Below, in pieces: positions 1-64,000 of a stretch of DNA of 64,000 nt; within the stretch, counting starts at the first letter, position 1, and the number at the start of each line of letters is the position of its first letter. The stretch is from the IMG/VR virus record IMGVR_UViG_3300025168_000036. One strand, written 5' to 3'. The position numbers and the translations under genes are program-made. The DNA comes from a virus. The notes under the pieces were generated by a model, which saw nothing but the letters and a program-made list of their open reading frames with translations, was not told the DNA's origin and did no database searches.

Positions 1-22
1 TCGTCAGTGTGAGTTTACTCAT
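1..22 (-). CDS. 5' end of a gene running off the left edge (MSKLTLT...)
   Basis: ATG at 22-20, downstream of a class II promoter (59-90), with an A-rich leader and no SD; only 7 codons visible. Confidence 0.45.
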
Positions 23-58
23 AATACAGTTTTTATTTGTTATTTTTTAATTATTATT

Positions 59-90
59 AATATAATAAATTTTACGCAAGAAAAAAAATT
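59..90 (-). promoter_or_regulatory. Class II (host-type/early) promoter AATTT-N21-TATATT
   Basis: Same two boxes at exactly 21 nt spacing at six intergenic sites; resembles Bacteroidota TTTG-N19-21-TAnnTTTG. Confidence 0.7.
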
Positions 91-123
91 TCTAACGTAT
101 TATTTTAGAAAGTTATTAACAAT
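73..123. repeat. 51-bp dispersed repeat, copy 1 (copy 2 at 23492-23543)
   Basis: tacgcaagaaaaaaaatttct[a/c]acgtattatttt[t]agaaagttattaacaat; one mismatch and one indel between copies. Confidence 0.9.
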
Positions 124-525
124 CTATTTTTTTACCTTAATGTAGATAATTTCGTGTACCTCTGTATCTACCCTTTTTAATCCCTCATCATTTGTTAGTA
201 GCATACAATTTCTGTAATTTTCCCAATCTACTTGGTATGTTGTATCTAATACTCCATTATTTACAGATTCAATTAATCTATTTAGTGCATTAATTGTATA
301 TAGTGTGTTTGTATTCTTCTTTCTATGTAGTGATATAGTATTTTCTAATATTGTAATATCGGTACTTGCCTCAACATTATACGTACACATTAATTCTCTT
401 GCATCATTAATATTTTTTAACACAAATACTTTATTATATAAGACATCATATGTTTTAACAACTACGTCAACAGTCTTTGTTAAAGCCTTGCTATTTGAAA
501 ATGTACATAGTAGCTGAGTTCTCAT
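124..525 (-). CDS. Conserved phage hypothetical protein
   Basis: 133 aa; start overlaps upstream stop (TAATG); LLCTF and LHRKKNTNTLYTINALN motifs recalled from related large phages. Confidence 0.8.
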   Translation of the reverse strand: MRTQLLCTFSNSKALTKTVDVVVKTYDVLYNKVFVLKNINDARELMCTYNVEASTDITILENTISLHRKKNTNTLYTINALNRLIESVNNGVLDTTYQVDWENYRNCMLLTNDEGLKRVDTEVHEIIYIKVKK

Positions 526-2576
526 TACATTATTACCTTTTTATTTTTTAGCATCCAGGCCCAACTTCTAGTTGTTGTACCTTGAACACTGAATGTAAGC
601 TTATTGTCTCCACTTGATCTGTATGCAACCTGTGTATATGTAGGGCCATCTTGTAAAAAGTCATTTAGTACATAAATACCATTATTTGTATATCCAGCTG
701 ATTGTACGTTTGATTCTATTACTAGTCCGGGCACATTCTTTGTCTTAAATTCATCTAGTATACTTGACTTTTTCTCTCTAAATTCTGCTCCAGAAAATAG
801 ATAGCTATATGCACCACTACCATCATTGCTCATATATACCTTATATATAGGAAGGTTTGTTGAGCCAAAATGCATTTCCTTTTCTAGTTCTACAAAGTCT
901 TCTAAGATTTTTGATGCAGTTTTTATATTTCCAGACTGGTTAGACATCATTGTCTTCATAGTATCATAGGCTAAAAAGTTTACCATAAATTTTATTACAG
1001 TATTTGCACCTGGATTACCTTTTGGTAGTGAAGCTGGTGTAGGTGGGTTTGAGCCAGGTGTTTTTGTTATACCATTACTAGGATTAACCTTTCCAGTTAC
1101 ATCTTTATAGGCTTTTACAGCATGATTAACAACACCTTTATATCTTTTTGTATTTCCTTGATGGTACTCATTTGTGACAGCTTGAGAGAATGACCAAGGG
1201 TTTAGCGAAGGAGCTTTTGCTTCCATTAATGTTTTCTCAAACCCCTTGCCTAACTTTTTTATTAAACTGTCAATAGGTTTAGTATTTGTCTTTTTTAGTG
1301 CAGACAATATTGATGAACTAAACCCTTTTAGTCTACCTCTAACTGCTGATATTGCTGATTGGTATTTATCTTTTAGGTATTCAAGACCTTTTTTGAAATA
1401 ATCTTTTAATCCTTCATTTAATAAAAATTCACTATTTTCATATCTGCCAATATCCTCAAACATAAATTTAACAGCGTCACTCCACTTTGGAAGTCCGTAT
1501 CTTGCTTTAACTAAGCCAGTAACTCTACCTAATTGTGCACCTGATGCTGATTTTTTATTACTTATCTGCCAGAATACGTCTCCAGAAGATGTTGTACATT
1601 TTCCATCACTTGTATATGTTACTTCGTCTTTTGCTATATTTTTTATTAATGAATCTGGACTACCTTTAACTATAATGCAGTCTGGTGTTGGTACCTTTCC
1701 TCCAGCTTTTGAATCAGCTAATTTTGGATTTGAATTATGAGCTGTATAGTATGTGTCAATCTTTTTATGAATAAAGTTCCAGCCTATACAACCTTTGTCA
1801 CTAGCAAACTTATGAGTTCCGTTAGCTAATTCAAGTGCCATAATTAGATCTGGGATACTACCTTCTATTCCAGAAGCTACTAAGCTTCCTGCTCTCATCT
1901 CACTACTTCCTAGTGCAGACTTCATATCCTTTATTGCATCCTTTTGAGCCTTAGCAGCTACCTTTTCGTTACCACTTAGCATTGCATTAATATATGGTTG
2001 AGGATTAAAACTAAGGCCTGCCAATGCTGCAGATTCAAGTGTTGTATCTTTCCACTTTACACCTGCTTTATCATCACCATAGTGGCTAAACTTATTACCT
2101 ATTGTATCAGCTTTTCCTACTATCTTCCAAACATTTGTGCCATCAGTTAAATATACCTCCGTAGTTCCTGAGCCAGCAGTTCCTATGTTTTCTTCTGGTA
2201 CATCTTGTGGTTTTGCTTTTTTTATTATTTTAGGTATTTTTCCAAATCTTTTTGTCCACCATCCAATGTCCTTATCCTTAAGAATCACTTGGTGGCCTAC
2301 TGGATATTCACTTTTGAAAATTGAAGCTTCAGTTATTAACTCATCTTTGCTTAGTGATCTTCCAATCTCTACACAAAACCTTTGAAAGTCTTCTACGCCG
2401 TTATTGGGGTTCTGTAGATTGGCTATTATATTGTCGACGTCACTATTTGAGCAATTAAAACCACTCAAGACTTCAGAGAGTATTCTTATATGCTCTTTAT
2501 TGCTAGGGTCTGGGCATCCGTTCTTAACTCTATAAGCCCATTCACTTACTATTTTATTAATACTAATCTTTGTCAT
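525..2576 (-). CDS. Large hypothetical protein, possible processed internal head protein
   Basis: Long Lys-rich ORF; likely start MTKISINKIVSEWAYR at 2576, which shortens the overlap with the upstream ORF; internal LITE, LLNE, LMEA sites. Confidence 0.75.
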   Translation of the reverse strand: MTKISINKIVSEWAYRVKNGCPDPSNKEHIRILSEVLSGFNCSNSDVDNIIANLQNPNNGVEDFQRFCVEIGRSLSKDELITEASIFKSEYPVGHQVILKDKDIGWWTKRFGKIPKIIKKAKPQDVPEENIGTAGSGTTEVYLTDGTNVWKIVGKADTIGNKFSHYGDDKAGVKWKDTTLESAALAGLSFNPQPYINAMLSGNEKVAAKAQKDAIKDMKSALGSSEMRAGSLVASGIEGSIPDLIMALELANGTHKFASDKGCIGWNFIHKKIDTYYTAHNSNPKLADSKAGGKVPTPDCIIVKGSPDSLIKNIAKDEVTYTSDGKCTTSSGDVFWQISNKKSASGAQLGRVTGLVKARYGLPKWSDAVKFMFEDIGRYENSEFLLNEGLKDYFKKGLEYLKDKYQSAISAVRGRLKGFSSSILSALKKTNTKPIDSLIKKLGKGFEKTLMEAKAPSLNPWSFSQAVTNEYHQGNTKRYKGVVNHAVKAYKDVTGKVNPSNGITKTPGSNPPTPASLPKGNPGANTVIKFMVNFLAYDTMKTMMSNQSGNIKTASKILEDFVELEKEMHFGSTNLPIYKVYMSNDGSGAYSYLFSGAEFREKKSSILDEFKTKNVPGLVIESNVQSAGYTNNGIYVLNDFLQDGPTYTQVAYRSSGDNKLTFSVQGTTTRSWAWMLKNKKVIM

Positions 2577-2766
2577 AATCAACTTGGCCAAAAGCCCATA
2601 TATATGCATCCTGAGCAGTTCTAAAGCCACCTTCAGTCAGTTCAGGCATCCATTCACTATTCTTTCTCTTATATATTGCAACTACCCACTCATCATTTTT
2701 TGTGTCAATTGAAGGTGTTACTTCTATCCAAAGGTTCTTGTTTAATATGTTAAATAACTTTTCCAT
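2563..2766 (-). CDS. Hypothetical protein, 67 aa
   Basis: Fills the gap between polymerase and the large ORF; GATATTTATA motif 4 nt upstream. Confidence 0.65.
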   Translation of the reverse strand: MEKLFNILNKNLWIEVTPSIDTKNDEWVVAIYKRKNSEWMPELTEGGFRTAQDAYIWAFGQVDYDKD

Positions 2767-3800
2767 TAAATATAAATATCAGTTAAGCTTCCGTAATTAC
2801 TACCTACTAGTGTTTTTACTGGTAACTCCATTGCCTTTTCTATTTCTTTTAGTTTACAAATCTCATCTGGATGCATATCAAATACTAATGCATCATAGAT
2901 ATAAAGAATTATTTTAGACTTATTAATAATCTTAGAAACATTACTAATTATTTCTGTATTAAATTCAGTCTCATATGCCTGAATTACATAGTTAAAAAGT
3001 TTTTGTGGAGTTGTTTTTCCTAGATTTGCCCTATAAAACCTTTTACCTTTTGGTGTCTTAATATAACCTTTGTTAATATAAATATCCCATAGCTTAGAAA
3101 TATATTCGTCTGTCTTAGAAAAGAATTTTATGTGTCTGTATTCATCTGGTAGTCCACCATATAGAATTCTAAATGTTATCTTTTTAGATTCAGAGTATTG
3201 ATCATCAGTTAAATTGTCAGAACTAAAGTATTGTTTTCCTAGATATTTATGAAAACTTTCATCTGGTGTCTTATAATCTATTATTTTTGCAATTAACCTT
3301 AGATGGAATGCATCGTAGTCCATTTCAACTATCTTTCCATTATCAAATCTAGAGATGTATTTGTCTCTTGACCCATCTTCCTTATTTAATGCTGCATAGT
3401 TAATTCCGTTATTACTGTTTGAAGGCCTTCCTGTTGTTGTGAATAAATTAAATCTTGACTTTTCATATTCACCTGCAACAGTATATAATTTATTTGTCTC
3501 TATACCTCTAAACGTTGGTATTATTTTATTCTTGTAAAAATTAAAGATATCGGTAGCTGCTCCATCAATATTATATAACTCGTTATACTTTTCATTCAAC
3601 AGTGACAATCTCTCCATGTGTTTTCCACGTGGAATTATACTGTCTATGTCATTTCTATTTGGATACAGTCTTTCATAGAATCTGTGAGCTGATGTTGTTA
3701 TCTTGTCTACATCTATGCTGCTATTATTTTTAAGGTAGTATAATAGTGAAATTTCATCTTTCAGTCTATTACACTCTTCTATTACATCTTTTACTTTCAT
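2766..3800 (-). CDS. Family A DNA polymerase, polymerase domain only
   Basis: TTTGRPSN; motif A DYDAFHLRLIA; motif B KKITFRILYG; NYVIQA; motif C YIYDALVFD; only 344 aa. Confidence 0.85.
   Translation of the reverse strand: MKVKDVIEECNRLKDEISLLYYLKNNSSIDVDKITTSAHRFYERLYPNRNDIDSIIPRGKHMERLSLLNEKYNELYNIDGAATDIFNFYKNKIIPTFRGIETNKLYTVAGEYEKSRFNLFTTTGRPSNSNNGINYAALNKEDGSRDKYISRFDNGKIVEMDYDAFHLRLIAKIIDYKTPDESFHKYLGKQYFSSDNLTDDQYSESKKITFRILYGGLPDEYRHIKFFSKTDEYISKLWDIYINKGYIKTPKGKRFYRANLGKTTPQKLFNYVIQAYETEFNTEIISNVSKIINKSKIILYIYDALVFDMHPDEICKLKEIEKAMELPVKTLVGSNYGSLTDIYI
2771..2780 (-). promoter_or_regulatory. Class I (putative late) promoter GATATTTATA
   Basis: Recurrent motif, 4 nt before ATG 2766, inside the 3' end of the polymerase gene. 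Confidence 0.6.
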
Positions 3801-3808
3801 ACAGTCTT

Positions 3809-3840
3809 AATATAATAAAAAAAGCTTAAATAAAAAAATT
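3809..3840 (-). promoter_or_regulatory. Class II promoter of the polymerase gene
   Basis: AATTT(3840-3836)-N21-TATATT(3814-3809), 8 nt before ATG. Confidence 0.7.
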
Positions 3841-4729
3841 AATATGACGAAGTGTTTCCTCCACCGCCAGTTGATGCATCTGGACTAGTTGCTGGAGATT
3901 CCTGAACCATACTGTTATAATTATTAGTGTCATTCTGAGTGCTTGGAGTATAAGATACACTTTTTACCTTAATATCAAGGTCTTTAACTGATATTAGCTT
4001 GTCATGAGCTTTATCTGAGTGCTTTGCACCAACCATTGCGCCTTTTGAGCTGTGTATGTGATAATATCCTACATAGTCTTGCCCATTTGGCCTCTTAAAT
4101 TCAGACCCATTTGTATATAAGTAGCTTTTTACACTATCTGTGCTTTTTTCAACTGTATACTCTGTATAGTTTTCATCTATTACATCCATTATACCTGGGC
4201 ACCTATTATTCGCTATCATTGTATATCTTTCGTTTACCTTAGATACATCCCTCTTCATTTGCCCTAGCTCCATAGACTTTACTTTCATAAGTACGCTATC
4301 ATTTGTTAAGTCTAATAGCAGATCTAACCTTTCAACAGATAGATGCCACTTTATTGCTGCAGTACTATATAGGCCTGGAGAGTCTGCTGACTTTTCCTTG
4401 ACTGTTGCTAAGGTATCTTTATCTACTTCAGTTGGTAAGCTATCATATCTTTTTACAAAATATCTCATAAAAAAGCCTTTTTTATAATCATCTTCAGAAG
4501 GTGGATTTTGTTTACTTTCAATTCTAGTATTTGCAATTAATTTAATTTGATTTGCCATTAGCTCATTATATGTAAATGTCTCAGATGTTGTTGCATATCC
4601 TGGAGAGCCATCTTGCTTTTCAGATTCTTGTTCTTGTACTGCTCCAGACTCAACATCTTGTTCATCTTCTACTTGTGCTCTTCCACCTAAGCTAGGTAAG
4701 GGCTTAATAAGTCTGTTAATAAATGCCAT
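3839..4729 (-). CDS. Hypothetical protein at the end of the baseplate operon
   Basis: 296 aa ORF with AGGAG SD. Confidence 0.8.
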   Translation of the reverse strand: MAFINRLIKPLPSLGGRAQVEDEQDVESGAVQEQESEKQDGSPGYATTSETFTYNELMANQIKLIANTRIESKQNPPSEDDYKKGFFMRYFVKRYDSLPTEVDKDTLATVKEKSADSPGLYSTAAIKWHLSVERLDLLLDLTNDSVLMKVKSMELGQMKRDVSKVNERYTMIANNRCPGIMDVIDENYTEYTVEKSTDSVKSYLYTNGSEFKRPNGQDYVGYYHIHSSKGAMVGAKHSDKAHDKLISVKDLDIKVKSVSYTPSTQNDTNNYNSMVQESPATSPDASTGGGGNTSSY

Positions 4730-4738
4730 AATCTTCTC

Positions 4739-7700
4739 CTAGGTTTTAAGTACCATATCACCTTCATCAAATAGTGCAAATGGAATTCCAATCTTTTTTG
4801 GTTTTGTTTTACTTTTTGAGTTTTTACTAGACACAGCTGCTGTCCATCTTAAAAAGTCTGAGTTATTTAGAAATACCTGGCAACCCCAAGAATAGTTTCC
4901 TACCCTAGATGCCTGACCTGTTGGGTGTGATCTGTGCAAGTTTATTCCAAAATAACCTGTTGTTAGTGTAGTTGAGTTAAGATCATGTTTGTTATCTAGT
5001 GTTGCATCTCTATATACTGTTACACTACCTGCCCTTTGCGACCCAGCTAAGTGGCCAGACTTTTTAGATCTATTATGCCAATCATAAGTGTGAGAGTAAT
5101 ACATTCCCGGCTTTAATATTGCCCAACCTCCTGATTTATGTAGGGAATTTGGCTTTGTCAATACACTTGATCCAGGAAGGGTTGTGCATGCATGAGCTTC
5201 GAATACTTTCTTTCCGTCCTCAATATATGCATGACAGAACCAATCAATGAAGCCCATCCCATCTTTCCTTTTACCAGTTGTACCATGCCTTTCAAAGTTA
5301 TTAACTCTAATAGCACCAGAGTTTACTTCGCCATTTGTCATCCATGTATAGCCTTTCTTTTTCCATGTTTTTTCAAATGAATCATAATTAAGATAGTCTT
5401 CAGCTTTACCTTTTGCTACTGGTGGATTATAATCACCTGGAGGACTAGTTGCTGTCCTTTTGTGCGTTACTGGAGTAGTTGTCTTAATGACATTTGCAGA
5501 TCTTTTTGGAACTTGTGCATTTGTCATCCTCATAAGTGTAGTTACTGATGTCTTCCAAGATTCTCTTCCTATTGAATGGTCGACCTTTGCAACTTGAAAA
5601 AGTGCTGAGTTATGATATCTATCTGGTAGTATTCCCCCTTTTGATACCGGTGCACAACTAATTGCATTACCCATTAAAAACCCAGAGATTCCTTCAATAT
5701 CAAATGACAACTCTATTGGCATTAGTGTTGATGTAGATTCTTGCCCCTCACCAAAATTCATTTCCTGAGAGATATACTCCTTTAGATTTGTAGCTGCAGT
5801 TCTTTGATCAGTTTGATTTCCTGTTATTACTGAGTACCAGTATGAATAGCACCACTGTTTATATTTTAGATCTGCCGGTATTGTTCCTGCACCACCTGTT
5901 ATTGCTAGTGCAGCTTTATAGTCTTCTAAATCACCAGCAGACCACTTTAAGAATCCTTTCTCTTCTAGCTCATCTACCTTCTTAGCTGCTTTATCATACT
6001 TTTCTTTCTCCTCTTTCTCAGTAAGACCAGGGCCTTCTTTCCACTCCTTCCTTGCCTTTCTTGTAAACCTGTCTTCTACTCCAATACCATACATCTTAAA
6101 TAGTACACTATCTTCATTTGTAGTATTATCTGGTTCAGTTGCTGTCATAGCACACATTGCTGCATTCTTAACTGCATCTGGAAGCTTAGATGTCATCTGT
6201 ACATTTGTAAGTATTGTTTGTGCACTATTCGCTTTTAATTGATATACCTTTAGCTTTTTCTTTACTATCTCTTTTAATCCTGGGGCCAAGTTATTATCAG
6301 TAACTTGTATTAATCCATTGTCATTTGGATTTGCCTTTATAGTAAAGTCCCACACATTACCACATGCATTATTAGCACCTTCTAGTAGTGCTTTAAGAAA
6401 GTTATCCATAGAGGGATTATTTCTATATGTCTCTGCAACAAATTGTGTATTGAACATTATGTTCCTAATATATCCTTCATTACATTTACTATTAGCAGAA
6501 AAAGTATCAAATTCATCTCTGTCATATCTATTTCTTGACCATGACAAAGCACCTGTTGTGCCCGATTGATAAAAGCCTGAAGTCCCTTTAGTTAAGCCGT
6601 TCCCGACACTTGTTGCCCAAAAGCCAAATGCAGCTGCATTACTCCAGTCATCTTCTCTTCCACTACAAGCTTCCATTACTAATTTTTCCATCTCATCTGT
6701 TGTACATGGAAAACCTTGCTGGCCTGGAAGCATACACACATCTGGATTTGTTGATCTTAGGTGTGGGTGGTTAACACATTTATTGCTTAAGTATCTTTTA
6801 TTTGCATACCCAGAAGTTAATGGCTTATGAGCACTAGTATATTTAGTCCAATCACCAAATACTTCGTGTGTACTACTTAGACCTACAACGGGTAGCCCTT
6901 CGCCATTCTTTGGTATACCTATAAAGTTTATTAATATATCTTCAATAAATCTATAACTTATCCATGTTCCTATTTTATTACAACTTATTATTTTCTGTAT
7001 GTTTCCTGCATCAGTGTTTGATAATGCACCTTGATATCCGTAAGTTTGGCCATGCCAAGAATCAGTGTGTTCTACTGCTCTTATCGGACCTCTAATAATT
7101 GATCTGTCTTTGCCGGTTATTTGAGACCAATCTAAAGGCTTAGTTGTTCCAGCAATCTTTTTTGTAATAATAGGCCTGAATGTAGCAGTAGCAACCTTAT
7201 TACCTAAGTCGCCATCATTACTTTCATCTTTAACAAGAACTGGAATCTCCTTCTTCATCCCAAAAGAATATGGTGCTTGCTTTTGTATATATTTATTTCC
7301 TATATATAATTTTGTGTTTCTTTGAACTGAGCTACCATCAAAGTCCATCATTCCGTCATCACCACCTTCACCAGTCCATACACCTTTGCCACTAGAATCT
7401 TCTAGGCCAAATAAGATTGCTTCTATATCACCAATTGGCCTGTTTGATTCTGTTTCGCTGTAATTTTGATCACCTTCTCCAAATGGCCACCCGTAATTGT
7501 CCTCATATGTATCTTTTGTAGTTATTAAAGCTGCAGCCAGTTGAGCAGAGTCCATTGGAGTCGTTAACATAAGACCATTTGTACTAGTCAACTCTATAGT
7601 TATGTTATAAGCACCACCTTCATCTAGTGACCAGTCAAACTTAGTTACTAGACCTATCATTGCATCATATCTTCCAGGAGTATTATCATCACTACCTTCT

Positions 7701-8308
7701 GCTGGTACAGATTCATATAAAGAAGATACACCTAACACTTTTTTTACTATGTCTTGTTGTACATCTATCTCACCATTTCCATGATTATACTTTTTGTCAT
7801 AAAGATCTATTAGCTCACCACTAAATGTACTCCATCCCCACTGAACTAAGATTCTCATGCCTGGAACCATATAGTATTTTTCTATTATTTCCAGATCATC
7901 TTTTCTAAAAGCTTTTAGCTTTAGCGATCCATATCTTATAGAACCTAAGCCACCTTTTGAATCAACACTTAGCTCAGACACACCTGCTTTTGGTAGATAT
8001 CTAGCCTTGCCTCCATAATACATAAACTTTGATTCTCGTGTATTTGCAAATCCAGTACGCTTGTTTGCTAATTTCTCAAAGCTTGAATGAGCTTGCCAAT
8101 CACCTTGCAACTGGTATTGAGACCCATTTATTCCCCCTACTAATGCATTTGATGATACTGTAATAAAAGGCGTTCTTGAGTGTATCTCTTTTAGTGTTTC
8201 AGTAGACCTTCCATCTCCCCATACACTTTCATATTTTGAAACTAATTGTGAAACATTTGGGTGTAAAGGATCTAGTGTTATTCCTCTATGGCTAGCTTTT
8301 ACAGACAT
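4739..8308 (-). CDS. Baseplate hub-like protein with a C-terminal putative peptidoglycan-active (YkuD/L,D-transpeptidase-like) domain
   Basis: 1189 aa; follows tape measure, tube initiator and LysM-type genes; C-terminal GINLHR...NYSWGCQ matches H-x(14-17)-[ST]xGC. Confidence 0.7.
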   Translation of the reverse strand: MSVKASHRGITLDPLHPNVSQLVSKYESVWGDGRSTETLKEIHSRTPFITVSSNALVGGINGSQYQLQGDWQAHSSFEKLANKRTGFANTRESKFMYYGGKARYLPKAGVSELSVDSKGGLGSIRYGSLKLKAFRKDDLEIIEKYYMVPGMRILVQWGWSTFSGELIDLYDKKYNHGNGEIDVQQDIVKKVLGVSSLYESVPAEGSDDNTPGRYDAMIGLVTKFDWSLDEGGAYNITIELTSTNGLMLTTPMDSAQLAAALITTKDTYEDNYGWPFGEGDQNYSETESNRPIGDIEAILFGLEDSSGKGVWTGEGGDDGMMDFDGSSVQRNTKLYIGNKYIQKQAPYSFGMKKEIPVLVKDESNDGDLGNKVATATFRPIITKKIAGTTKPLDWSQITGKDRSIIRGPIRAVEHTDSWHGQTYGYQGALSNTDAGNIQKIISCNKIGTWISYRFIEDILINFIGIPKNGEGLPVVGLSSTHEVFGDWTKYTSAHKPLTSGYANKRYLSNKCVNHPHLRSTNPDVCMLPGQQGFPCTTDEMEKLVMEACSGREDDWSNAAAFGFWATSVGNGLTKGTSGFYQSGTTGALSWSRNRYDRDEFDTFSANSKCNEGYIRNIMFNTQFVAETYRNNPSMDNFLKALLEGANNACGNVWDFTIKANPNDNGLIQVTDNNLAPGLKEIVKKKLKVYQLKANSAQTILTNVQMTSKLPDAVKNAAMCAMTATEPDNTTNEDSVLFKMYGIGVEDRFTRKARKEWKEGPGLTEKEEKEKYDKAAKKVDELEEKGFLKWSAGDLEDYKAALAITGGAGTIPADLKYKQWCYSYWYSVITGNQTDQRTAATNLKEYISQEMNFGEGQESTSTLMPIELSFDIEGISGFLMGNAISCAPVSKGGILPDRYHNSALFQVAKVDHSIGRESWKTSVTTLMRMTNAQVPKRSANVIKTTTPVTHKRTATSPPGDYNPPVAKGKAEDYLNYDSFEKTWKKKGYTWMTNGEVNSGAIRVNNFERHGTTGKRKDGMGFIDWFCHAYIEDGKKVFEAHACTTLPGSSVLTKPNSLHKSGGWAILKPGMYYSHTYDWHNRSKKSGHLAGSQRAGSVTVYRDATLDNKHDLNSTTLTTGYFGINLHRSHPTGQASRVGNYSWGCQVFLNNSDFLRWTAAVSSKNSKSKTKPKKIGIPFALFDEGDMVLKT

Positions 8309-8658
8309 TAATAAGCTCCTCCTCCAAGTCCATCAGGCAAACCGCCTCCACTCTCAGACTTTATGTCAAATGTAGACTTATCTATAGAATCCATAAATCC
8401 TATACCTGATGCTGGAATTCTTATTCTTTTACCAGTAGGTACTACTACTGAGCCATTAACCATCTCATTTGATACTGCAATTATCCACCAAAGATTTCTA
8501 TCACCATAATACTTATGTGCTAATAGATCTAATCTATCATACTTTTTTGCTATTATATATAGATCATTACTACCAGGTGGTATAGACTGAAAGTGTGTTG
8601 TTTCAAATTTGCTTTTGCCTGAAACTTGACTTGTATTTTTATATCTTTTATTTGCCAT
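8308..8658 (-). CDS. LysM-type baseplate protein (T4 gp53 / P2 X-like)
   Basis: DRLDLLAHKYYGDRNLWWIIAVSN...GKRIRIP signature and gene order. Confidence 0.85.
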   Translation of the reverse strand: MANKRYKNTSQVSGKSKFETTHFQSIPPGSNDLYIIAKKYDRLDLLAHKYYGDRNLWWIIAVSNEMVNGSVVVPTGKRIRIPASGIGFMDSIDKSTFDIKSESGGGLPDGLGGGAY

Positions 8659-8660
8659 AA

Positions 8661-10508
8661 TTAAACCCTATCTAACCAGTCCTTAGTTCCAAAACTTGGT
8701 TTGTATCTTTGAACTAGATTCTCTTCTATTATTGTATATTCAAAATCTACTTTTATTGTTCTTGGCACTCTATATGTTGTTATATCACCTTTTGCATTCT
8801 CAGACTTAGTGACCTCCCATGGAACATCATTTTCTATGTTGAATGTCAAAGAAGATAAAAACCCAGGCTGATTTCTAAGATAATCACCTATAGTAAGTCT
8901 AAGTAAGGGCGCAGACATTTGATTAAAATTTCCACCAACATATTCTGGCATAGTATAGCCTGCTAGTCTATTTAGCTTTTGATACATTGCCTTAAGGCTC
9001 CTTCTATTTGTAGCGTATGCAGTAAAACCTGTACTTACTTTTCTAGAATCTGCACCTTTGTAGTGCCATACTGGTTCTGCCCTACCCATATAATTTTCAG
9101 AAGTCCATTCTGGTGAGAATGTATCAGTTATTGATTCAAGTGTTGCTCTAAACTGCATTACATTCTTTCCTGCTTCTATATCTTGAAATACAAAAGGTAT
9201 TAAGTCATATGTTGCATTATACTTTGCAGTTGTCCAGCTATCAACACCTCCAGCTCCACTATTAACAACACCCATCTCATCTATTGAGTCTGGATATCCC
9301 GATTCATCTAATACTGTTTTTCCATCATCGTTGGGGTTAGGCTTTTGATCTACTTGAGCCCTACTATATCCCATCCTTCCATCTAGCGTAATGTCTTTGT
9401 CATTGATGCCCTCTCTGTATGTGTCACCTTTAGAATATCCAGGTAATAATACTCCTTCTTGCTTATATACTCTAAAGTCTATTAGCTTTGAGCCATCTCT
9501 GTCTGCAATTGCCTGATCTCTCTTGATTGTGTTCATGGCTATGTATGAATTTGGAGAATTTGGAATAAGCCCAGCCTCAGTATTCTCAACTCTTTTAGGC
9601 TTTCCGCCACCTAGTCCATAGGTTGAGTTAGGACCTCCAGGGCCATCAAGATATGTCCATACCCCAGCCAAATTTGCAGCTAAGTGATGTACTCCTCTTG
9701 AGTGAAATGCATCATTAGTTAAGTTAATTAATCTGTTATATCCATTTTCATATGATTGGCCTCCCATAGTTGGCATTCTTGTTATATCAATTAACTTCCA
9801 ATCATTACCAAGAAAAGCAGTGTTTCTAGGTTTTGCAACATTTTCGTATCTTTGTAAAGTAACACTTAAGTTAGAAAGTATTCCATGTCTGGTTAAGTGT
9901 AAACCAGACCCCATTCCTGCTATCTGTAATAGTGTTGATGCAGGGTTATATACTCTTGTTGCTCTAGAAACTATATTTGGGATTGGAGTTATTAGTCCAG
10001 CGTTCTTTTCTAGTTTTGGTGCAGTTAGTTGTAAGCCTATTTGTTGTGCTACGAATAGCAATCCATGTGCACCACCTGTCATAAACTTTAATATTCTTAA
10101 TCCGTCTACCAGAGGCCTTTCGATTGATGCAATACCTCCTCTAGTTACATTTGAAGGCATAGAAAATATCTCACCTCCTCTTTTTGCATAAGGAGATACT
10201 CCAAAGCTGCCCCAAAATTGTGGCTTTTTATTCTTTCTTCTCTGTATTCCTCTCATAATAAAAGGCTGCTTAAACCAACCCATATTTGGAGTTGCATCAT
10301 CTCTTAGGCTAAACTTTTCATATTGCTTTAAAATGTTAGAGTCTTCTCTGTCCTTAATCTTATCTAGATTAATCTGTGTACCTGATAATTTTTTATTCTT
10401 GAACTCATTTGTTGCAGGAGCCGCTGTATCTTTTGGTACCTTCTGATGCTTTGAGGTATTATCTTCCCAAAACTTTAATAAATCTACTGATGTTTTAATA
10501 AATGCCAT
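8661..10508 (-). CDS. Baseplate / tail tube initiator-like protein
   Basis: Directly after tape measure; C-terminal tube-like segment (FRATLESITDTFSPEW...YMGRAEP...PLLRLTIGD). Confidence 0.65.
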   Translation of the reverse strand: MAFIKTSVDLLKFWEDNTSKHQKVPKDTAAPATNEFKNKKLSGTQINLDKIKDREDSNILKQYEKFSLRDDATPNMGWFKQPFIMRGIQRRKNKKPQFWGSFGVSPYAKRGGEIFSMPSNVTRGGIASIERPLVDGLRILKFMTGGAHGLLFVAQQIGLQLTAPKLEKNAGLITPIPNIVSRATRVYNPASTLLQIAGMGSGLHLTRHGILSNLSVTLQRYENVAKPRNTAFLGNDWKLIDITRMPTMGGQSYENGYNRLINLTNDAFHSRGVHHLAANLAGVWTYLDGPGGPNSTYGLGGGKPKRVENTEAGLIPNSPNSYIAMNTIKRDQAIADRDGSKLIDFRVYKQEGVLLPGYSKGDTYREGINDKDITLDGRMGYSRAQVDQKPNPNDDGKTVLDESGYPDSIDEMGVVNSGAGGVDSWTTAKYNATYDLIPFVFQDIEAGKNVMQFRATLESITDTFSPEWTSENYMGRAEPVWHYKGADSRKVSTGFTAYATNRRSLKAMYQKLNRLAGYTMPEYVGGNFNQMSAPLLRLTIGDYLRNQPGFLSSLTFNIENDVPWEVTKSENAKGDITTYRVPRTIKVDFEYTIIEENLVQRYKPSFGTKDWLDRV

Positions 10509-13000
10509 TAGAATACTCCTTTTGCTCCGCCAGATAATGAGATTATCTCTCCTACTTTCTGGCCATCCATTTTAACTTCCATACCTAGTATTGCCTTTTC
10601 TAATTTATCTAACCTATCTACAATTGCAGAGTCTTTACCTCCTCCGCCTTCGCCTCCACCACCAGTCAAGACTTCACCTAAGGTACCTCCTAAGACTGAG
10701 CCTAATAGTAGTAGTGTTGGTAGCATTGGAGTAAGTAATAATAGTGATGCAGCTAAGCCTACTATTGATAATGCAATTGACCCAATACCTAGTGCAACTG
10801 TAAATAATGCTCCACCTAAGCCTGCTAAGTTTGTCAATTCTGTTGATAATATTGGCATTGCTATACCTAGTGCTAAAAGTGCACCTACAGATGGTCCTAG
10901 TACAGCTAGTCCCATCCCAAGGAATACAAGTCCTAGACCTAAAGATAAGAATGCCCAACCTAATGCTCCTAGTGTTGCTGGATTTGCCTGTGATAACAGT
11001 GGTAAGCCCATTCCTAGTGCCATAATTCCTTCAATTCCACCAGCAGCAGTAAATGCTAATATCCCCAATGATGCAAATAATAATCCTACACCTAATGGTA
11101 TTAGAGCATATCCCATTAACATCATAGCAGGGATTGCAGGATACATCATCATCATTCCTATTGCTAATTGTGGTAGTACATCTATTAATAGTAAAAAGTT
11201 AGGTATTGCCATTGACATTACATATAAAGCAGCTGCTAATACTAATACTGCAGCAGCTACTATTAACATTGCAGCAGCACCAGCAATAATTGCAAGTGCA
11301 CCTACACCAGACATCATTATTGCTCCAATAAGTGCAACTGCACCTACTAATGCTAACATTGATACAACTGCCATTGCTATTGCACCCCAACTAACCTTCA
11401 TAAATTCTTGAACTGCTTTTGCAAATACAAATACTGCAGCAGCTATAAGTATCATTGCAGCGGCACCAGCAACAATATTTTTCATATTCTTACCAACTTT
11501 TGATACACCCATATCACTTACACCACCTTTTGGTGTTGCAGGAGCTTTTGGTGCGGAGACTACATCAGACATCCCTCCAGTCTTATTACCTCCAAACATT
11601 GCCTGCATACCTTTCATTAAACCAAATTGTATTACAGCTTGTGCAGCAGCTAGCCCTAATTGTGTCATGGCCTGAACTGCACCTTCACTTAAAGAGTTAT
11701 TTTCTGAAAGTATTTCACCTGTAGCTTCGTAATGTTCTTTTGCTTCTAGAGATAAACCAGCAACCTTTTCTTGATTTGCTGCCATGTTAATTATATCTGG
11801 TACTGACATACCTAATGCATCTGCAAATGCCTGTTGCTCTATAACATTCATAGACTGGAATTCTGCTATACTTCCTACATTTTTAAGTATCTCTTCCATT
11901 ACAGTAGCTTGATCACCTACTAATGCTGCCTGTCTTGCCCTATCTAAGTTTAATTGTCTACCAAGAAGTACCTCAGCTTCCATTTGCTTTTCAATACTAG
12001 ATTCAACATCTAGTAAGCTTCTTCCTGCATCAACTACAGACTTAACTTCTATACCTAATTGCTTTGCACCTACAGATGCCTCAACAAAACTGGCAGCTCC
12101 GTCCTTACCAAACCTTGCAATTTCTTCTGTGCTAGTTGCCATATCTGCTAATATAGCTCCTGGTGCTACACCCCTAGCTCTTGCAAGGCTAATTGCCATA
12201 TCATCAGCATTAAGTCCTGCATTTGCACTCATCTCAACCATCTCTGCAGCTTGATCAGCTGACATTCCAAATCCTTCTGTAAGTACTGCAACCTTATCAA
12301 TTGCTGCATCCATCTCTTCACCAGTTAATGCAGTATTCATATAAATTGCACCAACTGCAGCTGCAGCCTCTTCAGCATCTACACCCATCATCCTAAACTT
12401 AGCAGTAGTTTCAGTAACCTGAGCACCTATTTCAAATGCCTGACCTCCTACTGCACCTAAATCTTTTACAAGATCTCTAGTTGCTTTACCAACAGCACCT
12501 ACCTCTTTCATTAGCAAGCCTATTGCCAAAACGCCCATCATCTTTGGGTCTTTTACAAGATCAGAGAATTGTTTTGCCTTATTGCCTAATGTGTCATACT
12601 CATCTGCTAGCTCCTCTATCTTTTCTTTCCTCTCTTCCTCTAGGCTTTTAATAGTCTCTTGTGTTTTTTCGAACTCCTCTGCAGCCTTTTGTATATCTAT
12701 TTGAGTCTGTAGTATTGCCATGAATGCGCCATTGACCTTATAACCAGCCTTAGCTGCATCCTGCATCATTTGATCTTGTGCAGTCAATAGTGAATTTAAC
12801 TTCTCACTAGCTGTAAGATTGTCGGCCATTGCATCTTGCATGCTTTGAGTTGCAGAAGCCATTACGTCTGCAGCTGCACCACCTTCTTTGAGGTGACTTA
12901 CTGTGCCTTGTAGCATCGATGCAAAAGACTTAGCCTCTTTATTGGCATCAATATAGGCATCTCTTAACTCTTTGGCACTCCTTGCTGCGTCATCTGACAT
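10508..13000 (-). CDS. Tail tape measure protein
   Basis: 830 aa; Ala-rich helical N half, very hydrophobic C half; downstream of tube and chaperone genes. Confidence 0.85.
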   Translation of the reverse strand: MSDDAARSAKELRDAYIDANKEAKSFASMLQGTVSHLKEGGAAADVMASATQSMQDAMADNLTASEKLNSLLTAQDQMMQDAAKAGYKVNGAFMAILQTQIDIQKAAEEFEKTQETIKSLEEERKEKIEELADEYDTLGNKAKQFSDLVKDPKMMGVLAIGLLMKEVGAVGKATRDLVKDLGAVGGQAFEIGAQVTETTAKFRMMGVDAEEAAAAVGAIYMNTALTGEEMDAAIDKVAVLTEGFGMSADQAAEMVEMSANAGLNADDMAISLARARGVAPGAILADMATSTEEIARFGKDGAASFVEASVGAKQLGIEVKSVVDAGRSLLDVESSIEKQMEAEVLLGRQLNLDRARQAALVGDQATVMEEILKNVGSIAEFQSMNVIEQQAFADALGMSVPDIINMAANQEKVAGLSLEAKEHYEATGEILSENNSLSEGAVQAMTQLGLAAAQAVIQFGLMKGMQAMFGGNKTGGMSDVVSAPKAPATPKGGVSDMGVSKVGKNMKNIVAGAAAMILIAAAVFVFAKAVQEFMKVSWGAIAMAVVSMLALVGAVALIGAIMMSGVGALAIIAGAAAMLIVAAAVLVLAAALYVMSMAIPNFLLLIDVLPQLAIGMMMMYPAIPAMMLMGYALIPLGVGLLFASLGILAFTAAGGIEGIMALGMGLPLLSQANPATLGALGWAFLSLGLGLVFLGMGLAVLGPSVGALLALGIAMPILSTELTNLAGLGGALFTVALGIGSIALSIVGLAASLLLLTPMLPTLLLLGSVLGGTLGEVLTGGGGEGGGGKDSAIVDRLDKLEKAILGMEVKMDGQKVGEIISLSGGAKGVF

Positions 13001-13009
13001 GGTTTATCC

Positions 13010-13342
13010 CTATGCGAAGTTTTTTAACTTATTCTTAATATTTGGAATTTTTTTATCTATTGTCATCTTAAAGCCATCTGGAACTTTATCCCAAGATCCG
13101 TATCTCTTTTCTAAAGTTTTGGCTAATTTAAGTACTGAATCAGTAGCTTTTGCATGTTCACCTTTTGCAGCTGCAATTTTCTTATCATAAGACATGTTGA
13201 CAGCATTTTTATGCTTTGTTGCTATTTTATCTAAAATACCACTGGCTATTCCTTGCAGTGTGGATAGTGGTCCAAATTCTGAGATATTCTTTTTTATCTC
13301 TAATTTTATTAAGTTTTTTAGCTCTTCATTTGTTTTCGACAT
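13010..13342 (-). CDS. Hypothetical protein with N-terminal tag (ELKNLIKLEIKKNISE)
   Basis: 110 aa; AGGAG SD; own class I promoter. Confidence 0.75.
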   Translation of the reverse strand: MSKTNEELKNLIKLEIKKNISEFGPLSTLQGIASGILDKIATKHKNAVNMSYDKKIAAAKGEHAKATDSVLKLAKTLEKRYGSWDKVPDGFKMTIDKKIPNIKNKLKNFA

Positions 13343-13366
13343 AGATAATTCTCCTAATTAGTTTAT

Positions 13367-13376
13367 TATAAATATC
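13367..13376 (-). promoter_or_regulatory. Class I promoter
   Basis: GATATTTATA, intergenic, upstream of 13342. Confidence 0.7.
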
Positions 13377-13388
13377 AATTAGTTCAAA

Positions 13389-13644
13389 TTATCTACGTCT
13401 AGACGGTGTGGATGGTTTTGAAAAACTTGGAGGTTTTGAGTTAGACCCTCTACCTTTAGATGCTCGTTTTTGTGCATCATTTTCCTTTTTCATTTGTTCT
13501 TCAAGCTCTTTCATGTAGAATCTTCGCATCCATATAGGGAGGTTGTAAACGTCGCTAAACGAGAAGCCTCCACCAGAGTGATACACAATTTGAAAGATTG
13601 TTTTATGAAGGGCAGGTCTATACGCCGGCCCCAGGCCAAAAAAA
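13389..13644 (-). CDS. Tail/baseplate assembly chaperone, second part (T4 gp51-like), probably reached by frameshift
   Basis: FSFSDVYNLPIWMRRFY resembles the gp51/GT motif; no SD-led ATG; overlaps the upstream gene across a T7 run. Confidence 0.7.
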
Positions 13645-14493
13645 GTTGACACCAAGTGGCAGCTTCATTTGCTGCTCATTACCTGTTGATTCACTAAAGT
13701 ACCAAAATGTCATATCAACATCTGGTGATATCTCTTGAATATGGTCCCTAAATGCTTTTGAGTCTTGTGCTAAGAATTGATTTTTTACAAACTTATTAAC
13801 AGTAATTTCAGAATCATCACCATCAACTGCAACAATCATATATCTTAGTCTTGTTGTAAACTCTTGTCTTGGATCATCCTTTCTTTTACCTCTATTAGAC
13901 TTTTTAAGATCAAGTCCAATTTTAACCTCATCACCATGATTAAGTATTTTCCAAGTAATTTTCTTTTTAGATACTGGTAGTTCAAAATTAAACTTATTTA
14001 CACCTTGTTCATAATTTGCTTTATCTAAGCCATTCTTATGCTTTAGGTCTTGTAAGTCAACTTTTACCTTCTCCTTATCACCTGTCCATGGGTCTGCAAT
14101 TTCTACTTCATAGTCTGCACCATAACCTAATATCCTTGCAGCTACCATAATTGCGTTTTTATCACCTAAAAGTAGCTTATGATAAGGAATACTTCCAACT
14201 ACCAGTGATTTTAATAGTTTATCAATAACAACACCTTGTTGTATAAGGTTCTGAGAAGTTAAGATATCTTCTTCTTTTGCTGTCATATATTTAATTTCAA
14301 CCTTACCTGACTTTAATGGATTGTCATCTTCGTATAATACTCCACCAGATGGTAAATCAATCATCTCAGTTGGAAAGTCATGCTTTAGCACACCTCCATC
14401 ATTTTCAAAATCTTGTACAAGTTGTTTTTTTAAGTCTTCGTTTCCAGAACCTTTTTTCGAGTTTGGATAGTCGGTATCTAATTTATCTACCAT
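13618..14493 (-). CDS. Tail/baseplate hub assembly chaperone (T4 gp26-like)
   Basis: IDLPSGG...YMTAKEEDIL...ARILGYG...ISPDVDM...FFWP; AGGAG SD; between tube and tape measure. Confidence 0.8.
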   Translation of the reverse strand: MVDKLDTDYPNSKKGSGNEDLKKQLVQDFENDGGVLKHDFPTEMIDLPSGGVLYEDDNPLKSGKVEIKYMTAKEEDILTSQNLIQQGVVIDKLLKSLVVGSIPYHKLLLGDKNAIMVAARILGYGADYEVEIADPWTGDKEKVKVDLQDLKHKNGLDKANYEQGVNKFNFELPVSKKKITWKILNHGDEVKIGLDLKKSNRGKRKDDPRQEFTTRLRYMIVAVDGDDSEITVNKFVKNQFLAQDSKAFRDHIQEISPDVDMTFWYFSESTGNEQQMKLPLGVNFFWPGAGV

Positions 14494-14532
14494 TATTGTT
14501 CTCCTTTATTGTTGTTTTATAATAACCTTATA

Positions 14533-14542
14533 TATAAATATA
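14533..14542 (-). promoter_or_regulatory. Class I-like promoter TATATTTATA
   Basis: Variant motif just downstream of the terminator, upstream of 14493. Confidence 0.55.
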
Positions 14543-14549
14543 ACTATAG

Positions 14550-14575
14550 AAAAAAAATGCCCCGATTGGGGGCAT
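14550..14575 (-). terminator. Rho-independent terminator after the sheath/tube operon
   Basis: 7-bp stem ATGCCCC/GGGGCAT followed by a T tract on the minus strand. Confidence 0.85.
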
Positions 14576-14607
14576 CTTTCTCTAATTATTTTTGTTTTTG
14601 TTAATCA

Positions 14608-14817
14608 CTAAACTTTAGTAATTACTACTACTGCTAATTTGTACTCACCGTTAGTTCTAGTTGGTTGAAAAGCTGTAGTGATTGATAGTAACTTTGCATC
14701 ATCTATTGTTTCTAGATATGTGTTAACTTCTTCTGCAAAGCTGCCTGCAGTAGTAGAAATTTCTCCATCTGCTGCATCACCTACTAAAATTTTAGTTATT
14801 GTATCAAAATTTGCCAT
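14608..14817 (-). CDS. Small hypothetical protein, possibly virion-associated
   Basis: 69 aa; AAGGAG SD; co-transcribed with tube gene. Confidence 0.75.
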   Translation of the reverse strand: MANFDTITKILVGDAADGEISTTAGSFAEEVNTYLETIDDAKLLSITTAFQPTRTNGEYKLAVVVITKV

Positions 14818-14828
14818 TCAAATTCTCC

Positions 14829-15317
14829 TTAGTATTGTAAGATTGCGTAGTCGTAAGCTAGTTCCAATGATATATTGATTGGGTCATCTGTTGCCCATTC
14901 CAAGTCACCGAATGTTGCGTTAACTGGAAAAGCACCTTTCAATGTCCATTCCTCAACCTTATCACCTACAGGTCCAAGTACATTAATAGTTACATCTTTC
15001 TTATAAAAGTCTGCATATCCTGCTCTACCTGTTACTGATTCATATCCTAGTCTAACCCATTCCATCACTGCCTGAGCACCTGAAGGTACTACTGGATCAT
15101 ACATTTCTATTGTTACGTTTTCCCATGTAGCCTTACCTTGAATCTTTCTTTTTGTATTAATGTGATCTAGTTCCTTTGCTTCAATTGCAATTGTTGGTCT
15201 GTTAACCTTCTTGCAAATAAAACTTGGGACACCATCAACATATAGTACAAACCTATTTGATGTTTTAGGTTGGAATGCTGTGAACATTAGTTCATTAGGG
15301 TCTATTACTTGAGCCAT
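14829..15317 (-). CDS. gp19: Tail tube protein (T4 gp19-like)
   Basis: PKTSNRF...W...YKKDVTINVLGPVGDKVEEWTLKGAFP...LAYD; follows sheath. Confidence 0.92.
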   Translation of the reverse strand: MAQVIDPNELMFTAFQPKTSNRFVLYVDGVPSFICKKVNRPTIAIEAKELDHINTKRKIQGKATWENVTIEMYDPVVPSGAQAVMEWVRLGYESVTGRAGYADFYKKDVTINVLGPVGDKVEEWTLKGAFPVNATFGDLEWATDDPINISLELAYDYAILQY

Positions 15318-15335
15318 ATTTTATCTCCTCTTTAA

Positions 15336-15345
15336 TATAAATATC
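15336..15345 (-). promoter_or_regulatory. Class I promoter
   Basis: GATATTTATA in the 30-nt gap between sheath and tube genes. Confidence 0.75.
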
Positions 15346-15347
15346 TG

Positions 15348-17159
15348 TTATTCACCAAAAGTTGCACCAGTTGGTAATACGTTAAAGTCAATTACTATAA
15401 ATTCTGCAGCCTTAGCCGGTTGTAAGAATATTTCACCTTTTAAGATGTTTCTGTCAATTACATCAGGTGTGTTATTTGATTCATCCATTACAACTCTAAA
15501 GGCAAACAAACCTTGTTTCGTTTGTACATCTGCCATATAAGGATTAACAGCTGATAAGAACCTATTTCTAGTTGCAGCAGTATTATTTTCAAATACTAAG
15601 AATCTAGATGTAGATGCAATAAACTTCTTAAGTCTAATTAATAGTCTTCTAACATTTACACGATCAAGTGCAGATGCTTTTCTTTGTAGTGTCTTTTGTC
15701 CCCAAGCACATACACCTTGTCCAGGGAATGTTGCAATAGGATTAATACCTTTTTCGTATAATGTATCTCTGTCTGAATGTGGTAGCTTTCTTTCAGCTTG
15801 TATAGCAGAATCAAGTCCACCTCTATTCAAACCTGCAGGAGCAAACCATTCGTGAGCAACTTGGTCATTGAATGCAAATACACCTGCCATTAAAGTAGAT
15901 GCCGGCACCCATACTAATTGATTAGTTGAACTATCATTTGTTAAACACCATGGGTAGTACATTGCACCATAAGATGAATCAAAATTATCACCTTGAGTTG
16001 CAGCAGTAGCTACATTTTGATCCCATTTTACAGGATCAAGAATTGCCATACAATCACCTCTTTCCTCACATGAGTTAAGAATTTGAGTTGCTAATGCACT
16101 ATGTTCACCTGCAAGAACACCTGGTACTAATAACATATTAATATCATAATCATCTGCATTACCCATTAAAAGTATTGCTGAATATAATTCATCGCATGAT
16201 GTTAATGTAGAATAGTCATATCCTTGAACGTTTGTTGAATCAATAGTTTCATGCCAATTTGCTACTACATTGTTTGGCCCAGCACTTCCATCACTTCCTC
16301 CAGTAAATGAACCTGACCAAACTCCTCCAGTAACAACCCTTGTAGGTAGTGAACCAGTAGCTGAGTTTAATCTTATGCTTCCATCTTCTAATAAATAGTT
16401 TGGTGTTGCAAAATCTACAGACTTTATTCTAATATATTTAGATTTGTTTGGATACTTACCTGTTGTCTTAACATATCTTGTATTGCCTGATCCAGCAATA
16501 GTGTGGGTTTGATTTCCAATAACTCTTTCAATGTAGTTGGTAGAATTAGGATCTAGATTAACTCCATTCCATGATTCTAAAGCAACCTTTCTCTTTTTAG
16601 AGTCATCACCTCGCCTAATAGTTAGTGTAAATGTACCTTTTGTGTCATTAACAGAACTAACTTCTAGTCTTAAATTATCTTTATCACCTGCTCCAGTTAA
16701 TACATGGTTTGAAATAGACCCTGAACTGGTTTGTAATACACCGTGTGATAGTGTTTCTGTAGTAAATGATGCAGTTATTAATGCTTGGACTGCATAGTTG
16801 TTTAGGGCAGTACCTGCATTTATTGATGCAGAAACTGGTACCTTACATGTTGCAGCAGTATAACTACCTGATAACATTCTAACTACAGTTAGTGCACTTC
16901 CATTCTTTAAATATTCTTTTGCAGCAGTATTTGTTAAATATGAATAATTTTTTGTGTCTGCATCGGAACTACCTGATGATACCACGTCTCCAAAAATTTG
17001 AACATATTCACTATAATTTGACACCATTGTAGGTGCCATCGCAGGCCCCTTAGCTGTTGGCCCAATAACAGCAGCACCAATCTCACCTACAGCTTGTGGT
17101 AAGAATGATAAATCTTTTTCCGAGGTAAATACACCTGGTGATACAATTTTCTCAGCCAT
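15348..17159 (-). CDS. gp18: Tail sheath protein (T4 gp18-like)
   Basis: N-terminal SPGVFTSEKDLS; C-terminal WFAPAGLNRG, INPI, WGQKTL, RVNVRRLL, AEFI. Confidence 0.95.
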   Translation of the reverse strand: MAEKIVSPGVFTSEKDLSFLPQAVGEIGAAVIGPTAKGPAMAPTMVSNYSEYVQIFGDVVSSGSSDADTKNYSYLTNTAAKEYLKNGSALTVVRMLSGSYTAATCKVPVSASINAGTALNNYAVQALITASFTTETLSHGVLQTSSGSISNHVLTGAGDKDNLRLEVSSVNDTKGTFTLTIRRGDDSKKRKVALESWNGVNLDPNSTNYIERVIGNQTHTIAGSGNTRYVKTTGKYPNKSKYIRIKSVDFATPNYLLEDGSIRLNSATGSLPTRVVTGGVWSGSFTGGSDGSAGPNNVVANWHETIDSTNVQGYDYSTLTSCDELYSAILLMGNADDYDINMLLVPGVLAGEHSALATQILNSCEERGDCMAILDPVKWDQNVATAATQGDNFDSSYGAMYYPWCLTNDSSTNQLVWVPASTLMAGVFAFNDQVAHEWFAPAGLNRGGLDSAIQAERKLPHSDRDTLYEKGINPIATFPGQGVCAWGQKTLQRKASALDRVNVRRLLIRLKKFIASTSRFLVFENNTAATRNRFLSAVNPYMADVQTKQGLFAFRVVMDESNNTPDVIDRNILKGEIFLQPAKAAEFIVIDFNVLPTGATFGE

Positions 17160-17222
17160 TTATTTCTCTCCTATCTCTTGTTTTGATATAATATCCAATA
17201 CGTTTATGTATTCTATTCGTTA

Positions 17223-17232
17223 TATAAATATC
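17223..17232 (-). promoter_or_regulatory. Class I promoter
   Basis: GATATTTATA upstream of sheath gene. Confidence 0.7.
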
Positions 17233-17249
17233 AGATTAAAACTGTAAAA

Positions 17250-17498
17250 TTACGATTTTGGTATAAACTCTCCTTTGTCCATATCAATTGTACCTTCACC
17301 ATACTTTAATCTTAATGTTTCCCCTAAGTCACTTTCATCTTTCTGTAAGATTTGTAGATCCTTGAGTATAGATGTCTTTGATTCTTGTAGCATTGCACTT
17401 TGAATTTCAATTCCACCTAATTTATCTTGTATTATTAGATATCTTTCTCTTGTTTCTTTTATTTTTGTTAATTCGTCTGTTGTAAACTTCTTGTTCAT
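17250..17498 (-). CDS. Small coiled-coil hypothetical protein
   Basis: 82 aa helical ORF ending KYGEGTIDMDKGEF; AGGG SD. Confidence 0.75.
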   Translation of the reverse strand: MNKKFTTDELTKIKETRERYLIIQDKLGGIEIQSAMLQESKTSILKDLQILQKDESDLGETLRLKYGEGTIDMDKGEFIPKS

Positions 17499-17526
17499 GT
17501 TTTTCCCTTTATTATTTTTATAAAAC

Positions 17527-18432
17527 TTAACTATTTGTATTTGATCCTAATGGGTGATAACCACCGTTTGAGTTTCCAGACTCAACTTCTGTTTGATTCG
17601 TAGACACTTCCGGACTAATTGTTTCAACACCTTGATGCCCTACGATGCTTTCACCTATCTGAACTGCCATATGAGATATTACATCTTCAGACTCAGCTGC
17701 TATTTTCTTCTGTAATATATCAGGTATTAAAAACCCAGACAATGTTAAAGAAAAGTTTGATGTTATAACTCTATCAGCTCCAGACTCAACTTCAGTTACA
17801 TTATCAAATGAGTCAATCTTACTTTTAAAGTTATATCTTTCTTTTTGACCCCAGTATGCACCTTCTGCGTAGTTAACAGCTTCTATTATTGAATTCATTT
17901 GTTCTATAAACTCAGTGGTCACAATAAAGTCATAGCTTAAATCTACATAATCAGGCACAACAACTCTTTTATATGTCTTCTTTTTTGTAAACCCATTTAG
18001 CTTATGAAAGTTGTCATATTTATTTGCCATATTAAAGTTATTTTCAAAACCTTGATATAGCTTAGGTGAGTTTGCATCTATTTTATTCGCAAGGCCTCTT
18101 TGCTTTTCTATGCCTGTTCTTTTAAACATAATTAAAGGTAATTGTAATTTACCCTTATTATCTCTATATACCCTACTTTTTTGTATACTAGACCATCTCT
18201 CTGGATTCCCATACATTATAGGTACTTGCACCCTTTGGCCCGTACTGTCTGTAATTTCTGGCATTATTGCGTTCTCAAAATAGTCAACAATAACACTATC
18301 TATGTCAATTAAGCCTAGCTTAATATCTAGCTTTCTAGCTACCTTTCCAGCTCTTACCTCTCCACCTCTGTGGCTTAATTCTGGTGCAGACTTTTTGTCT
18401 CTTTGATTTTTATTTAATTCAGATATTGCCAT
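17527..18432 (-). CDS. gp15: Tail terminator / sheath stabiliser (T4 gp15-like)
   Basis: VQVPIMYGNPERW, LPLIMFKRT, PDYVDLSY; follows neck genes. Confidence 0.8.
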   Translation of the reverse strand: MAISELNKNQRDKKSAPELSHRGGEVRAGKVARKLDIKLGLIDIDSVIVDYFENAIMPEITDSTGQRVQVPIMYGNPERWSSIQKSRVYRDNKGKLQLPLIMFKRTGIEKQRGLANKIDANSPKLYQGFENNFNMANKYDNFHKLNGFTKKKTYKRVVVPDYVDLSYDFIVTTEFIEQMNSIIEAVNYAEGAYWGQKERYNFKSKIDSFDNVTEVESGADRVITSNFSLTLSGFLIPDILQKKIAAESEDVISHMAVQIGESIVGHQGVETISPEVSTNQTEVESGNSNGGYHPLGSNTNS

Positions 18433-18433
18433 A

Positions 18434-18949
18434 TTATATATTGTCAGGTATTATTCCTGCATTTCCTATACTAGTGTTTTCTATAGATAAACTACTTCTT
18501 CTTGCCATGTGTGTTTTACACAATATTGATATACTTGCACCAAATTCATCACCTAATGTTGTTGTGTCAGGATTGTGTGCCATGTGATATTGCTCATCAT
18601 TAACTGAATCTACCTCCCAATAAGATGCATCCCACTTAAATATATCTCCAACCTGTATTACCAAGTTTGTATCTTTTATTGTTTCTCTTACAAATGAAAA
18701 ATTACATATTTGGCTTACATCTTCACCCATTCCGTTATCTGCCCACTCCTTGCCTTCAGGTGAAATTATACAACCTACCCTCACAGCAGTTTTATAGATC
18801 TTTCTAACAGCCTCACCATATACATTCTCTTTTGTAAGTGTGTTTGATATCTTATAAATATCAATTTCTGTTCCTAAAATTCTATCTACTAATTCGTCAC
18901 TTAGCTTTCTAAATAACTGTGTATCTCTATTACCTGAAAATAATGCCAT
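18434..18949 (-). CDS. gp14: Neck / head-closure protein (T4 gp14-like)
   Basis: ENVYGEA, GDIF..W..YWEV; between gp13-like and gp15-like genes. Confidence 0.75.
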   Translation of the reverse strand: MALFSGNRDTQLFRKLSDELVDRILGTEIDIYKISNTLTKENVYGEAVRKIYKTAVRVGCIISPEGKEWADNGMGEDVSQICNFSFVRETIKDTNLVIQVGDIFKWDASYWEVDSVNDEQYHMAHNPDTTTLGDEFGASISILCKTHMARRSSLSIENTSIGNAGIIPDNI

Positions 18950-18951
18950 AA

Positions 18952-20112
18952 TTATCCTATATAGATTGTTAGTGGTACTTTATTAATTGTTTCTTGATGA
19001 AAGTTTGCCTCATCATTTTGTCTTTCCATAGCATTCCTTCTAGAAGAAGCCTCTAAGTCTTCTCTTAGTTCTGATACTAGTGTCTCTTTCTCTGCCAAAC
19101 CTTCACTTCTTAAAGTGTCTCCATCCAAGCTTAGTGCCTCTCCTGGTGAAGGTATACTTCCATACTTACTTCTTACTATACCTAATAGCTCTTTTGCAAG
19201 TGCCAGTGTGTATTTTCTTATCCATTGCTTTCCTGGATTATTTATGTATTCATATTCTATATGATTATATGTTATGTTTGAAAAGTCTGATATTTTATCA
19301 GTTGCTCCTGAAGTATTATTTCTATCTCCTGTTAAGATATACTGGAAGTGTATTTTAAAGCTTCCAGAAGGAATTGGAAATATACGCATTCTATTATTTT
19401 GTATCTCAAATCCATAAGCAGACTTTCTAACATGGTCATTAAATTCAATTGCCTGAACTCTCATTAGATCATCATACATTGGCATCATCATATGATTAAT
19501 TGCAGGGCTAAATCCACTCCACCCAAATTCATTCATTTGTTGAGATGTTGCAGTAGCGGTTCCTACATAAGGGTCAAAGAATCTTGTCATTGCAGGTGAA
19601 GCTTGGTGAAATACTTTCTTTATTTCAATTTCATCTGTTCCTGGTGTCCCCGATTCAAATGTTGTTGAGCCAGTACTTGTTAAATCATATGTTTGTATTT
19701 GATTCTGTGTTGTTATAGAACCTGAATACCATGTTACGTTTCCACCTACACCAGCCTCAGAGCCATATTCATTACTTAGCGTAATTAGTCTGTTTAATCC
19801 TGTGCCATCAATTGTTTTACCTGATAGATTTGAGGATGTTGGTTGACCTTGTGCTCCAAGTAGATTTTCTCTTATATTAAACCTGTTAACTTGTGCATTG
19901 TATTCTGTTACTGCCTCCTCAAAACATGCAAAAAATGAGCCTGATTGCAATTCAATATTAACTATAGGATATCCCATTCTTTTAGCACACCACTTAGCTG
20001 TACTAATTGCAGACTGTGTGTATGTGTCATCATGATCATAAAGACCAAATGGTGTATCATCTGTTCCCGACCAAGTAGCTGTTCCGTCCCATATTTTTAC
20101 TTCTGTTGCCAT
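18952..20112 (-). CDS. gp13: Neck protein (T4 gp13-like)
   Basis: RMGYPIVNIEL; WIRKYTLALAKELLG...KY...LSLDG; follows capsid gene. Confidence 0.85.
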   Translation of the reverse strand: MATEVKIWDGTATWSGTDDTPFGLYDHDDTYTQSAISTAKWCAKRMGYPIVNIELQSGSFFACFEEAVTEYNAQVNRFNIRENLLGAQGQPTSSNLSGKTIDGTGLNRLITLSNEYGSEAGVGGNVTWYSGSITTQNQIQTYDLTSTGSTTFESGTPGTDEIEIKKVFHQASPAMTRFFDPYVGTATATSQQMNEFGWSGFSPAINHMMMPMYDDLMRVQAIEFNDHVRKSAYGFEIQNNRMRIFPIPSGSFKIHFQYILTGDRNNTSGATDKISDFSNITYNHIEYEYINNPGKQWIRKYTLALAKELLGIVRSKYGSIPSPGEALSLDGDTLRSEGLAEKETLVSELREDLEASSRRNAMERQNDEANFHQETINKVPLTIYIG

Positions 20113-20127
20113 AGATTTCCCCTTTTA

Positions 20128-20165
20128 TATAAATATAAACTCAATATTGTACAATAATAAATATC
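20128..20165 (-). promoter_or_regulatory. Two class I promoter motifs (20156-20165 GATATTTATT; 20128-20137 TATATTTATA)
   Basis: Between the capsid terminator and neck gene. Confidence 0.65.
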
Positions 20166-20181
20166 AGCTAAAAGTTAAAAC

Positions 20182-20214
20182 AAAAAAAAAGAGCCCCAAA
20201 TTAATGGGGCCCTT
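20182..20214 (-). terminator. Rho-independent terminator after major capsid gene
   Basis: GCCCCA/TGGGGC stem followed by T9 on the minus strand. Confidence 0.85.
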
Positions 20215-20239
20215 CTTAAGAATAATTAAAAACTATTTA

Positions 20240-21877
20240 TTAAATAGTGTTTAATCCAGATACATTAATCTTACCGTAGAATTCTGGTCTTACAACTTTC
20301 TTAGCATACCTAGTCATTACACCTTTTCTTGGAGTAAAGTTAGTTGGATCGTATACTAGTGGAGTCATAATTAATGGAATATAAGGAGCATAAACTGCAC
20401 CAGTTTCCAAGAATTGAGTACCACGGAATCCCATAATAATCTCATTTGATTGCATGTAAGGGTTTTTGTAAACTGTAAATCTGTTAGCTAAGCTACCGAT
20501 TTTAGTTACGCCCATTGCAAATGATTGTTGAGCACCATCTGTATCAACACCGAATCCAGAAATAGATTCTAACACAGTAGAAACCTCAGGTCCACATACT
20601 AAGAAGTTAGCACCACCACGCATTGTTTTTGCATGAATTTTGTTACTTACTTTTTGTACTTTTGTACCTAATGTTGCAAACCATGAAGTTTGTTGATAAG
20701 CATATTGTGAACCAACAGCAGAAAATGCAGTTCCAGCAGCATTTAATGCCTGTCCGTCTGCATGCCATGAATCAGTTGTGTTTGCATTTGCAGATAACAT
20801 ACCTAAGATTTCTAAATCTATTTCCATAGAAATATATTCAGATAACATAGATGTTAATTCAGCCTCAGCATCAATTGAGTGATAAGCATTTAAGTCTTGA
20901 GCAAATTCTGGAGTCCAGATTACTTTTAACTTTCTTGTCTTAGCTACAATTGCCTCAGATCTTAATTCAACATTTACTTCAGGAATATTCAAGTCTGTTG
21001 CAGTTCCAGCAGCATAAGATGTAGGATCTTTATCCTCAAAATCACCTCTTGACTGGTCATTAGCATTCTTGATTACAAATGAAGTCTTGATTTGACCTAA
21101 TCCAAAAGTATCAGCCCATGTTGGTAGTTCAGCAGCAGTTTCACCGATGAAAGTTACAACACCTGCAGCAGTAGCAGTAGTAAACTGTGGATATACTTTA
21201 AAGTCAGATGCAGAAACTTGGAAAGCTTGTGCAGCCTGTTCATCAAGATTAGTGTTTTCAGTTGTAATTACAACCTTCTTTAATCTCTTAGCAGTAACTA
21301 AAGTTTCTAAACTAGAATCAAAGTTAACATCAGCTAAAGAAGCAGTAGATGCTGCAGTTAAAGCGTCAGCTACACCTGTAGATGCAGATCTGTTAGTTGA
21401 ATATCCGAACTTTCCAGAACCATAAAGGCCTCCAGAAGGATCAACATTTTTGGTATCTGTAGTACCCATTATTTTATCACCAGTAGCTACTGTGTGAGTG
21501 TTAGCGGCAGTTCCGCCTACGCCTGAATCAGACCCATATTTGAAGTCTAGGAAAAATACTAGACCTGATGGTAGATTCATTGGTTGTACGCTTACAAAAT
21601 CTTTTGCAGCAATTTCACCGAAAATTCTTCTTACTAGTGGAAGTGCAACTCCTGACCATTCTTCTTTACTACCACCTGTACCGGTAGCATTAGCTTCTTG
21701 GATCAATTGTCTTGCTTGATTTTCTAAAAGAATAGCAGTATTATGTTTTTCATACTCTGCATCGATTCCTTCTAAAAGACCAGTTTTTTCCCACTTATTT
21801 ACATAAGCTTTAGTTTCAGCAATTTGTTGCCTATAAGTATTTTGAGCGTCGTTAAGTAAATTACTTACGTTTGACAT
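20240..21877 (-). CDS. gp23: Major capsid protein (T4 gp23-like)
   Basis: LPLVRR, VQPMNLPSGLVF, AKTRKLK, AQDLNAYHSIDAEAEL, YAPYIPL, PRKGVMTRY. Confidence 0.97.
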   Translation of the reverse strand: MSNVSNLLNDAQNTYRQQIAETKAYVNKWEKTGLLEGIDAEYEKHNTAILLENQARQLIQEANATGTGGSKEEWSGVALPLVRRIFGEIAAKDFVSVQPMNLPSGLVFFLDFKYGSDSGVGGTAANTHTVATGDKIMGTTDTKNVDPSGGLYGSGKFGYSTNRSASTGVADALTAASTASLADVNFDSSLETLVTAKRLKKVVITTENTNLDEQAAQAFQVSASDFKVYPQFTTATAAGVVTFIGETAAELPTWADTFGLGQIKTSFVIKNANDQSRGDFEDKDPTSYAAGTATDLNIPEVNVELRSEAIVAKTRKLKVIWTPEFAQDLNAYHSIDAEAELTSMLSEYISMEIDLEILGMLSANANTTDSWHADGQALNAAGTAFSAVGSQYAYQQTSWFATLGTKVQKVSNKIHAKTMRGGANFLVCGPEVSTVLESISGFGVDTDGAQQSFAMGVTKIGSLANRFTVYKNPYMQSNEIIMGFRGTQFLETGAVYAPYIPLIMTPLVYDPTNFTPRKGVMTRYAKKVVRPEFYGKINVSGLNTI

Positions 21878-21894
21878 TTTTGTCTCCTAATTTT

Positions 21895-22854
21895 TTATAG
21901 TAAACCTGCCAACTTCTTCATTCTAGATGAAAAGTTGTTAGATTCAACAATTACGTTTTTATTTGGTTTAGTCGAATTAACGGCTTTTGAAGCAAAACCT
22001 TCAGTTACTGATCTCTTCTTAGTTGGTTTGTATCCAGTTAAAGATTCTGCTAAAGTAGTGTATACTAATTTAACTTCTCTTACTGAACCTGCCCTATCGA
22101 AAGTTTCAATAATTTTCATTTTTTGTGATTCATTTAGACCGTTACTTCTAAATAGTTTGTTTGAGAATAAAAGTTTTGCATTCAACAAATTAACTTCATT
22201 GATCTTATCTTTTAGGAACTTAATAGTTTTGTAAGCTTCTTTAAGATCTTCATCTTTTTCAGTTTCATTTGTAGGCTCATCTTCGTCCTCATCTTCTTCT
22301 TGAAGTGCTTTAATTACCTCGTCTAAATCTATCTCTGTATCATCAGATGGTTCATCATCTTCAGTTTCGTCCATTGGTTTTTCATCAGAATCTTCAGTTT
22401 CAGTCACAGGTTCTTCATCATCACTGTGGTCTTCATCTTCAGTTTCCATTTCTTCACCATCGTCTTCTAATTCTTTAATGATTGATTCAAGTTCTAAGTC
22501 GTCTTCATCTTCAGTTTCATACATGTCATCATCTTCAGTTTCATGTATTTCTTCATCAGTGTCTTCACCACCTTCTGATTCATCTTCACCTACTTCGTTG
22601 TATGCTTCTTCAGTTTCATCAGCCTGACCTAAGTCGGTTGAGTCATCTGCGTCCATTTCAACAGTAGCTTCTGGAGTATCAGCTAGTTCTTCTTCATCAT
22701 CAAAATCTTCAGATTCTTCAGCGATCTTTTGAGATAACATAGATTGTAGTCTAGGGGTAAAAGCCTCTTCTAAAGCTAGTTTAGCATTCGCAATTGCAGT
22801 TTCTCTAACTGCTTTCGCATCAGCTATAGCTTCTTTTAACAAGTTTTTTGACAT
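21895..22854 (-). CDS. Prohead core / scaffold protein (T4 gp22-like)
   Basis: Helical ends, very acidic centre with repeated xxETE; directly upstream of capsid gene; GAGGAG SD. Confidence 0.85.
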   Translation of the reverse strand: MSKNLLKEAIADAKAVRETAIANAKLALEEAFTPRLQSMLSQKIAEESEDFDDEEELADTPEATVEMDADDSTDLGQADETEEAYNEVGEDESEGGEDTDEEIHETEDDDMYETEDEDDLELESIIKELEDDGEEMETEDEDHSDDEEPVTETEDSDEKPMDETEDDEPSDDTEIDLDEVIKALQEEDEDEDEPTNETEKDEDLKEAYKTIKFLKDKINEVNLLNAKLLFSNKLFRSNGLNESQKMKIIETFDRAGSVREVKLVYTTLAESLTGYKPTKKRSVTEGFASKAVNSTKPNKNVIVESNNFSSRMKKLAGLL

Positions 22855-22979
22855 TTTGTGTCTCCTCTTAATTTATGTTTAGGAAGTATAGCTATTAGGA
22901 GCTATAATAGAATTTATTTTAATACGTTTGCAATGTATCTAGTTATCACATGCGTTTTTACGTATAATTGTTAATCGAA

Positions 22980-22989
22980 TATAAATATA
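22980..22989 (-). promoter_or_regulatory. Class I-like promoter of the scaffold/capsid operon
   Basis: TATATTTATA about 125 nt upstream of ATG 22854. Confidence 0.55.
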
Positions 22990-23026
22990 TATAGATATAT
23001 AAAAAGTATCGTTTTTCTAAAACTTT

Positions 23027-23245
23027 TTAACTAAATGGGTTTAATTTATTCCAGTGACGCTGTGGGATTCCACAATATATACACATTAAACCTAAGCTAA
23101 AAGATACAAAACAGAAGCCCATTTCGTTAAGTGGGTCTGCAAACGATATATAGTTTAGTATTGTACCAGTAGCTGTAATATATGCTACGTATAATGAGAT
23201 TAAACCTCCCATAAGGGTTAGTAAATTTTGAGTAGAACTTTTCAT
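23027..23245 (-). CDS. Small membrane protein (two predicted TM helices)
   Basis: 72 aa; two hydrophobic stretches; no SD. Confidence 0.7.
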   Translation of the reverse strand: MKSSTQNLLTLMGGLISLYVAYITATGTILNYISFADPLNEMGFCFVSFSLGLMCIYCGIPQRHWNKLNPFS

Positions 23246-23248
23246 ATT

Positions 23249-23434
23249 TTATTTATTATTTATTAGTTTTGATTCTTGTTTTTCAACCACCTTACATGCG
23301 TAGTCAAATTCTTCTGGTGCAGTATGAATGTTTTCAGCATCATAAGCTTTGATTACAAATGTTGTTTTATTTTCAACAATTGATATTAGTGTTCCTGATA
23401 GTTTGACGGTGTAATTTGGAAAGGTCTTTTTCAT
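23249..23434 (-). CDS. Hypothetical protein, 61 aa
   Basis: First ORF after a class II promoter; no SD. Confidence 0.65.
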   Translation of the reverse strand: MKKTFPNYTVKLSGTLISIVENKTTFVIKAYDAENIHTAPEEFDYACKVVEKQESKLINNK

Positions 23435-23477
23435 AAGTCTGTTTTTCGTTAGTATGTTAATTAGTTATTTATATATA

Positions 23478-23509
23478 AATATAAACAAAAATACGCAAGA
23501 AAAAAAATT
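23478..23509 (-). promoter_or_regulatory. Class II promoter
   Basis: AATTT-N21-TATATT, overlapping repeat copy 2. Confidence 0.7.
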
Positions 23510-23543
23510 TCTCACGTATTATTTTTAGAAAGTTATTAACAAT
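23492..23543. repeat. Dispersed repeat, copy 2 (copy 1 at 73-123)
   Basis: Near-identical to 73-123. Confidence 0.9.
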
Positions 23544-23549
23544 TAGTTG

Positions 23550-23894
23550 TTAAACAGCCTTACCATCTCTAATTACAGTCCATATATGGTTCTTATCATG
23601 CCTCTTTTGTCTTGCAGTCTCTCTCTTTTGCATGGCTTTGGCATAGTCCATCTTTTTAACTCTTTTTGCAGAATTACCTTCAAAGTATCTCCTTTCCTTA
23701 TACTCATCTAGCTTCCCTGAGTCCTTTATTTGTCTCTTAAATATTTTAAGGGCCTTTTCTAGGTCTCCTGGTGTTGAACCTGGAACCTTAACTCCTCCTG
23801 GTACTCCTGGTATAATAAAGTCTGAACGCTTCCTATAATTTTTAATTGGCCTTCCAGACCTATCTCTTGGTGTATGCTTTCTTTTATCTGACAT
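23550..23894 (-). CDS. rpsU: Phage-encoded ribosomal protein bS21 with N- and C-terminal extensions
   Basis: Core VKV...DLEKALKIFKRQIKDSGKLDEYKERRYFEGNSAKR matches the bS21 pattern; located among head genes as in known bS21 phages. Confidence 0.85.
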   Translation of the reverse strand: MSDKRKHTPRDRSGRPIKNYRKRSDFIIPGVPGGVKVPGSTPGDLEKALKIFKRQIKDSGKLDEYKERRYFEGNSAKRVKKMDYAKAMQKRETARQKRHDKNHIWTVIRDGKAV

Positions 23895-23926
23895 AAATGT
23901 TTTTTTTGTATTAATTAATTGTATAT

Positions 23927-23958
23927 AATATAAACAATTTCTGCTTAATAAAAAAATT
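23927..23958 (-). promoter_or_regulatory. Class II promoter of bS21
   Basis: AATTT(23958-23954)-N21-TATATT(23932-23927). Confidence 0.7.
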
Positions 23959-24560
23959 TATTTAATATTTTTTTTCATCCAAGAGTTTACGTATTGCATT
24001 AGCTCTTTCTGGGCAGGTTTAATGTCACCTTTCTCTGTCATAGGACCATTTTTCCAGTCTAACCAACCATCTTTAATTAACATTAAGCCTTCATCAAGAT
24101 CTCTCATGATTTCAATGTATTCTTCTGTAATTGTAGTCTTCTGTGTGTTCCATTCAAGAATTTTATTTTCCTGCATTTGCTTTAATAAGTTAGCCTCATC
24201 ACCTTTACGCCATGTGTTTCCTAACTTACCACCACCACCAATTCTTAATTGGCCATACTTAGCATAAATAGTATATTTTCTTCCATCAACATTAATAATT
24301 GCAGAATCAGAATACTTTTCTTTCATTGAACCTAATACATCTCTAACCTTATTCTTTTTAAGCCACTTCATAGCTATGTCATGGCCTTTTTTATCAAAGG
24401 TATAATTTAATGATGTTCCAACCTGGTCGCCTTTATCAAGCTTAACAGCTTCATCCTTTCTTTTAGGATTCAATACTGGATTCCATCTCATCTTTTTTAA
24501 TTTTGAAGAAGGTAGCTCACCTAAGTATGCATGTTCTTTTAATATATCTTTAAGTTTCAT
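23958..24560 (-). CDS. Putative internal head protein (starts MKLKDILKE)
   Basis: 200 aa; AGGAG SD; several x-x-E boundaries. Confidence 0.75.
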   Translation of the reverse strand: MKLKDILKEHAYLGELPSSKLKKMRWNPVLNPKRKDEAVKLDKGDQVGTSLNYTFDKKGHDIAMKWLKKNKVRDVLGSMKEKYSDSAIINVDGRKYTIYAKYGQLRIGGGGKLGNTWRKGDEANLLKQMQENKILEWNTQKTTITEEYIEIMRDLDEGLMLIKDGWLDWKNGPMTEKGDIKPAQKELMQYVNSWMKKNIK

Positions 24561-24562
24561 TA

Positions 24563-25729
24563 TTAAGCTCCTATTCTTGAGTATGTTAGCATATCATTAA
24601 TTGCTTTAAGTGCTTTCTTTTTTGCTGAATCAAATTCTTTTCCATATCTTCCTGATCCACCAGCCTTTTTAGCATTGGATACCATTTTCATTATATTGTT
24701 AATTTCCTTTGTCTCCTTTGAAGTTTTCATCTTAGGAGCAGCTTCTTTGATATGCTTCTTAGCTACAGCTTGGAAGTTTCTAAGGTTTGCTCCATTAAGT
24801 CTATCTGCAAAGCCTCTAGAATGTAGTGCTTTTACTAGATCTGTAAAACTGCCCTTGGTTAGTTTTTTAGCATCTTTTTGTTTTTTCAGAAATTGTTCTA
24901 TGTCCCAAGATAATACTGCAGGAATTGTTTTAAGACCTTTTTCTGCTGATGGAGCAGCTTCCTTAATGTGAGTTCTTTTCCAACCATCATATCTTACTTT
25001 TCCAAAGTTGTTTCTTCCAGTTGCAATACCTCTAAACCCTCCAACAGATTCATTAACAGACCCATCTTCCTCATCATCAATAGCATTTGCAATTGCAGCT
25101 CTTTTCTTAGCTAAATACTTATCTGATTCATCTTCATCACCATCATTATCTATATCTCCGTCTTCTTTTCCGACTGAGTCTAAAGCCTCTGATATTTCGT
25201 AGTATTTACCAAGCTTGTGGCCAATGTCTTCAAACACAGATTCCAATCTTTGCTGTAATGTATTCATTTCATTTGCAGTTTTTGTTAGCTGATCAACTGA
25301 ACCACCAATCCCTTTTACATCATTCTTTACAGTAACTGAATCAAACCAACCATCTGTCTCTTGTAATGCTAATTGGCCAGCACTTGAAGCCATAAGTTTT
25401 ATTGACTCAACCATCTCTTTTATCTCGTCTGTTCTGTATATCTTTGATGCAAACTCATTAAAGTTTTTTACTGCCTCAAGAACTTCTCTTTTTTGCCTTG
25501 GAGTAAGCTTTTGCTGTTCACTTTCCATAAGCGTTGAAAGTTTTATTCCCATTGTATTTTCTCCTATTTCAGTTTCTATTGTTTTTAGGTCTATATTTGG
25601 CTCTTCCTCATCTTTTACTGAGGGTTTAGCCTTCTTATTATAATTATCAAGCTCATCATCAAGAGTTTTAATCTGCTCAGGTGGCTTAGGTATCATATCG
25701 TTATCTATAAGTTCTGATAGTCTAATCAT
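24563..25729 (-). CDS. Putative modular prohead core / internal protein
   Basis: Start at 25729 overlaps the protease stop (ATGA); second SD-led in-frame ATG at 25552; DGDIDNDGDEDESDKYL motif; duplicated HIKEAAP. Confidence 0.75.
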   Translation of the reverse strand: MIRLSELIDNDMIPKPPEQIKTLDDELDNYNKKAKPSVKDEEEPNIDLKTIETEIGENTMGIKLSTLMESEQQKLTPRQKREVLEAVKNFNEFASKIYRTDEIKEMVESIKLMASSAGQLALQETDGWFDSVTVKNDVKGIGGSVDQLTKTANEMNTLQQRLESVFEDIGHKLGKYYEISEALDSVGKEDGDIDNDGDEDESDKYLAKKRAAIANAIDDEEDGSVNESVGGFRGIATGRNNFGKVRYDGWKRTHIKEAAPSAEKGLKTIPAVLSWDIEQFLKKQKDAKKLTKGSFTDLVKALHSRGFADRLNGANLRNFQAVAKKHIKEAAPKMKTSKETKEINNIMKMVSNAKKAGGSGRYGKEFDSAKKKALKAINDMLTYSRIGA

Positions 25730-26391
25730 TTTCTTTTTCTCGGCAATGAACACTTACAAGTTAGTTCGCATAACATTTCTGATATTATGTTTTCTACTTT
25801 CTCATATTTGTTTGCTTTTTTAGCTACTGGAGAATATGACTCATTTACACCTGGTATTTTACTTGTTGGGTGCATAAATGCTCCGTGAGTTGATGGATTA
25901 GAAACAAAGTCCCAACATACCAATTCAAAGTCATCTTGTACAATTAAAGTTTCCTCTCCTGTATCTTCACTTATTTCATTATTTACAGAACCTAAGCCTC
26001 TAGATGATATACCTAATTTAATATCGCACTTAAGTAGCTCTTTTAATATATTTCCAGATGGTGTACTTAGCACCTCAACCTTACCCATTAAATCATCACC
26101 TTCCCACCATATCTTACTAATATTATGTGACACATTTTGAAGGTTTACTACTGAAGATTCTGGGTGATCTAATTCACCTAGAGCTCTTCTCTCTTTAATT
26201 TGAGAAGCATTATATTTATTTGCCTCCCTCATTAGTACCTCCTTAGGGTAAATTCTTCCATTTTGATTTTTTGCTCCAGATCTTTGTAGCACACCTTGTA
26301 CTATAATCTTTCCATTATTCTTTTGTTCAGACTCAGCTATTTGCTGTCTTGATATCTGGAATGGTATTGTGTCTATTAATATTTGTTTCAT
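25726..26391 (-). CDS. gp21: Prohead protease (T4 gp21-like)
   Basis: KNQNGRIYP, ALGELDHP, VSH, LGISSRGLGS, WDFVSNPSTHGA; ATG at 26391 overlaps upstream stop. Confidence 0.95.
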   Translation of the reverse strand: MKQILIDTIPFQISRQQIAESEQKNNGKIIVQGVLQRSGAKNQNGRIYPKEVLMREANKYNASQIKERRALGELDHPESSVVNLQNVSHNISKIWWEGDDLMGKVEVLSTPSGNILKELLKCDIKLGISSRGLGSVNNEISEDTGEETLIVQDDFELVCWDFVSNPSTHGAFMHPTSKIPGVNESYSPVAKKANKYEKVENIISEMLCELTCKCSLPRKRK

Positions 26392-26516
26392 GCTTTTGTC
26401 CACGATTGTCTTTTTCTGTATAAGTCAAAAAATACTTTAGCAATCTCTTGCCTAATTATATCTCTTACTTGTTGTTCAGTAAGCTCTTCTTTAATTATTT
26501 TTTTTGACCTTTTCAT
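26388..26516 (-). CDS. 42-aa protein absent from the ORF track (MKRSKKIIKEELTEQQVRDIIRQEIAKVFFDLYRKRQSWTKA)
   Basis: Exactly fills the gap; its TGA overlaps the protease ATG. Confidence 0.8.
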   Translation of the reverse strand: MKRSKKIIKEELTEQQVRDIIRQEIAKVFFDLYRKRQSWTKA

Positions 26517-26517
26517 A

Positions 26518-26976
26518 TTAAAATTTTCTTAGCTTTTCACCTATTCTCATCATTCTTTCAGATATCTTATAAAGACCTTTTCTTGTTGACTTCCAATACT
26601 GCCTATTATCAATACCTTCCTCTGTTTTAAGCTTAATATTTTGATTAATAATTCTTTCAATTTTAATAAGCTTACTGTGCACCTCTTTTATTGCACTATT
26701 AACTTTATTCTTAGATGTTCTAGACTCATCCTTTTTATAAGCGCTGTATGAAATTTCGTTCATTGCCTTTTGCATCTTCATAAATGTCGATTCCTTAACT
26801 TTCTTGTAACCTAATACCTCAGCGTTTTTATTCTCATCTTCCTTCTTTTTCTTACTAAATGCATTTGGAGTCTTATATGGGCCCGCTGCAGAAGAAGTGT
26901 TGTGCTCATCCACATCTTCCTTCTTATAGCTTTCCCAGCTTTCTAGAAGCTCATCTAACTTTTTATTTAGTGACAT
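26518..26976 (-). CDS. Head-module hypothetical protein
   Basis: 152 aa; YKTPNAF motif; overlaps upstream gene. Confidence 0.8.
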   Translation of the reverse strand: MSLNKKLDELLESWESYKKEDVDEHNTSSAAGPYKTPNAFSKKKKEDENKNAEVLGYKKVKESTFMKMQKAMNEISYSAYKKDESRTSKNKVNSAIKEVHSKLIKIERIINQNIKLKTEEGIDNRQYWKSTRKGLYKISERMMRIGEKLRKF

Positions 26977-27817
26977 TTTTTAGCTCCTTAATAAGTGAAT
27001 GTGATCTCATACATGAAAGTATATGTGTTTCATTAATAGACTTTAAGTCTTTTAGCTTAATTAGTTGACTTTTTACTTCATTAAGCTTTATCTTTACAAT
27101 TTTATCATTAACCTTATTACTTAGTAGTGATATTGCCTTAGATATACTTTGTATTTCATCACTTACAACTTCTTTAAGTGAATTTGTATTTGATATATTT
27201 TCTATATATGCCCTAAGAAGTCTTTTCTGGCTTATACCTAGCTTTGCACCATACTTATCATTAAACTTTTCTAATAATATTTTATATGATAATATTCTTA
27301 GGTCTTTATCGTGCTTGGTAAGCTCATTTTGAACCTCATCAACCCTCTTCTTGTTTGGCTTTGATTCTGTAATGTTTTCTATAATAAAGTATCTAGAAGA
27401 CACTGTTTTTGCAGGATTTAGCCCATTTCCTTCAAGCATTCTCCATATCGATGCATTCATCTTATAAGTTGGCACCTTCGTTCTAAAAAAGTCTTCTATT
27501 ATATAACACCTTTTAATCTCCTTAATAAGATTGTATTTTTGCTTATTTAGTAAAGACTTATTTATCTTTTTATACTCAGAGATAACAGTATCAATAAGCC
27601 TTCCAGCCTTTTCACTGTTTGAAAACTTTGTCTTTTGTAGAGTTTGATATAATTCAAGCTCCCTGTTTAGTGATGTTCCTCTTCTAAAGAACTCTTTTAC
27701 TAGTGATACTGCTGGTGAATTCTCATTACCTAGCATCATATCATTAGTTATTTGTCTCACCAATAACTCAAACAGTATGCCTGTATTTTTGTATTTTGAA
27801 TGTCTGTCTCTGGCCAT
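26963..27817 (-). CDS. Conserved head-module protein
   Basis: 284 aa; HSKYKNTGILFELLVRQIT; AGGAG SD; between portal and protease. Confidence 0.85.
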   Translation of the reverse strand: MARDRHSKYKNTGILFELLVRQITNDMMLGNENSPAVSLVKEFFRRGTSLNRELELYQTLQKTKFSNSEKAGRLIDTVISEYKKINKSLLNKQKYNLIKEIKRCYIIEDFFRTKVPTYKMNASIWRMLEGNGLNPAKTVSSRYFIIENITESKPNKKRVDEVQNELTKHDKDLRILSYKILLEKFNDKYGAKLGISQKRLLRAYIENISNTNSLKEVVSDEIQSISKAISLLSNKVNDKIVKIKLNEVKSQLIKLKDLKSINETHILSCMRSHSLIKELKNVTK

Positions 27818-27849
27818 TAATCTCTCCTAAGTTATATATACTTATATGT

Positions 27850-27859
27850 TATAAATATC
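27850..27859 (-). promoter_or_regulatory. Class I promoter
   Basis: GATATTTATA, intergenic. Confidence 0.7.
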
Positions 27860-27867
27860 ATCTTATT

Positions 27868-29718
27868 TTATAAATTATCATCTATAAGGTTATTTTCGTT
27901 TAATAGGCCACTTTCGCCTTCTTGCTTATCATTAAATAGTGATCTTACTATTTTTTGATTATTTTCTCTAAAGTTATGTCTAATAGATCTATCTCTATTT
28001 TTATGATCTGATTTTCTCTTCTTTTTGCCTAATGGGTCTCTACCTCTTGCAGACTTATCTGTTCCTGGTTTTGCCCCATCCTTTGGCCTACCTTGACCTG
28101 GCTTATTCTCTGTCATTTCATCATCTGAAAAGAAATTAGTTACATCTGGTGCATCTGGTTCAAAACCACCGTCTTCTCCTTCGGGAGGCGTACCACCTTG
28201 CTGTAGTGCCCAATCAGTTGAAACAGATATCTTAGATACTTTAGGGTTATTTCCATCTTCAAGCTCATTGTGTAAAAATACCCTTTTTCTATCATCTTCA
28301 ACTTCCTTTCTGTTTCTATTCATCTCCTCTTCACTCATATTAAATATATTTTCATATATCCATTTCTCGCCTAACAGCTTTCCAGTTTGTATATCTGATG
28401 CTAATGTCACTTTACTAGACCATAGCTCTACTTGTTCTTGTTCATATATCTTAGAAGGATTAGTTAAGTTTAGTGAAAAGTTAACTAAGTCTTCTCCATC
28501 CATACCTTGTGAATGCAAATGCACTATTGCTATCTTAGTTAGCTCAGATGTTACTATCTTCTGTATTCTTTCTATTGTTCTTGCAAACCTTACATCCTCT
28601 GCAGCTAATGTTGCTTTCCCAGATGTTGACTCATCATACCCTAAAAATGCTTTTGGTATCTTTAGTGCAGCAAACATTCTGTTTCTTAGGTACTCAATAT
28701 CTTCAATGCCTCCAAACTCCATACCGGAAAGAGAGTCTATTTCTGTCCCACTTTGACCTCCTCTAACAGGTAAATAAAAGTCTTCCATCATATTTTGTAA
28801 ATTAAACTTAAGGTTATAATTACCAGTATCTTGGTCTATGAATGGAGTCTTTTTCATTGATGTCATAACTCTTTGCATGTATTGGTCTACCTCATTCGGT
28901 GGAATATTTCCAATATCAACCTTAAAAACTCTTTTCTCTGGAGCCCTCATAATTCTATGAATCATCATTGCATCTTCCATAAGAGTTAATTGCTTCCAGT
29001 TTTTTCTAGCACCTTCAAGCATAGACTTACCATAAGGTAAAAAGTTTGCATCACTTAGCATTCTAAGGTGAGCTATTTCATAATTTTCATATTTTACTGT
29101 ATTTGAATTTGATGCGCCGTAATTACCTGCACCTCCTAGTGATGGGTCGTGATGGAATAATACAGATTCAGGCTTAGAAGGGTCGAATCCTTCTTCTCTT
29201 AGCATCTCATAAGGTGTAATTGGAATTACATTAGTAACTCCATATTTTTCTGTTATATCTAGTTTAAGATAGAAGTCTCCATATTTAACTAAGTTTCTTA
29301 CCCATGGCCATAAATTAAATTCTATATTTAATATGTCATAGAATAAGTTATGTAATATCTTCTGAGTATCATCATTGGAACTCTTTATATTTAGTATATC
29401 ACCATACTCATTCTTCATTGTTGACTCATCAGCATAAATATCTAATGCAGAGGCAATAATAGAATCTTCATCCATCATTTCGTAGTCCGTAAATAGCTGT
29501 AACCTGTGTGTATGATAGTTTTGCTGAAAGTTATATCCTGTATTTCTAGATGAGGTATATAATCTATTAAATCTATCAACCAGCCTATTAGTTTCAAGGT
29601 TTGATGATTGAACTCTGTTTATATCTACTACTTTTAGCTTCTTTTCACCTGTTCTTCTGATTATACTACCAGTAGAAAATAGTGTTTGTAGCCTTCCAAA
29701 TAATGTTTTATCTGCCAT
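27868..29718 (-). CDS. gp20: Portal protein (T4 gp20-like)
   Basis: QLTLMEDAMMIHRIMRAPEKRVFKVDIGN, EDFYLPVRG, GTEIDSLSG, ALKIP. Confidence 0.95.
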   Translation of the reverse strand: MADKTLFGRLQTLFSTGSIIRRTGEKKLKVVDINRVQSSNLETNRLVDRFNRLYTSSRNTGYNFQQNYHTHRLQLFTDYEMMDEDSIIASALDIYADESTMKNEYGDILNIKSSNDDTQKILHNLFYDILNIEFNLWPWVRNLVKYGDFYLKLDITEKYGVTNVIPITPYEMLREEGFDPSKPESVLFHHDPSLGGAGNYGASNSNTVKYENYEIAHLRMLSDANFLPYGKSMLEGARKNWKQLTLMEDAMMIHRIMRAPEKRVFKVDIGNIPPNEVDQYMQRVMTSMKKTPFIDQDTGNYNLKFNLQNMMEDFYLPVRGGQSGTEIDSLSGMEFGGIEDIEYLRNRMFAALKIPKAFLGYDESTSGKATLAAEDVRFARTIERIQKIVTSELTKIAIVHLHSQGMDGEDLVNFSLNLTNPSKIYEQEQVELWSSKVTLASDIQTGKLLGEKWIYENIFNMSEEEMNRNRKEVEDDRKRVFLHNELEDGNNPKVSKISVSTDWALQQGGTPPEGEDGGFEPDAPDVTNFFSDDEMTENKPGQGRPKDGAKPGTDKSARGRDPLGKKKRKSDHKNRDRSIRHNFRENNQKIVRSLFNDKQEGESGLLNENNLIDDNL

Positions 29719-29727
29719 AATTTATTC

Positions 29728-31311
29728 CTATTTTATTAACCAAGTTAAGTCTTCGTCTGGGCCTTTATTTCCCATCTTCATCTTCCATGGGTCACTTGTT
29801 AAGTGGCTTGAGTTACTAAATCCTCCTGCACCAGTCTTGCCCATTAATCTTAGCGCATTCTTATTCATTGCCAATCCTTCGTTTCTCAGTTTTAGAGCTG
29901 AGTCTCTTACAAACAGTCCAATTGCGAAGGCCATTACCAAGTCATCATTATATCCACTTTGAGCTTCTGGCCTATTATTTTTCCAAATAAATACAGATAG
30001 CTCATCTAAGAGTCTTCTTGATCTTACTATAATGTCCTTTTCTCTAAAATAAATATCAAGCTTAGACACTAAAAGTGGTCTAGTCCTCGAAGAAGTTGTA
30101 AATCCTGGAACCATCTGAGACTTATCTTTTAAGTCGTATCCTTTTGTTAAATGTGTTGCAGAGTCAGTAACTCCTTCATGTTTATATGTATAATATAAAT
30201 TTTGGTAGTCTCTATCTATTGCCTGCTGTATTGCTGCCCACCCAACATTTGCGTTTTCTATAACTAGCAATGCATTATTCCATTCGGTAGCTACTGTAAC
30301 TAACATATTCCCAAAATCTTTTGTGCTTGGCTGACCTTTATATTCTGCAACTTGCTTTAAGCCTTGTATGTCTAATACATGAAATGTTGAATAGTCACTT
30401 CCATCTCCTCTAGATACATCAGCAACTACTACATAATCTTTTGAAAAGTCTGGGTATTCCCATATCCAATAATTGCCATCAACCCCTCTTCTTTCAGTAG
30501 GCTCTTCTGCATAGTTTTCTTTATACCATTCTAGTATTTTAGGTTCGACTACAGATGCACCAGAGCTAATAAAGTCACAGTCACATTCTTGCGCTGCCAT
30601 CTTAGGTCCTAGCAATCCGTCTTGTTTATCTCTCCAATCTTGTTCTCTCTCTGGGTGCAATGACCAGTGGAGCCTAATTGTATTAAAGTCGTTTTCGCCG
30701 TCTTCTGCCTTTACCCATGTTTTATGAAAGAAATTACCAACACCATTTGGTGTAGAAAGTATTATTGCCTTACCACCAGTTGCAAGTGTCTGTTGAGATG
30801 AAGCCCATATATCATCTATCCTATCAACAAATGCAGCCTCATCAATAATTAATAGCGAAAGTGCCTCTGATCTACCAGCATCTCCGCCAGATGATATTGC
30901 CTTAATTTGTGAGCCATTTGCAAACCTTAAACTTAGCTTATTATCTTCTATTGACTTATTCTTTAACCATGATGGTAAATACTGATGCATTGTTCTTACC
31001 TTCGTTACAAGGTTTTTTGCTACATCTTGCTTAGTTGCAATTACCAGACAGTTAAAGTCATCTTGAAAGATCATATGCCATAATGATATACCAGCTGACA
31101 GTGTTGATATTCCTAGCTGCCTAGACTTTAATATAATATTATAGTCATTTGTTGCAAACTCATCTATACACTTCTCTTGGAATGGGAAAAGATTAAATAG
31201 TATCTTTCCTTTTGTTGGGTGCTGTATATAACAATACTTGCGCATAAAGTGCACCGGATCAGTAGCACACTTTTGATATTCTTTAGCTATTAATTGTTTG
31301 ATATTCGACAT
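29728..31311 (-). CDS. terL: Terminase large subunit (T4 gp17-like)
   Basis: KSRQLGIST (Walker A), LIIDEAAF (Walker B), LSTPNG, nuclease ADVSRG...DYS and DDLVMA. Confidence 0.95.
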   Translation of the reverse strand: MSNIKQLIAKEYQKCATDPVHFMRKYCYIQHPTKGKILFNLFPFQEKCIDEFATNDYNIILKSRQLGISTLSAGISLWHMIFQDDFNCLVIATKQDVAKNLVTKVRTMHQYLPSWLKNKSIEDNKLSLRFANGSQIKAISSGGDAGRSEALSLLIIDEAAFVDRIDDIWASSQQTLATGGKAIILSTPNGVGNFFHKTWVKAEDGENDFNTIRLHWSLHPEREQDWRDKQDGLLGPKMAAQECDCDFISSGASVVEPKILEWYKENYAEEPTERRGVDGNYWIWEYPDFSKDYVVVADVSRGDGSDYSTFHVLDIQGLKQVAEYKGQPSTKDFGNMLVTVATEWNNALLVIENANVGWAAIQQAIDRDYQNLYYTYKHEGVTDSATHLTKGYDLKDKSQMVPGFTTSSRTRPLLVSKLDIYFREKDIIVRSRRLLDELSVFIWKNNRPEAQSGYNDDLVMAFAIGLFVRDSALKLRNEGLAMNKNALRLMGKTGAGGFSNSSHLTSDPWKMKMGNKGPDEDLTWLIK

Positions 31312-31327
31312 AAAATTACCTTAAGTT

Positions 31328-31359
31328 AATATAATAAAATTTATTGAAAAATAAAAATT
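31328..31359 (-). promoter_or_regulatory. Class II promoter of terminase
   Basis: AATTT(31359-31355)-N21-TATATT(31333-31328). Confidence 0.65.
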
Positions 31360-31365
31360 ATAGTA

Positions 31366-31764
31366 TTACTTTTTAGCTCTTTTTTCAAGTGATCTACCAC
31401 CAAAATAAGCACCAATAACTGTTATAAGTACCAATTGTAATAAGTCTGTCCACTTTTCTTCTACTACGAACTTAATAGAACCTGCATCAATAAATATCAT
31501 TAATACAGTACATACAACTAAAAATATTAACACTAATGGTCTTACATTTTTTGATAACCATGAATCAGAATTCATATCTGCAGACCAACGATCTGTAATG
31601 TTTTGCTCCATCTTTGCTTCATGGTTGGCAATTAATTCTTTCATCTTTCTTTTTGCTTCTAGCTTCTCTTCCTTAGATGTTGTTAGGTTATCTAGCACTC
31701 CACCTACACCTTTAACTAACTCATTAGCTCCTGAGCTAAATATTTTGCCTAAAATTCCTGACAT
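31366..31764 (-). CDS. Holin (3TM / GTA-type)
   Basis: RWSADMNSDSWLSKNVRP, two TM helices, AYFGGRSLEK. Confidence 0.8.
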   Translation of the reverse strand: MSGILGKIFSSGANELVKGVGGVLDNLTTSKEEKLEAKRKMKELIANHEAKMEQNITDRWSADMNSDSWLSKNVRPLVLIFLVVCTVLMIFIDAGSIKFVVEEKWTDLLQLVLITVIGAYFGGRSLEKRAKK

Positions 31765-31776
31765 AACTTCTCCTTT

Positions 31777-32337
31777 TTAGTATTCAAATGGTGGTGTGCC
31801 ATAGTCTTTTTGTTGAATACCATACCATGTGCTACCATTTAGGTAGTACCACCATCCATGCTTATTGTCTTCTATAATCTTAAACTTACCTTTTGGCAGA
31901 GGTGAATCTTTTTTAGAAGCTCTTGCAATGTATTTTAACACAGGGACTCCATCATCCCATGTCTTATCTGTTTTTCTAGCCATTACAGATTTTCTTTTAT
32001 CTGTATTTGTTGCTGTATACACTTTAAATGCTGGATCATCAGCTAAGAAAGACTTAAATACATCTTCATTAATTGACTCATCCATATCAATTGGCTCACC
32101 TTTAACAGCATCGTTAAATGTAGACTCAGCCTTTTGAACAATTTTATGCATCTTTATCAATGCATCCTTAAGCTTTTCTTTCTTCTTTGGGTCCTTTTCT
32201 GCTACAAAAGCTTTTCTAATCTTCTGTTGCTCCAACTGTACCTTTTGTAGTGCCTCAACTGCTTTAGTAAATCTCTTTGTCATAGAAATTTCTAGAACAT
32301 TCATTATTTCTTCTTTAATAATATCTTTTACATTCAT
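31777..32337 (-). CDS. Putative internal head protein (starts MNVKDIIKEEIMNVLE)
   Basis: 186 aa; two modules separated by MDESINE. Confidence 0.75.
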   Translation of the reverse strand: MNVKDIIKEEIMNVLEISMTKRFTKAVEALQKVQLEQQKIRKAFVAEKDPKKKEKLKDALIKMHKIVQKAESTFNDAVKGEPIDMDESINEDVFKSFLADDPAFKVYTATNTDKRKSVMARKTDKTWDDGVPVLKYIARASKKDSPLPKGKFKIIEDNKHGWWYYLNGSTWYGIQQKDYGTPPFEY

Positions 32338-32346
32338 AGCACTACC

Positions 32347-33345
32347 CTATATATTGTAGAATGACTTTTCCATATCTACTTTTTTAAGATCAGACTTAAA
32401 CCTTTTATACTTTGACTGAATGCCTCTAGCATATTCTAGCATTCTCTTTTTATAGTATTTCTCTTCAGACCACTCACCTTCTCCACCTTTTTCCATATCT
32501 TTCTTCTTGCCTATAGCCATAGCTTTTTCTTCTCTCATAAAGTATTCGAAGTCCCTCATGATATCATCATATGCACTAGATACTGTTCCTAGATAGCCAC
32601 CCCATCCTTGTCCAACCTTTCCTTTTTTAAGCATTGCAACTTTTACATCTAAAGACTTTTTATATTCCTGGTTGATCTTACTAACCATTTTTACAACCTG
32701 GTCTCCAGGTCCTGTATTAGCTAATCTGTCTCGTAATGCTTTTTCATATCTTGTTCTATTTTCTGCTGCAACCTTGCTTGCCGCTACTAGTGCAGTTGCA
32801 CCTTGTTTTGCAGCTGATCTATCTGCAGTCTTGCCTGATGTTGAGAAGTCTTTTGCAGCACCTTTATAATCTACATTCCACACTTCATCTGCTAGCTCAT
32901 TAAATCTTTTAAAGTTATTCATCTCCTTAGCATTAACCCCCATTTGTGAGTTACCACTTCTGTAGCCTGATCTCTTTGTAGTTGAGAAAGATTCTCTAGA
33001 TGTATATACTACCTTCTTTCCAATAGTAACGCCTATAAGATTAGGTCCATGTATAGTGTCATCCCAGGAATTTTTTGAGTATGGATTTTTTGCTGTCTTA
33101 TTAATAAAAAAGAAATTTATACCTTTACTAGTATCTGCGCCTTTCTTTGCAAAGTCATCAGTTACTTGGTCCCAAGCAATTCCGTGTGCATTATGTAGCA
33201 TCTGAAATACATCTTTATCTCTACCTCTTAACTTCTTACTTATTGTTGCAATATTCTTAGATGCAAACTTCTCTGTTAATAGGCCTTCTTTAATTAGCTC
33301 AACAAAGCTTTCTTTTATTAAACTTCTTAATTCTTTTTTATTCAT
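32347..33345 (-). CDS. Putative internal head protein (starts MNKKELRSLIKESF...LLTE)
   Basis: 332 aa; Lys-rich; class I promoter upstream. Confidence 0.75.
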   Translation of the reverse strand: MNKKELRSLIKESFVELIKEGLLTEKFASKNIATISKKLRGRDKDVFQMLHNAHGIAWDQVTDDFAKKGADTSKGINFFFINKTAKNPYSKNSWDDTIHGPNLIGVTIGKKVVYTSRESFSTTKRSGYRSGNSQMGVNAKEMNNFKRFNELADEVWNVDYKGAAKDFSTSGKTADRSAAKQGATALVAASKVAAENRTRYEKALRDRLANTGPGDQVVKMVSKINQEYKKSLDVKVAMLKKGKVGQGWGGYLGTVSSAYDDIMRDFEYFMREEKAMAIGKKKDMEKGGEGEWSEEKYYKKRMLEYARGIQSKYKRFKSDLKKVDMEKSFYNI

Positions 33346-33376
33346 CTCTATTTCCCTGTATGTTTTCTGTTATTAT

Positions 33377-33386
33377 AATAAATATC
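33377..33386 (-). promoter_or_regulatory. Class I promoter
   Basis: GATATTTATT, intergenic. Confidence 0.7.
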
Positions 33387-33389
33387 AGC

Positions 33390-33602
33390 TTAGTTCCAAA
33401 ATATTAGCTTACCTAGTATCCCTAACACAGCAATCCAAACAGACCATAATGCCCCATTTGCCTTCTTTCTAAAGTCTGTATTTCTATTAACTCTTGATAT
33501 TGTTCCATCATCTGGATCTAATAATCTTACTTTAATCTCTCTAATGTCTGCCTTAAGCTCTAATAGCTCGGCATGAAGTTGTTCGTTTGTTAGTCTCGCC
33601 AT
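33390..33602 (-). CDS. Small protein with coiled coil and C-terminal TM helix
   Basis: 70 aa; ALWSVWIAVLGILGKLIFW; GGAG SD. Confidence 0.75.
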   Translation of the reverse strand: MARLTNEQLHAELLELKADIREIKVRLLDPDDGTISRVNRNTDFRKKANGALWSVWIAVLGILGKLIFWN

Positions 33603-34162
33603 TTTTTAGCTCCGTCCTCTAATTCTTTTACTCGATTATTAAATATAGATTTTAACTCTTCTATGCCTTGACCTCCAGTCCACTTCTCGATACTTCCATC
33701 TTCAGTGACATATTTTTCACCTTCTCTTGTTGATAAAAATTCAACATACTCAGATTGTACATCAGCAATCCATGCATCAAAATTCTTTCCGTGTTCTCTT
33801 TTAAAGAACTCATCCCTTGTACCATCAATTATCATTCTGGTTTCCCACTTTACATGACAATGGAAGCAGTGCTTCATTAGGTTCCATGCACCTTTATCAA
33901 ATTTGTGCTTCATCCTAGTATTACACTTAGGGCAACTAATAGGTACTCGTAATACTTGCCTTGCTGCATCTAGCTTTGTAACATTTTGCTTTACACCATC
34001 CTGGATTGTCCATGTCTTTCCTCTTTCTGTCCAGACATCACCTTCTTGTTTTCTTAATCTTCTTGCTTTATAACCTGTTTGTATTTCTGTAGCTGAATTA
34101 TAGTTTCCTGTTGCCAGGTTTCTCATTCTACTTACTCTACTTTCTTTTATTGACTTTTTCAT
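33590..34162 (-). CDS. Hypothetical protein with zinc-binding motif
   Basis: GDVWTERGKTWTIQDG; CPKC...CFHC. Confidence 0.8.
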   Translation of the reverse strand: MKKSIKESRVSRMRNLATGNYNSATEIQTGYKARRLRKQEGDVWTERGKTWTIQDGVKQNVTKLDAARQVLRVPISCPKCNTRMKHKFDKGAWNLMKHCFHCHVKWETRMIIDGTRDEFFKREHGKNFDAWIADVQSEYVEFLSTREGEKYVTEDGSIEKWTGGQGIEELKSIFNNRVKELEDGAKKWRD

Positions 34163-34166
34163 ATAA

Positions 34167-34790
34167 CTATATTAAATCCTTTAATTTACCTAATATTAAA
34201 CCATCTGCCATTTCACCCTTCCCTTTTGGGTTCCACCAATCTTTTGGCTGGTTCTTTAGCCTTGCAGAGGTCTCTTTATTTCTTTGTGAGTATGATTGTA
34301 CTCCATCTTGTGCATTTGTTTTCATTCTTCTATGATAATTTTTTACTTTATCAAGATCATTTAGATTTGTTGGAGAATTCTGCTGTCTTCTATACTTACC
34401 GCTAGGTTCTGGAGTTCCTGCTTCTGGAGCATCCTCTGGTGAAAGTTGTCCTGCCCACGGCCAAGCCTCTTCATCTCCCGTTGATAGGCTTACATAATTT
34501 AAGCTTTCTGGGGGAATATGGTATGTATTATCACCATGACCTCTCCAAGTTCTTTGCTCTGGGCTTAGTGGTGGAGTATCATCTCTAAGCTCACCTGCAT
34601 GCTCCTCCTCACTGTCATATATTGAATCTGCAATAGGAAACTGAACTTGTGTCATCCCCTTACCTAAGCCAGATGGTGAGATGTGTCTCTCTCTTCCAGC
34701 CTTAACATATATACCATCAGGCCATGCATCACCACTCGGTAAGCCTACATCTGTAGGTGTATGTTCTAATATCTTTTTCAGCTTTATCAT
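34167..34790 (-). CDS. Putative internal head protein (starts MIKLKKILE), Pro/Gly-rich
   Basis: 207 aa; class I motif 4 nt upstream; ends KLKDLI, echoing the N-terminal tag. Confidence 0.7.
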   Translation of the reverse strand: MIKLKKILEHTPTDVGLPSGDAWPDGIYVKAGRERHISPSGLGKGMTQVQFPIADSIYDSEEEHAGELRDDTPPLSPEQRTWRGHGDNTYHIPPESLNYVSLSTGDEEAWPWAGQLSPEDAPEAGTPEPSGKYRRQQNSPTNLNDLDKVKNYHRRMKTNAQDGVQSYSQRNKETSARLKNQPKDWWNPKGKGEMADGLILGKLKDLI

Positions 34791-34794
34791 ATAA

Positions 34795-34804
34795 TATAAA
34801 TATC
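34795..34804 (-). promoter_or_regulatory. Class I promoter, probably leaderless transcript
   Basis: GATATTTATA 4 nt before ATG. Confidence 0.7.
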
Positions 34805-34826
34805 TTCTTTTAACTTAAAAGTGTTA

Positions 34827-37094
34827 TTAAAAGTATATCATTCCTGTAATTTGATTAATTGGTGCAAATGCTCCTGTAAGTTTATATGTGTTTCCTTTAT
34901 ATACAAATACTAAACCCTCTGATGGTACTATTGTCTTAAAGCCACCCATAGCAGCTACTTTATTAAGTTGGGCAGAAAGCTTATTCATATTTTTTATGTC
35001 TCCACCTTTCCTAACATGCTTAATTGCAGCTGCAACTTGCTTTCTCATATTTTGTACTGTTTTATCTGGATTTGCAGCAAGGAAGCCATCAACATTTTTA
35101 AGAACCTCAGCTCCTAACTCGAAAAATAGAGTTTCAAATGCAAACATATTCTTTTTTATTTGATCTGCATGCTTTAGCTTATCAAATTCAATTGACTTAG
35201 CTAAGATACTTTCATCTTCTATTGTCTTCTTATTTAATCTAAATGACTTATCAAAGAATGCCCATCTCTTAACTAGGCCCATCTTAATTCTATTTTCAAT
35301 ATTGCCTAACTTTTTATCTATAAAGTTTTCCCACCATGCTTGATGATATTCACCAAAAGTATTTGAATCTTTCATTCCGTATACTGACATTAACTTTGAG
35401 AGCTTTTTAATAAAGTAAGATTGTTTATCAGAGAAGTCTTGATGAGGTTTCATCTTTAGGACTTTAGGTCCTATTACTTTAAAGTTTTTTTGTACACTTT
35501 GGTTAGCTTGTGCAACCATACCGGCAAGAATTCTTGCTCCATCATTTACTGCACCAATTGCCTTACCATCTTTATACTGTAATACATTGTGGAATTGCAG
35601 GTACGGTGCATCATAGTTAATTACGTTTGCGGAAGCAGGGTATATGATTTCCATATTAACCCAGTTATTACCGTTATTAAATATTTTAGTTCTTTGCTTA
35701 TTATTTAGGCTTCCAATAGACTTAGACAAATCATTCATTGCATAGTTAAATGCTTTTTCAATATTTCCTCTATTCTTAAACTTTTTTGCTACAGCCTTAG
35801 AGTCCATACCGCCCTTTTTAACATCACCAGTATTTCTTGCAGCTCTTAGTCCATTATTCCAACTAATAAATAAATTTTGTCCGTCTGTCTTTTCTGTAGC
35901 TATTTGGTTTAGATCAAGCTTACCTTGTAGCGATACTCTTATTATTTCTTTAAAGTCACCAAATGTTAAACCTTTATCATCAAATGGGTGAGCCATGTGG
36001 CCGTATGCACCACCTTCTGTTAACAGACTTTCTGATAGCATGTCATTATTTTTCTTAGTCTTATCTTTATTCTTTTTACCTACTTCTGCACCTATCCAGT
36101 TAACAAACTCCCATCCAATCTGAGATGCTATTCTTATAATATGTTTTTTGTATTGAGTAAATGCAGGTTTTGGTTCTAGATCTTGGTATACATTTGTTCC
36201 AGATATCTTACCTTTAATTCCAGTTGACCAATATGAAACTGCACCAGTAGGGCCTTTAGGATATTGTGTATTGTGAAAGAAAAATTCATCTTTTCCAGAT
36301 ATATAATCTAACACTTTCATTCCTCTATTTATATCTTTTTCTAATGCACTTCCAAACCTTTTCCATGATTTTTGATTTCCCCACCATCCACCAGGACCAT
36401 CATCTACTTCTGTTGCACTATTTGCTGTAGAGAATGTTGATATTTCTTTTATTATTTTTGCAATGTTTTTGTCATAACAGAAGTTTTCCATAATCTCAGT
36501 TAAAGACTCTAACTTATTAACTATAAGGTTATAATTTTTTGTGTGGCCAAATATTCCCTTAAATAGCTTTACTTTTTCTTTTTTATCTATTGTTGTGTCA
36601 CCTAAAGCCTTTCTAATAGTTGTACCTGACATCTCACCATATCCACTGACCTTTAATGATACATGTGGTGCTACTATTATATATGCACCTTCTTTATATC
36701 CTACTTCAGCCTTACCTTTCCATTCTTGAAAAAATTTACCTTTTAGTCTACCAGCATCTTTTGCACCAAACATAAACACTGCAGCAGTAGTTTCTGGGTC
36801 ATACTTTTTTAATATTTCTGTAGCTTGGTAAGGGCTTTTTACTTGTACTACATTTTTAATTCCGTGAGAGTTTATTATCTTTTTCTTTTCTGCAAATGAG
36901 AATGGAGACTTTGGAAGGCTAACCTTACCACTAGTAGCCACATAAGCATCACTAAACTTAGACTTTAACCACTTATATGTTTGTGCATGGTGCTTACCCA
37001 TAGGCTGGAACCTACCAGGGTATATTGCAACTATATTTTTTATCTTTGAGTCCTCGGCAAGGATGTTTTCTACAAGCCATTTATCTAGTTTCAT
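34827..37094 (-). CDS. Multidomain protein: cytidylyltransferase-like nucleotidyltransferase plus ATP-dependent (RNA) ligase-like domain
   Basis: YPGRFQPMGKHH and MSGTTIR in the N-terminal part; TEKTDGQN, NMEII, EGLVF and YKL in the C-terminal part. Confidence 0.7.
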   Translation of the reverse strand: MKLDKWLVENILAEDSKIKNIVAIYPGRFQPMGKHHAQTYKWLKSKFSDAYVATSGKVSLPKSPFSFAEKKKIINSHGIKNVVQVKSPYQATEILKKYDPETTAAVFMFGAKDAGRLKGKFFQEWKGKAEVGYKEGAYIIVAPHVSLKVSGYGEMSGTTIRKALGDTTIDKKEKVKLFKGIFGHTKNYNLIVNKLESLTEIMENFCYDKNIAKIIKEISTFSTANSATEVDDGPGGWWGNQKSWKRFGSALEKDINRGMKVLDYISGKDEFFFHNTQYPKGPTGAVSYWSTGIKGKISGTNVYQDLEPKPAFTQYKKHIIRIASQIGWEFVNWIGAEVGKKNKDKTKKNNDMLSESLLTEGGAYGHMAHPFDDKGLTFGDFKEIIRVSLQGKLDLNQIATEKTDGQNLFISWNNGLRAARNTGDVKKGGMDSKAVAKKFKNRGNIEKAFNYAMNDLSKSIGSLNNKQRTKIFNNGNNWVNMEIIYPASANVINYDAPYLQFHNVLQYKDGKAIGAVNDGARILAGMVAQANQSVQKNFKVIGPKVLKMKPHQDFSDKQSYFIKKLSKLMSVYGMKDSNTFGEYHQAWWENFIDKKLGNIENRIKMGLVKRWAFFDKSFRLNKKTIEDESILAKSIEFDKLKHADQIKKNMFAFETLFFELGAEVLKNVDGFLAANPDKTVQNMRKQVAAAIKHVRKGGDIKNMNKLSAQLNKVAAMGGFKTIVPSEGLVFVYKGNTYKLTGAFAPINQITGMIYF

Positions 37095-37112
37095 ATTATT
37101 GTCTCCATATTA

Positions 37113-37122
37113 TATAAATATC
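37113..37122 (-). promoter_or_regulatory. Class I promoter
   Basis: GATATTTATA in a 29-nt intergenic gap. Confidence 0.75.
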
Positions 37123-37123
37123 A

Positions 37124-39406
37124 TTATATTATAGTTCTTGGTGATAGAAAAAGGAATGCAGCATATACCTCAAACTTATTTTTAGCAAGTACCTTTATTG
37201 TTGCAATATTTAGATCTGAACCTATAAACTTTGCTTGTTCAGCAGCTGTAAGTACCGTCATATCTGCTGTGTATGTTGAACTCCAAGTTGCACCTGGGTC
37301 TTGAGCAGGACACTTAGTAGCTAAAAGTGAAACTGTATCTGTATTACTACATGCACCCGTTGAGAGTGTTGATGAGAACTTAACAGAAGATTTGTCATTT
37401 GCTAGCACTATAATACCTTCAATTATCATCCCTTGTGGAATCATAAATGAAGCATAGAATTCATTATTACCAGTTGCTCCGATTCCCCCAGTAGCCCTAT
37501 AGACTGTTGCCGATGGATCTTGTCCAACAAAATCAGTGCCTGGTATGCAGTAATGATTCTGGTATCCTTGCATTCCGCCGTATGCATAATTGGAACAGTC
37601 AGTTGATTCTGTAATATATGTTTTAAGCCTACCTTTGACACCAAGATCTAGGCCAGTTGGTGCAATAATTAGATCTCCTGCAATATCTATTTGTGGAGTT
37701 GAATCTAAATTAAATGTAAACCTGTCAGTTCCATTATCTTTCATGTAAATTTGATCGCCGGCTGCATCTAATGTAATATCAGCTGCTGAATCTAATGTTA
37801 TGGAAGAACCTTCTAATTCTGTACCTATAAATTTTGTAGCTGCTGATATGTTATCACCAAATATATTACCACTTGCACTTATATTAGCTGATGATGTTAT
37901 TGACCCATCTGTAAATATAGGTGTAGGTCCTTTACCTAACATAATACTTGTCCAGTTATTAGAAAATCCTAATTGCAATTGTGAAGGGGTAGAGGAGTTT
38001 GATTGTACTGCATTCATATTATCATCTAACCAATAACCACTACTATATACTAAACCACTTGAACTTATATTACCTGAGGCTGTTACATGACCTGCCTTGT
38101 TGATACTAAATATATTAGTACTATTTACACCTGGTAATGCTGATGTGTTTATTGCATTATAGATATTAAATGATCCAGAATTTCCTATAGCTCCTCCATT
38201 TAATAAAATGCTGAGTCCATTATCTGAATCAATATATCCATCAATTATAGATGGTGTTCCGGATGCATCCAGCCCTCCTCTAATTGCAAGGTGGCCACCA
38301 ACTGCATCATTTCCTGCAATTATTAAATTGCCATGGGAAAAACTATTTATTGTAGAGCCAGATACTACAAATTTTGGTGCAACTATATCACCAGATGATG
38401 TAACAATTTGAGTAGTTAGAGATGGGTTGCCTAATTGTATAAAGTCACCATGTATTCTTGTTCCATTTGTATCATTTCCAAATTGTAGATCTGTGCCATC
38501 AGGACTAATAGATACCATCTTACCTGTTCTTATCTTACTTGTATCTAATTCACCACTGGCACTAAAATGTCCAGACATTGTGACATCACCACTAAATTCT
38601 GCAGAACCTTCTGATACAAACTTACTTGTTGCTAATATAATACTTGCAGTCAGATTTGACTTACCTGTGCCTGCAGAGTCTCCAAATTCTGCACCTTTGT
38701 CAGAAAATTTTAGGTGACCTAGCTTTGTTGTTGTTCCTGCCTCTCTAAATTCTATTGTGTCACCATCTGTTACTATATGGTTAAATGAGCCTGTTGTTGC
38801 AACCATATCACCACTCATACTAACATTTGATGCAGTAATTGCACCAGATGCAGAAATTGAACCACTCATCATTGTAATATCAGAACCTTTTGACTTAATT
38901 GCGCCTTGAACAATTAGCGTTCTTGTTCTACAATTCCACATTATGTTTTCGTTTGTTCTAACAGTTTCGCATTCTGCAAGAGAATTATTATCATCAACAA
39001 ATGTTAAATATCTATTTACATCAGCTGAGTCACATGCAATTGTTTTAACTTTATCAGCACAATCTGATGAGCCTACACTACTTATTGTTCTTGTGTATGT
39101 TGTTCCATCAAATGTAGTTGCAGTTACTGAGTTTCCAGTACCTGTGTTTATGTTCATCACAGCATCTGGGACATATGAGGCAGTTTCTGCATATGATGAT
39201 GATAGTTCATATGTTATCTCATGTGAAGCAGAAAGTGCATATGAAGCAGATATTGCGTATGAAGAGCTAACAACAGAGTCGGCCCCTAAGGTCACTAAAG
39301 ACCCAGTTCCATCTGTTAATATGTTAGCTTGAGTGCCAGATATTTGTAAGACTCTTTGGTAAGTGTCTTGTATATTTTGGCTTGTAAAATCGTTTGGTCC
39401 AGCCAT
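37124..39406 (-). CDS. Tail fibre-like structural protein
   Basis: 760 aa; Ser/Gly/Thr-rich with repeated SASG, TASGNISSSG and SASYA units. Confidence 0.65.
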   Translation of the reverse strand: MAGPNDFTSQNIQDTYQRVLQISGTQANILTDGTGSLVTLGADSVVSSSYAISASYALSASHEITYELSSSYAETASYVPDAVMNINTGTGNSVTATTFDGTTYTRTISSVGSSDCADKVKTIACDSADVNRYLTFVDDNNSLAECETVRTNENIMWNCRTRTLIVQGAIKSKGSDITMMSGSISASGAITASNVSMSGDMVATTGSFNHIVTDGDTIEFREAGTTTKLGHLKFSDKGAEFGDSAGTGKSNLTASIILATSKFVSEGSAEFSGDVTMSGHFSASGELDTSKIRTGKMVSISPDGTDLQFGNDTNGTRIHGDFIQLGNPSLTTQIVTSSGDIVAPKFVVSGSTINSFSHGNLIIAGNDAVGGHLAIRGGLDASGTPSIIDGYIDSDNGLSILLNGGAIGNSGSFNIYNAINTSALPGVNSTNIFSINKAGHVTASGNISSSGLVYSSGYWLDDNMNAVQSNSSTPSQLQLGFSNNWTSIMLGKGPTPIFTDGSITSSANISASGNIFGDNISAATKFIGTELEGSSITLDSAADITLDAAGDQIYMKDNGTDRFTFNLDSTPQIDIAGDLIIAPTGLDLGVKGRLKTYITESTDCSNYAYGGMQGYQNHYCIPGTDFVGQDPSATVYRATGGIGATGNNEFYASFMIPQGMIIEGIIVLANDKSSVKFSSTLSTGACSNTDTVSLLATKCPAQDPGATWSSTYTADMTVLTAAEQAKFIGSDLNIATIKVLAKNKFEVYAAFLFLSPRTII

Positions 39407-39416
39407 TTATAACCCC

Positions 39417-39992
39417 TTATTTTCTTTTTTGAAGAACTTTTATAATTCCGTCTATAACCTTTTCTTTTTTATTTACAGTATTTTTCTGTATGTATTCTGC
39501 AACTATTGTATTTAGCTTCCCCTTCTTTATGTTTAAGTTTTTTATATTTATGTCTTCTTTAATAAGAAGTCTCATAATATTTATAATGTGAGCTCTATCA
39601 ACACTAGTTACTTCCTTGCTTTCCTTGATGCCAGTTATTGAGATCTTAGGTTTGCCTACTTCTTTTATTACTTCCTTGCTTTGAGATTTAACCTCTACAG
39701 TTACTTTTTTACTTGCCTCAACAGAGAATTCTGATTTCCATGGGACAAAATATGTATCATCTGCAACTACTTCCAGCTTAATGTTACCAGATTCGCTTTC
39801 ACCTAAAAGGCCTTTTAACTTTTTTACTGGTATGCTACATTTTCCAGATTTTGATATTGTACCATTAAATACAAAGCTAATATCATTAGCTTCAACTATT
39901 AATCTTGCAAATGAATCCTTTATTGAAGCCCCTGAAAGCTTAATATCACATTCAAATAGCTCGTTCTTGTCTGTATATAATTTATATGCCAT
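39417..39992 (-). CDS. Hypothetical protein
   Basis: 191 aa; GGAG SD; LEVVADDTYFVPW. Confidence 0.8.
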   Translation of the reverse strand: MAYKLYTDKNELFECDIKLSGASIKDSFARLIVEANDISFVFNGTISKSGKCSIPVKKLKGLLGESESGNIKLEVVADDTYFVPWKSEFSVEASKKVTVEVKSQSKEVIKEVGKPKISITGIKESKEVTSVDRAHIINIMRLLIKEDINIKNLNIKKGKLNTIVAEYIQKNTVNKKEKVIDGIIKVLQKRK

Positions 39993-40144
39993 TATTTGTT
40001 CTCCGTGTAAGGGAATAATTTATTGAGTTTGTCTTTTCTATCATCACAGCCACAATCGTCACCTACGATCTTTTTAACTGCTATCTTTATACCAGTTGCT
40101 TTAGTGATCTTTTCTATTGTATCACCTAGACCTTTTGATTTTAT
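39992..40144 (-). CDS. 50-aa DCGC-motif protein absent from the ORF track; apparent ATA start
   Basis: (I/M)KSKGLGDTIEKITKATGIKIAVKKIVGDDCGCDDRKDKLNKLFPYTENK; fills the gap and overlaps both neighbours; no in-frame ATG, GTG or TTG. Confidence 0.7.
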   Translation of the reverse strand: MKSKGLGDTIEKITKATGIKIAVKKIVGDDCGCDDRKDKLNKLFPYTENK

Positions 40145-40473
40145 ATTACTATCTTTACTGATGATTTTACCTCTTTTATTATTAGTTCAACATCTTTAAC
40201 TTTTGCTTTTATGTTTTTAACTTCCTTAGACTCATCATATTGTTTTATTCCATTTCTTTTCATAATTAGCCTAATAAGCTTTTTCTTCTTTTCCTTATCA
40301 ACCTTATCAATGTCTGAGTAGCCACCACTAATAAGGTCTACAACTAAAGCAACATCATCCCATGTATATGGAAAAACATTTGGCTTAAATCCTGTTTTAT
40401 ATGTCTTACTTGGAGGAGCAGAGCTCCACTTAAAGTCTGCATCTTTCCATTTTATTTTCGTTATTGTTGCCAT
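40141..40473 (-). CDS. Hypothetical protein
   Basis: 110 aa; class I motif 2 nt upstream. Confidence 0.75.
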   Translation of the reverse strand: MATITKIKWKDADFKWSSAPPSKTYKTGFKPNVFPYTWDDVALVVDLISGGYSDIDKVDKEKKKKLIRLIMKRNGIKQYDESKEVKNIKAKVKDVELIIKEVKSSVKIVI

Positions 40474-40475
40474 TA

Positions 40476-40485
40476 TATAAATATC
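40476..40485 (-). promoter_or_regulatory. Class I promoter
   Basis: GATATTTATA immediately before ATG 40473. Confidence 0.65.
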
Positions 40486-40507
40486 ACTTTATAATTTAAT
40501 AAATTAA

Positions 40508-41215
40508 CTATTTACCAAGTATTGTCCATGTTGATGTACCATCAGTAATTGTTAGAGTTGTCCCTTTAACAGTAAATGAAAGAGTAGTTTTGCCTACAGT
40601 AATACCTGATGCCGCTGTTGCTGTTGCAGCATTTCCTGTTGTGTCTTGGTCTCCTGCTATATTAACACCTTTAAGATCTATATTTGCACTACCATCAAAT
40701 GATACACCACCAATTGTTCTTGCTGTTGCTAATGTTGTTGCATCTGCTGCTAATGTTGCTGTATCTGCATTACCTGTTGTGTTTTGATTTCCTGCTGCAT
40801 TAACTCCTGGTAAGTTTATATTTGCTGTTCCATCAAATGATACACCTCCGATTGTTCTTGCATTCTTTAGCTTTAATGAGCCTAGGTTCTTTTCTGCATC
40901 TTTATCAACCTTAAATAGGTCTGTTTTAGATGCATCTGCCTTGTCTTCCCCAATGTCTTTTACATCAAATGCGGATTGTGGGTCTTTTGTTCCTATCCCA
41001 ATCTTTCCACTACCTGAGACATAGAATGCTATTCTATCATTTGCAGTTCCTGATATTTCTTTTGGTACTCTAAGCTGTATACTTGAAGCGTCATCTGGAT
41101 CTATTTCCCACTTTGCAACTTGCTTAAATGTTGAACTAGATACAGGCCTTTGGCCTTCTGAGCTTCCTGATGCTGGGATTGACCCTGAGTATATTATTAT
41201 GTCCCTGGTAAACAT
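40508..41215 (-). CDS. Short tail fibre-related protein with two 46-aa-period repeats
   Basis: ARTIGGVSFDG(T/S)ANI.L.GVN.AG.Q.TTGNA.TAT twice; GKIGIGTKDP fibre motif. Confidence 0.75.
   Translation of the reverse strand: MFTRDIIIYSGSIPASGSSEGQRPVSSSTFKQVAKWEIDPDDASSIQLRVPKEISGTANDRIAFYVSGSGKIGIGTKDPQSAFDVKDIGEDKADASKTDLFKVDKDAEKNLGSLKLKNARTIGGVSFDGTANINLPGVNAAGNQNTTGNADTATLAADATTLATARTIGGVSFDGSANIDLKGVNIAGDQDTTGNAATATAASGITVGKTTLSFTVKGTTLTITDGTSTWTILGK
40617..40862 (-). repeat. Coding tandem duplication, period 138 nt
   Basis: ccatcaaatgatacacc at 40692 and 40830; boundaries approximate. Confidence 0.8.
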
Positions 41216-44200
41216 TTTTTGATCTCCTTTATTTCATTCTTTAATTCTTCTATTTGGCCTTGTTGCTCTTTAATACCTTCAATAAGAAGTGCAGTTAATT
41301 TGTCATATTGAACAGTTAAATAGCCACCTTTCTTACCATCAATATCAATTGGTGCTGGAGAAACTGCTTCTGGTAAAACTTTTTGTATTTCTTGAGCAAT
41401 AACACCTACGTGGTTATCTCTTTTCTTTTTATCTTCCCAATCACTAGTAGAAAGATACCCCATCTCCTTAGCATTTTCATTATAGTCAAATGTTACTCCT
41501 CTAACCTTTAATATCTTATCAAGTGCATTAGGTATAACTTTTACGTTTGTTTTTACTCTTTTATCTGAAACACCGTCAGTGAGGGATCCCCTTACACTTA
41601 CATTATTACTATTATATTGCCACCACATTACATCATGGTTTGTAACATCATTATAATCTGTTCTAAATAGAACAACAGCATCTTGAGACCAGTGATTTAT
41701 TTCATAAACGTGGCTGGAACCTCCATCAAATCCAATACCTCCACCTACATCGGATGATTGTCCAACAAAAAGAACACCTCCACCCTCGTGGTTATGTCCC
41801 ATAGCTCCAATAAGTGAAACTTCAGCATTTGTAGATGCTTTTACTAAAAGACATGATGCACCGTTTGATAGATCAGTATCTTCAAAAAACATAGGTAGTG
41901 TTGTTGCTGTTCCTACACTGTCATCACCAATAGTTACTTTATCGCCTAGATATATTTCTCCGTCTGAGTCATCTATCATAAATAAAGTTTTATTTCGTTC
42001 TTCACTGTATATTTGGAATCTCTCAGATGAGTCCATACCAATTTTCCAACCATCTGTATTTGGTGTAGTGCTTGTTGTTGAGTTCATAAAGTGAACCCAT
42101 ATACTATCTGAGTCTCCAGCTGTAAGTGAGATTCCTTTATCGGCTCCACCAGTAGGTTCATGTACAGTAAGCATTGTAGATTTAAGACCATCAAGACTTC
42201 CAATACAAGCACTTTGTGAATTTACAAGGTTTCCATGTTCACCAAAAAAAGAATATTGTTGGTTTTTACTTGGGTCAGCAACTATTGCTCTTGACATTAT
42301 TCCGTATGCATCATGTCCGTATCCAGATACCATTCCGACTGTTGCTTGTGCGTTATGAACACTACCTACAATTGCTCCTACATCATAACATGAAGCTCCA
42401 CCACCTCCGCCTTTTGTACCACATGAATCAACAAATGTTGTTGTAAAGTCTGTGTAGTCTGTATTTACAGTTGCTCCATCACTAAGTGCAAACATTGCAC
42501 CTACCCTACTATCAGCAATTCCAGGTACACCTCCAGCTGTTACATTTGTCATTACTGTACTAAATCCTGGTGAAGCATATGTGGCACCTGCACCATAATC
42601 TGTAGAACCTGTAATTACTATTGTTCCTTCTGTCATAGATATTCCTGGTACTACTCCATCTATATTATCATCAAGTGTCATTACAGTATTTCCACTACCA
42701 TCAAAAAATGACATACTTGCATTAGTACCATCTAACTCTATTCTTTGTGCCCCTGGATTACCTACAGTAATTTTACCTGCACTACTCATTGTAACTTTAG
42801 CTTGTCTTAATTCTGAATTATCAAATGTCCATCCTGCAATTTGATTTGTGGAACCTAATTGGAAGAATTCATCGCCATTTTTAGTACCTTGCAGACCCCA
42901 TGTACCAGAATTGTAGTTAAACATCATAACAAGATTACCCGATCCTCCAGATAAATCTCCATCTGGTGTTACTAAGAATCTGTTGTCAGGTGTGGCATCT
43001 GCAAGCATTTGTAAATAACCACCACCTGCGTCTGGTACACTTTTTATTTGTGTAGCATCTACTGTAAAGCCAGCTATCTTTCCTGCACTTGCAGTAATTG
43101 CACCTTCTGAGTCAACTTGGAATGCTGAAGATGAGAATGGATATAGACCTGATGCATCTAGTTTTACCTTATTATTTACATCGTTTAATGTATTTGAGTT
43201 AATATTCCATCCACCTATCTTACCAGCACTTGCAGTTATTGTTCCTGATAGATAAACATTTTCACTATATAAACCAAATCCTGGATCTGCTGGAACTGGT
43301 CCTTCCCCTGCAACACCAGATAAATCACCTAGCCTAGCCCTTCTTTTTACTGATGCTGCATTACTTCCTGTTCTTTCTATAATATCTATATAAGGTGTTG
43401 CTGCATCACTTGGTGCTGCATTTAAGTGTATATAACCACTTCCACTTACACCTGCAGAAGCCAATACTTGCCCAGCACTCATGCTAGGTATTGTTCCAGC
43501 ACCATCTTGATTTCTTGATACTGTTAATGTGTTTGGCTCACTTGTTGAATCAACACCTGTAATTTTCATAGTCTCTGTAGTAAAGCCTGTACTACCAGTT
43601 GCCTTAGAAATTATATATTCATTTGCTACAAATCCATCAGCATTCTTTACTGGAATTGTTGTTGTACTTGCCAATATTATACTACTACCAGTGATTGTTG
43701 TACCATTTGATACAAGTAATTGTCCACCTACTACATTTACACTTTGCTTTTCAAATACTGCTGTATTTAATGTTCCTCTAATTGATGCATTTTCAAATTC
43801 AGCCTCACCTGATGCTTTTATTCTCCATCCCCTACCTGCACTACCTGGAAGGTTACTTGATGTAAAGTCTGCAGTTTTTAGTTCACCTGATGATTTTATT
43901 TCTAAGTTGTTTGATGAGAGCTTATCATTGGTAAATGTCCAGCCAGCTATTTGATTTGTAGAGCCTAATTCAAATACTTTGGTGCCAGAACCTGATACTC
44001 CTATGATACCATAATTAGTATCACTACTATATTTCATTTTAACAGTATGTTGAGCAGACGGACCTGTTACTTTAATTTCGGGACTTGTACTTCCATTCAG
44101 TACAATATTTCCACCAGATGAAGATATATTATTTGTTCCTACATGCCAGTCACCAATTCTTGCTGCACTTGTTGTAATTGTACCTTGAAATACTGCACCA

Positions 44201-44796
44201 CTTGCATGTAAGCTTCCACTTTTATCTACTGCAAAATTAGGTCCAAATTTAACAAAATAGTCTGTTGTATTTCCTTGATCATCCGGTGTAAAGTCTATAT
44301 AGTATTCATCTCTTAATATATCAAATGCTGCACTACTATCTGTGTCTGGGCCTTTGTTAGACATATATAAAGCTGCACCAACTGCATCAAGTGTTGCATT
44401 TGAACCACTTAGCTTTCCGTCCTTAATTATCCAATTTCCAATCTTACCTGCACTTGCAGTTATTTCTGTTTCACCATTTGATAATGGCCTTATATGAAAA
44501 CCTGAACCACTAATCTCTATATCACTTGCACTACCAGACATAAATTGAAGTTTTGGATTTCCAATAAAAAACTTATTTGCTCTTACATCTAAGTCTCCTC
44601 CATCATCACTTCTAAACCTAAAGTAGCTTTCGCTTCCTGCTATTGCTTCAATTCCTACACCTGAATAGCTTGTTGTTGGGCTTGAATCTTTAAGTTCAAA
44701 TGATCCACTCCATAGCATCCAGCCAGAAGTAGGGCCAGAATTTGAAGACGAAGCTGCATTAAAGCCTTGATATGATGTATTTTTTATTCCTGCCAT
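41197..44796 (-). CDS. Tail fibre with C-terminal intramolecular chaperone (peptidase S74)
   Basis: SDKRVKTNV...GVIAQEIQKVLPEAV...YDKLTALLIEGIKE; repeated TASAGKIG.W and LGSTNQIAGWTF. Confidence 0.88.
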   Translation of the reverse strand: MAGIKNTSYQGFNAASSSNSGPTSGWMLWSGSFELKDSSPTTSYSGVGIEAIAGSESYFRFRSDDGGDLDVRANKFFIGNPKLQFMSGSASDIEISGSGFHIRPLSNGETEITASAGKIGNWIIKDGKLSGSNATLDAVGAALYMSNKGPDTDSSAAFDILRDEYYIDFTPDDQGNTTDYFVKFGPNFAVDKSGSLHASGAVFQGTITTSAARIGDWHVGTNNISSSGGNIVLNGSTSPEIKVTGPSAQHTVKMKYSSDTNYGIIGVSGSGTKVFELGSTNQIAGWTFTNDKLSSNNLEIKSSGELKTADFTSSNLPGSAGRGWRIKASGEAEFENASIRGTLNTAVFEKQSVNVVGGQLLVSNGTTITGSSIILASTTTIPVKNADGFVANEYIISKATGSTGFTTETMKITGVDSTSEPNTLTVSRNQDGAGTIPSMSAGQVLASAGVSGSGYIHLNAAPSDAATPYIDIIERTGSNAASVKRRARLGDLSGVAGEGPVPADPGFGLYSENVYLSGTITASAGKIGGWNINSNTLNDVNNKVKLDASGLYPFSSSAFQVDSEGAITASAGKIAGFTVDATQIKSVPDAGGGYLQMLADATPDNRFLVTPDGDLSGGSGNLVMMFNYNSGTWGLQGTKNGDEFFQLGSTNQIAGWTFDNSELRQAKVTMSSAGKITVGNPGAQRIELDGTNASMSFFDGSGNTVMTLDDNIDGVVPGISMTEGTIVITGSTDYGAGATYASPGFSTVMTNVTAGGVPGIADSRVGAMFALSDGATVNTDYTDFTTTFVDSCGTKGGGGGASCYDVGAIVGSVHNAQATVGMVSGYGHDAYGIMSRAIVADPSKNQQYSFFGEHGNLVNSQSACIGSLDGLKSTMLTVHEPTGGADKGISLTAGDSDSIWVHFMNSTTSTTPNTDGWKIGMDSSERFQIYSEERNKTLFMIDDSDGEIYLGDKVTIGDDSVGTATTLPMFFEDTDLSNGASCLLVKASTNAEVSLIGAMGHNHEGGGVLFVGQSSDVGGGIGFDGGSSHVYEINHWSQDAVVLFRTDYNDVTNHDVMWWQYNSNNVSVRGSLTDGVSDKRVKTNVKVIPNALDKILKVRGVTFDYNENAKEMGYLSTSDWEDKKKRDNHVGVIAQEIQKVLPEAVSPAPIDIDGKKGGYLTVQYDKLTALLIEGIKEQQGQIEELKNEIKEIKKCLPGT

Positions 44797-44797
44797 T

Positions 44798-45202
44798 TTA
44801 TATCCCTAGATTTCTTTTTTTCATCCAACCATCTCCATAATAAGAAAGAATTTCCTCATCTTTTTTAATATCTCTTATACACATAAATGAAAATATCTTA
44901 TCATCTTGAAACTGCCTGTGAGTTATATTTCTTTTGTCAGCTGTTTCTGAGCAATTATATATCATTCCAAAGCCTAATAGTATTGCAAAACTTTCTTCAA
45001 TTTGTCCTGTTTTTATTAATTTATTATACTTAAATATATAGTTGTGTAGCTCAGGTACAAAGTTTGCTTTATTAATTTCTATAAAGTAGCACTCTTCTAT
45101 TAGTTCGCCTACACTTATACTTTCTTTTGCAAATACTCCATATCCGTGTATATTGGACTTTCTAACTTCAATTTTATTATTTTTATATAATACATCCTTC
45201 AT
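44798..45202 (-). CDS. SET-domain protein
   Basis: VRKSNIHGYGVFAKESI..GELIEEC, GFGMIYNCS, RDIKKDEEILSYYG; start reassigned to ATG 45202. Confidence 0.85.
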   Translation of the reverse strand: MKDVLYKNNKIEVRKSNIHGYGVFAKESISVGELIEECYFIEINKANFVPELHNYIFKYNKLIKTGQIEESFAILLGFGMIYNCSETADKRNITHRQFQDDKIFSFMCIRDIKKDEEILSYYGDGWMKKRNLGI

Positions 45203-45206
45203 AATA

Positions 45207-48200
45207 TTAACCTTGTGGGCCTCCACCAGTATCTGGTATACTAGGGCCACCTCCTCCAAATATTGTTATTCCAGTATTAACACCGCCACCTACCTCTTGG
45301 ATGGTAGTATTTCCGGTAGCTACATCAGATGGATTGTTTGTCCAAGTATTTCCACCTTGAACCCATAGTCCATATAAATAATAATCTTTATTTGCTTTTT
45401 GGTTGTACCAGTTATAAAACTCTAGCTTAAAGTCCATTATTTCGCCATATTGCTCTGTTCCTAGTTTTATTTGCATACCAAAGTCTGCAGGTGTGAAGCC
45501 TGTTTGATTTTTATTCTTTATAGATATTTCTGACAATATCCATTGACCTCCTGTAATAATAAATCTTATTTTATTGTCTGATGTTGTTGGCCCATCTGTT
45601 GAAAAGTTTGCGAATTGCTTTCCAAATGAGAGTACCTCACCTCCTGCAGCTTGATCTGGATGTATAAAGTATGTCCTTACATATTTTCCAAAATTGTGTT
45701 CGTATAATGGGTCATCAGCTTCTTGTACTGGGAATGCAGATCCTGTCATATAAACATGCAAGCAAGGAGGATTATGGCCAGTTGGTGCACCATCACTACC
45801 AGTTGTAAATGCAGCGTATTGTTTTGCATTTAACACAAAAGACAGCTCATAAGGTGTTGCTGAGCTAAGTTTTATTCCTGTTGTTGTTTTTATATCATAG
45901 AATGACCTTGCCTTTCCAGGTTGCAAATTCACACCATTAAGAGGTGCAGAAAAACTTGAATATCCAGGTGGTAAATATAGTAAGCCATTTCCATTCTGTT
46001 GCATATTATCTGCAGTTGCATTATCCCAAGATTGACTTACCAGATCATTTCCTAAACCACAAACAATTGAGCCTAATATGATTGCGTCACTAATTGATGC
46101 AGTTGGGTATGGAGGATAATTACCATTTGGATTAGACTCATTTGCATATATAGTCCCTCCTACACCGCCCCACTCAATGTTATATTCAGCTAATGATGTA
46201 GATACTGCAGCTGAGTTACCTCCTGCATCTGTATCTGGAAAGTGGTGAGTTAGATAAGTACCAGAACCTGTGTACCAGTTATTATCTATTGTTTCGAAAC
46301 TATCAAAGAAGCCAATGCTTGATATAGGTCTATTGGAACTTTCTGATATTAATAGTTCAATTCTTTCTACTATTTGCTCATCCATAAACTCCCAAGACTT
46401 AACTCCGGCCTGAGGTCTTCTAAATACTTTTACCTTATATACATCTCCTGTAATTGGTTGCATATTTTGTATTCTAAAGTTAAGATATGATACTATATTA
46501 TTTACTTGAAATTGTTGTGGCTGTTGAGCATAAGACATAGAGCACTTTATGCCTTGATTAACCCACTCATTAAAAAAGTTTGTTTTTATAATATTACCAT
46601 AAGTAGGACTAGTTGGATTTGCCGACCAAAGGTTTGTGTCTATGTCATGAACTACAGGTGATGTATAATCTTGGATAGTGCCTCCTGCCCAAAAGTTATT
46701 TTTTATTGTTGAAGCTGTAGTAGGATTATCATAATATATCATAGTTAAGAATCTAGGTAGATCAATCTTAGGAGTAGACTGCCCTCCAGTTGGGGGTGGA
46801 GGAGGTGGTGGTGGAAAAGGAGGGAATGGCGGCCACCAATCATCAAATCCTATACCTCCACCTCCTAAGTCTACCTTTCCATCTATTGTTAATCCTTGTG
46901 CTTTTCCATCATAAGCCATCTCTCCATCGAAATATGGCATACCACCACCAGGAGTAAATGTTATCGTATCAGTTTCTATTGCATTTGTATACTGATCTGT
47001 AAACTGATCTGAATGTACCATTGCACTTCTAGTAAATACAAACGACCACGGCTTAGGTTGAATTGTTACTTGATTTTGATTGTGGCCTCCAGTACCAGGG
47101 TGTATTGTAGCCCTAAAAGGAATTGTCTGACCTGCATATTGTGGCTTATACCATAACATATACTTTTGGTGGTGCTCATTAGGATTCTGTCCATACTGAT
47201 TCCACCCAGGAGTTATACCTCCGTCATTTGAAGCTTCATTTATTAGGTGTATATTTGTAGGTGTATTTGTTCCTTGGTGATTATATTCAAATGCACCATA
47301 GCTGACTTTTTGTGTAGGTGAAAAGAACTCCCACCCACTTGCGCCTCCGTATGAAGAGCCATACCCACTACCACCTAATGACTCAAATGCTTGTTGTCCA
47401 AGCTTAATAAGTTTAAACCCATATCTAGAGTCTAAAAACCTTGGATGATAAGTTGCACCATCAACTACAGTGTCTGTTGGTGGTTCACCCGACATTGATG
47501 TAATAAAGGTATCCCACTCATTATCTTCAAATTCTGTGGTTGCATTTGTGTTGTCTCTAAGGGCATCAAACCTTGTCCATATACCTGCACTAGATCTACC
47601 TGTCATATCATTTCCAAAGAATTCATGGAATACACCTGCCATATAAAATGCATCTGTCCCCATCCCACCGTCTTCATACTGGAATCCAAAGTCTACATAT
47701 CCATCGCCACCTTCCGTACCTATTGTATATACACCTGCCCCTACAGGATTACCTAGAGCATCATCCCCATTTTCAACCCAGCCAGCTGTATTACCACTTC
47801 CGCCACCATCTGGGTCTAATGTACTTATTGCAGAATAATATGAAGGTTCTACATGGTCTGTCCAGCCTGTATTTGATCTTATTGATGATGTTATATTTGC
47901 AGTAGATATTGGGCCAAAGTCGTAAACTCCATCTGGGAAGTTTGGTGTCCCAATACTAAAATAATTTCCCGAAGTTGCGCCAGCATCTGTGTGGTATGTG
48001 TCACCTTGATTTGCAGTATTTGAGTTATATAAAGCATGGACTAAACCTTCACCCACAGAGTGTGACTCATTAGGAGCCCAGAATGAGTGTGATGCTAGCA
48101 GCCTCCACATATCATATCCGCTAATTGAGAATCCGTATGCAGATTCAATTCCTTGAAATGTTAAGCTGTCTATGTCCATACACTGAACATTTATTCCTGC

Positions 48201-49199
48201 TCCATTGGCATACGGGCCTCCCCCACCTCCTTGCAAGGTTGCATAGACTGAAGGTAACGATTGAGATATATTTCTGGAGCCTGCAAAGTTTGCTCCTCCC
48301 CATACGTGAACAATACCTGGGTCTTGATACCCTTGTTGTCTACCACTACCTGTTTGAACTCCAATTTTTATTACATTTTCATTTGTTGAAGTGTTGAAAT
48401 ATTCATGCCAACCTGGTATTCTTGTCCCTGCAACTGGATTAATTTCACCATTTGGTTCCAATTCTGAGTGATATGTGCTGTACATTGCAGACATTGAATA
48501 ATAGATATGAGTATCCATTGTTTCAAGATTATCACTAGTTAAATAGTTATATGAAAATGTAGCCTCAGATACAGATGCAGAAAGCTGGTATGTAGAACCT
48601 TCTTGTTCTGTGTTATATTTTGTCCTGTCGTAATCTAAAAATATTAATTCACTACTATTTGGTCTAAAAGGTTCAATTACTATATCCTTTGACCACCTAA
48701 CATTTATTTGCCCATAATATTTCGCTACATCAGGGTCTGGATTATTTTGAATAAGTGCTCCATCTGGTGTTCTTGCTGCAACACCTGCCATTACTAGCTT
48801 TCCTATACCTGGAGCTGCGTCCTCTTGTACCCAAACTGCTAAACATCTTTTTCCACCTTTTGCATCAAGAATTGTATTGTTATTCAAATTAGACCATAAT
48901 CTATCTATTCCGTATTCTGTAACTTCTACAAATATATTATCACCATTTGAATCTAAAACTTCAATAAGAATTTCAGTATCTTTCTCTAGGAATACATCAT
49001 CACCTAATAAGAATATAGCATTCTTTCCACCTTCAAATTGTACTGGAGACTGAATTACCTTAAAGTATTGTGAGCTCATTGCACTAGTATCCTCTATGAG
49101 AATATCTTTATCTAAAAGATCCCAGTATTCAATATTTTGCCTTCCGGCAATAAAACTGTCTCCGTATATATCAATACCTGTTTCGATACTATTTGGCAT
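45207..49199 (-). CDS. Large virion structural protein (tail/baseplate-associated)
   Basis: 1330 aa; Gly/Thr/Asn-rich; polyproline linker; AGGAG SD and class I promoter. Confidence 0.7.
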   Translation of the reverse strand: MPNSIETGIDIYGDSFIAGRQNIEYWDLLDKDILIEDTSAMSSQYFKVIQSPVQFEGGKNAIFLLGDDVFLEKDTEILIEVLDSNGDNIFVEVTEYGIDRLWSNLNNNTILDAKGGKRCLAVWVQEDAAPGIGKLVMAGVAARTPDGALIQNNPDPDVAKYYGQINVRWSKDIVIEPFRPNSSELIFLDYDRTKYNTEQEGSTYQLSASVSEATFSYNYLTSDNLETMDTHIYYSMSAMYSTYHSELEPNGEINPVAGTRIPGWHEYFNTSTNENVIKIGVQTGSGRQQGYQDPGIVHVWGGANFAGSRNISQSLPSVYATLQGGGGGPYANGAGINVQCMDIDSLTFQGIESAYGFSISGYDMWRLLASHSFWAPNESHSVGEGLVHALYNSNTANQGDTYHTDAGATSGNYFSIGTPNFPDGVYDFGPISTANITSSIRSNTGWTDHVEPSYYSAISTLDPDGGGSGNTAGWVENGDDALGNPVGAGVYTIGTEGGDGYVDFGFQYEDGGMGTDAFYMAGVFHEFFGNDMTGRSSAGIWTRFDALRDNTNATTEFEDNEWDTFITSMSGEPPTDTVVDGATYHPRFLDSRYGFKLIKLGQQAFESLGGSGYGSSYGGASGWEFFSPTQKVSYGAFEYNHQGTNTPTNIHLINEASNDGGITPGWNQYGQNPNEHHQKYMLWYKPQYAGQTIPFRATIHPGTGGHNQNQVTIQPKPWSFVFTRSAMVHSDQFTDQYTNAIETDTITFTPGGGMPYFDGEMAYDGKAQGLTIDGKVDLGGGGIGFDDWWPPFPPFPPPPPPPPTGGQSTPKIDLPRFLTMIYYDNPTTASTIKNNFWAGGTIQDYTSPVVHDIDTNLWSANPTSPTYGNIIKTNFFNEWVNQGIKCSMSYAQQPQQFQVNNIVSYLNFRIQNMQPITGDVYKVKVFRRPQAGVKSWEFMDEQIVERIELLISESSNRPISSIGFFDSFETIDNNWYTGSGTYLTHHFPDTDAGGNSAAVSTSLAEYNIEWGGVGGTIYANESNPNGNYPPYPTASISDAIILGSIVCGLGNDLVSQSWDNATADNMQQNGNGLLYLPPGYSSFSAPLNGVNLQPGKARSFYDIKTTTGIKLSSATPYELSFVLNAKQYAAFTTGSDGAPTGHNPPCLHVYMTGSAFPVQEADDPLYEHNFGKYVRTYFIHPDQAAGGEVLSFGKQFANFSTDGPTTSDNKIRFIITGGQWILSEISIKNKNQTGFTPADFGMQIKLGTEQYGEIMDFKLEFYNWYNQKANKDYYLYGLWVQGGNTWTNNPSDVATGNTTIQEVGGGVNTGITIFGGGGPSIPDTGGGPQG

Positions 49200-49216
49200 A
49201 GTTAGCTCCTTTTAAT

Positions 49217-49226
49217 AATAAATATC
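49217..49226 (-). promoter_or_regulatory. Class I promoter
   Basis: GATATTTATT overlapping the upstream stop codon. Confidence 0.7.
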
Positions 49227-52200
49227 AATAGATGATATTACTGAATCCTGACTGTTTGGTTATTTCAATAGATTCATCACTCATGTCCTTCATAACATCA
49301 ATGTGGGATATTATAAAAATAAATTCAAATTCTGTTTTTAAGTATTCAAGCAATGTTGTCATTGAACTAAGGTTAGTTGAATCTAAGTTACCAAAGCCTT
49401 CATCTACAGCTAGGAAATTAGGCCTTGGCAGGTTTGACACATTTATTAATGCAACTCTTATTGCTAGAGATGCTATAAACTTTTCCATACCTGATGTTAG
49501 CTCTAGTGGCCAAGTATTAATATCATCATATACTATATTTGCAAGTATATTTTTGCCATCAACACTAAATGTTATTGAGAACTCAACTATCTGTGAAAGT
49601 ATATTATTAACTTCTTCTTGTATATAAGGTAAGACATTTGTTATAATGTCATAAGGTATCCCATCTCTCTTAAGTGCAGTTAAGTAATACTCATATGCTT
49701 TCTGTTTGCTTTCAAGATCATGAGCTTTTTCTATTAAGTCATTTATTGATTTTATCTTATTTTCTGCCAGCTTAATATCACTAAAGGCACTTGTTGTGAC
49801 ACCTTCGGCACCTACAAGTTCTATATCTAAGTTTGCTTTTTGCTTATCCAAAACTTCTATCTCAGAATTTATTGTTTTATTATCAGCTATTGCTTGTTCA
49901 TTCTTATTATATCGTTTAATATCTCTATTAATTATTCTTAGGTCAGACTTTAGTGTACTTATATCAGATTCTCTATTTGCCGTTTTTGCTTTTATTTCTG
50001 ATTGGTATTGCTTTATTGTTGATACCTCTCTTTCTAAGTCTGTGTGTAGCTGTATATCTGTAAAATTAGAGTTTTTTACCATAGTTTCTTCTAGTAATAT
50101 CTTTTTGTCTAGTAGGCTCCTTACATCACTCTTTAATTTTACTATATCTTCTTTTGCCTTATATGCAGACTTTACAAACTCATTGTCACAACAAAAATTA
50201 CAATTGGGGTCGTATTTGTGTGTGTCAAGCTTTGATATTAAATCTAATTTATTTTTTACTGACACTTTTATAAGCTCAATATTTTGCTTTATCTTTCTAT
50301 AATCAACCTCTGCAGTATCATATATCTTCTTAGTCTTATTTGCCAAGTCTAAGTCTATTGATGCTAAGTCTTTTGCTATTTGCCTATATGACTTTTTATT
50401 TTCTTCAGTATAGTTTTTATATTTCTGCAGCTTTTTATTATGTTCATTAATTGAGTTCTCTACAGATACCTTTCTTGATTCTAGCTTATTAATGTCCAAT
50501 GTGTCATCTATTCTACTGAGAGTCTTTGACAGAGACCTTATTTTAACATTTATATTTGCTATTTCTTTTTTAATAACTTTTAATTCAGAGTCTTCTTTTT
50601 CCCAAATAAGCTTTGCTTTGTCACAATCATCTTCTGCATCTACCAGCTCCTGTGAATAGTCTGTCTTCTTAAAGTCTTTTAATAGTGCCTGTACATCCCT
50701 TATCTCCTCATTGGCTATTTGGTATAGCTCTTCAAATACTGTTATATCTAAGAATTGTGCCAATAGATCTTTCTTTTCAAGCTGAGTTTTATCTATAAAG
50801 CCTGTATTATTATTTTGTACAGACATTGCAGTTAGAATAAAGTCATCATATGTCCCTAGGTATCCTTGAATGTTTTGGTTTGTGTATACTCTTTGCTCAC
50901 CATTAAGTGATATCTTTTCGCCACCTTCGCCATCCATCCAAAAGTCTACCACTACTTTTACATGGCCATTCTTTTCTTTCTTACCTTTTCTTTCAATGTA
51001 ATAATTGACACCATCTATTTCAAAATTAAAATAGCAATCAAAATTTGACCTTTGGTTGTTTAATACATCTCCTGCAGACTTTGTTCTAGAGCATTTGTCA
51101 AATATACAATATGATAATGCATCTAATAGAGCAGATTTACCCATATGATTTTTTGCAAATAAGCCTACGACACCTTTTGTTTTTGAAAAGTCAATACTAT
51201 TACCAGTACCATAACTAAACATATTTGAAAACTTAAATAGCTTAGGCTTCCAATTTATATGTCTAGATACAGCAACATTGGATAGGCTTTGGTTAAGTGC
51301 TCTATTTATGTTCTTTATTCGGTTTAAGACGTCTGTCTCGATTGAAAAATTTCTAGTTAAATAGTCATCAATCAATCTGTTCTGATAATTGACATCTCTA
51401 GTATCCTTCGTTAATGAACGAGCTTTACGATTCTCTCCTGTATTTAATATATTATCTTTCTTAATTGTGACTATGTCAGATGTCTTGCATTTTCTTTTAA
51501 TCTGCGCTATTATCTTTTTTAACTCAGCCTGTGTTGTATTCTCTGTTCTTAGCCTTACCCTTGGATATTTTGGAATATCACTTATATCAGGCTTTGCACC
51601 ACCTACTACATCTATTGTATAATATCCATAGTCATTATCTAACTGAAAGAATTTATGTTTTCTCTTTTCTACATCCCATAGTGAATAGCCGTGACCGTTA
51701 AATGCTTCTCCAAAGTTTTGCTGTATTAGTGAACCTACATAGTGAATTCTCTTCTTTTTATCTAAAAACTGGTGTTTATGTATATCACCTAATAGTGCAA
51801 GGTCATATCCAGAAAACATAGATACTTTTAGATCATCATTTGACACTTTAAACCCAATATCTGTAGTTGAACTGTTTACTGGTCCATGGAACAAAGCTAT
51901 CTTTGTCTTTGCATTAAATGAATCAGCTTTTATAAATGTGTGTGGTTCATCAAAGACACTAAAGACTGCAAAGTGTGTGTCTGCAATCTCATATACACCA
52001 GAATCTTTTAAGTAGTGAAGTTGTGGGTGATTAAGATTGTCTATTATAGGAGACAATGAATCCATCCTACTGCTGTTATTTAGATTTGTATCATGATTTC
52101 CTGTAATTACAATTGTGTGCCTTTTGTCTGCTAGCTTCTTAAAGAACTCAGATGTTAGGTCAATTAATTCAGGTGATATATCTGTCTTATTATGTACAAT

Positions 52201-52365
52201 ATCCCCACCTACATATACAATTGCATTCTCCGGTAGCTCAGATACTGCTTTATATAACTTTCTAAATATGTGTCTATATTCTTTATGCCTTTGGTAGTTT
52301 CTTATGTGGATATCTGCAATGTGTAATATACTTTCTAGCTTATCAAAGCCTACATTAATTTTCAT
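49225..52365 (-). CDS. Fused Mre11/SbcD nuclease and Rad50/SbcC ATPase (T4 gp47-gp46-like)
   Basis: ADIH, GGDIVH, TGNHD, FHG, GDIH; Walker A AKNHMGKS; coiled coil with CNFC hook; TSGMEK signature; AVDEGFG; ISH. Confidence 0.92.
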   Translation of the reverse strand: MKINVGFDKLESILHIADIHIRNYQRHKEYRHIFRKLYKAVSELPENAIVYVGGDIVHNKTDISPELIDLTSEFFKKLADKRHTIVITGNHDTNLNNSSRMDSLSPIIDNLNHPQLHYLKDSGVYEIADTHFAVFSVFDEPHTFIKADSFNAKTKIALFHGPVNSSTTDIGFKVSNDDLKVSMFSGYDLALLGDIHKHQFLDKKKRIHYVGSLIQQNFGEAFNGHGYSLWDVEKRKHKFFQLDNDYGYYTIDVVGGAKPDISDIPKYPRVRLRTENTTQAELKKIIAQIKRKCKTSDIVTIKKDNILNTGENRKARSLTKDTRDVNYQNRLIDDYLTRNFSIETDVLNRIKNINRALNQSLSNVAVSRHINWKPKLFKFSNMFSYGTGNSIDFSKTKGVVGLFAKNHMGKSALLDALSYCIFDKCSRTKSAGDVLNNQRSNFDCYFNFEIDGVNYYIERKGKKEKNGHVKVVVDFWMDGEGGEKISLNGEQRVYTNQNIQGYLGTYDDFILTAMSVQNNNTGFIDKTQLEKKDLLAQFLDITVFEELYQIANEEIRDVQALLKDFKKTDYSQELVDAEDDCDKAKLIWEKEDSELKVIKKEIANINVKIRSLSKTLSRIDDTLDINKLESRKVSVENSINEHNKKLQKYKNYTEENKKSYRQIAKDLASIDLDLANKTKKIYDTAEVDYRKIKQNIELIKVSVKNKLDLISKLDTHKYDPNCNFCCDNEFVKSAYKAKEDIVKLKSDVRSLLDKKILLEETMVKNSNFTDIQLHTDLEREVSTIKQYQSEIKAKTANRESDISTLKSDLRIINRDIKRYNKNEQAIADNKTINSEIEVLDKQKANLDIELVGAEGVTTSAFSDIKLAENKIKSINDLIEKAHDLESKQKAYEYYLTALKRDGIPYDIITNVLPYIQEEVNNILSQIVEFSITFSVDGKNILANIVYDDINTWPLELTSGMEKFIASLAIRVALINVSNLPRPNFLAVDEGFGNLDSTNLSSMTTLLEYLKTEFEFIFIISHIDVMKDMSDESIEITKQSGFSNIIY

Positions 52366-53266
52366 ATAATTTATACTCCATAATCTTCGCGAATGTTAGA
52401 GAATTTGTATTCTCTATTATTTCATTTATTTTTTTTCTACCAAGTTCGTTTGGATCTTTTCCTGGCATTTCTACTAGCCTAACATCAACCCCACAGCCCA
52501 TAAAATATTCTGCATGCCTTATTGCGTCAACCTTAGCATCATCATCTAATACTATATTTATTTTTTTAACATTCTTTTCTATAATTTTCTTTCTTAGCTC
52601 ATTAGATATTAGCTTCCCAAAAAGTGGTATTGCATTGTTATTAACTGTCATAGCATCTATTGGGCCTTCAACTATTGTTAGTGGTGATGACCAATCAACT
52701 AATAGTTCAAATCCTATAATGTCCTTAGACACTTGTGGATTTTTATGCTTAAAACTTGTATCATAAAAGGATCTTCCTGTAAAGTAGTTTAATTCGCCAT
52801 TGTGATCGTAGCTTGGTATTATAATCATGCCTGAGTATGGTCCATCTTCACAATAGCCTATGTTATATCTTAATATATCATATTTACTAAAGCCTCTTTT
52901 CATAATATATCTAAATGCATTTCTAAAGTCTGGGCTATTTCTATTACCTTCAATTATTGGAATATATTCATTTGGTAAACCTACTATTGTAGATGCTGTC
53001 TGCTTTGCTGTTGGGATTGCATCGCCAACCAAATTATAGTATTTTTTTATCTTGTCTTGAGATGCACCTACCTTCTTAAATATAGAGTATAGCTTTCTAC
53101 CTTTTTTGCCACAAACCCAGCATTGCCATTTTTGGCTTATTATGTTTATACTTAGCTTCTTCTTATGATGGCTACAATAAGGGCACTTAAATGATACCTC
53201 GTCATTATTAACGTGGCCATTTCCTAAGATACCTTCTAATAAGCTTATTACTCGAAAATTTGACAT
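52355..53266 (-). CDS. DNA primase (zinc finger plus TOPRIM)
   Basis: CPYC...CWVC; IVEGPIDA; VLDDDA; KDPNE. Confidence 0.9.
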   Translation of the reverse strand: MSNFRVISLLEGILGNGHVNNDEVSFKCPYCSHHKKKLSINIISQKWQCWVCGKKGRKLYSIFKKVGASQDKIKKYYNLVGDAIPTAKQTASTIVGLPNEYIPIIEGNRNSPDFRNAFRYIMKRGFSKYDILRYNIGYCEDGPYSGMIIIPSYDHNGELNYFTGRSFYDTSFKHKNPQVSKDIIGFELLVDWSSPLTIVEGPIDAMTVNNNAIPLFGKLISNELRKKIIEKNVKKINIVLDDDAKVDAIRHAEYFMGCGVDVRLVEMPGKDPNELGRKKINEIIENTNSLTFAKIMEYKLYEN

Positions 53267-53272
53267 AGTGTT

Positions 53273-53304
53273 AATATAACAAAATTTTGTGAATTACTTA
53301 AATT
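53273..53304 (-). promoter_or_regulatory. Class II promoter of primase
   Basis: AATTT(53304-53300)-N21-TATATT(53278-53273), 6 nt before ATG. Confidence 0.7.
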
Positions 53305-53702
53305 TATCTTAACCAATCTTCAGGAATTTCTTTACTAGCAAAAAGTATTTCATGCTTTGTACAGAAGTCTGCGTATGAAGTTTTTGAACCTTTTCTTATT
53401 TTTTGATTTTCATTTTGAAACACAATTCTTATATCTAAGTTTGGGTTTTGATCTTTTATCAGTAGATGCTTCTTTCTATCTTCTAGTGTCCATCTACCTT
53501 TAGTTTCTATTATTACACCATTTGGTAAAAAGAAGTCTGGGGTGTATGTTCTCTTCTTTTCAGGTACTGTAAATGATACCTTTTCAGATTCATACTTAAA
53601 TTTTATCTTTTTGCTTTCAAGCTGTAGAGCTGTGTCATATTCAAATCCACTCTTATAACCGTTTTTGATTGCAATCTTTCTTTTGTTTGATTTTCTTGCC
53701 AT
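53304..53702 (-). CDS. T7 endonuclease I-like Holliday junction resolvase
   Basis: YKSGFE, YTPDFFLPNGVIIETKGR, DRKKHLLIK, LDIRIVF, IPEDW. Confidence 0.92.
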   Translation of the reverse strand: MARKSNKRKIAIKNGYKSGFEYDTALQLESKKIKFKYESEKVSFTVPEKKRTYTPDFFLPNGVIIETKGRWTLEDRKKHLLIKDQNPNLDIRIVFQNENQKIRKGSKTSYADFCTKHEILFASKEIPEDWLR

Positions 53703-53704
53703 AT

Positions 53705-54370
53705 TTAATGATAACCATTTAATAGTTCTAATAGGTCATCTATTGCAGCATGTCTATGATTATCTGTTAGAACTGTTTTATATACATATTTTGAATTAAT
53801 TAATTTTGCCATGTCATGATAGGCTGAGTAGTTTTTATCTTTTAGATCCATTTGATATGAGTCTCCACAAAATATCATTGTTGAGTCTTTTCCTAACCTT
53901 CCAATTGCCATTGCCAATTGACTTCTAGTTAAGTTTTGAAACTCATCAACAATAACAATTGATCTATCAAATGTCCTACCTCTAAAGTGTGCAAGGGATA
54001 CTAGTTCAATTTGTTCAGCTAGCTCCATCCTATCTAAAATTTCTGGTTTATTATAGATCTTTCTCATGTTTGATCTAATTGGTACAAGCCACGGCTCCAT
54101 CTTTTCTTTTTCTGAGCCAGGCAAAAAACCATTGTCTTCAGTTGCAATAGTTGGCCTTGTAATTATTATCTTATTACATTGTCTCTTGAAAAATTGGTCT
54201 AGTGCAACTTGTACAGCTAGTAAAGTTTTTCCACTACCTGCCTTACCTACAATAAAATTAAATGGGTGTTTTAATATCTCTGCCTTTGCTGCTTTTTGCT
54301 CTGCAGATAGACTTAATGAAAACCTTACTGCACCTTTTGGTGCTTTTTTATCAATATTTGCTTTAGTCAA
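53705..54370 (-). CDS. phoH: PhoH-family ATPase
   Basis: GKAGSGKT, ITRP, GFLPG, RGRTF, VDEFQN, GDSYQMD; TTG start with GGGAG SD. Confidence 0.93.
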   Translation of the reverse strand: MTKANIDKKAPKGAVRFSLSLSAEQKAAKAEILKHPFNFIVGKAGSGKTLLAVQVALDQFFKRQCNKIIITRPTIATEDNGFLPGSEKEKMEPWLVPIRSNMRKIYNKPEILDRMELAEQIELVSLAHFRGRTFDRSIVIVDEFQNLTRSQLAMAIGRLGKDSTMIFCGDSYQMDLKDKNYSAYHDMAKLINSKYVYKTVLTDNHRHAAIDDLLELLNGYH

Positions 54371-54390
54371 AATGTGACTCCCTTTATTTT

Positions 54391-55356
54391 TTAAGCATCA
54401 AATCTTACAACAATACTTATGTCATAATCATTTGAATTTTTTAGTGGTCTTGCAAGCTTACCAGTTGCACAAAGATCTCCACTATCATTATATAAACCTA
54501 CAGTAGTTATATATGGAGAAAATGCACTTGATGTCACAACACTTCTTAATATATAGCTACCTGTTCCTTCGGCTCCTGCAGCAACTCCATTGTTTGAGCC
54601 ACTTAATATTGTTGGATTAACTGATTGATTATATTCGCCATCCTGTATTGTGCAATAGTATTCATGTTCAGTCATTGAAAGAGTACTTTTAAAGTATATA
54701 TTCCTTGTTCCAGCAAATGCATTACCATTTTCATTCTCCATTTCTGAATAAAGAAGATCTGCCCCAGCTCCCTGTATAACTATAATTCCTGAGCCATAGA
54801 ATATATTTCCTTTATGGAATCCGGCAGGGTTAGTAATATTTCCATTGCCATCGTCTATCAAGCTGAAGCCAATGCCACCAGAGTGTGATACTACCAATGA
54901 TCCAGGCTTTATACCTTCACCTATTACATTTGTAGGCAATTGCCAAATTGATCCTGTTGTAAAAGATGCAGCAGGGTTATAGAAGCTATTTGTGTTTCTT
55001 AGTCTATTGTATTCATGTGCATTCTGGCTTGTATGTTCAGACACACCATCAACAAAAGACTGGCTTATTGAACCTGTTCTGTAAAACGTATGTAGTAGAC
55101 TTGAGTATACTAGTCTGTCATATAATGGTCCAGTTGTTGTGCTACCAGTACTACTTTGTATTGAAGCTATACCTTCGTCATCACCGAAAAATTGGCTTGC
55201 ACTATAGTATGCTCCATATCCACTATGTCTCTTATACTTACCGTATTTGAATCCAAGTGTGGTAAGATCTGTGTGATGAATATTCCACTCTTTGTGTGAT
55301 TTAAAGTCTTGTATGGAGATGTCATCAGGAAGTAAATCCTTATAAGTAATTGACAT
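54391..55356 (-). CDS. Virion structural protein, paralogue of 55369-56466
   Basis: C-terminal EYNQSVNPT...PYITTVGLYND..LCATGKLARPLK..VRFD. Confidence 0.75.
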   Translation of the reverse strand: MSITYKDLLPDDISIQDFKSHKEWNIHHTDLTTLGFKYGKYKRHSGYGAYYSASQFFGDDEGIASIQSSTGSTTTGPLYDRLVYSSLLHTFYRTGSISQSFVDGVSEHTSQNAHEYNRLRNTNSFYNPAASFTTGSIWQLPTNVIGEGIKPGSLVVSHSGGIGFSLIDDGNGNITNPAGFHKGNIFYGSGIIVIQGAGADLLYSEMENENGNAFAGTRNIYFKSTLSMTEHEYYCTIQDGEYNQSVNPTILSGSNNGVAAGAEGTGSYILRSVVTSSAFSPYITTVGLYNDSGDLCATGKLARPLKNSNDYDISIVVRFDA

Positions 55357-55368
55357 TGCTTATCTCCT

Positions 55369-56466
55369 TTAGTATTCTAGCTTAACCTTAATTAATGCCT
55401 CTCTAGTAAAGTTTTTTAATAATGGTTTGCTTAACTTTGCAGTAGCTACCAATTCATTTTCATCATTAAACATACCTACAGTTGTCACATATACTTGTGG
55501 ATCTCTTACCATAGTTGCATGTCTTATTTGACCTGAGTCTGGCAATGTAAATGTTGGGTTTGTACTAAAGTTGTAGTCACCATTTTTAATTCTGCAGAAA
55601 TAGTGTGCAGATGTAATATCCTCTTGACTCCTTGCAACAAATGAAGAACCAGTATTTATATTTCTCCATATTGAATGATGGTGTAATAAATCTGTATTTG
55701 CTGATGATGTATATTGATGTAATGTAAATGCAGGGAATGTGCCTCCAGTATATACATTGGTTGCGGCTGTTGTAGTTGGTGATATTAATCTCTTTGAGAG
55801 AATCATTGTAGCAGCTTCAGGGTAAAACAGACCATATATATGAGTTGAATCAGATATAGAAGTATCAGAGCCACTAACTATATTATAGACAGACTTTCCA
55901 CCTTTTGTAAGTGGTGAGTTTGATTTGCTATCATCACATAATGTAAGAACGTGAGACCCAGATGATAAAGTCAAGGCCCAGTTTCCTGGATTCATTTGTT
56001 CCTTATAGTTTCTTCTGTCAATTGTTATTGCAAAAAACTCATGGTCATCAGTACCATTAACAGTAAATATATCATCAGTAGCATCAAGTAATATATTTGC
56101 ATACTGTGTGTATATTGCTTTTGAAGGTGTCATACCTTGTGATGCACCAGAACCAGAAGCAGAACTACTTCCAAAATAATTTCCGTATGCAACAGTAAAT
56201 TCTGGTTGTGTCCTAGCAGAATCGGAGAAGCTTTGAACATAATAGTTATTATGAGTTGCAGAAGATGTGAAGAAAGCTGCAGCCTTTAATGAGCCTGTTG
56301 TTCCAGCAGTCCACATTCCGTCAGTTACTGCTATTTTAGTATTTGATTCAATGACATCTTCAGACTCAAAGTCTTGAAAGACCTTAGCTTGAATCTGTTG
56401 TCTTCTTTTAACTACCTTTTGTTGTTGGATAGCTCTTCTATTTAATTTTGATATTCTTCTTGCCAT
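55369..56466 (-). CDS. Virion structural protein (baseplate/tail)
   Basis: C-terminal DYNFSTNPT...VYVTTVGMFND..LVATAKLSKPL..VKLEY. Confidence 0.75.
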   Translation of the reverse strand: MARRISKLNRRAIQQQKVVKRRQQIQAKVFQDFESEDVIESNTKIAVTDGMWTAGTTGSLKAAAFFTSSATHNNYYVQSFSDSARTQPEFTVAYGNYFGSSSASGSGASQGMTPSKAIYTQYANILLDATDDIFTVNGTDDHEFFAITIDRRNYKEQMNPGNWALTLSSGSHVLTLCDDSKSNSPLTKGGKSVYNIVSGSDTSISDSTHIYGLFYPEAATMILSKRLISPTTTAATNVYTGGTFPAFTLHQYTSSANTDLLHHHSIWRNINTGSSFVARSQEDITSAHYFCRIKNGDYNFSTNPTFTLPDSGQIRHATMVRDPQVYVTTVGMFNDENELVATAKLSKPLLKNFTREALIKVKLEY

Positions 56467-56478
56467 TTAATTATCCCG

Positions 56479-57117
56479 TTATGCTAATATATCTAGTGAT
56501 GCATCCTTTTTAATTGTCACTGGAATGTCTACACTACCACCTGTTTCATTTGCAGTTATTGTTATTGTTGTTGTACTATCTACTGTTAATTGTTTTGCTA
56601 CCAACTCAAACCTTAGACCAGTAACAGAAAGAGACTTAGCATCATCACCTAATACATCAGATGTAGTAGCAGATCCTATTGAACCACCTTGTGCCACCCT
56701 TAGTATTGCATAGTCACTATTTCCAAGTGTTGCGGTGTAGCCTAATACAGAATTACCATTTGATATATTTGCAGTAGTTGGTGTAATTACTTGTCTACTT
56801 CCAGGTCTTTGTAGTGTTATTGAAGATAATCCAGTTTCTAATACTGGAAGTCTTAATGTATTTTTACCCAAAGAGATAAGCTTGTATTTCATCATTTGAG
56901 TTTCTAATGGGAAAGCCTCTAGCATTGGTAGAGACTCTATTGCCTCACCATACTTATCTGATCCTTGATCATGTCCTGTGTCCCAGAGCCTGTAGTCTAT
57001 TTCATCATCTGCTAATGCAAATTTTGTAATTTCTAGCTCACCTTTAGCCAACAGCTCTCTGCCCTTCTTTGTAAGAATTGCATCTACTGTTAAACTTGTA
57101 TTATCTAAATATCCCAT
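56479..57117 (-). CDS. Virion structural protein (baseplate/tail)
   Basis: MGYLDNTSLTVDAILTKKGRELLA...ITKFALADDEIDY; GGGAG SD; class I promoter. Confidence 0.8.
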   Translation of the reverse strand: MGYLDNTSLTVDAILTKKGRELLAKGELEITKFALADDEIDYRLWDTGHDQGSDKYGEAIESLPMLEAFPLETQMMKYKLISLGKNTLRLPVLETGLSSITLQRPGSRQVITPTTANISNGNSVLGYTATLGNSDYAILRVAQGGSIGSATTSDVLGDDAKSLSVTGLRFELVAKQLTVDSTTTITITANETGGSVDIPVTIKKDASLDILA

Positions 57118-57147
57118 ATTGTTTCTCCCGAGTTGTATTGTATTTAA

Positions 57148-57157
57148 TATAAATATC
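57148..57157 (-). promoter_or_regulatory. Class I promoter
   Basis: GATATTTATA, intergenic. Confidence 0.7.
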
Positions 57158-57184
57158 TTTTAGTATATTTTTTGTTACGTATTA

Positions 57185-60100
57185 CTATGTTACGTTTAAT
57201 TTTCCACCTCTTGTATTTTCCCTAACAATAAGCTGGTTTGTTTTAATTAATATAAATGACACCAAAGGTCCACCATCAACAGTATCATCTGTATTTGTGT
57301 TGAATCCGTCAGCTCTTTGTTTACTACCTAGATAGTATAAGTTTTGTAAACCTTGATTTAGTTTTTCAAATCTTGGCAGCCTATGCCTTAGACTGCTTTC
57401 TGTTGGTGCGAAGTCTCTAACTCCATGACCAGCAGTAATTGCCCTTGAATCCATCCAAGTAAAGTTTTCCAGACTTGATGTTGTACCTAGCTGCCATGAT
57501 GATTGTGATACCCACAACCCATTTGAATACATACCTTCACCCGACATATCTACTAATGCAACATATGTATCTGCATTAGAGTAGTCTCCATCTCTTGAAA
57601 GAGCAGGGTCAAACAACTTATCTGTGCCTATTGCATTTATAAAGCTAGCAGTCATATCAGTTACTACACCTTCAAATGTAAAGTTTTCTCTGTATTCATC
57701 TCTTTGCCTTACTCCTGATGAGTCAAAACTTTGTAATGAAGGACTTGTAGCATCATATAATACACTTGGTTGACCTTGAACCTTTGACCTTTCTAGAGAG
57801 TGAGGCTTTATAATTAGACCTACCCTCTTTACTGCTCTTGCAGGTAATAAGTTTTCAAGCTGTCTAAAGAACCCTTTATTAAAATAGTTTAGAATTTTTG
57901 CAAATTCAAACGGATTGCCTGCTTTAGAATATTTCTTAAAGTATTCATCTCTTAACTCTTTAAGCTGTGGATAGTGAGTTTTATATCTATCCCTTGGGTC
58001 ACCTACAAAGTCATCAACTCTATTTTCACCAAATTGATATGCTATATCTAAGTCTGTATTATCTGTTGGTGATAGTGCAACCTGAACTATATTTGAGTCT
58101 TTTCCTATAAAGTCTAGTGAGCTACTATCATGAGTCTTATTTGGAGATAAGAATCCATCACTATATGTTTCTAAGTTTCTTATCTTTCTATCACTTCTTT
58201 TATTACCTATAGAGTTAGGTACAGATATATAGTGTTCTTCTATTTGCTCTTTATAATTTCCATCTGTATCTGTTTCATTTCTAAAATTCTGAAATAGTGC
58301 CCAATCTTTTACTGTGGTGCCATTATAAAAATAACTTGAAGGTTGACTTTGATTTGGATGACTTGAGCTAACATGTATCTCGCCTTCTATTTCATTATGA
58401 TTATATACAACACCATCAGATCCTAGCGTAAACCTTCTTACTAGTGTATCATATGAACTTGTATAATGATTACCAAAGTATGCTGTTGGTGCCATAGTAT
58501 GCTTATGGAATGTTTCTTCGCTTATTTCTTCTGCATATTCTCTATATTCTTGTAATGAACCTGAAAAGTTCATATCCGGAGCATCTGTACTATAGCTCCA
58601 ACCGCTACCAGTTGTAAAGTGTTGGGCCCAATTACTGGTGTATGATGGAAGGAATAGCGAGGAATATCCTAGCTTATATTGGGTATTACTTAGTACAGTC
58701 TTAAACTGGTCATTATAATCTGCAGCAAGTCCTCCACCAGAACCATTTACTGTTAATTGTGCAGTTCCACTATGTGTTATCTGGTTGTCCTCATGATCGC
58801 CAGACTTAGCACACCTTAGTGTATAAACTACATTTACACCACTTGATACTAATGGTACATCTGTTGATAGCTGTAAATTCCACCAGTCGCCATCAAATAT
58901 AGGTAGTTCTATTGAAGCAGAAACAATAGGGTCTGAATCTGTTTCTCCTATATAAAACTTAACCGCACCAACACTTCCAGTCCCACCGCCTATAGGTTGT
59001 AGAAGTATTCCCCATCTATTTGAGCCTAGTATTAGTGATTGTGGAGTTAGTTGTGAAGACTGACTATATGACTTAAATCTTAGTTGGATAGTTTGAGGAA
59101 AAGCGTTGACATCAAGACCATTAATATTTGATGAATTGTGTGATGATCTACCTAAGCCTATACATGCACTTTCACTTATATGTATACCATAATTATGCTT
59201 AGTTATTTCTTGAAAGTCAGCTCCATCAATTGGTGCACTTCCTCCAAACTCCTGAACATTCATAAGAGTTTTAGGTATGCCATAGCAAGATAAGAATGTA
59301 TTTATACTTCTTTTTGTACCTTTACTTTTTAGCAGTTGAGGTAGATTATTTAGAATTCTTTTCCAGATCTGCTTATCGACATCTTCAAAGCTTGGAGTTT
59401 CTTTTCCTGGTATATATGAGACTGAGCCTCTATATCTTTCTGGTTGTGTATATAAGTCTTGAACTGACTGTGTTGTCATTAACCTACCATATACTCTTAC
59501 ATCATCCAAACTTCCTGTGAACATGTTGTCATCTGAGAATGGGGTAGTCTCTGATTTACCACCTATAGATATACCTTGTCTTTCAAATGTTTGGCCATGT
59601 TGTGTTCCATATGAAACTGATGAGGATGGGAAATTATAACTTGCATCTAGTCCAGTTTGAGCACTTGTGTCTTTTAACCTATGCTGCCCATTAACAAAGA
59701 AGTCAACAACTTCATTTCTATCAACATTCATTACGTAGTGGGTAAGTGAACCTGTTGCCTCGCTATTTGTTATAGTTACATTGGTGGCAGATAGACCTCC
59801 GTTCTTGTCAGCAAATAATACCCCTATTCCTGAACTCAGACTATTAAAGATGCCGAATCCAGGGCCTTGTTCTACAACACCGTCCTCATCATTATCACCA
59901 TATGATCTTGCATCCAATATTGTATACAGTCTACTACTCTCAAAAGTCCATGCTGTTGAGTCAAATTTTGCCCAAAACGATACTGAAAAGCTACCTGAAT
60001 TTATCCAGTCACTTTCTCCTGCAGCATATGTTGACATAGACCCACTTGGTGTTGAATAGACACCTGCATTCCCAAATGCACCAACTTCTGTGCTAAAGTT

Positions 60101-61873
60101 TTCAATTGCTTCTTGGTTATATACTGTATCACCTGAGCCATCAATTGTTCTTGCAACATATGTTCTATTATACTTACTTGTATCTGCAAGTGTGAAGTTT
60201 CCGTCTTTATTTTCATATCCTACCCTTAATAATAAGTCATCATAATATGATTCAACTTCATTTCCAGGTACATAGCTACCACTTGCATCTGTTCCATTTA
60301 CATAATCCCAAAGTTCGGCAAGATCAAAACCAGGTTGTAATGTCCAGCCCATACTCTTAGCTGCTTCATAGATTAGGTCTTTAGATATACCTTCATAAAG
60401 GCTTTCGTCTCTATTATTTATTTTTGCAATATGCTTTATATATGTATATATTGAATCAAAGTGGTGTCCTATCATATCTACAAATAATAGATAGTCAGAA
60501 TTACTACTATCAAGCTTAATATGGTCTGGCACTTGCTCCTTAAGTGTGTGAGGATTATTTGTATCATGATAGCTTGCAGTTGCCAACTGTCTTGTAAACC
60601 AGTCTGTTGCTTCTACGCTTTCTGCAGAAGCCAATGTGTAGGGTTTAGATGAATTTGTTTTAGGCCAAGTTGAGTTATAATATGATACATAGTTTATATC
60701 TGTCTTAAAGTCTTCTATATCTAGTCTGTTTCTGTCCTCACCTGCAGAGTGTGATGAGTAATATAGATACTTTTCATAGCCATCAAAACTTACCTTTATA
60801 TCATTTAGCTTTGACTCATATATTGCTTTATTCTCTAAGAACTCTACAGAACCTGTTGCACCTCCATGTAATAAGCCATCAAGCTGTGAAGTTACAAAAT
60901 CTACTTGGCTATTATAATATTCTATTTGCTTAACTTTTAACTTAAAGTTATTTAATCTCTCAGTTGCAGAACTAAAGCATACAAAGTTATTATAATCTCT
61001 ATAGTCTACATTAAGCGTTGAATTAATATTACTAGAACTTAATACAAGATTTTTTATACTTTGAGTAACACTACCGGTTGCATTAAGCAGCTGATCTTGA
61101 CTTCTATATTCTACTGTTCCTGCTTGAGGTAGCTCATTATAGCTATATCTAAATGCAGGTTGTCTAAGCCTATTGTGTTCCTCTTCTTGTTCATCTTGTA
61201 GCTGTACATTTATTGTTGTTGTAAAAGGTAGTAGCTTTTGGTGGTATAGATTTAGTATATCACCTTCATTAATTTCATCTGGTAATGGTTGTGCTAATCT
61301 TAATATTGTAGAGTTTGACTTTCCGTATTTATCTCTTGCCCAAGAAACAACCATACATTCATATGTTGCATTAAACCATGCAACTGCAGTTTGTTGTATT
61401 ATATCTCCTTGAGAAGCTTCACCTGCATCAGACCACTGTCTAAATTTACCAACAGAGGCTTCATCATCAGTATATGCTAGCTCAACCCTTATCTCTCTTC
61501 TGTCTGCAGAAATTTCTGGTACTATAAATGTTGCATCAGTGTTAAATATTCTTTGATAGAAATTACCTATTAACATAAACTCACCATGAGTTATCTGAAA
61601 TTCATCTGCAACTAAGCCATAAAGGTCAATCTTAAATTTGTTTTCTGAGAACGAAGTGTATTGCTCTTCTGAGTCTCCTGTATATATAAATTGTATTTCA
61701 TTATCTTGATAGAACTTTAATATAAAGAAGTCTTCTGTATTTGGGCCTAGTATAAGTGACTCATCTGTGAATCTAGACAACGTTCGATGCCATACCTGAT
61801 GTGGCAAAGATATTATTCTCTCACCTATTGTATACTTTGGGTCTTTCTGACCGTTATCTAAGAATAGCTTCAT
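57185..61873 (-). CDS. Large baseplate wedge-like protein with a LamG/concanavalin A-like domain
   Basis: 1562 aa; SFSVSFWAK...FVNG...FTGSLDDVRVYGR (LamG); LLKSKGTKRSI and LLPARA wedge-like motifs. Confidence 0.7.
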   Translation of the reverse strand: MKLFLDNGQKDPKYTIGERIISLPHQVWHRTLSRFTDESLILGPNTEDFFILKFYQDNEIQFIYTGDSEEQYTSFSENKFKIDLYGLVADEFQITHGEFMLIGNFYQRIFNTDATFIVPEISADRREIRVELAYTDDEASVGKFRQWSDAGEASQGDIIQQTAVAWFNATYECMVVSWARDKYGKSNSTILRLAQPLPDEINEGDILNLYHQKLLPFTTTINVQLQDEQEEEHNRLRQPAFRYSYNELPQAGTVEYRSQDQLLNATGSVTQSIKNLVLSSSNINSTLNVDYRDYNNFVCFSSATERLNNFKLKVKQIEYYNSQVDFVTSQLDGLLHGGATGSVEFLENKAIYESKLNDIKVSFDGYEKYLYYSSHSAGEDRNRLDIEDFKTDINYVSYYNSTWPKTNSSKPYTLASAESVEATDWFTRQLATASYHDTNNPHTLKEQVPDHIKLDSSNSDYLLFVDMIGHHFDSIYTYIKHIAKINNRDESLYEGISKDLIYEAAKSMGWTLQPGFDLAELWDYVNGTDASGSYVPGNEVESYYDDLLLRVGYENKDGNFTLADTSKYNRTYVARTIDGSGDTVYNQEAIENFSTEVGAFGNAGVYSTPSGSMSTYAAGESDWINSGSFSVSFWAKFDSTAWTFESSRLYTILDARSYGDNDEDGVVEQGPGFGIFNSLSSGIGVLFADKNGGLSATNVTITNSEATGSLTHYVMNVDRNEVVDFFVNGQHRLKDTSAQTGLDASYNFPSSSVSYGTQHGQTFERQGISIGGKSETTPFSDDNMFTGSLDDVRVYGRLMTTQSVQDLYTQPERYRGSVSYIPGKETPSFEDVDKQIWKRILNNLPQLLKSKGTKRSINTFLSCYGIPKTLMNVQEFGGSAPIDGADFQEITKHNYGIHISESACIGLGRSSHNSSNINGLDVNAFPQTIQLRFKSYSQSSQLTPQSLILGSNRWGILLQPIGGGTGSVGAVKFYIGETDSDPIVSASIELPIFDGDWWNLQLSTDVPLVSSGVNVVYTLRCAKSGDHEDNQITHSGTAQLTVNGSGGGLAADYNDQFKTVLSNTQYKLGYSSLFLPSYTSNWAQHFTTGSGWSYSTDAPDMNFSGSLQEYREYAEEISEETFHKHTMAPTAYFGNHYTSSYDTLVRRFTLGSDGVVYNHNEIEGEIHVSSSHPNQSQPSSYFYNGTTVKDWALFQNFRNETDTDGNYKEQIEEHYISVPNSIGNKRSDRKIRNLETYSDGFLSPNKTHDSSSLDFIGKDSNIVQVALSPTDNTDLDIAYQFGENRVDDFVGDPRDRYKTHYPQLKELRDEYFKKYSKAGNPFEFAKILNYFNKGFFRQLENLLPARAVKRVGLIIKPHSLERSKVQGQPSVLYDATSPSLQSFDSSGVRQRDEYRENFTFEGVVTDMTASFINAIGTDKLFDPALSRDGDYSNADTYVALVDMSGEGMYSNGLWVSQSSWQLGTTSSLENFTWMDSRAITAGHGVRDFAPTESSLRHRLPRFEKLNQGLQNLYYLGSKQRADGFNTNTDDTVDGGPLVSFILIKTNQLIVRENTRGGKLNVT

Positions 61874-63306
61874 AAACTTATCTCCTTGTAGTCATCAAAA
61901 TTATTTCCATCATATATATACTCAATTTCATTTTCATAGACCTTAAATCTAATGTGAACCTTTCGTATTGTTTTTTTATTTTCTATCCTAAAAGCTTTTG
62001 GGCCAGTTGTGTAATTTGGAGTTTGTATTCCTGCAGAAAGTCTTCCTAACTTTGATAGCTCAAGTGTTGGTTGAAAGTCAACTTTTGCCCAACTAAAAAA
62101 ATCTCTTTCGTGTAGCTCTCTTATTGTATATACTGTTTTTCTAGGCCTATAGGTTTGCCCTTCCGAGTCTCTCTTAAATCCAAATTTTGCATTTTTGTTC
62201 TTTGTTGTTTGCCCAAATTTGGAAGCAAAAAGATCTACCTCAATCTTCCAATTATCCTTATAGTATTCTGGTATTGTTTCATAATCTTCACATGTAAAGT
62301 GCAACATAAATCTGTGGTGTGCCCAATATCCAGAATTCAAACCAGTACTATTTGTCTTTGATTTATCTACTGCAAATAAACCTCCATGCCTTGATTTTGG
62401 CCTAGTCATTAAGTCATCCCAAGCCCAATATGTCTGGTTTTGCTGCCTATATGAACCATATTTATTACTTACTTGAAACTTTCTACTTATTGTAGCACTT
62501 CCAAAGTCATTATATACTTCTGCAGTTATAGTTTGTATTGTATTGTCTTTTTCACCTACATTAAATAATTGAATATATTCATTGCCACCATAGAGCCCTT
62601 CCTTTATAACTTCACCATCATGATAGAACTTATACTTTAAACCTTTATCTATTCCCTTCTTTGTGTCTAAGTCAATATAGTTTACTGCATCAAAGATGAA
62701 GAATAGTGCATGGCTGTCTTCTGAGAATTGATATACATAGTCTGTTAAATTTTCTGATTCTGGAGATGGAGAGTCTGGAAATACCCACCAATTGGAGTCA
62801 GGCACCTTCTGGCCAGATTGATCTGTGACATCTCTAAAGTTTCTTGCACCTAATTTTATTTGTATTGGTGCAGCATTTGGTAAAGGATTAGCTGCTAGTA
62901 ACTCATCTGTTATCTCGCAGTCTATTTTATCTCTAAATGTTTGCGATTCAAACTGAATATTATTAGGTGGTATTTCTATAATTGGATATCCATCAGCCTC
63001 TTTGTCAATTAAGAATCTTCCTTGATTGTCAAATTTATATAATGCATCAGATTCATCTTCAAATATTGAAGGTATATTTCCAAATCCAGCCTGGTTAGTA
63101 AATTGTGGCATATCTGAGATTTCAGTTTCAATTGCCTCTTGTGCTGCATCTCTTACACTTTTACCTTTAACATTAAGACTTTTTACTAGCTTCTCATTTT
63201 TCTCAATGTCTGCAATTGCAGAAGCTAACTTATTCTCATCTGTTGATGTGAGTACCCACCTTCCAGTTGCTTTTGGTTTGTCTTCTGGTTTCTCTATTCT
63301 TCTCAT
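61870..63306 (-). CDS. Hypothetical protein in structural operon
   Basis: 478 aa; GAGG SD; overlaps next gene. Confidence 0.75.
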   Translation of the reverse strand: MRRIEKPEDKPKATGRWVLTSTDENKLASAIADIEKNEKLVKSLNVKGKSVRDAAQEAIETEISDMPQFTNQAGFGNIPSIFEDESDALYKFDNQGRFLIDKEADGYPIIEIPPNNIQFESQTFRDKIDCEITDELLAANPLPNAAPIQIKLGARNFRDVTDQSGQKVPDSNWWVFPDSPSPESENLTDYVYQFSEDSHALFFIFDAVNYIDLDTKKGIDKGLKYKFYHDGEVIKEGLYGGNEYIQLFNVGEKDNTIQTITAEVYNDFGSATISRKFQVSNKYGSYRQQNQTYWAWDDLMTRPKSRHGGLFAVDKSKTNSTGLNSGYWAHHRFMLHFTCEDYETIPEYYKDNWKIEVDLFASKFGQTTKNKNAKFGFKRDSEGQTYRPRKTVYTIRELHERDFFSWAKVDFQPTLELSKLGRLSAGIQTPNYTTGPKAFRIENKKTIRKVHIRFKVYENEIEYIYDGNNFDDYKEISL

Positions 63307-63307
63307 A

Positions 63308-64000
63308 TTATACTACCTCGAAGTGATCTTTGGAGTCAAAATATTCAACTCCACCTTCTGCAATTCTATCTACTACTTTGATTACTGGTTTATATATTCT
63401 ATCTTTTGGGAAGCCTTCAAGTGGTACATCAAAGTACATACCTTCTGAATCTGCACATACCTTAGTAAATATATCATCATATCCTAATATCTCTTCATCT
63501 GTTCTCACATCAACAATTGAGTAGTATGATCTTGCGGATGTAAATGTCTTTATTGTATCTGCCTGTGGAGAAGTCGAATAAGATGCTGTTGGGAATGATT
63601 CTCTTACAACAGGTCTAAATCTTACTGTAGATCTACTATCATACTTTCCAGAGTTACCTCTATAATAAACTGTTGCCTGGTCTGTTCCAATAACTTTATT
63701 TGTTGAACTCCAACTATAGTCATCATATTTAAGCTCAAGTCTTGGTTGGTATACTGTATGTGTGTCATTTGAGAAAAACTTTTTTGAACCTACAAATATG
63801 GCTCCATGTTCTTCATCATTCGGAGTATGCATAATCATTAAGCCATTCATATTAGTTCCAGAAGATTCAGTTACCAAACCATAATATGTAGTTATATCAA
63901 ATGTCATATCATATTGATCGGCATCATGATAATATATATTGCTTGGGTAACCTGATTCAGCACTACCACTATTACTACCTGTATAATAGACTGGGCCTTT
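63308..64000 (-). CDS. Virion structural protein, 5' part outside the window
   Basis: Frame is open from 63907 to the window edge; KFFSNDTHTVYQPRLELKYDD (DNRLRE-like). Confidence 0.7.
   Translation of the reverse strand, partial: KGPVYYTGSNSGSAESGYPSNIYYHDADQYDMTFDITTYYGLVTESSGTNMNGLMIMHTPNDEEHGAIFVGSKKFFSNDTHTVYQPRLELKYDDYSWSSTNKVIGTDQATVYYRGNSGKYDSRSTVRFRPVVRESFPTASYSTSPQADTIKTFTSARSYYSIVDVRTDEEILGYDDIFTKVCADSEGMYFDVPLEGFPKDRIYKPVIKVVDRIAEGGVEYFDSKDHFEVV

Follow-up and report, generated by a model that had tools for sequence, protein, structure and literature searches.

A bS21 gene without an SD among the SD-led genes of marine T4-like phages, and its possible action on the host anti-SD

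The bS21 gene and its transcription unit

We consider a stretch of viral DNA of 64,000 nucleotides, here called the window, which represents the head-tail region of an uncultured T4-like marine myophage. The long open reading frames of the window are all on the minus strand and the G+C content is 34.7%. The main head and tail genes, the bS21 gene with its flanking elements, and a second cassette resembling these elements are located as follows.

29728-31311, minus strand: large terminase (Pfam)
27868-29718, minus strand: portal (Pfam)
20240-21877, minus strand: major capsid protein Gp23 (Pfam)
15348-17159, minus strand: tail sheath (Pfam)
23550..23894, minus strand: phage bS21 gene, 114 amino acids (Pfam PF01165)
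23895..23919, minus strand: translation initiation region (TIR) of bS21, SD-less, A-rich and unstructured (sequence, folding)
23920..23957, minus strand: promoter-like element private to bS21, TTTTTTTATTAAGCAG-N-TTGTTTATATTATATACA, of the TTATATT-core class (sequence)
23480..23542, minus strand: TTGTTAATAACTT motif, intrinsic-terminator hairpin and U-run closing the bS21 unit (motif, terminator scan)
23..122, minus strand: second copy of the cassette of terminator and promoter; the leader of the gene starting at 22 is SD-less and A-rich (sequence)

Elsewhere in the window, Pfam matches are seen for a PhoH gene, an endonuclease, a Toprim protein and a DNA_pol_A fragment. The bS21 gene is placed in the head module, between the prohead protease and the major capsid protein, and it is on the same strand as its neighbours (minus), not on the opposite one. 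The initial annotation, made from the letters of the window, had treated the occurrence of phage bS21 genes near head genes as prior knowledge, and this placement is indeed published.

The bS21 protein matches Ribosomal_S21 with 35.9 bits (cut-off 27) over residues 43-82, and its best matches among the PDB sequences are bS21 chains. It is composed of a basic N-terminal extension of about 25 residues, an IIPG..GVKVPG insertion, a two-helix core and a long basic C-terminal tail, which ends in a conserved HIWTVIRDGKAV motif containing W105. That the protein is extended at its N-terminus, as had been claimed, is also evident from the alignment, where helix 1 begins 33 residues later than in host bS21. 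In the AF2 model the two helices span residues 42-67 and 74-102 (pLDDT 81), and a Foldseek comparison of this model with the PDB gave no match at E <= 0.001. The family consists of proteins of 110-124 amino acids from marine metagenomes, with F26, G30, P32, V35, V37, P38 and W105 being invariant in an alignment of 28 members. A search of the ESM Atlas with bS21 returned viral bS21 clusters only, and tblastn against cultured phages returned no match.

The bS21 gene is a stand-alone unit, and the 63-nt spacer upstream of it contains the promoter-like element and a 25-nt leader. The 15 bases upstream of the start are ACAAAAAAAACATTT and contain no SD, just as had been described. The duplex energy of the leader with the anti-SD is +2.2 kcal/mol, the fold energy of the leader is -0.3 kcal/mol (z = +0.6), and positions -6 to -13 are occupied by A. 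An A-tract at -11 to -14 is a signature of Bacteroidia TIRs, and in the bS21 leader an A-tract occupies -11 to -13 and A stands at -6, both of which favour initiation in Flavobacterium johnsoniae (PMC6847099).

The T-tract-AAGC box of the promoter-like element recurs, together with TTATATTA, before the DNA_pol_A gene at 3800. At the orthologous position in two related contigs, G002 and G001, there is an exact copy of TTGGATAAGTC-N-TTATATT, a 22-copy promoter that we call the E-box. It had been proposed that bS21 is expressed early from a host promoter. The element mismatches the F. johnsoniae sigma-A -7 consensus TAHHTTTG, so that a host promoter is unproven, and the E-box is also without the near-invariant G of this consensus. 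The bS21 promoter looks phage-specific, and the label "early" is thus unsupported. The type of promoter was dropped as evidence on the host, because the E-box geometry fits sigma-70-like and Bacteroidia spacing alike.

At the other end of the unit, the terminator scan gives a match at 23520-23490. The hairpin, which lies about 30 nt past the bS21 stop codon, has an energy of -15.4 kcal/mol (z = -4.05), equalled by 0 of 200 shuffles. The TTGTTAATAACTT motif occurs as exact copies at 23530-23542 and 110-122. Another promoter comes after the bS21 terminator.

SD sequences in the window and in related contigs

The pattern of SDs around the bS21 gene is confirmed. All the 17 starts for which AGGAG had been reported have AGGAG 6-9 nt upstream, and one further AGGAG-led start, at 26976, was absent from that list; about 0.3 AGGAG-led genes would be expected from the base composition. 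With the SD score defined as the duplex energy of positions -18 to -3 with the 16S tail, with a threshold of -6 kcal/mol and with control positions inside genes as the null, 50% of the window genes (n = 54) are at or below the threshold, versus 12% for the null. Of 27 GGAG sites, 22 have the canonical spacing of 6-8 nt to the start codon. The genes described as SD-less, that is, those at 23434 and 22, DNA_pol_A at 3800 and the Toprim gene at 53266, are SD-less, and the terminase start at 31311 is preceded by AAGGT only. Representative initiation regions of the two kinds are given below.

21878..21895, minus strand: TIR of the major capsid protein, AGGAG 8 nt before the start (sequence)
17160..17177, minus strand: TIR of the tail sheath, AGGAG (sequence)
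22855..22872, minus strand: TIR of a 319-amino-acid head gene downstream of bS21, GAGGAG (sequence)
3801..3845, minus strand: TTATTATATTA element 7 nt before the DNA_pol_A ATG, SD-less (sequence; same in the G002 orthologue)
53267..53300, minus strand: TTGTTATATTA element 6 nt before the Toprim/primase-like ATG, SD-less (sequence)

Since the TTATATTA element is just 6-7 nt before the ATG of DNA_pol_A and Toprim, the mRNAs of these genes are probably leaderless; for DNA_pol_A, the position of the element points to an mRNA that is probably leaderless or near-leaderless.

The SD pattern is shared by the relatives. G002 is a 138-kb IMG/VR contig, estimated to be about 80% complete, which shares synteny and 65-75% nucleotide identity with the window; from its length and estimated completeness the genome size of the relatives is about 170 kb. 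The SD fraction is 0.37 in G002 (null 0.08) and 0.36 in G001, the nulls for the window, G002 and G001 being 0.08-0.12, and it is 0.19-0.65 in 33 further IMG/VR contigs of the lineage. Each of the 35 additional contigs examined from this capsid lineage is SD-rich. The SD status is conserved between orthologues of the window and G002, with an SD in both for 17 and in neither for 11 (p = 0.025), and the AGGAG of the capsid TIR is kept in the G002 orthologue, the orthologue in the Flavobacterium phage immuto having none. The bS21 gene occupies the same slot in 33 of the 35 lineage contigs and is SD-less in 30 of these 33, an SD before bS21 itself being present in three contigs and in the contigs binned with MAG NAT55. 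On two SD-rich contigs, L152 and L154 (12 and 39 kb), no bS21 was seen.

In G002 the SD frequency differs between promoter classes. The E-box, TTGGATAAGTC-N8-11-TTATATT, has 22 copies there, and the class includes bS21, DNA_pol_A, primase and a 20-kb block of small genes. An SD is absent from 18 of the 19 first genes behind an E-box, with a mean of +0.66 kcal/mol, whereas 42% of the 136 remaining genes are SD-led (Fisher p = 9e-4, Mann-Whitney p = 2e-8). For genes that follow the late-type GATATTTAT motif, the SD-led share is 53%. The proposed split between early genes without and late genes with an SD therefore stands in so far as the SD frequency differs by promoter class in G002; the SD-led genes are, however, not solely late. 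Replication and metabolism genes inside the E-box operons are also SD-led, and because SD-led genes fill the interiors of these operons the split is not simply one of early versus late.

It could be argued that the purine-rich motif is no ribosome-binding site and was either inherited from an earlier association with an SD-using host or serves as a signal in RNA processing or in transcription. We regard this as very improbable. No positive evidence for such a reading was found, and the motif is exactly complementary to CCUCC, is sharply concentrated 6-8 nt ahead of start codons, stands also before internal cistrons, is conserved between genomes that are about 30-35% apart in nucleotides, and is found across the 35 lineage contigs.

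The host of the lineage

In Bacteroidia ribosomes the anti-SD tail of the 16S rRNA is held in a pocket formed by bS21, bS18 and bS6, so that SDs are ignored. As far as we know, Bacteroidia are the sole large bacterial group having SD-ignoring ribosomes, in which bS21 belongs to the latch concealing the anti-SD. Whether SD-led phage genes call for an explanation depends, then, on the host, for which the initial annotation assumed a Bacteroidota lineage, and the evidence from the relatives favours an SD-blind host.

G002 encodes a protein of 1082 amino acids with a signal peptide and, at its extreme C-terminus, a full-length T9SS type-A sorting domain (TIGR04183, 38.4 bits with a cut-off of 23; PF18962, 41 bits with a cut-off of 27). 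Two other large relatives, G016 and G017, likewise encode full-length T9SS type-A cargo; the type-B CTD models PF13585 and TIGR04131 have no match in the relatives, and T9SS cargo is absent within the 64-kb window. The cargo family has more than 7000 members, nearly all of which are listed with that domain. Among species-representative genomes, about 37 of 42 loci with homologues of the cargo are in Bacteroidia, mostly in Flavobacteriales, Cryomorphaceae and Crocinitomicaceae and some of them on contigs of 0.6-1.8 Mb. Two "bacterial" cargo loci turned out to be lineage phage contigs binned with Flavobacteriales and Winogradskyella MAGs. In three of the bacterial genomes with cargo homologues the SD use is 2-6% of genes versus a null of 10-11%, and the host-clade bS21 has Tyr54 or Phe54 in two of the three and in a fourth MAG, for which the full gene is readable. 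When bacterial genomes were initially scanned for the capsid protein, nothing was found.

Three cultured phages of Bacteroidia are SD-poor, like their hosts. The SD fraction is 0.03 in immuto, 0.04 in Cellulophaga phage phi38:1 and 0.13 in crAss001, in all cases not above the null. Immuto shares 26 orthologues with the window, and an SD is present before 0 of the 14 immuto orthologues of SD-led window genes; bS21 was not found in immuto. The cultured relatives nearest by major capsid protein include a Flavobacterium phage and Mel-JY01, which was recorded on Microcystis.

We have also considered that the host is not SD-blind, being either outside Bacteroidia or an SD-reading relative that bears a T9SS, in which case the phage would have an ordinary SD-competent bS21 and no switch would occur. 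The SD use of the lineage resembles that of the Pelagibacter phage HTVC008M (0.30 vs 0.05), the basic, Tyr-less tail of the phage bS21 is like that of non-Bacteroidia bS21, and Mel-JY01, with its record on a cyanobacterium, uses SDs weakly. The host markers are known from relatives and not from the window's own genome, the host of the window's own phage being inferred from relatives with 55-63% identity in the major capsid protein. Moreover, G002 and G001 have a permuted tmRNA, as is typical of Alphaproteobacteria and of part of the cyanobacteria. The tmRNA was set aside as a host marker, since two-piece tmRNAs often occur in marine phages and can differ from the form in the host (PMC9004378). 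Against a host that reads SDs stand the sorting domains in the three large relatives, the almost exclusively Bacteroidia origin of the cellular cargo homologues, the binning of lineage contigs with Flavobacteriales MAGs and the Flavobacterium phage among the nearest cultured relatives, and in addition the avoidance of SD-like sequence by the early first genes, which is as strong as in Bacteroidia genes. On balance we consider an SD-reading host quite unlikely. The markers argue that the clade has, with good probability, a host in Bacteroidia, and they point to Flavobacteriales within this class as the most likely hosts.

The phage bS21 and the host anti-SD

The phage protein was compared with host bS21 by a gap-free phmmer alignment to PDB 9i5v chain 9, which has Tyr at residue 54, and by a MAFFT alignment that took in three Flavobacteriales bS21. 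Both agree with the residue mapping in the initial annotation, placing Ala88 of the phage protein in the Tyr54 column and GNS at the position of KPS. The loss of Tyr54 is thus borne out by alignment, and it extends to the family, where 0 of 28 members have an aromatic residue in this column, the residues there being Ala, Arg or Asp; the three Flavobacteriales bS21 and 9i5v_9 have Tyr or Phe. After the KPS motif, the C-terminal tail has 39 residues with a net charge of +7 to +9 in the phage proteins (39 residues and +9 in the window) versus about 20 residues and +2 to +4 in the hosts. The phage bS21 is therefore without both Bacteroidia-type marks, the aromatic residue 54 and the short, weakly basic C-terminal portion.

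These marks have been studied in F. johnsoniae. At the turn of the 16S tail into the bS18/bS6 groove, A1534 has Tyr54 stacked on it (Jha 2021, PMC7797042), and the replacement Y54A or a C-terminal deletion of bS21 releases the anti-SD (PMC7797042, PMC9976891). With Y54A the translation of strong-SD reporters increases 1.7- to 3-fold (McNutt 2023, PMC9976891) and with the C-terminal deletion 4-5-fold, SD-less reporters being unaffected in both cases (PMC9976891).

Based on these results, we propose the following model. The A-rich, unstructured and SD-less bS21 mRNA would be suited to the unmodified ribosomes of the host. The phage bS21, which keeps the core that anchors it to the 16S rRNA and is without the Bacteroidia signature, would then displace or out-compete host bS21 on the 30S subunits, the anti-SD would be released from its pocket, and the SD-led phage genes (40-60%, with AGGAG or GGAG 6-8 nt upstream) would outdo the SD-less mRNAs of the host. 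The incorporation into ribosomes, the release of the anti-SD and the timing are steps that we only infer. The ribosome switch put forward in the initial annotation is, from the sequence comparisons, partly supported, and for the explanation as a whole, in which the exchange of bS21 frees the anti-SD and favours SD-led phage mRNAs, we see the chances as evenly balanced. The more general proposal, that a widespread clade of marine Flavobacteriales phages turns the host ribosome into an SD-reading one by means of its own bS21 and so obtains a private translation channel, falls a little short of that.

Several points count against the explanation. The anti-SD pocket is made mostly by bS18 and bS6, neither of which is phage-encoded, no homologue of bS18 being found in G001, G002, immuto or Mel-JY01; and the effect of Y54A alone, as given above, is only 1.7- to 3-fold. 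It is also expected that with the release of the anti-SD the SD-led rpsU gene of the host would be boosted too, counter to the interest of the phage.

Residue 54 by itself does not track SD use. In a sister sublineage, L031/L032, Tyr is kept at position 54, yet the contigs are SD-rich; other SD-rich sister types have Glu (L027) or Leu (the NAT55-binned contigs) there; and LR756508 (484 kb) encodes a Tyr-less bS21 and has no SD use. A rule by which Tyr-less bS21 and SDs go together is contradicted by these variants and was rejected.

These cases bear on another possibility, namely that in a Bacteroidia host the SDs are functional but are enabled by something other than the sequence of the phage bS21. 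This might be another phage factor, the destruction or depletion of host bS21, or 70S re-initiation in tightly packed operons, with the phage bS21 merely completing ribosomes or biasing them otherwise. F. johnsoniae ribosomes depleted of bS21 already read SDs (PMC9976891), which, together with SD-rich contigs L152 and L154, the Tyr-keeping L031/L032 and the SD-less LR756508, is consistent with such a cause. Many SD-led genes are internal cistrons whose stop and start codons overlap, as re-initiation would have it; the SDs on 53% of the first genes behind late promoters imply, however, that coupling alone is insufficient. The fixed slot of bS21 in nearly all lineage contigs and the lack of both bS21 and SDs in the related Flavobacterium phage also argue against such a cause, as does the SD-less design of its gene, which is hard to explain if the product is unrelated to SD use, and the finding of no bS18 homologue in G001 or G002 speaks in the same direction. 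We therefore consider a cause other than the bS21 sequence unlikely.

It is noted that SD-rich phages in SD-blind hosts demand an explanation even if bS21 is not the agent. If the model of anti-SD release by the phage bS21 is true, it would provide a clear case of a virus re-specifying the mRNA selection of the ribosome, and it would account for the retention of the anti-SD in Bacteroidia or, failing this, show how it can be exploited. To our knowledge, phage-encoded bS21 is the commonest ribosomal protein of viruses, and the combination of a latch-less bS21, an SD-rich genome and an SD-less bS21 mRNA suggests a concrete function for it that can be tested. The reporters of Jha and McNutt and the purified F. 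johnsoniae system are suited to testing it directly.

Several elements of this picture have precedents. There are published accounts of phage bS21 itself, of its placement in the head module and of its N-terminal extensions, and ribosome substitution has also been put forward in print. Our literature search, with incomplete coverage, found no paper on the release of the anti-SD by a phage bS21 or on SD-rich phages of Bacteroidia. The closest system is that of the bS21-encoding huge phages of freshwater Bacteroidetes, of 293-331 kb (Chen et al. 2022, ISME Commun, PMC9723584). There, too, bS21 is within the head module of terminase, portal, prohead protease and major capsid protein, the predicted hosts are Bacteroidetes, and a substitution of bS21 that favours phage mRNAs was proposed. 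By contrast, the bS21 gene of those phages is on the reverse strand and its product has Tyr54 or another aromatic residue, from which it was argued that the anti-SD stays blocked as with the host protein, whereas the bS21 of the window is encoded on the same strand as its neighbours, is Tyr-less, has N- and C-terminal additions and belongs to an SD-rich genome. The RBS or SD use of phage genes is not mentioned in that paper.

N-terminally extended rpS21 is known from huge phages, and it was proposed that the basic extensions aid competitive binding (Al-Shayeb 2020, PMC7162821). The bS21 of the Pelagibacter phage HTVC008M enters Escherichia coli ribosomes (Mizuno et al. 2019). This protein is likewise phage-encoded, but the phage has a SAR11 host and SD-enriched genes, so that no change of specificity is needed there, and no link to SD-blind hosts was made. 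With the Francisella bS21 paralogues (PMC9578407), the exchange of one variant for another alters the selection of mRNAs by the ribosome, in a system that is cellular and not viral.

In the specialised ribosomes of F. johnsoniae, the site on the ribosome and the predicted outcome are the same as in our model, with SD-led genes increased and SD-less ones unaffected. The difference is that in F. johnsoniae this serves as an autoregulatory loop for a single SD-led gene, rpsU, whereas the phage would exploit it genome-wide. The SD-less bS21 gene of the phage is in this respect the reverse of the SD-led rpsU of the host.

Promoter-like elements and candidate leaderless mRNAs

In G002, a 138-kb IMG/VR contig syntenic with the window (pieces L033-L039), a promoter-like element, TTTGGATAAGTCG-N8-TnTTATATT(T/A), here called the E-box, is conserved in 22 copies (e.g. 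at 56984, 57388, 64941 and 121954), with the first genes behind it being SD-less. Because the element is far longer than a sigma-factor hexamer, a phage activator may act on it. The TTTGGATAAGTCG box is absent from the window's own phage, where a T-tract-AAGC box is present in its place.

The window holds two near-identical copies of a cassette, in which TTGTTAATAACTT is followed by a hairpin terminator, AATACGTNAGAAA..TTTCTTGCGTA, and then by the promoter-like TT(T)ATTATATT:

60-122, minus strand, cassette copy
23470-23542, minus strand, cassette copy

It is noted that the TTGTTAATAACTT motif is found again in G002, upstream of E-box promoters.

Just 6-7 nt separate a -10-like TTATATTA from the downstream ATG at these places:

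window 3801-3830, before the DNA_pol_A gene
window 53267-53295, before the primase-like gene
G002 3265, 7188, 15513, 23959, 32353, 55979 and 93728, further sites

This short spacing suggests that the DNA_pol_A gene, the primase-like gene and several other genes preceded by TTATATTA have leaderless mRNAs.

bS21 variants and SD use in related contigs

Phage contigs of the window lineage are included in Flavobacteriales and Winogradskyella MAG bins (L104 and L105, which are contigs C35 and C58 of the Flavobacteriales MAG NAT55, together with L058 and L059), and two MAG-binned phage contigs carry short bS21 variants (65-70 aa) with Leu at position 54, the column holding Tyr or Phe in Bacteroidia hosts; translation of these variants starts at TTG, and each gene is preceded by a GAGGT SD of its own. 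The highest SD use in the lineage, 77-82% of genes, is seen in L152 (IMGVR_UViG_3300030202_002569) and L154 (IMGVR_UViG_3300030207_003601), where bS21 was detected neither in the usual slot nor in the remainder of the contig. The 484-kb phage LR756508.1 encodes a related capsid protein (52%) with a bS21 gene adjoining, and its genes avoid SDs (6% versus 14% in the null):

L057:1489-1728, bS21 of LR756508.1, 79 aa, Met at position 54

Other features of the relatives and the window

The following features were found in relatives of the window phage:

L036:12517-12677 (G002), permuted (two-piece) tmRNA, also in G001 (L042); Rfam RF04321, 66.9 bits, cut-off 47
L036:8639-8712 (G002), tRNA-Arg(UCU), near the permuted tmRNA
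L035:3791-7036 (G002), secreted phage-encoded protein of about 1000-1100 aa, also at G016:12718-12915 and G017:70047-70244

The predicted tag of the tmRNA is GTQVEMAMAA, with Gly as the first residue. A two-piece tmRNA is not the known form in Bacteroidia hosts. The secreted protein carries numerous copies of a GCTD..NYD..ANTDDGSC repeat in addition to its signal peptide and T9SS type-A sorting domain, and has more than 7000 metagenomic homologues.

In the window itself, a patch of about 100 nt (25080-25183) within the 396-aa head gene has 73-84% identity to 'hypothetical protein' genes of the T4-like cyanophages P-SSM4, P-RSM4 and S-TIM4.

Follow-up and report, generated by a model that had tools for sequence, protein, structure and literature searches.

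In bacteriophage T4 a capsid-targeting sequence (CTS) is carried by the internal proteins IPI, IPII and IPIII and by Alt, and the gp21 protease removes both this sequence and the propeptide of gp24. The prohead core proteins gp22, gp67 and gp68 are cut by the same protease at several L/I-x-E sites and degraded. A specificity of gp21 for L/I-x-E and a length of 10 residues for the T4 CTS were described in reviews, where the CTS was also proposed to be in general use among T4-like phages (PMC9026906), while gp24 was described as a gp21-cleaved protein with a propeptide of 10–20 residues (PMC5694885). Inner-head and ejection proteins of phages phiKZ, 201phi2-1 and SPN3US also bear propeptides, which are processed by a gp21-related protease, and enzymes are packaged there (PMC5694885, PMC9026906). 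Literature searches found no CTS described for cyanophage-type T4-likes, nothing on Microcystis phage Mel-JY01 and no virion proteomics for Flavobacterium phage immuto; for the phage studied here and these two cultured relatives the searchable literature likewise yielded no data on virion proteomics, cleavage or packaging.

The window analysed here, a stretch of 64,000 nt, comes from an uncultured T4-like phage of marine origin and corresponds to its late region. It encodes a T4-type portal and the following head proteins (slashes denote the bond after the Glu of a site):

20240–21877, minus strand: major capsid protein of the Gp23 family (Pfam Gp23 PF07068, 3.3e-73; matches T4 gp23 structures)
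21895–22854, minus strand: acidic scaffold protein starting with MSKNLLKE/A, located between the protease block and the major capsid protein
25726–26391, minus strand: prohead protease of T4 gp21 type (S77; Pfam Peptidase_S77 PF03420, 5.6e-29)

A head protease acting like T4 gp21 had been assumed in a preliminary description of this DNA, and the S77 match was complemented by an alignment with the T4 gp21 structure 5jbl over residues 29–176, in which the two catalytic residues, His and Ser, line up, as do the DHP and SRGLGS motifs. Being about 34% identical to its counterparts in classical T4-likes, the enzyme represents a distant marine lineage. The capsid protein has a predicted maturation site, QLIQE/A, after Glu61 (codon near 21695–21697), and QL[IV]xE is kept in 27 of 27 aligned clade members, followed by A or S and in a few rows by N or T; that it is cut we infer from the T4 site LTE/A, located in the equivalent region. 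The C-terminal [VIM]NE/S site of the protease (xNES) is near-invariant across the clade. The scaffold contains seven [LIVM]xE[AGS] sites for 2.1 expected (z 3.6), and its N-terminus is conserved among relatives and comparable to that of T4 gp22 (MLKEQLIAE/A).

According to the preliminary description, otherwise unrelated ORFs around these genes start with a similar short amphipathic tag ending in Glu, and all peptides quoted there were indeed found at their starts on the minus strand. Its consensus reads M-K-L-K-x-[IL]-[IL]-x-E; counted back from the terminal Glu, positions −6, −3 and −2 are hydrophobic. The tag was converted into a 9-position PSSM, for which 11 N-termini of the protease-downstream family (MKLKDLLSE-like) from related IMG/VR loci were used as a training set, the window sequence being excluded. 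The proteins in question are:

23958–24560, minus strand: 200-aa protein, tag MKLKDILKE/H, best tag-profile match (PSSM 17.1)
24563–25729, minus strand: 388-aa multi-module protein, characterized by alignment with 17 homologues and an AF2 model
26518–26976, minus strand: 152-aa protein between the portal-side genes and the protease, start MSLNKKLDELLE/S, weak tag
31777–32337, minus strand: 186-aa protein, tag MNVKDIIKE/E (PSSM 6.8)
32347–33345, minus strand: 332-aa protein with a longer leader, MNKKELRSLIKE/S...LLTE/K, moderate tag matching the loose regex only
34167–34790, minus strand: 207-aa Pro/Gly/acid-rich protein, tag MIKLKKILE/H (PSSM 8.0)
34827–37094, minus strand: 755-aa protein, tag MKLDKWLVE/N ILAE/D (PSSM 10.5)

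Only 4 of the 54 ORF N-termini in the window, those of the 200-, 755-, 207- and 186-aa proteins, scored 6.8 or higher, for a chance expectation of 0.09 (N-terminal-composition null) or 0.22 (column shuffle), and four matches were reached in none of 5000 shuffles. A fifth copy, MGIKLSTLME (25552), is internal to the 388-aa protein and aligned with the Met at which relatives' proteins begin. With these five the core of the proposed family stands. The starts at 25729 (MIRLSELI), 26976 and 33345, as well as that of the scaffold, are weak members that match only the loose pattern or family-specific helices, and the start at 13342, which belongs to the tail module and has a score of −9.4, is not supported. 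The loose regex (hydrophobic-x-x-hydrophobic-hydrophobic-x-E) is matched by 7 of the 54 ORFs for 0.6–1.1 expected, three of the seven being outside the region (a DNA_pol_A fragment, a SET-domain ORF and a 199-aa ORF). In T4 it yields about 4 false matches per 91 CDS, i.e. a false-positive rate of about 5%, and look-alike N-termini occur there in DNA ligase (MILKILNE) and other non-head proteins. Thus, the profile scan suggested in the preliminary description gives a family beyond chance, while loose motifs over-call, since a look-alike is present even on a DNA polymerase fragment. The latter ORF (2766–3800, MKVKDVIEE) was considered as a sixth tag and rejected, its PSSM score being within chance. 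When the same PSSM was applied to 97 T4 ORFs, the sole match was gp24 (MAKINELLRE).

The tagged bodies are mutually unrelated (best E 0.04), and all-versus-all Smith-Waterman comparison of the N-terminal 30-mers in the window detected no similarity above the N-terminus-versus-internal null. Tag codons vary, with residue classes kept at positions 3, 6, 7 and 9 and variable residues at positions 4, 5 and 8; DNA comparison of the start regions of tagged genes found no common cassette or upstream element. The late-promoter-like motif TATTTATA is situated at 34795–34802, 4 nt upstream of the 207-aa start, and such a motif is present at 37113–37120 for the 755-aa gene; it is common to these two genes and those of the tail, neck and scaffold. 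Among 46 related loci, which are not phylogenetically independent, the loose tag was registered on 28 of 93 distinct ORFs between the protease and the scaffold versus 26 of 333 elsewhere (odds ratio 5.1, P 1.6e-7), and about 13 body families in relatives carry it, one of them being a P-loop protein. The tag is, therefore, real and non-random, conserved at the protein level, found on unrelated bodies and concentrated in the head module.

Hydrophobic-x-Glu sites were also claimed to mark the boundaries of internal modules, and this was confirmed for ISE/A, VNE/S, IKE/A (twice) and INE/D, all of which coincide with such boundaries; the joints border lineage-specific inserts and are found in poorly ordered linkers. 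In the 388-aa protein, the ATG of which (25729) overlaps the protease stop codon (ATGA), an N-terminal extension (MIRLSELI) is followed by the internal tag MGIKLSTLME/S (nt 25523–25552), a helical core and ISE/A, after which come an acidic DxDxDG-like motif, VNE/S, a 72-aa insert between HIKE/AAP repeats and a C-terminal module. The AF2 model, which is of low confidence (pLDDT about 58), assigns residues 77–176 to the core, a long bundle of helices or coiled region in which [LIVM]xE sites are numerous, while all four named sites fall into low-pLDDT stretches, such linkers making up 28% of the chain in this low-confidence prediction. In the alignment of homologues inserts are bordered by duplicated HIKE/AAP or SVNE sites, and the minimal homologues terminate at, or a few residues from, the position of ISE181/A. 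A tblastn search with this protein against cultured phages returned Mel-JY01 as the sole match. In relatives of the 200-aa protein the first 30 residues are conserved and the middle is variable, and in one related locus (L035) the leader of this family is fused internally. The 152-aa protein occupies the position of T4 gp67/gp68; it has a PSSM score of −1.4 and 75 homologues among relatives, with N-termini MSLNKKL.. or MKSFLKE...

The 186-aa protein consists of an N-terminal module (1–82) and a C-terminal module (88–186) joined at SINE/D. The former is attached to other bodies in relatives, and the latter recurs after NVNE/D at the end of a 473-aa tagged protein. Homologues of the 332-aa protein start with MKESQLRALIESEI.. 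and, in the relatives inspected for gene order, are located between the protease and the scaffold. The 207-aa protein is probably disordered. Pfam and PHROGs searches assigned no function to the 200-, 186-, 332- and 207-aa bodies, the 200-aa protein having no match in either, and an ESM Atlas search with the 332-aa protein found nothing. In the 755-aa protein the tag precedes an adenylyltransferase-like Rossmann domain, a disordered middle part, LSE/SLLTE/GG and a ligase-like domain (KTDG). Searches of the PDB by sequence and with Foldseek gave only weak NadD/PPAT-like matches and one weak RNA-ligase match; the AF2 model, again of low confidence (pLDDT about 58), has a helix at 3–14 and a strand at 20–24. 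The tag of this protein is restricted to a close subclade, and distant homologues without it start at strand 1. LTE/GG, likewise named as a joint in the preliminary description, does not vary even among homologues that lack the tag, and may therefore simply belong to the ligase-like domain. A stand-alone ligase-like ORF (MNEGLLLEGG...) in one related locus (L020) turned out to be a contig-end artefact with the frame open to the locus end, and therefore gives no evidence of a split at LLTE/GG.

The density of [LI]xE exceeds that in shuffled sequences throughout the contiguous head block (z 1.6–3.7; 2.3 for the 152-aa protein), and in the pooled set of tagged and head-core proteins (n=11) 57 such sites were observed versus 36 expected. 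The preliminary description had named equal frequency of the motifs in replication proteins as evidence against its idea, and this partly applies: a primase-like protein is enriched as well (z 3.8), and the look-alike N-terminus mentioned above belongs to a DNA polymerase fragment.

Based on these data one can assume, with a probability of roughly 60%, that the head module uses a tag similar to the T4 capsid-targeting sequence together with sites for its protease. The tag would dock a protein on the scaffolding core during prohead assembly, and the S77 protease of gp21 type would then cut after Glu and remove it. Hydrophobic-x-Glu sites recur at the joints of multi-module proteins, so that the 388-aa, the 186-aa and perhaps the 755-aa proteins would be split inside the head into pieces, which might stay there and be injected or might be broken down as T4 gp22, gp67 and gp68 are. 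Given their positions, which are those of T4 gp67/gp68, the 388-, 152- and 200-aa proteins may not be effectors for delivery but parts of the scaffolding that are degraded. A bolder proposal, to which we attach only tentative belief, is that in marine T4-like phages one portable 9-residue tag directs proteins into the head and also marks the joint to be cut, and that cargo modules, including the adenylyltransferase-ligase enzyme, can thereby be fused, split and swapped between genes and would still be released separately in the capsid and delivered with the DNA.

Tag and sites would be equally real if the tagged proteins were accessories of the prohead core or scaffolding, analogous in function to T4 gp67, gp68 and gp22, which are chopped at hydrophobic-x-Glu sites and expelled, with no cargo and no injection. 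The 388-, 200- and 152-aa genes do lie between the portal and the scaffold, like gp67 and gp68 in T4; the placement of 332-aa homologues, the long helical or coiled core of the 388-aa protein with its many internal sites and the enrichment of the whole head block with [LI]xE point in the same direction. Such a role is difficult to reconcile with the enzyme-like domains of the 755-aa protein, with the 207- and 186-aa bodies, which are variable in the manner of T4 internal proteins, and with the spread of the tag over about 13 body families in relatives, a P-loop protein among them, and we consider it rather unlikely.

Less probable still is that the peptides are ordinary amphipathic first helices, or reflect a preference for A/T-rich codons at gene starts that makes translation efficient; they would then be unconnected with the capsid and resemble the T4 CTS by coincidence. 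N-termini in this genome are rich in K, L and I, look-alikes exist both in the window, on the DNA polymerase fragment, and in T4, on DNA ligase and further proteins outside the head, and pairwise similarity does not exceed chance; yet the matches remain significant (P<1/5000) under nulls keeping N-terminal and per-position composition, residue classes are conserved while codons are not, the tag is positionally enriched in the head module, its copies occur internally at module joints, and the only T4 protein recognized by the PSSM is a true gp21 substrate. Shared peptides and duplicated joint motifs might, finally, be recombination scars, i.e. short conserved linkers that promote in-frame shuffling of modules but are themselves without biochemical function. 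HIKEAAP or SVNE coding repeats bordering inserts and modules fused or split between relatives would suit this idea, which nevertheless seems very improbable, since neither tags nor upstream DNA are conserved between different genes at the nucleotide level and the joint motifs fit the specificity of the protease as deduced from the invariant sites in the capsid protein and in the protease itself; besides, shuffling and cleavage are mutually compatible.

If the tag works as that of T4 does, head-carried proteins, which are candidates for the first proteins facing host defences, could become predictable from sequence in abundant and mostly uncultured marine phages. If it is both address and joint, the packaged or injected proteome of a phage could be read from sequence alone. 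Concrete, testable substrates are also provided for a T4-type protease beyond enterobacterial models. Its copies at joints suggest a simple evolutionary route to cargo swapping, by insertion of a module between two protease sites.

The likeness to T4 assumed in the preliminary description extends to the pattern itself: T4 ipII and ipIII (MKTYQEFIAE/A) and gp24 (MAKINELLRE/S) share the arrangement at −6, −3, −2 and 0 with the tag (here MKLKDILKE/H). In both systems a short N-terminal peptide (9–10 residues) is borne by unrelated proteins, the protease belongs to the S77 family, and the Gp23-family capsid protein has a hydrophobic-x-Glu site before the mature domain. Unlike the T4 CTS, the tag described here is one residue shorter and Lys-rich, is found in more carrier families, including an 86-kDa protein with two predicted enzyme-like domains, and has internal copies at module joints. 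The proteins encoded between the portal and the capsid resemble T4 gp22, gp67 and gp68 in being helical, acidic or charged and having many hydrophobic-x-Glu sites, with no homology to gp67 or gp68 detected in their sequences; they differ from these core proteins in their modularity and in lineage-specific inserts bounded by duplicated sites. [quoted passage not shown] The idea is thus an extension of a known mechanism, that of the T4 capsid-targeting sequence.

All N-terminal peptides quoted in the preliminary description were found at the starts assigned to them. To avoid circularity, their similarity was estimated with a profile of 9 positions built from 11 distinct N-termini of the relatives' protease-downstream family (MKLKDLLSEN, MKLKKILREN etc.) and scored on 54 window ORFs. 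Four proteins stood out: the 200-aa protein starting at 24560 (MKLKDILKE, score 17.1), the 755-aa protein starting at 37094 (MKLDKWLVE, 10.5), the 207-aa protein starting at 34790 (MIKLKKILE, 8.0) and the 186-aa protein starting at 32337 (MNVKDIIKE, 6.8), all lower N-termini scoring 2.8 or less. Four N-termini at or above 6.8 are to be compared with 0.09 expected from N-terminal composition and 0.22 expected after column shuffling among N-termini, where 0 of 5000 shuffles gave four. No mutual similarity was found between the bodies of these four proteins. The proposed sharing of a tag was thereby upheld for them but not for the ORF at 13342, which does not fit, while MIRLSELI, MSLNKKLDELLE, MNKKELRSLIKE and MSKNLLKE of the scaffold follow a looser pattern and nothing stricter. 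The best internal profile match of the window (15.2) is KKLKGLLGE/S (the slash marks the predicted cut after Glu) at residues 55–66 of a 191-aa ORF (39417–39992, minus strand), which may be another internal joint or a chance occurrence. The C-terminus of the 207-aa protein (34167–34190, minus strand; ...GLILGKLKDLI) is tag-like too. In T4, Alt undergoes processing at both of its termini.

Generic pairwise alignment of the window N-termini gave similarity not above chance, and a loose regular expression (hydrophobic-x-x-hydrophobic-hydrophobic-x-E within 16 residues) matched 7 of the 54 ORFs versus ~1 expected, three of the matches lying outside the claimed region and one of these being a DNA polymerase A fragment. 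The 344-aa ORF beginning with MKVKDVIEE (2766–3800, minus strand) was rejected as a tagged protein, its tag-like start being within chance; it matches DNA_pol_A in the C-terminal part alone and looks like a split polymerase gene. Within families the Leu, Ile and Glu codons of the tag vary, while its residues keep their classes (3, 6 and 7 hydrophobic, 9 always Glu, with 4, 5 and 8 free), and no upstream DNA common to the tagged genes was seen, which argues that the constraint acts on the peptide. Composition, coincidence or recombination scars alone account for the whole evidence less well than a targeting tag.

For calibration, T4 genes were taken from its GenBank record. T4 ipII and ipIII start with MKTYQEFIAE/A, gp24 with MAKINELLRE/S, gp22 with MLKEQLIAE/A and Alt with MELITELFDE/D. 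The T4 capsid targeting sequence (CTS) and the window tag are alike in having hydrophobic residues at −6, −3 and −2 from the terminal Glu and an acid at −4. Replacing the Glu by Asp in T4 prevents processing but leaves targeting intact. Among 91 T4 CDS the loose expression found ipII, ipIII and gp24 together with ~4 non-head proteins, and so over-calls (~5%); the clade profile discriminates much better, with gp24 as its sole match of at least 6.8 among 97 ORFs. According to its GenBank annotation gp24 is a cleavage product of gp21, and a propeptide of 10–20 residues has been described for it in the literature. The literature reports L/I-x-E as the motif behind which gp21 cuts and the initial 10 residues of IPIII as enough for packaging, positions 4 and 7 of the peptide governing targeting and 8 and 10 processing, and reviews have already suggested that T4-like phages use the CTS generally (PMC9026906; PMC3012670).

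All genes of the window (~34% GC) lie on the minus strand, and its head genes are as follows:

20240–21877, minus strand, Gp23-family capsid protein, matching solved T4 gp23 structures
21895–22854, minus strand, acidic scaffold protein of the T4-type head module
25726–26391, minus strand, gp21-type protease of family S77, aligning with T4 gp21 (5jbl), His- and Ser-bearing motifs included
27868–29718, minus strand, T4-type portal of the same module
29728–31311, minus strand, large terminase of the same module

Among cultured phages, Microcystis phage Mel-JY01 and Flavobacterium phage vB_FspM_immuto are the closest by protease identity (~53–56%), and identity to cyanophage and classical T4-likes is 34–44%. 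ORF starts of the tag type occur in both relatives (MKKSQLRQIIKE, MRLLELLRE and MKKSQIVKAVQEVLEE in immuto; MISLKSLIKH and MGKLINILLSE in Mel-JY01). From the comparison set of 80 related IMG/VR loci, 46 having both protease and scaffold were used for a positional test. The loose tag was registered in 28 of 93 distinct ORFs between these two genes versus 26 of 333 ORFs located elsewhere (odds ratio 5.1, P 1.6e-7, for sequences that are distinct but not phylogenetically independent), and genes for ribosomal protein S21 account for many of the untagged ORFs in this interval. Tag-bearing ORFs of the relatives comprise ~13 body families, one of them a P-loop protein, and where gene order was inspected in relatives, homologues of the 332-aa protein (start 33345) lie between protease and scaffold. 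Short basic modules GLWANIHAKRKRG and MGxVHAxQKG recur across different tagged head-module proteins (L009, L036, L007), as if they were shuffled mini-domains. In the window an S21 homologue (23550–23894, minus strand; Pfam 6e-9) is found inside the head module, between protease and scaffold; Mel-JY01 and most of the related loci have it at this position too. A SET-domain protein (44798–45259, minus strand; Pfam 6e-8) is flanked by two very large virion-type genes.

Sites of the pattern (I/L/V/M)-x-E were also claimed at internal module boundaries, and for the 388-aa protein this agrees with the homologues. Its likely start is the ATG at 25729, since this codon shares ATGA with the stop codon of the protease gene. 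Most relatives' proteins start exactly at its internal MGIKLSTLME/S; an additional N-terminal part of 61 residues is present in the window and its three closest relatives, and has a tag-like start of its own that ends in Asp or Asn, not Glu. The internal Met codon (25552, minus strand) has GGAG 8 nt upstream, so that a shorter tag-first product could arise by internal initiation, by analogy with T4 gene 21. The shortest homologues end at, or a few residues from, the position of YYEISE/A, and duplicated HIKE/AAP flanks a 72-residue insert of the window protein, as SVNE flanks a 95-residue insert in the L003 homologue. In locus L035 a protein of the 388-aa family contains the 200-aa family leader (LKSLLRENHALGILPSSKLLKMKWNP) as an internal fusion. 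The AlphaFold model of the 388-aa protein of the window is of modest confidence (pLDDT 59) with a helical core at 77–176, and all four named sites (E181, E227, E257 and E329) fall into low-confidence stretches making up 28% of the chain. Residues ~190–225 (25079–25190, minus strand) carry an acidic, calcium-site-like motif GKEDGDIDNDGDEDESDKYLAKKR; DNA of this region is 73–84% identical over ~70–100 nt to genes for hypothetical proteins of many cyanophages, far above the remainder of the gene.

The 186-aa protein is made up of two modules meeting at SINE/D, and this boundary indeed joins parts that occur separately: in relatives the N-terminal module is found on other bodies, and the C-terminal one ends a 473-aa tagged multi-module protein, following NVNE/D. 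In the 755-aa protein the site LLTE/GG is present but less convincing as a joint, because it is invariant even in distant untagged homologues and the separate ligase-like ORF of L020, considered as a split at this site, is a contig-end artefact. Its tag is modeled as a separate helix (residues 3–14) before the first Rossmann strand, at which the distant homologues directly begin; fold search gave weak NadD/PPAT-like matches. In the ligase-like homologue L030:1677–2849 the sequence ...CYYANGILVHN directly precedes TDGQ of the conserved EKTDGQ motif, an arrangement suggestive of an intein at ligase motif I. The capsid site QL[IV]xE, followed in most sequences by A or S, is kept across the whole clade and the C-terminal [VIM]NE/S of the protease is near-invariant, and these sites establish the likely cleavage specificity.

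A GATATTTATA-like motif precedes the 207-aa and 755-aa genes, and likewise the tail-tube, sheath, neck, scaffold and 284-aa genes; in a window with little intergenic DNA, 12 of its 16 copies in gene orientation are intergenic, just upstream of starts. The motif (G)ATATTTATA stands in gene orientation 2–125 nt upstream of structural-gene starts:

13367–13374, 14533–14540, 15336–15343, 17223–17230, 20128–20135, 22980–22987, minus strand
27850–27857, 34795–34802, 37113–37120, 40476–40483, 57148–57155, minus strand

It is probably the late promoter of this lineage; compared with T4 TATAAATA, it is the reverse complement. The 332-aa and 186-aa genes come next in a string leading into the terminase and portal genes. 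The common motif together with this gene string makes late co-expression of these genes plausible.

The most economical explanation, to which we give a probability of about 60%, is a T4-style tag for capsid targeting and processing that is used at N-termini as well as at module joints and is recognized by the S77 protease. Such a tag would address proteins to the capsid, where the protease would then process them, and the products would either remain in the head and then pass into the host or be degraded like T4 core proteins. For the 388-, 200- and 152-aa proteins (the last starting at 26976) degradation is at least as likely as retention and entry; a cargo role seems likelier for the 755-aa protein, which is enzyme-like, and for the 186- and 207-aa proteins, which are variable.

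In the searchable literature no report of such a tag system was found for marine or cyanophage-type T4-likes. The class of mechanism is already known from the T4 CTS and the propeptides of giant phages; new are the lineage, how many protein families carry the tag, its internal copies at joints where relatives show fusion and fission, and the inserts with duplicated sites at both ends.
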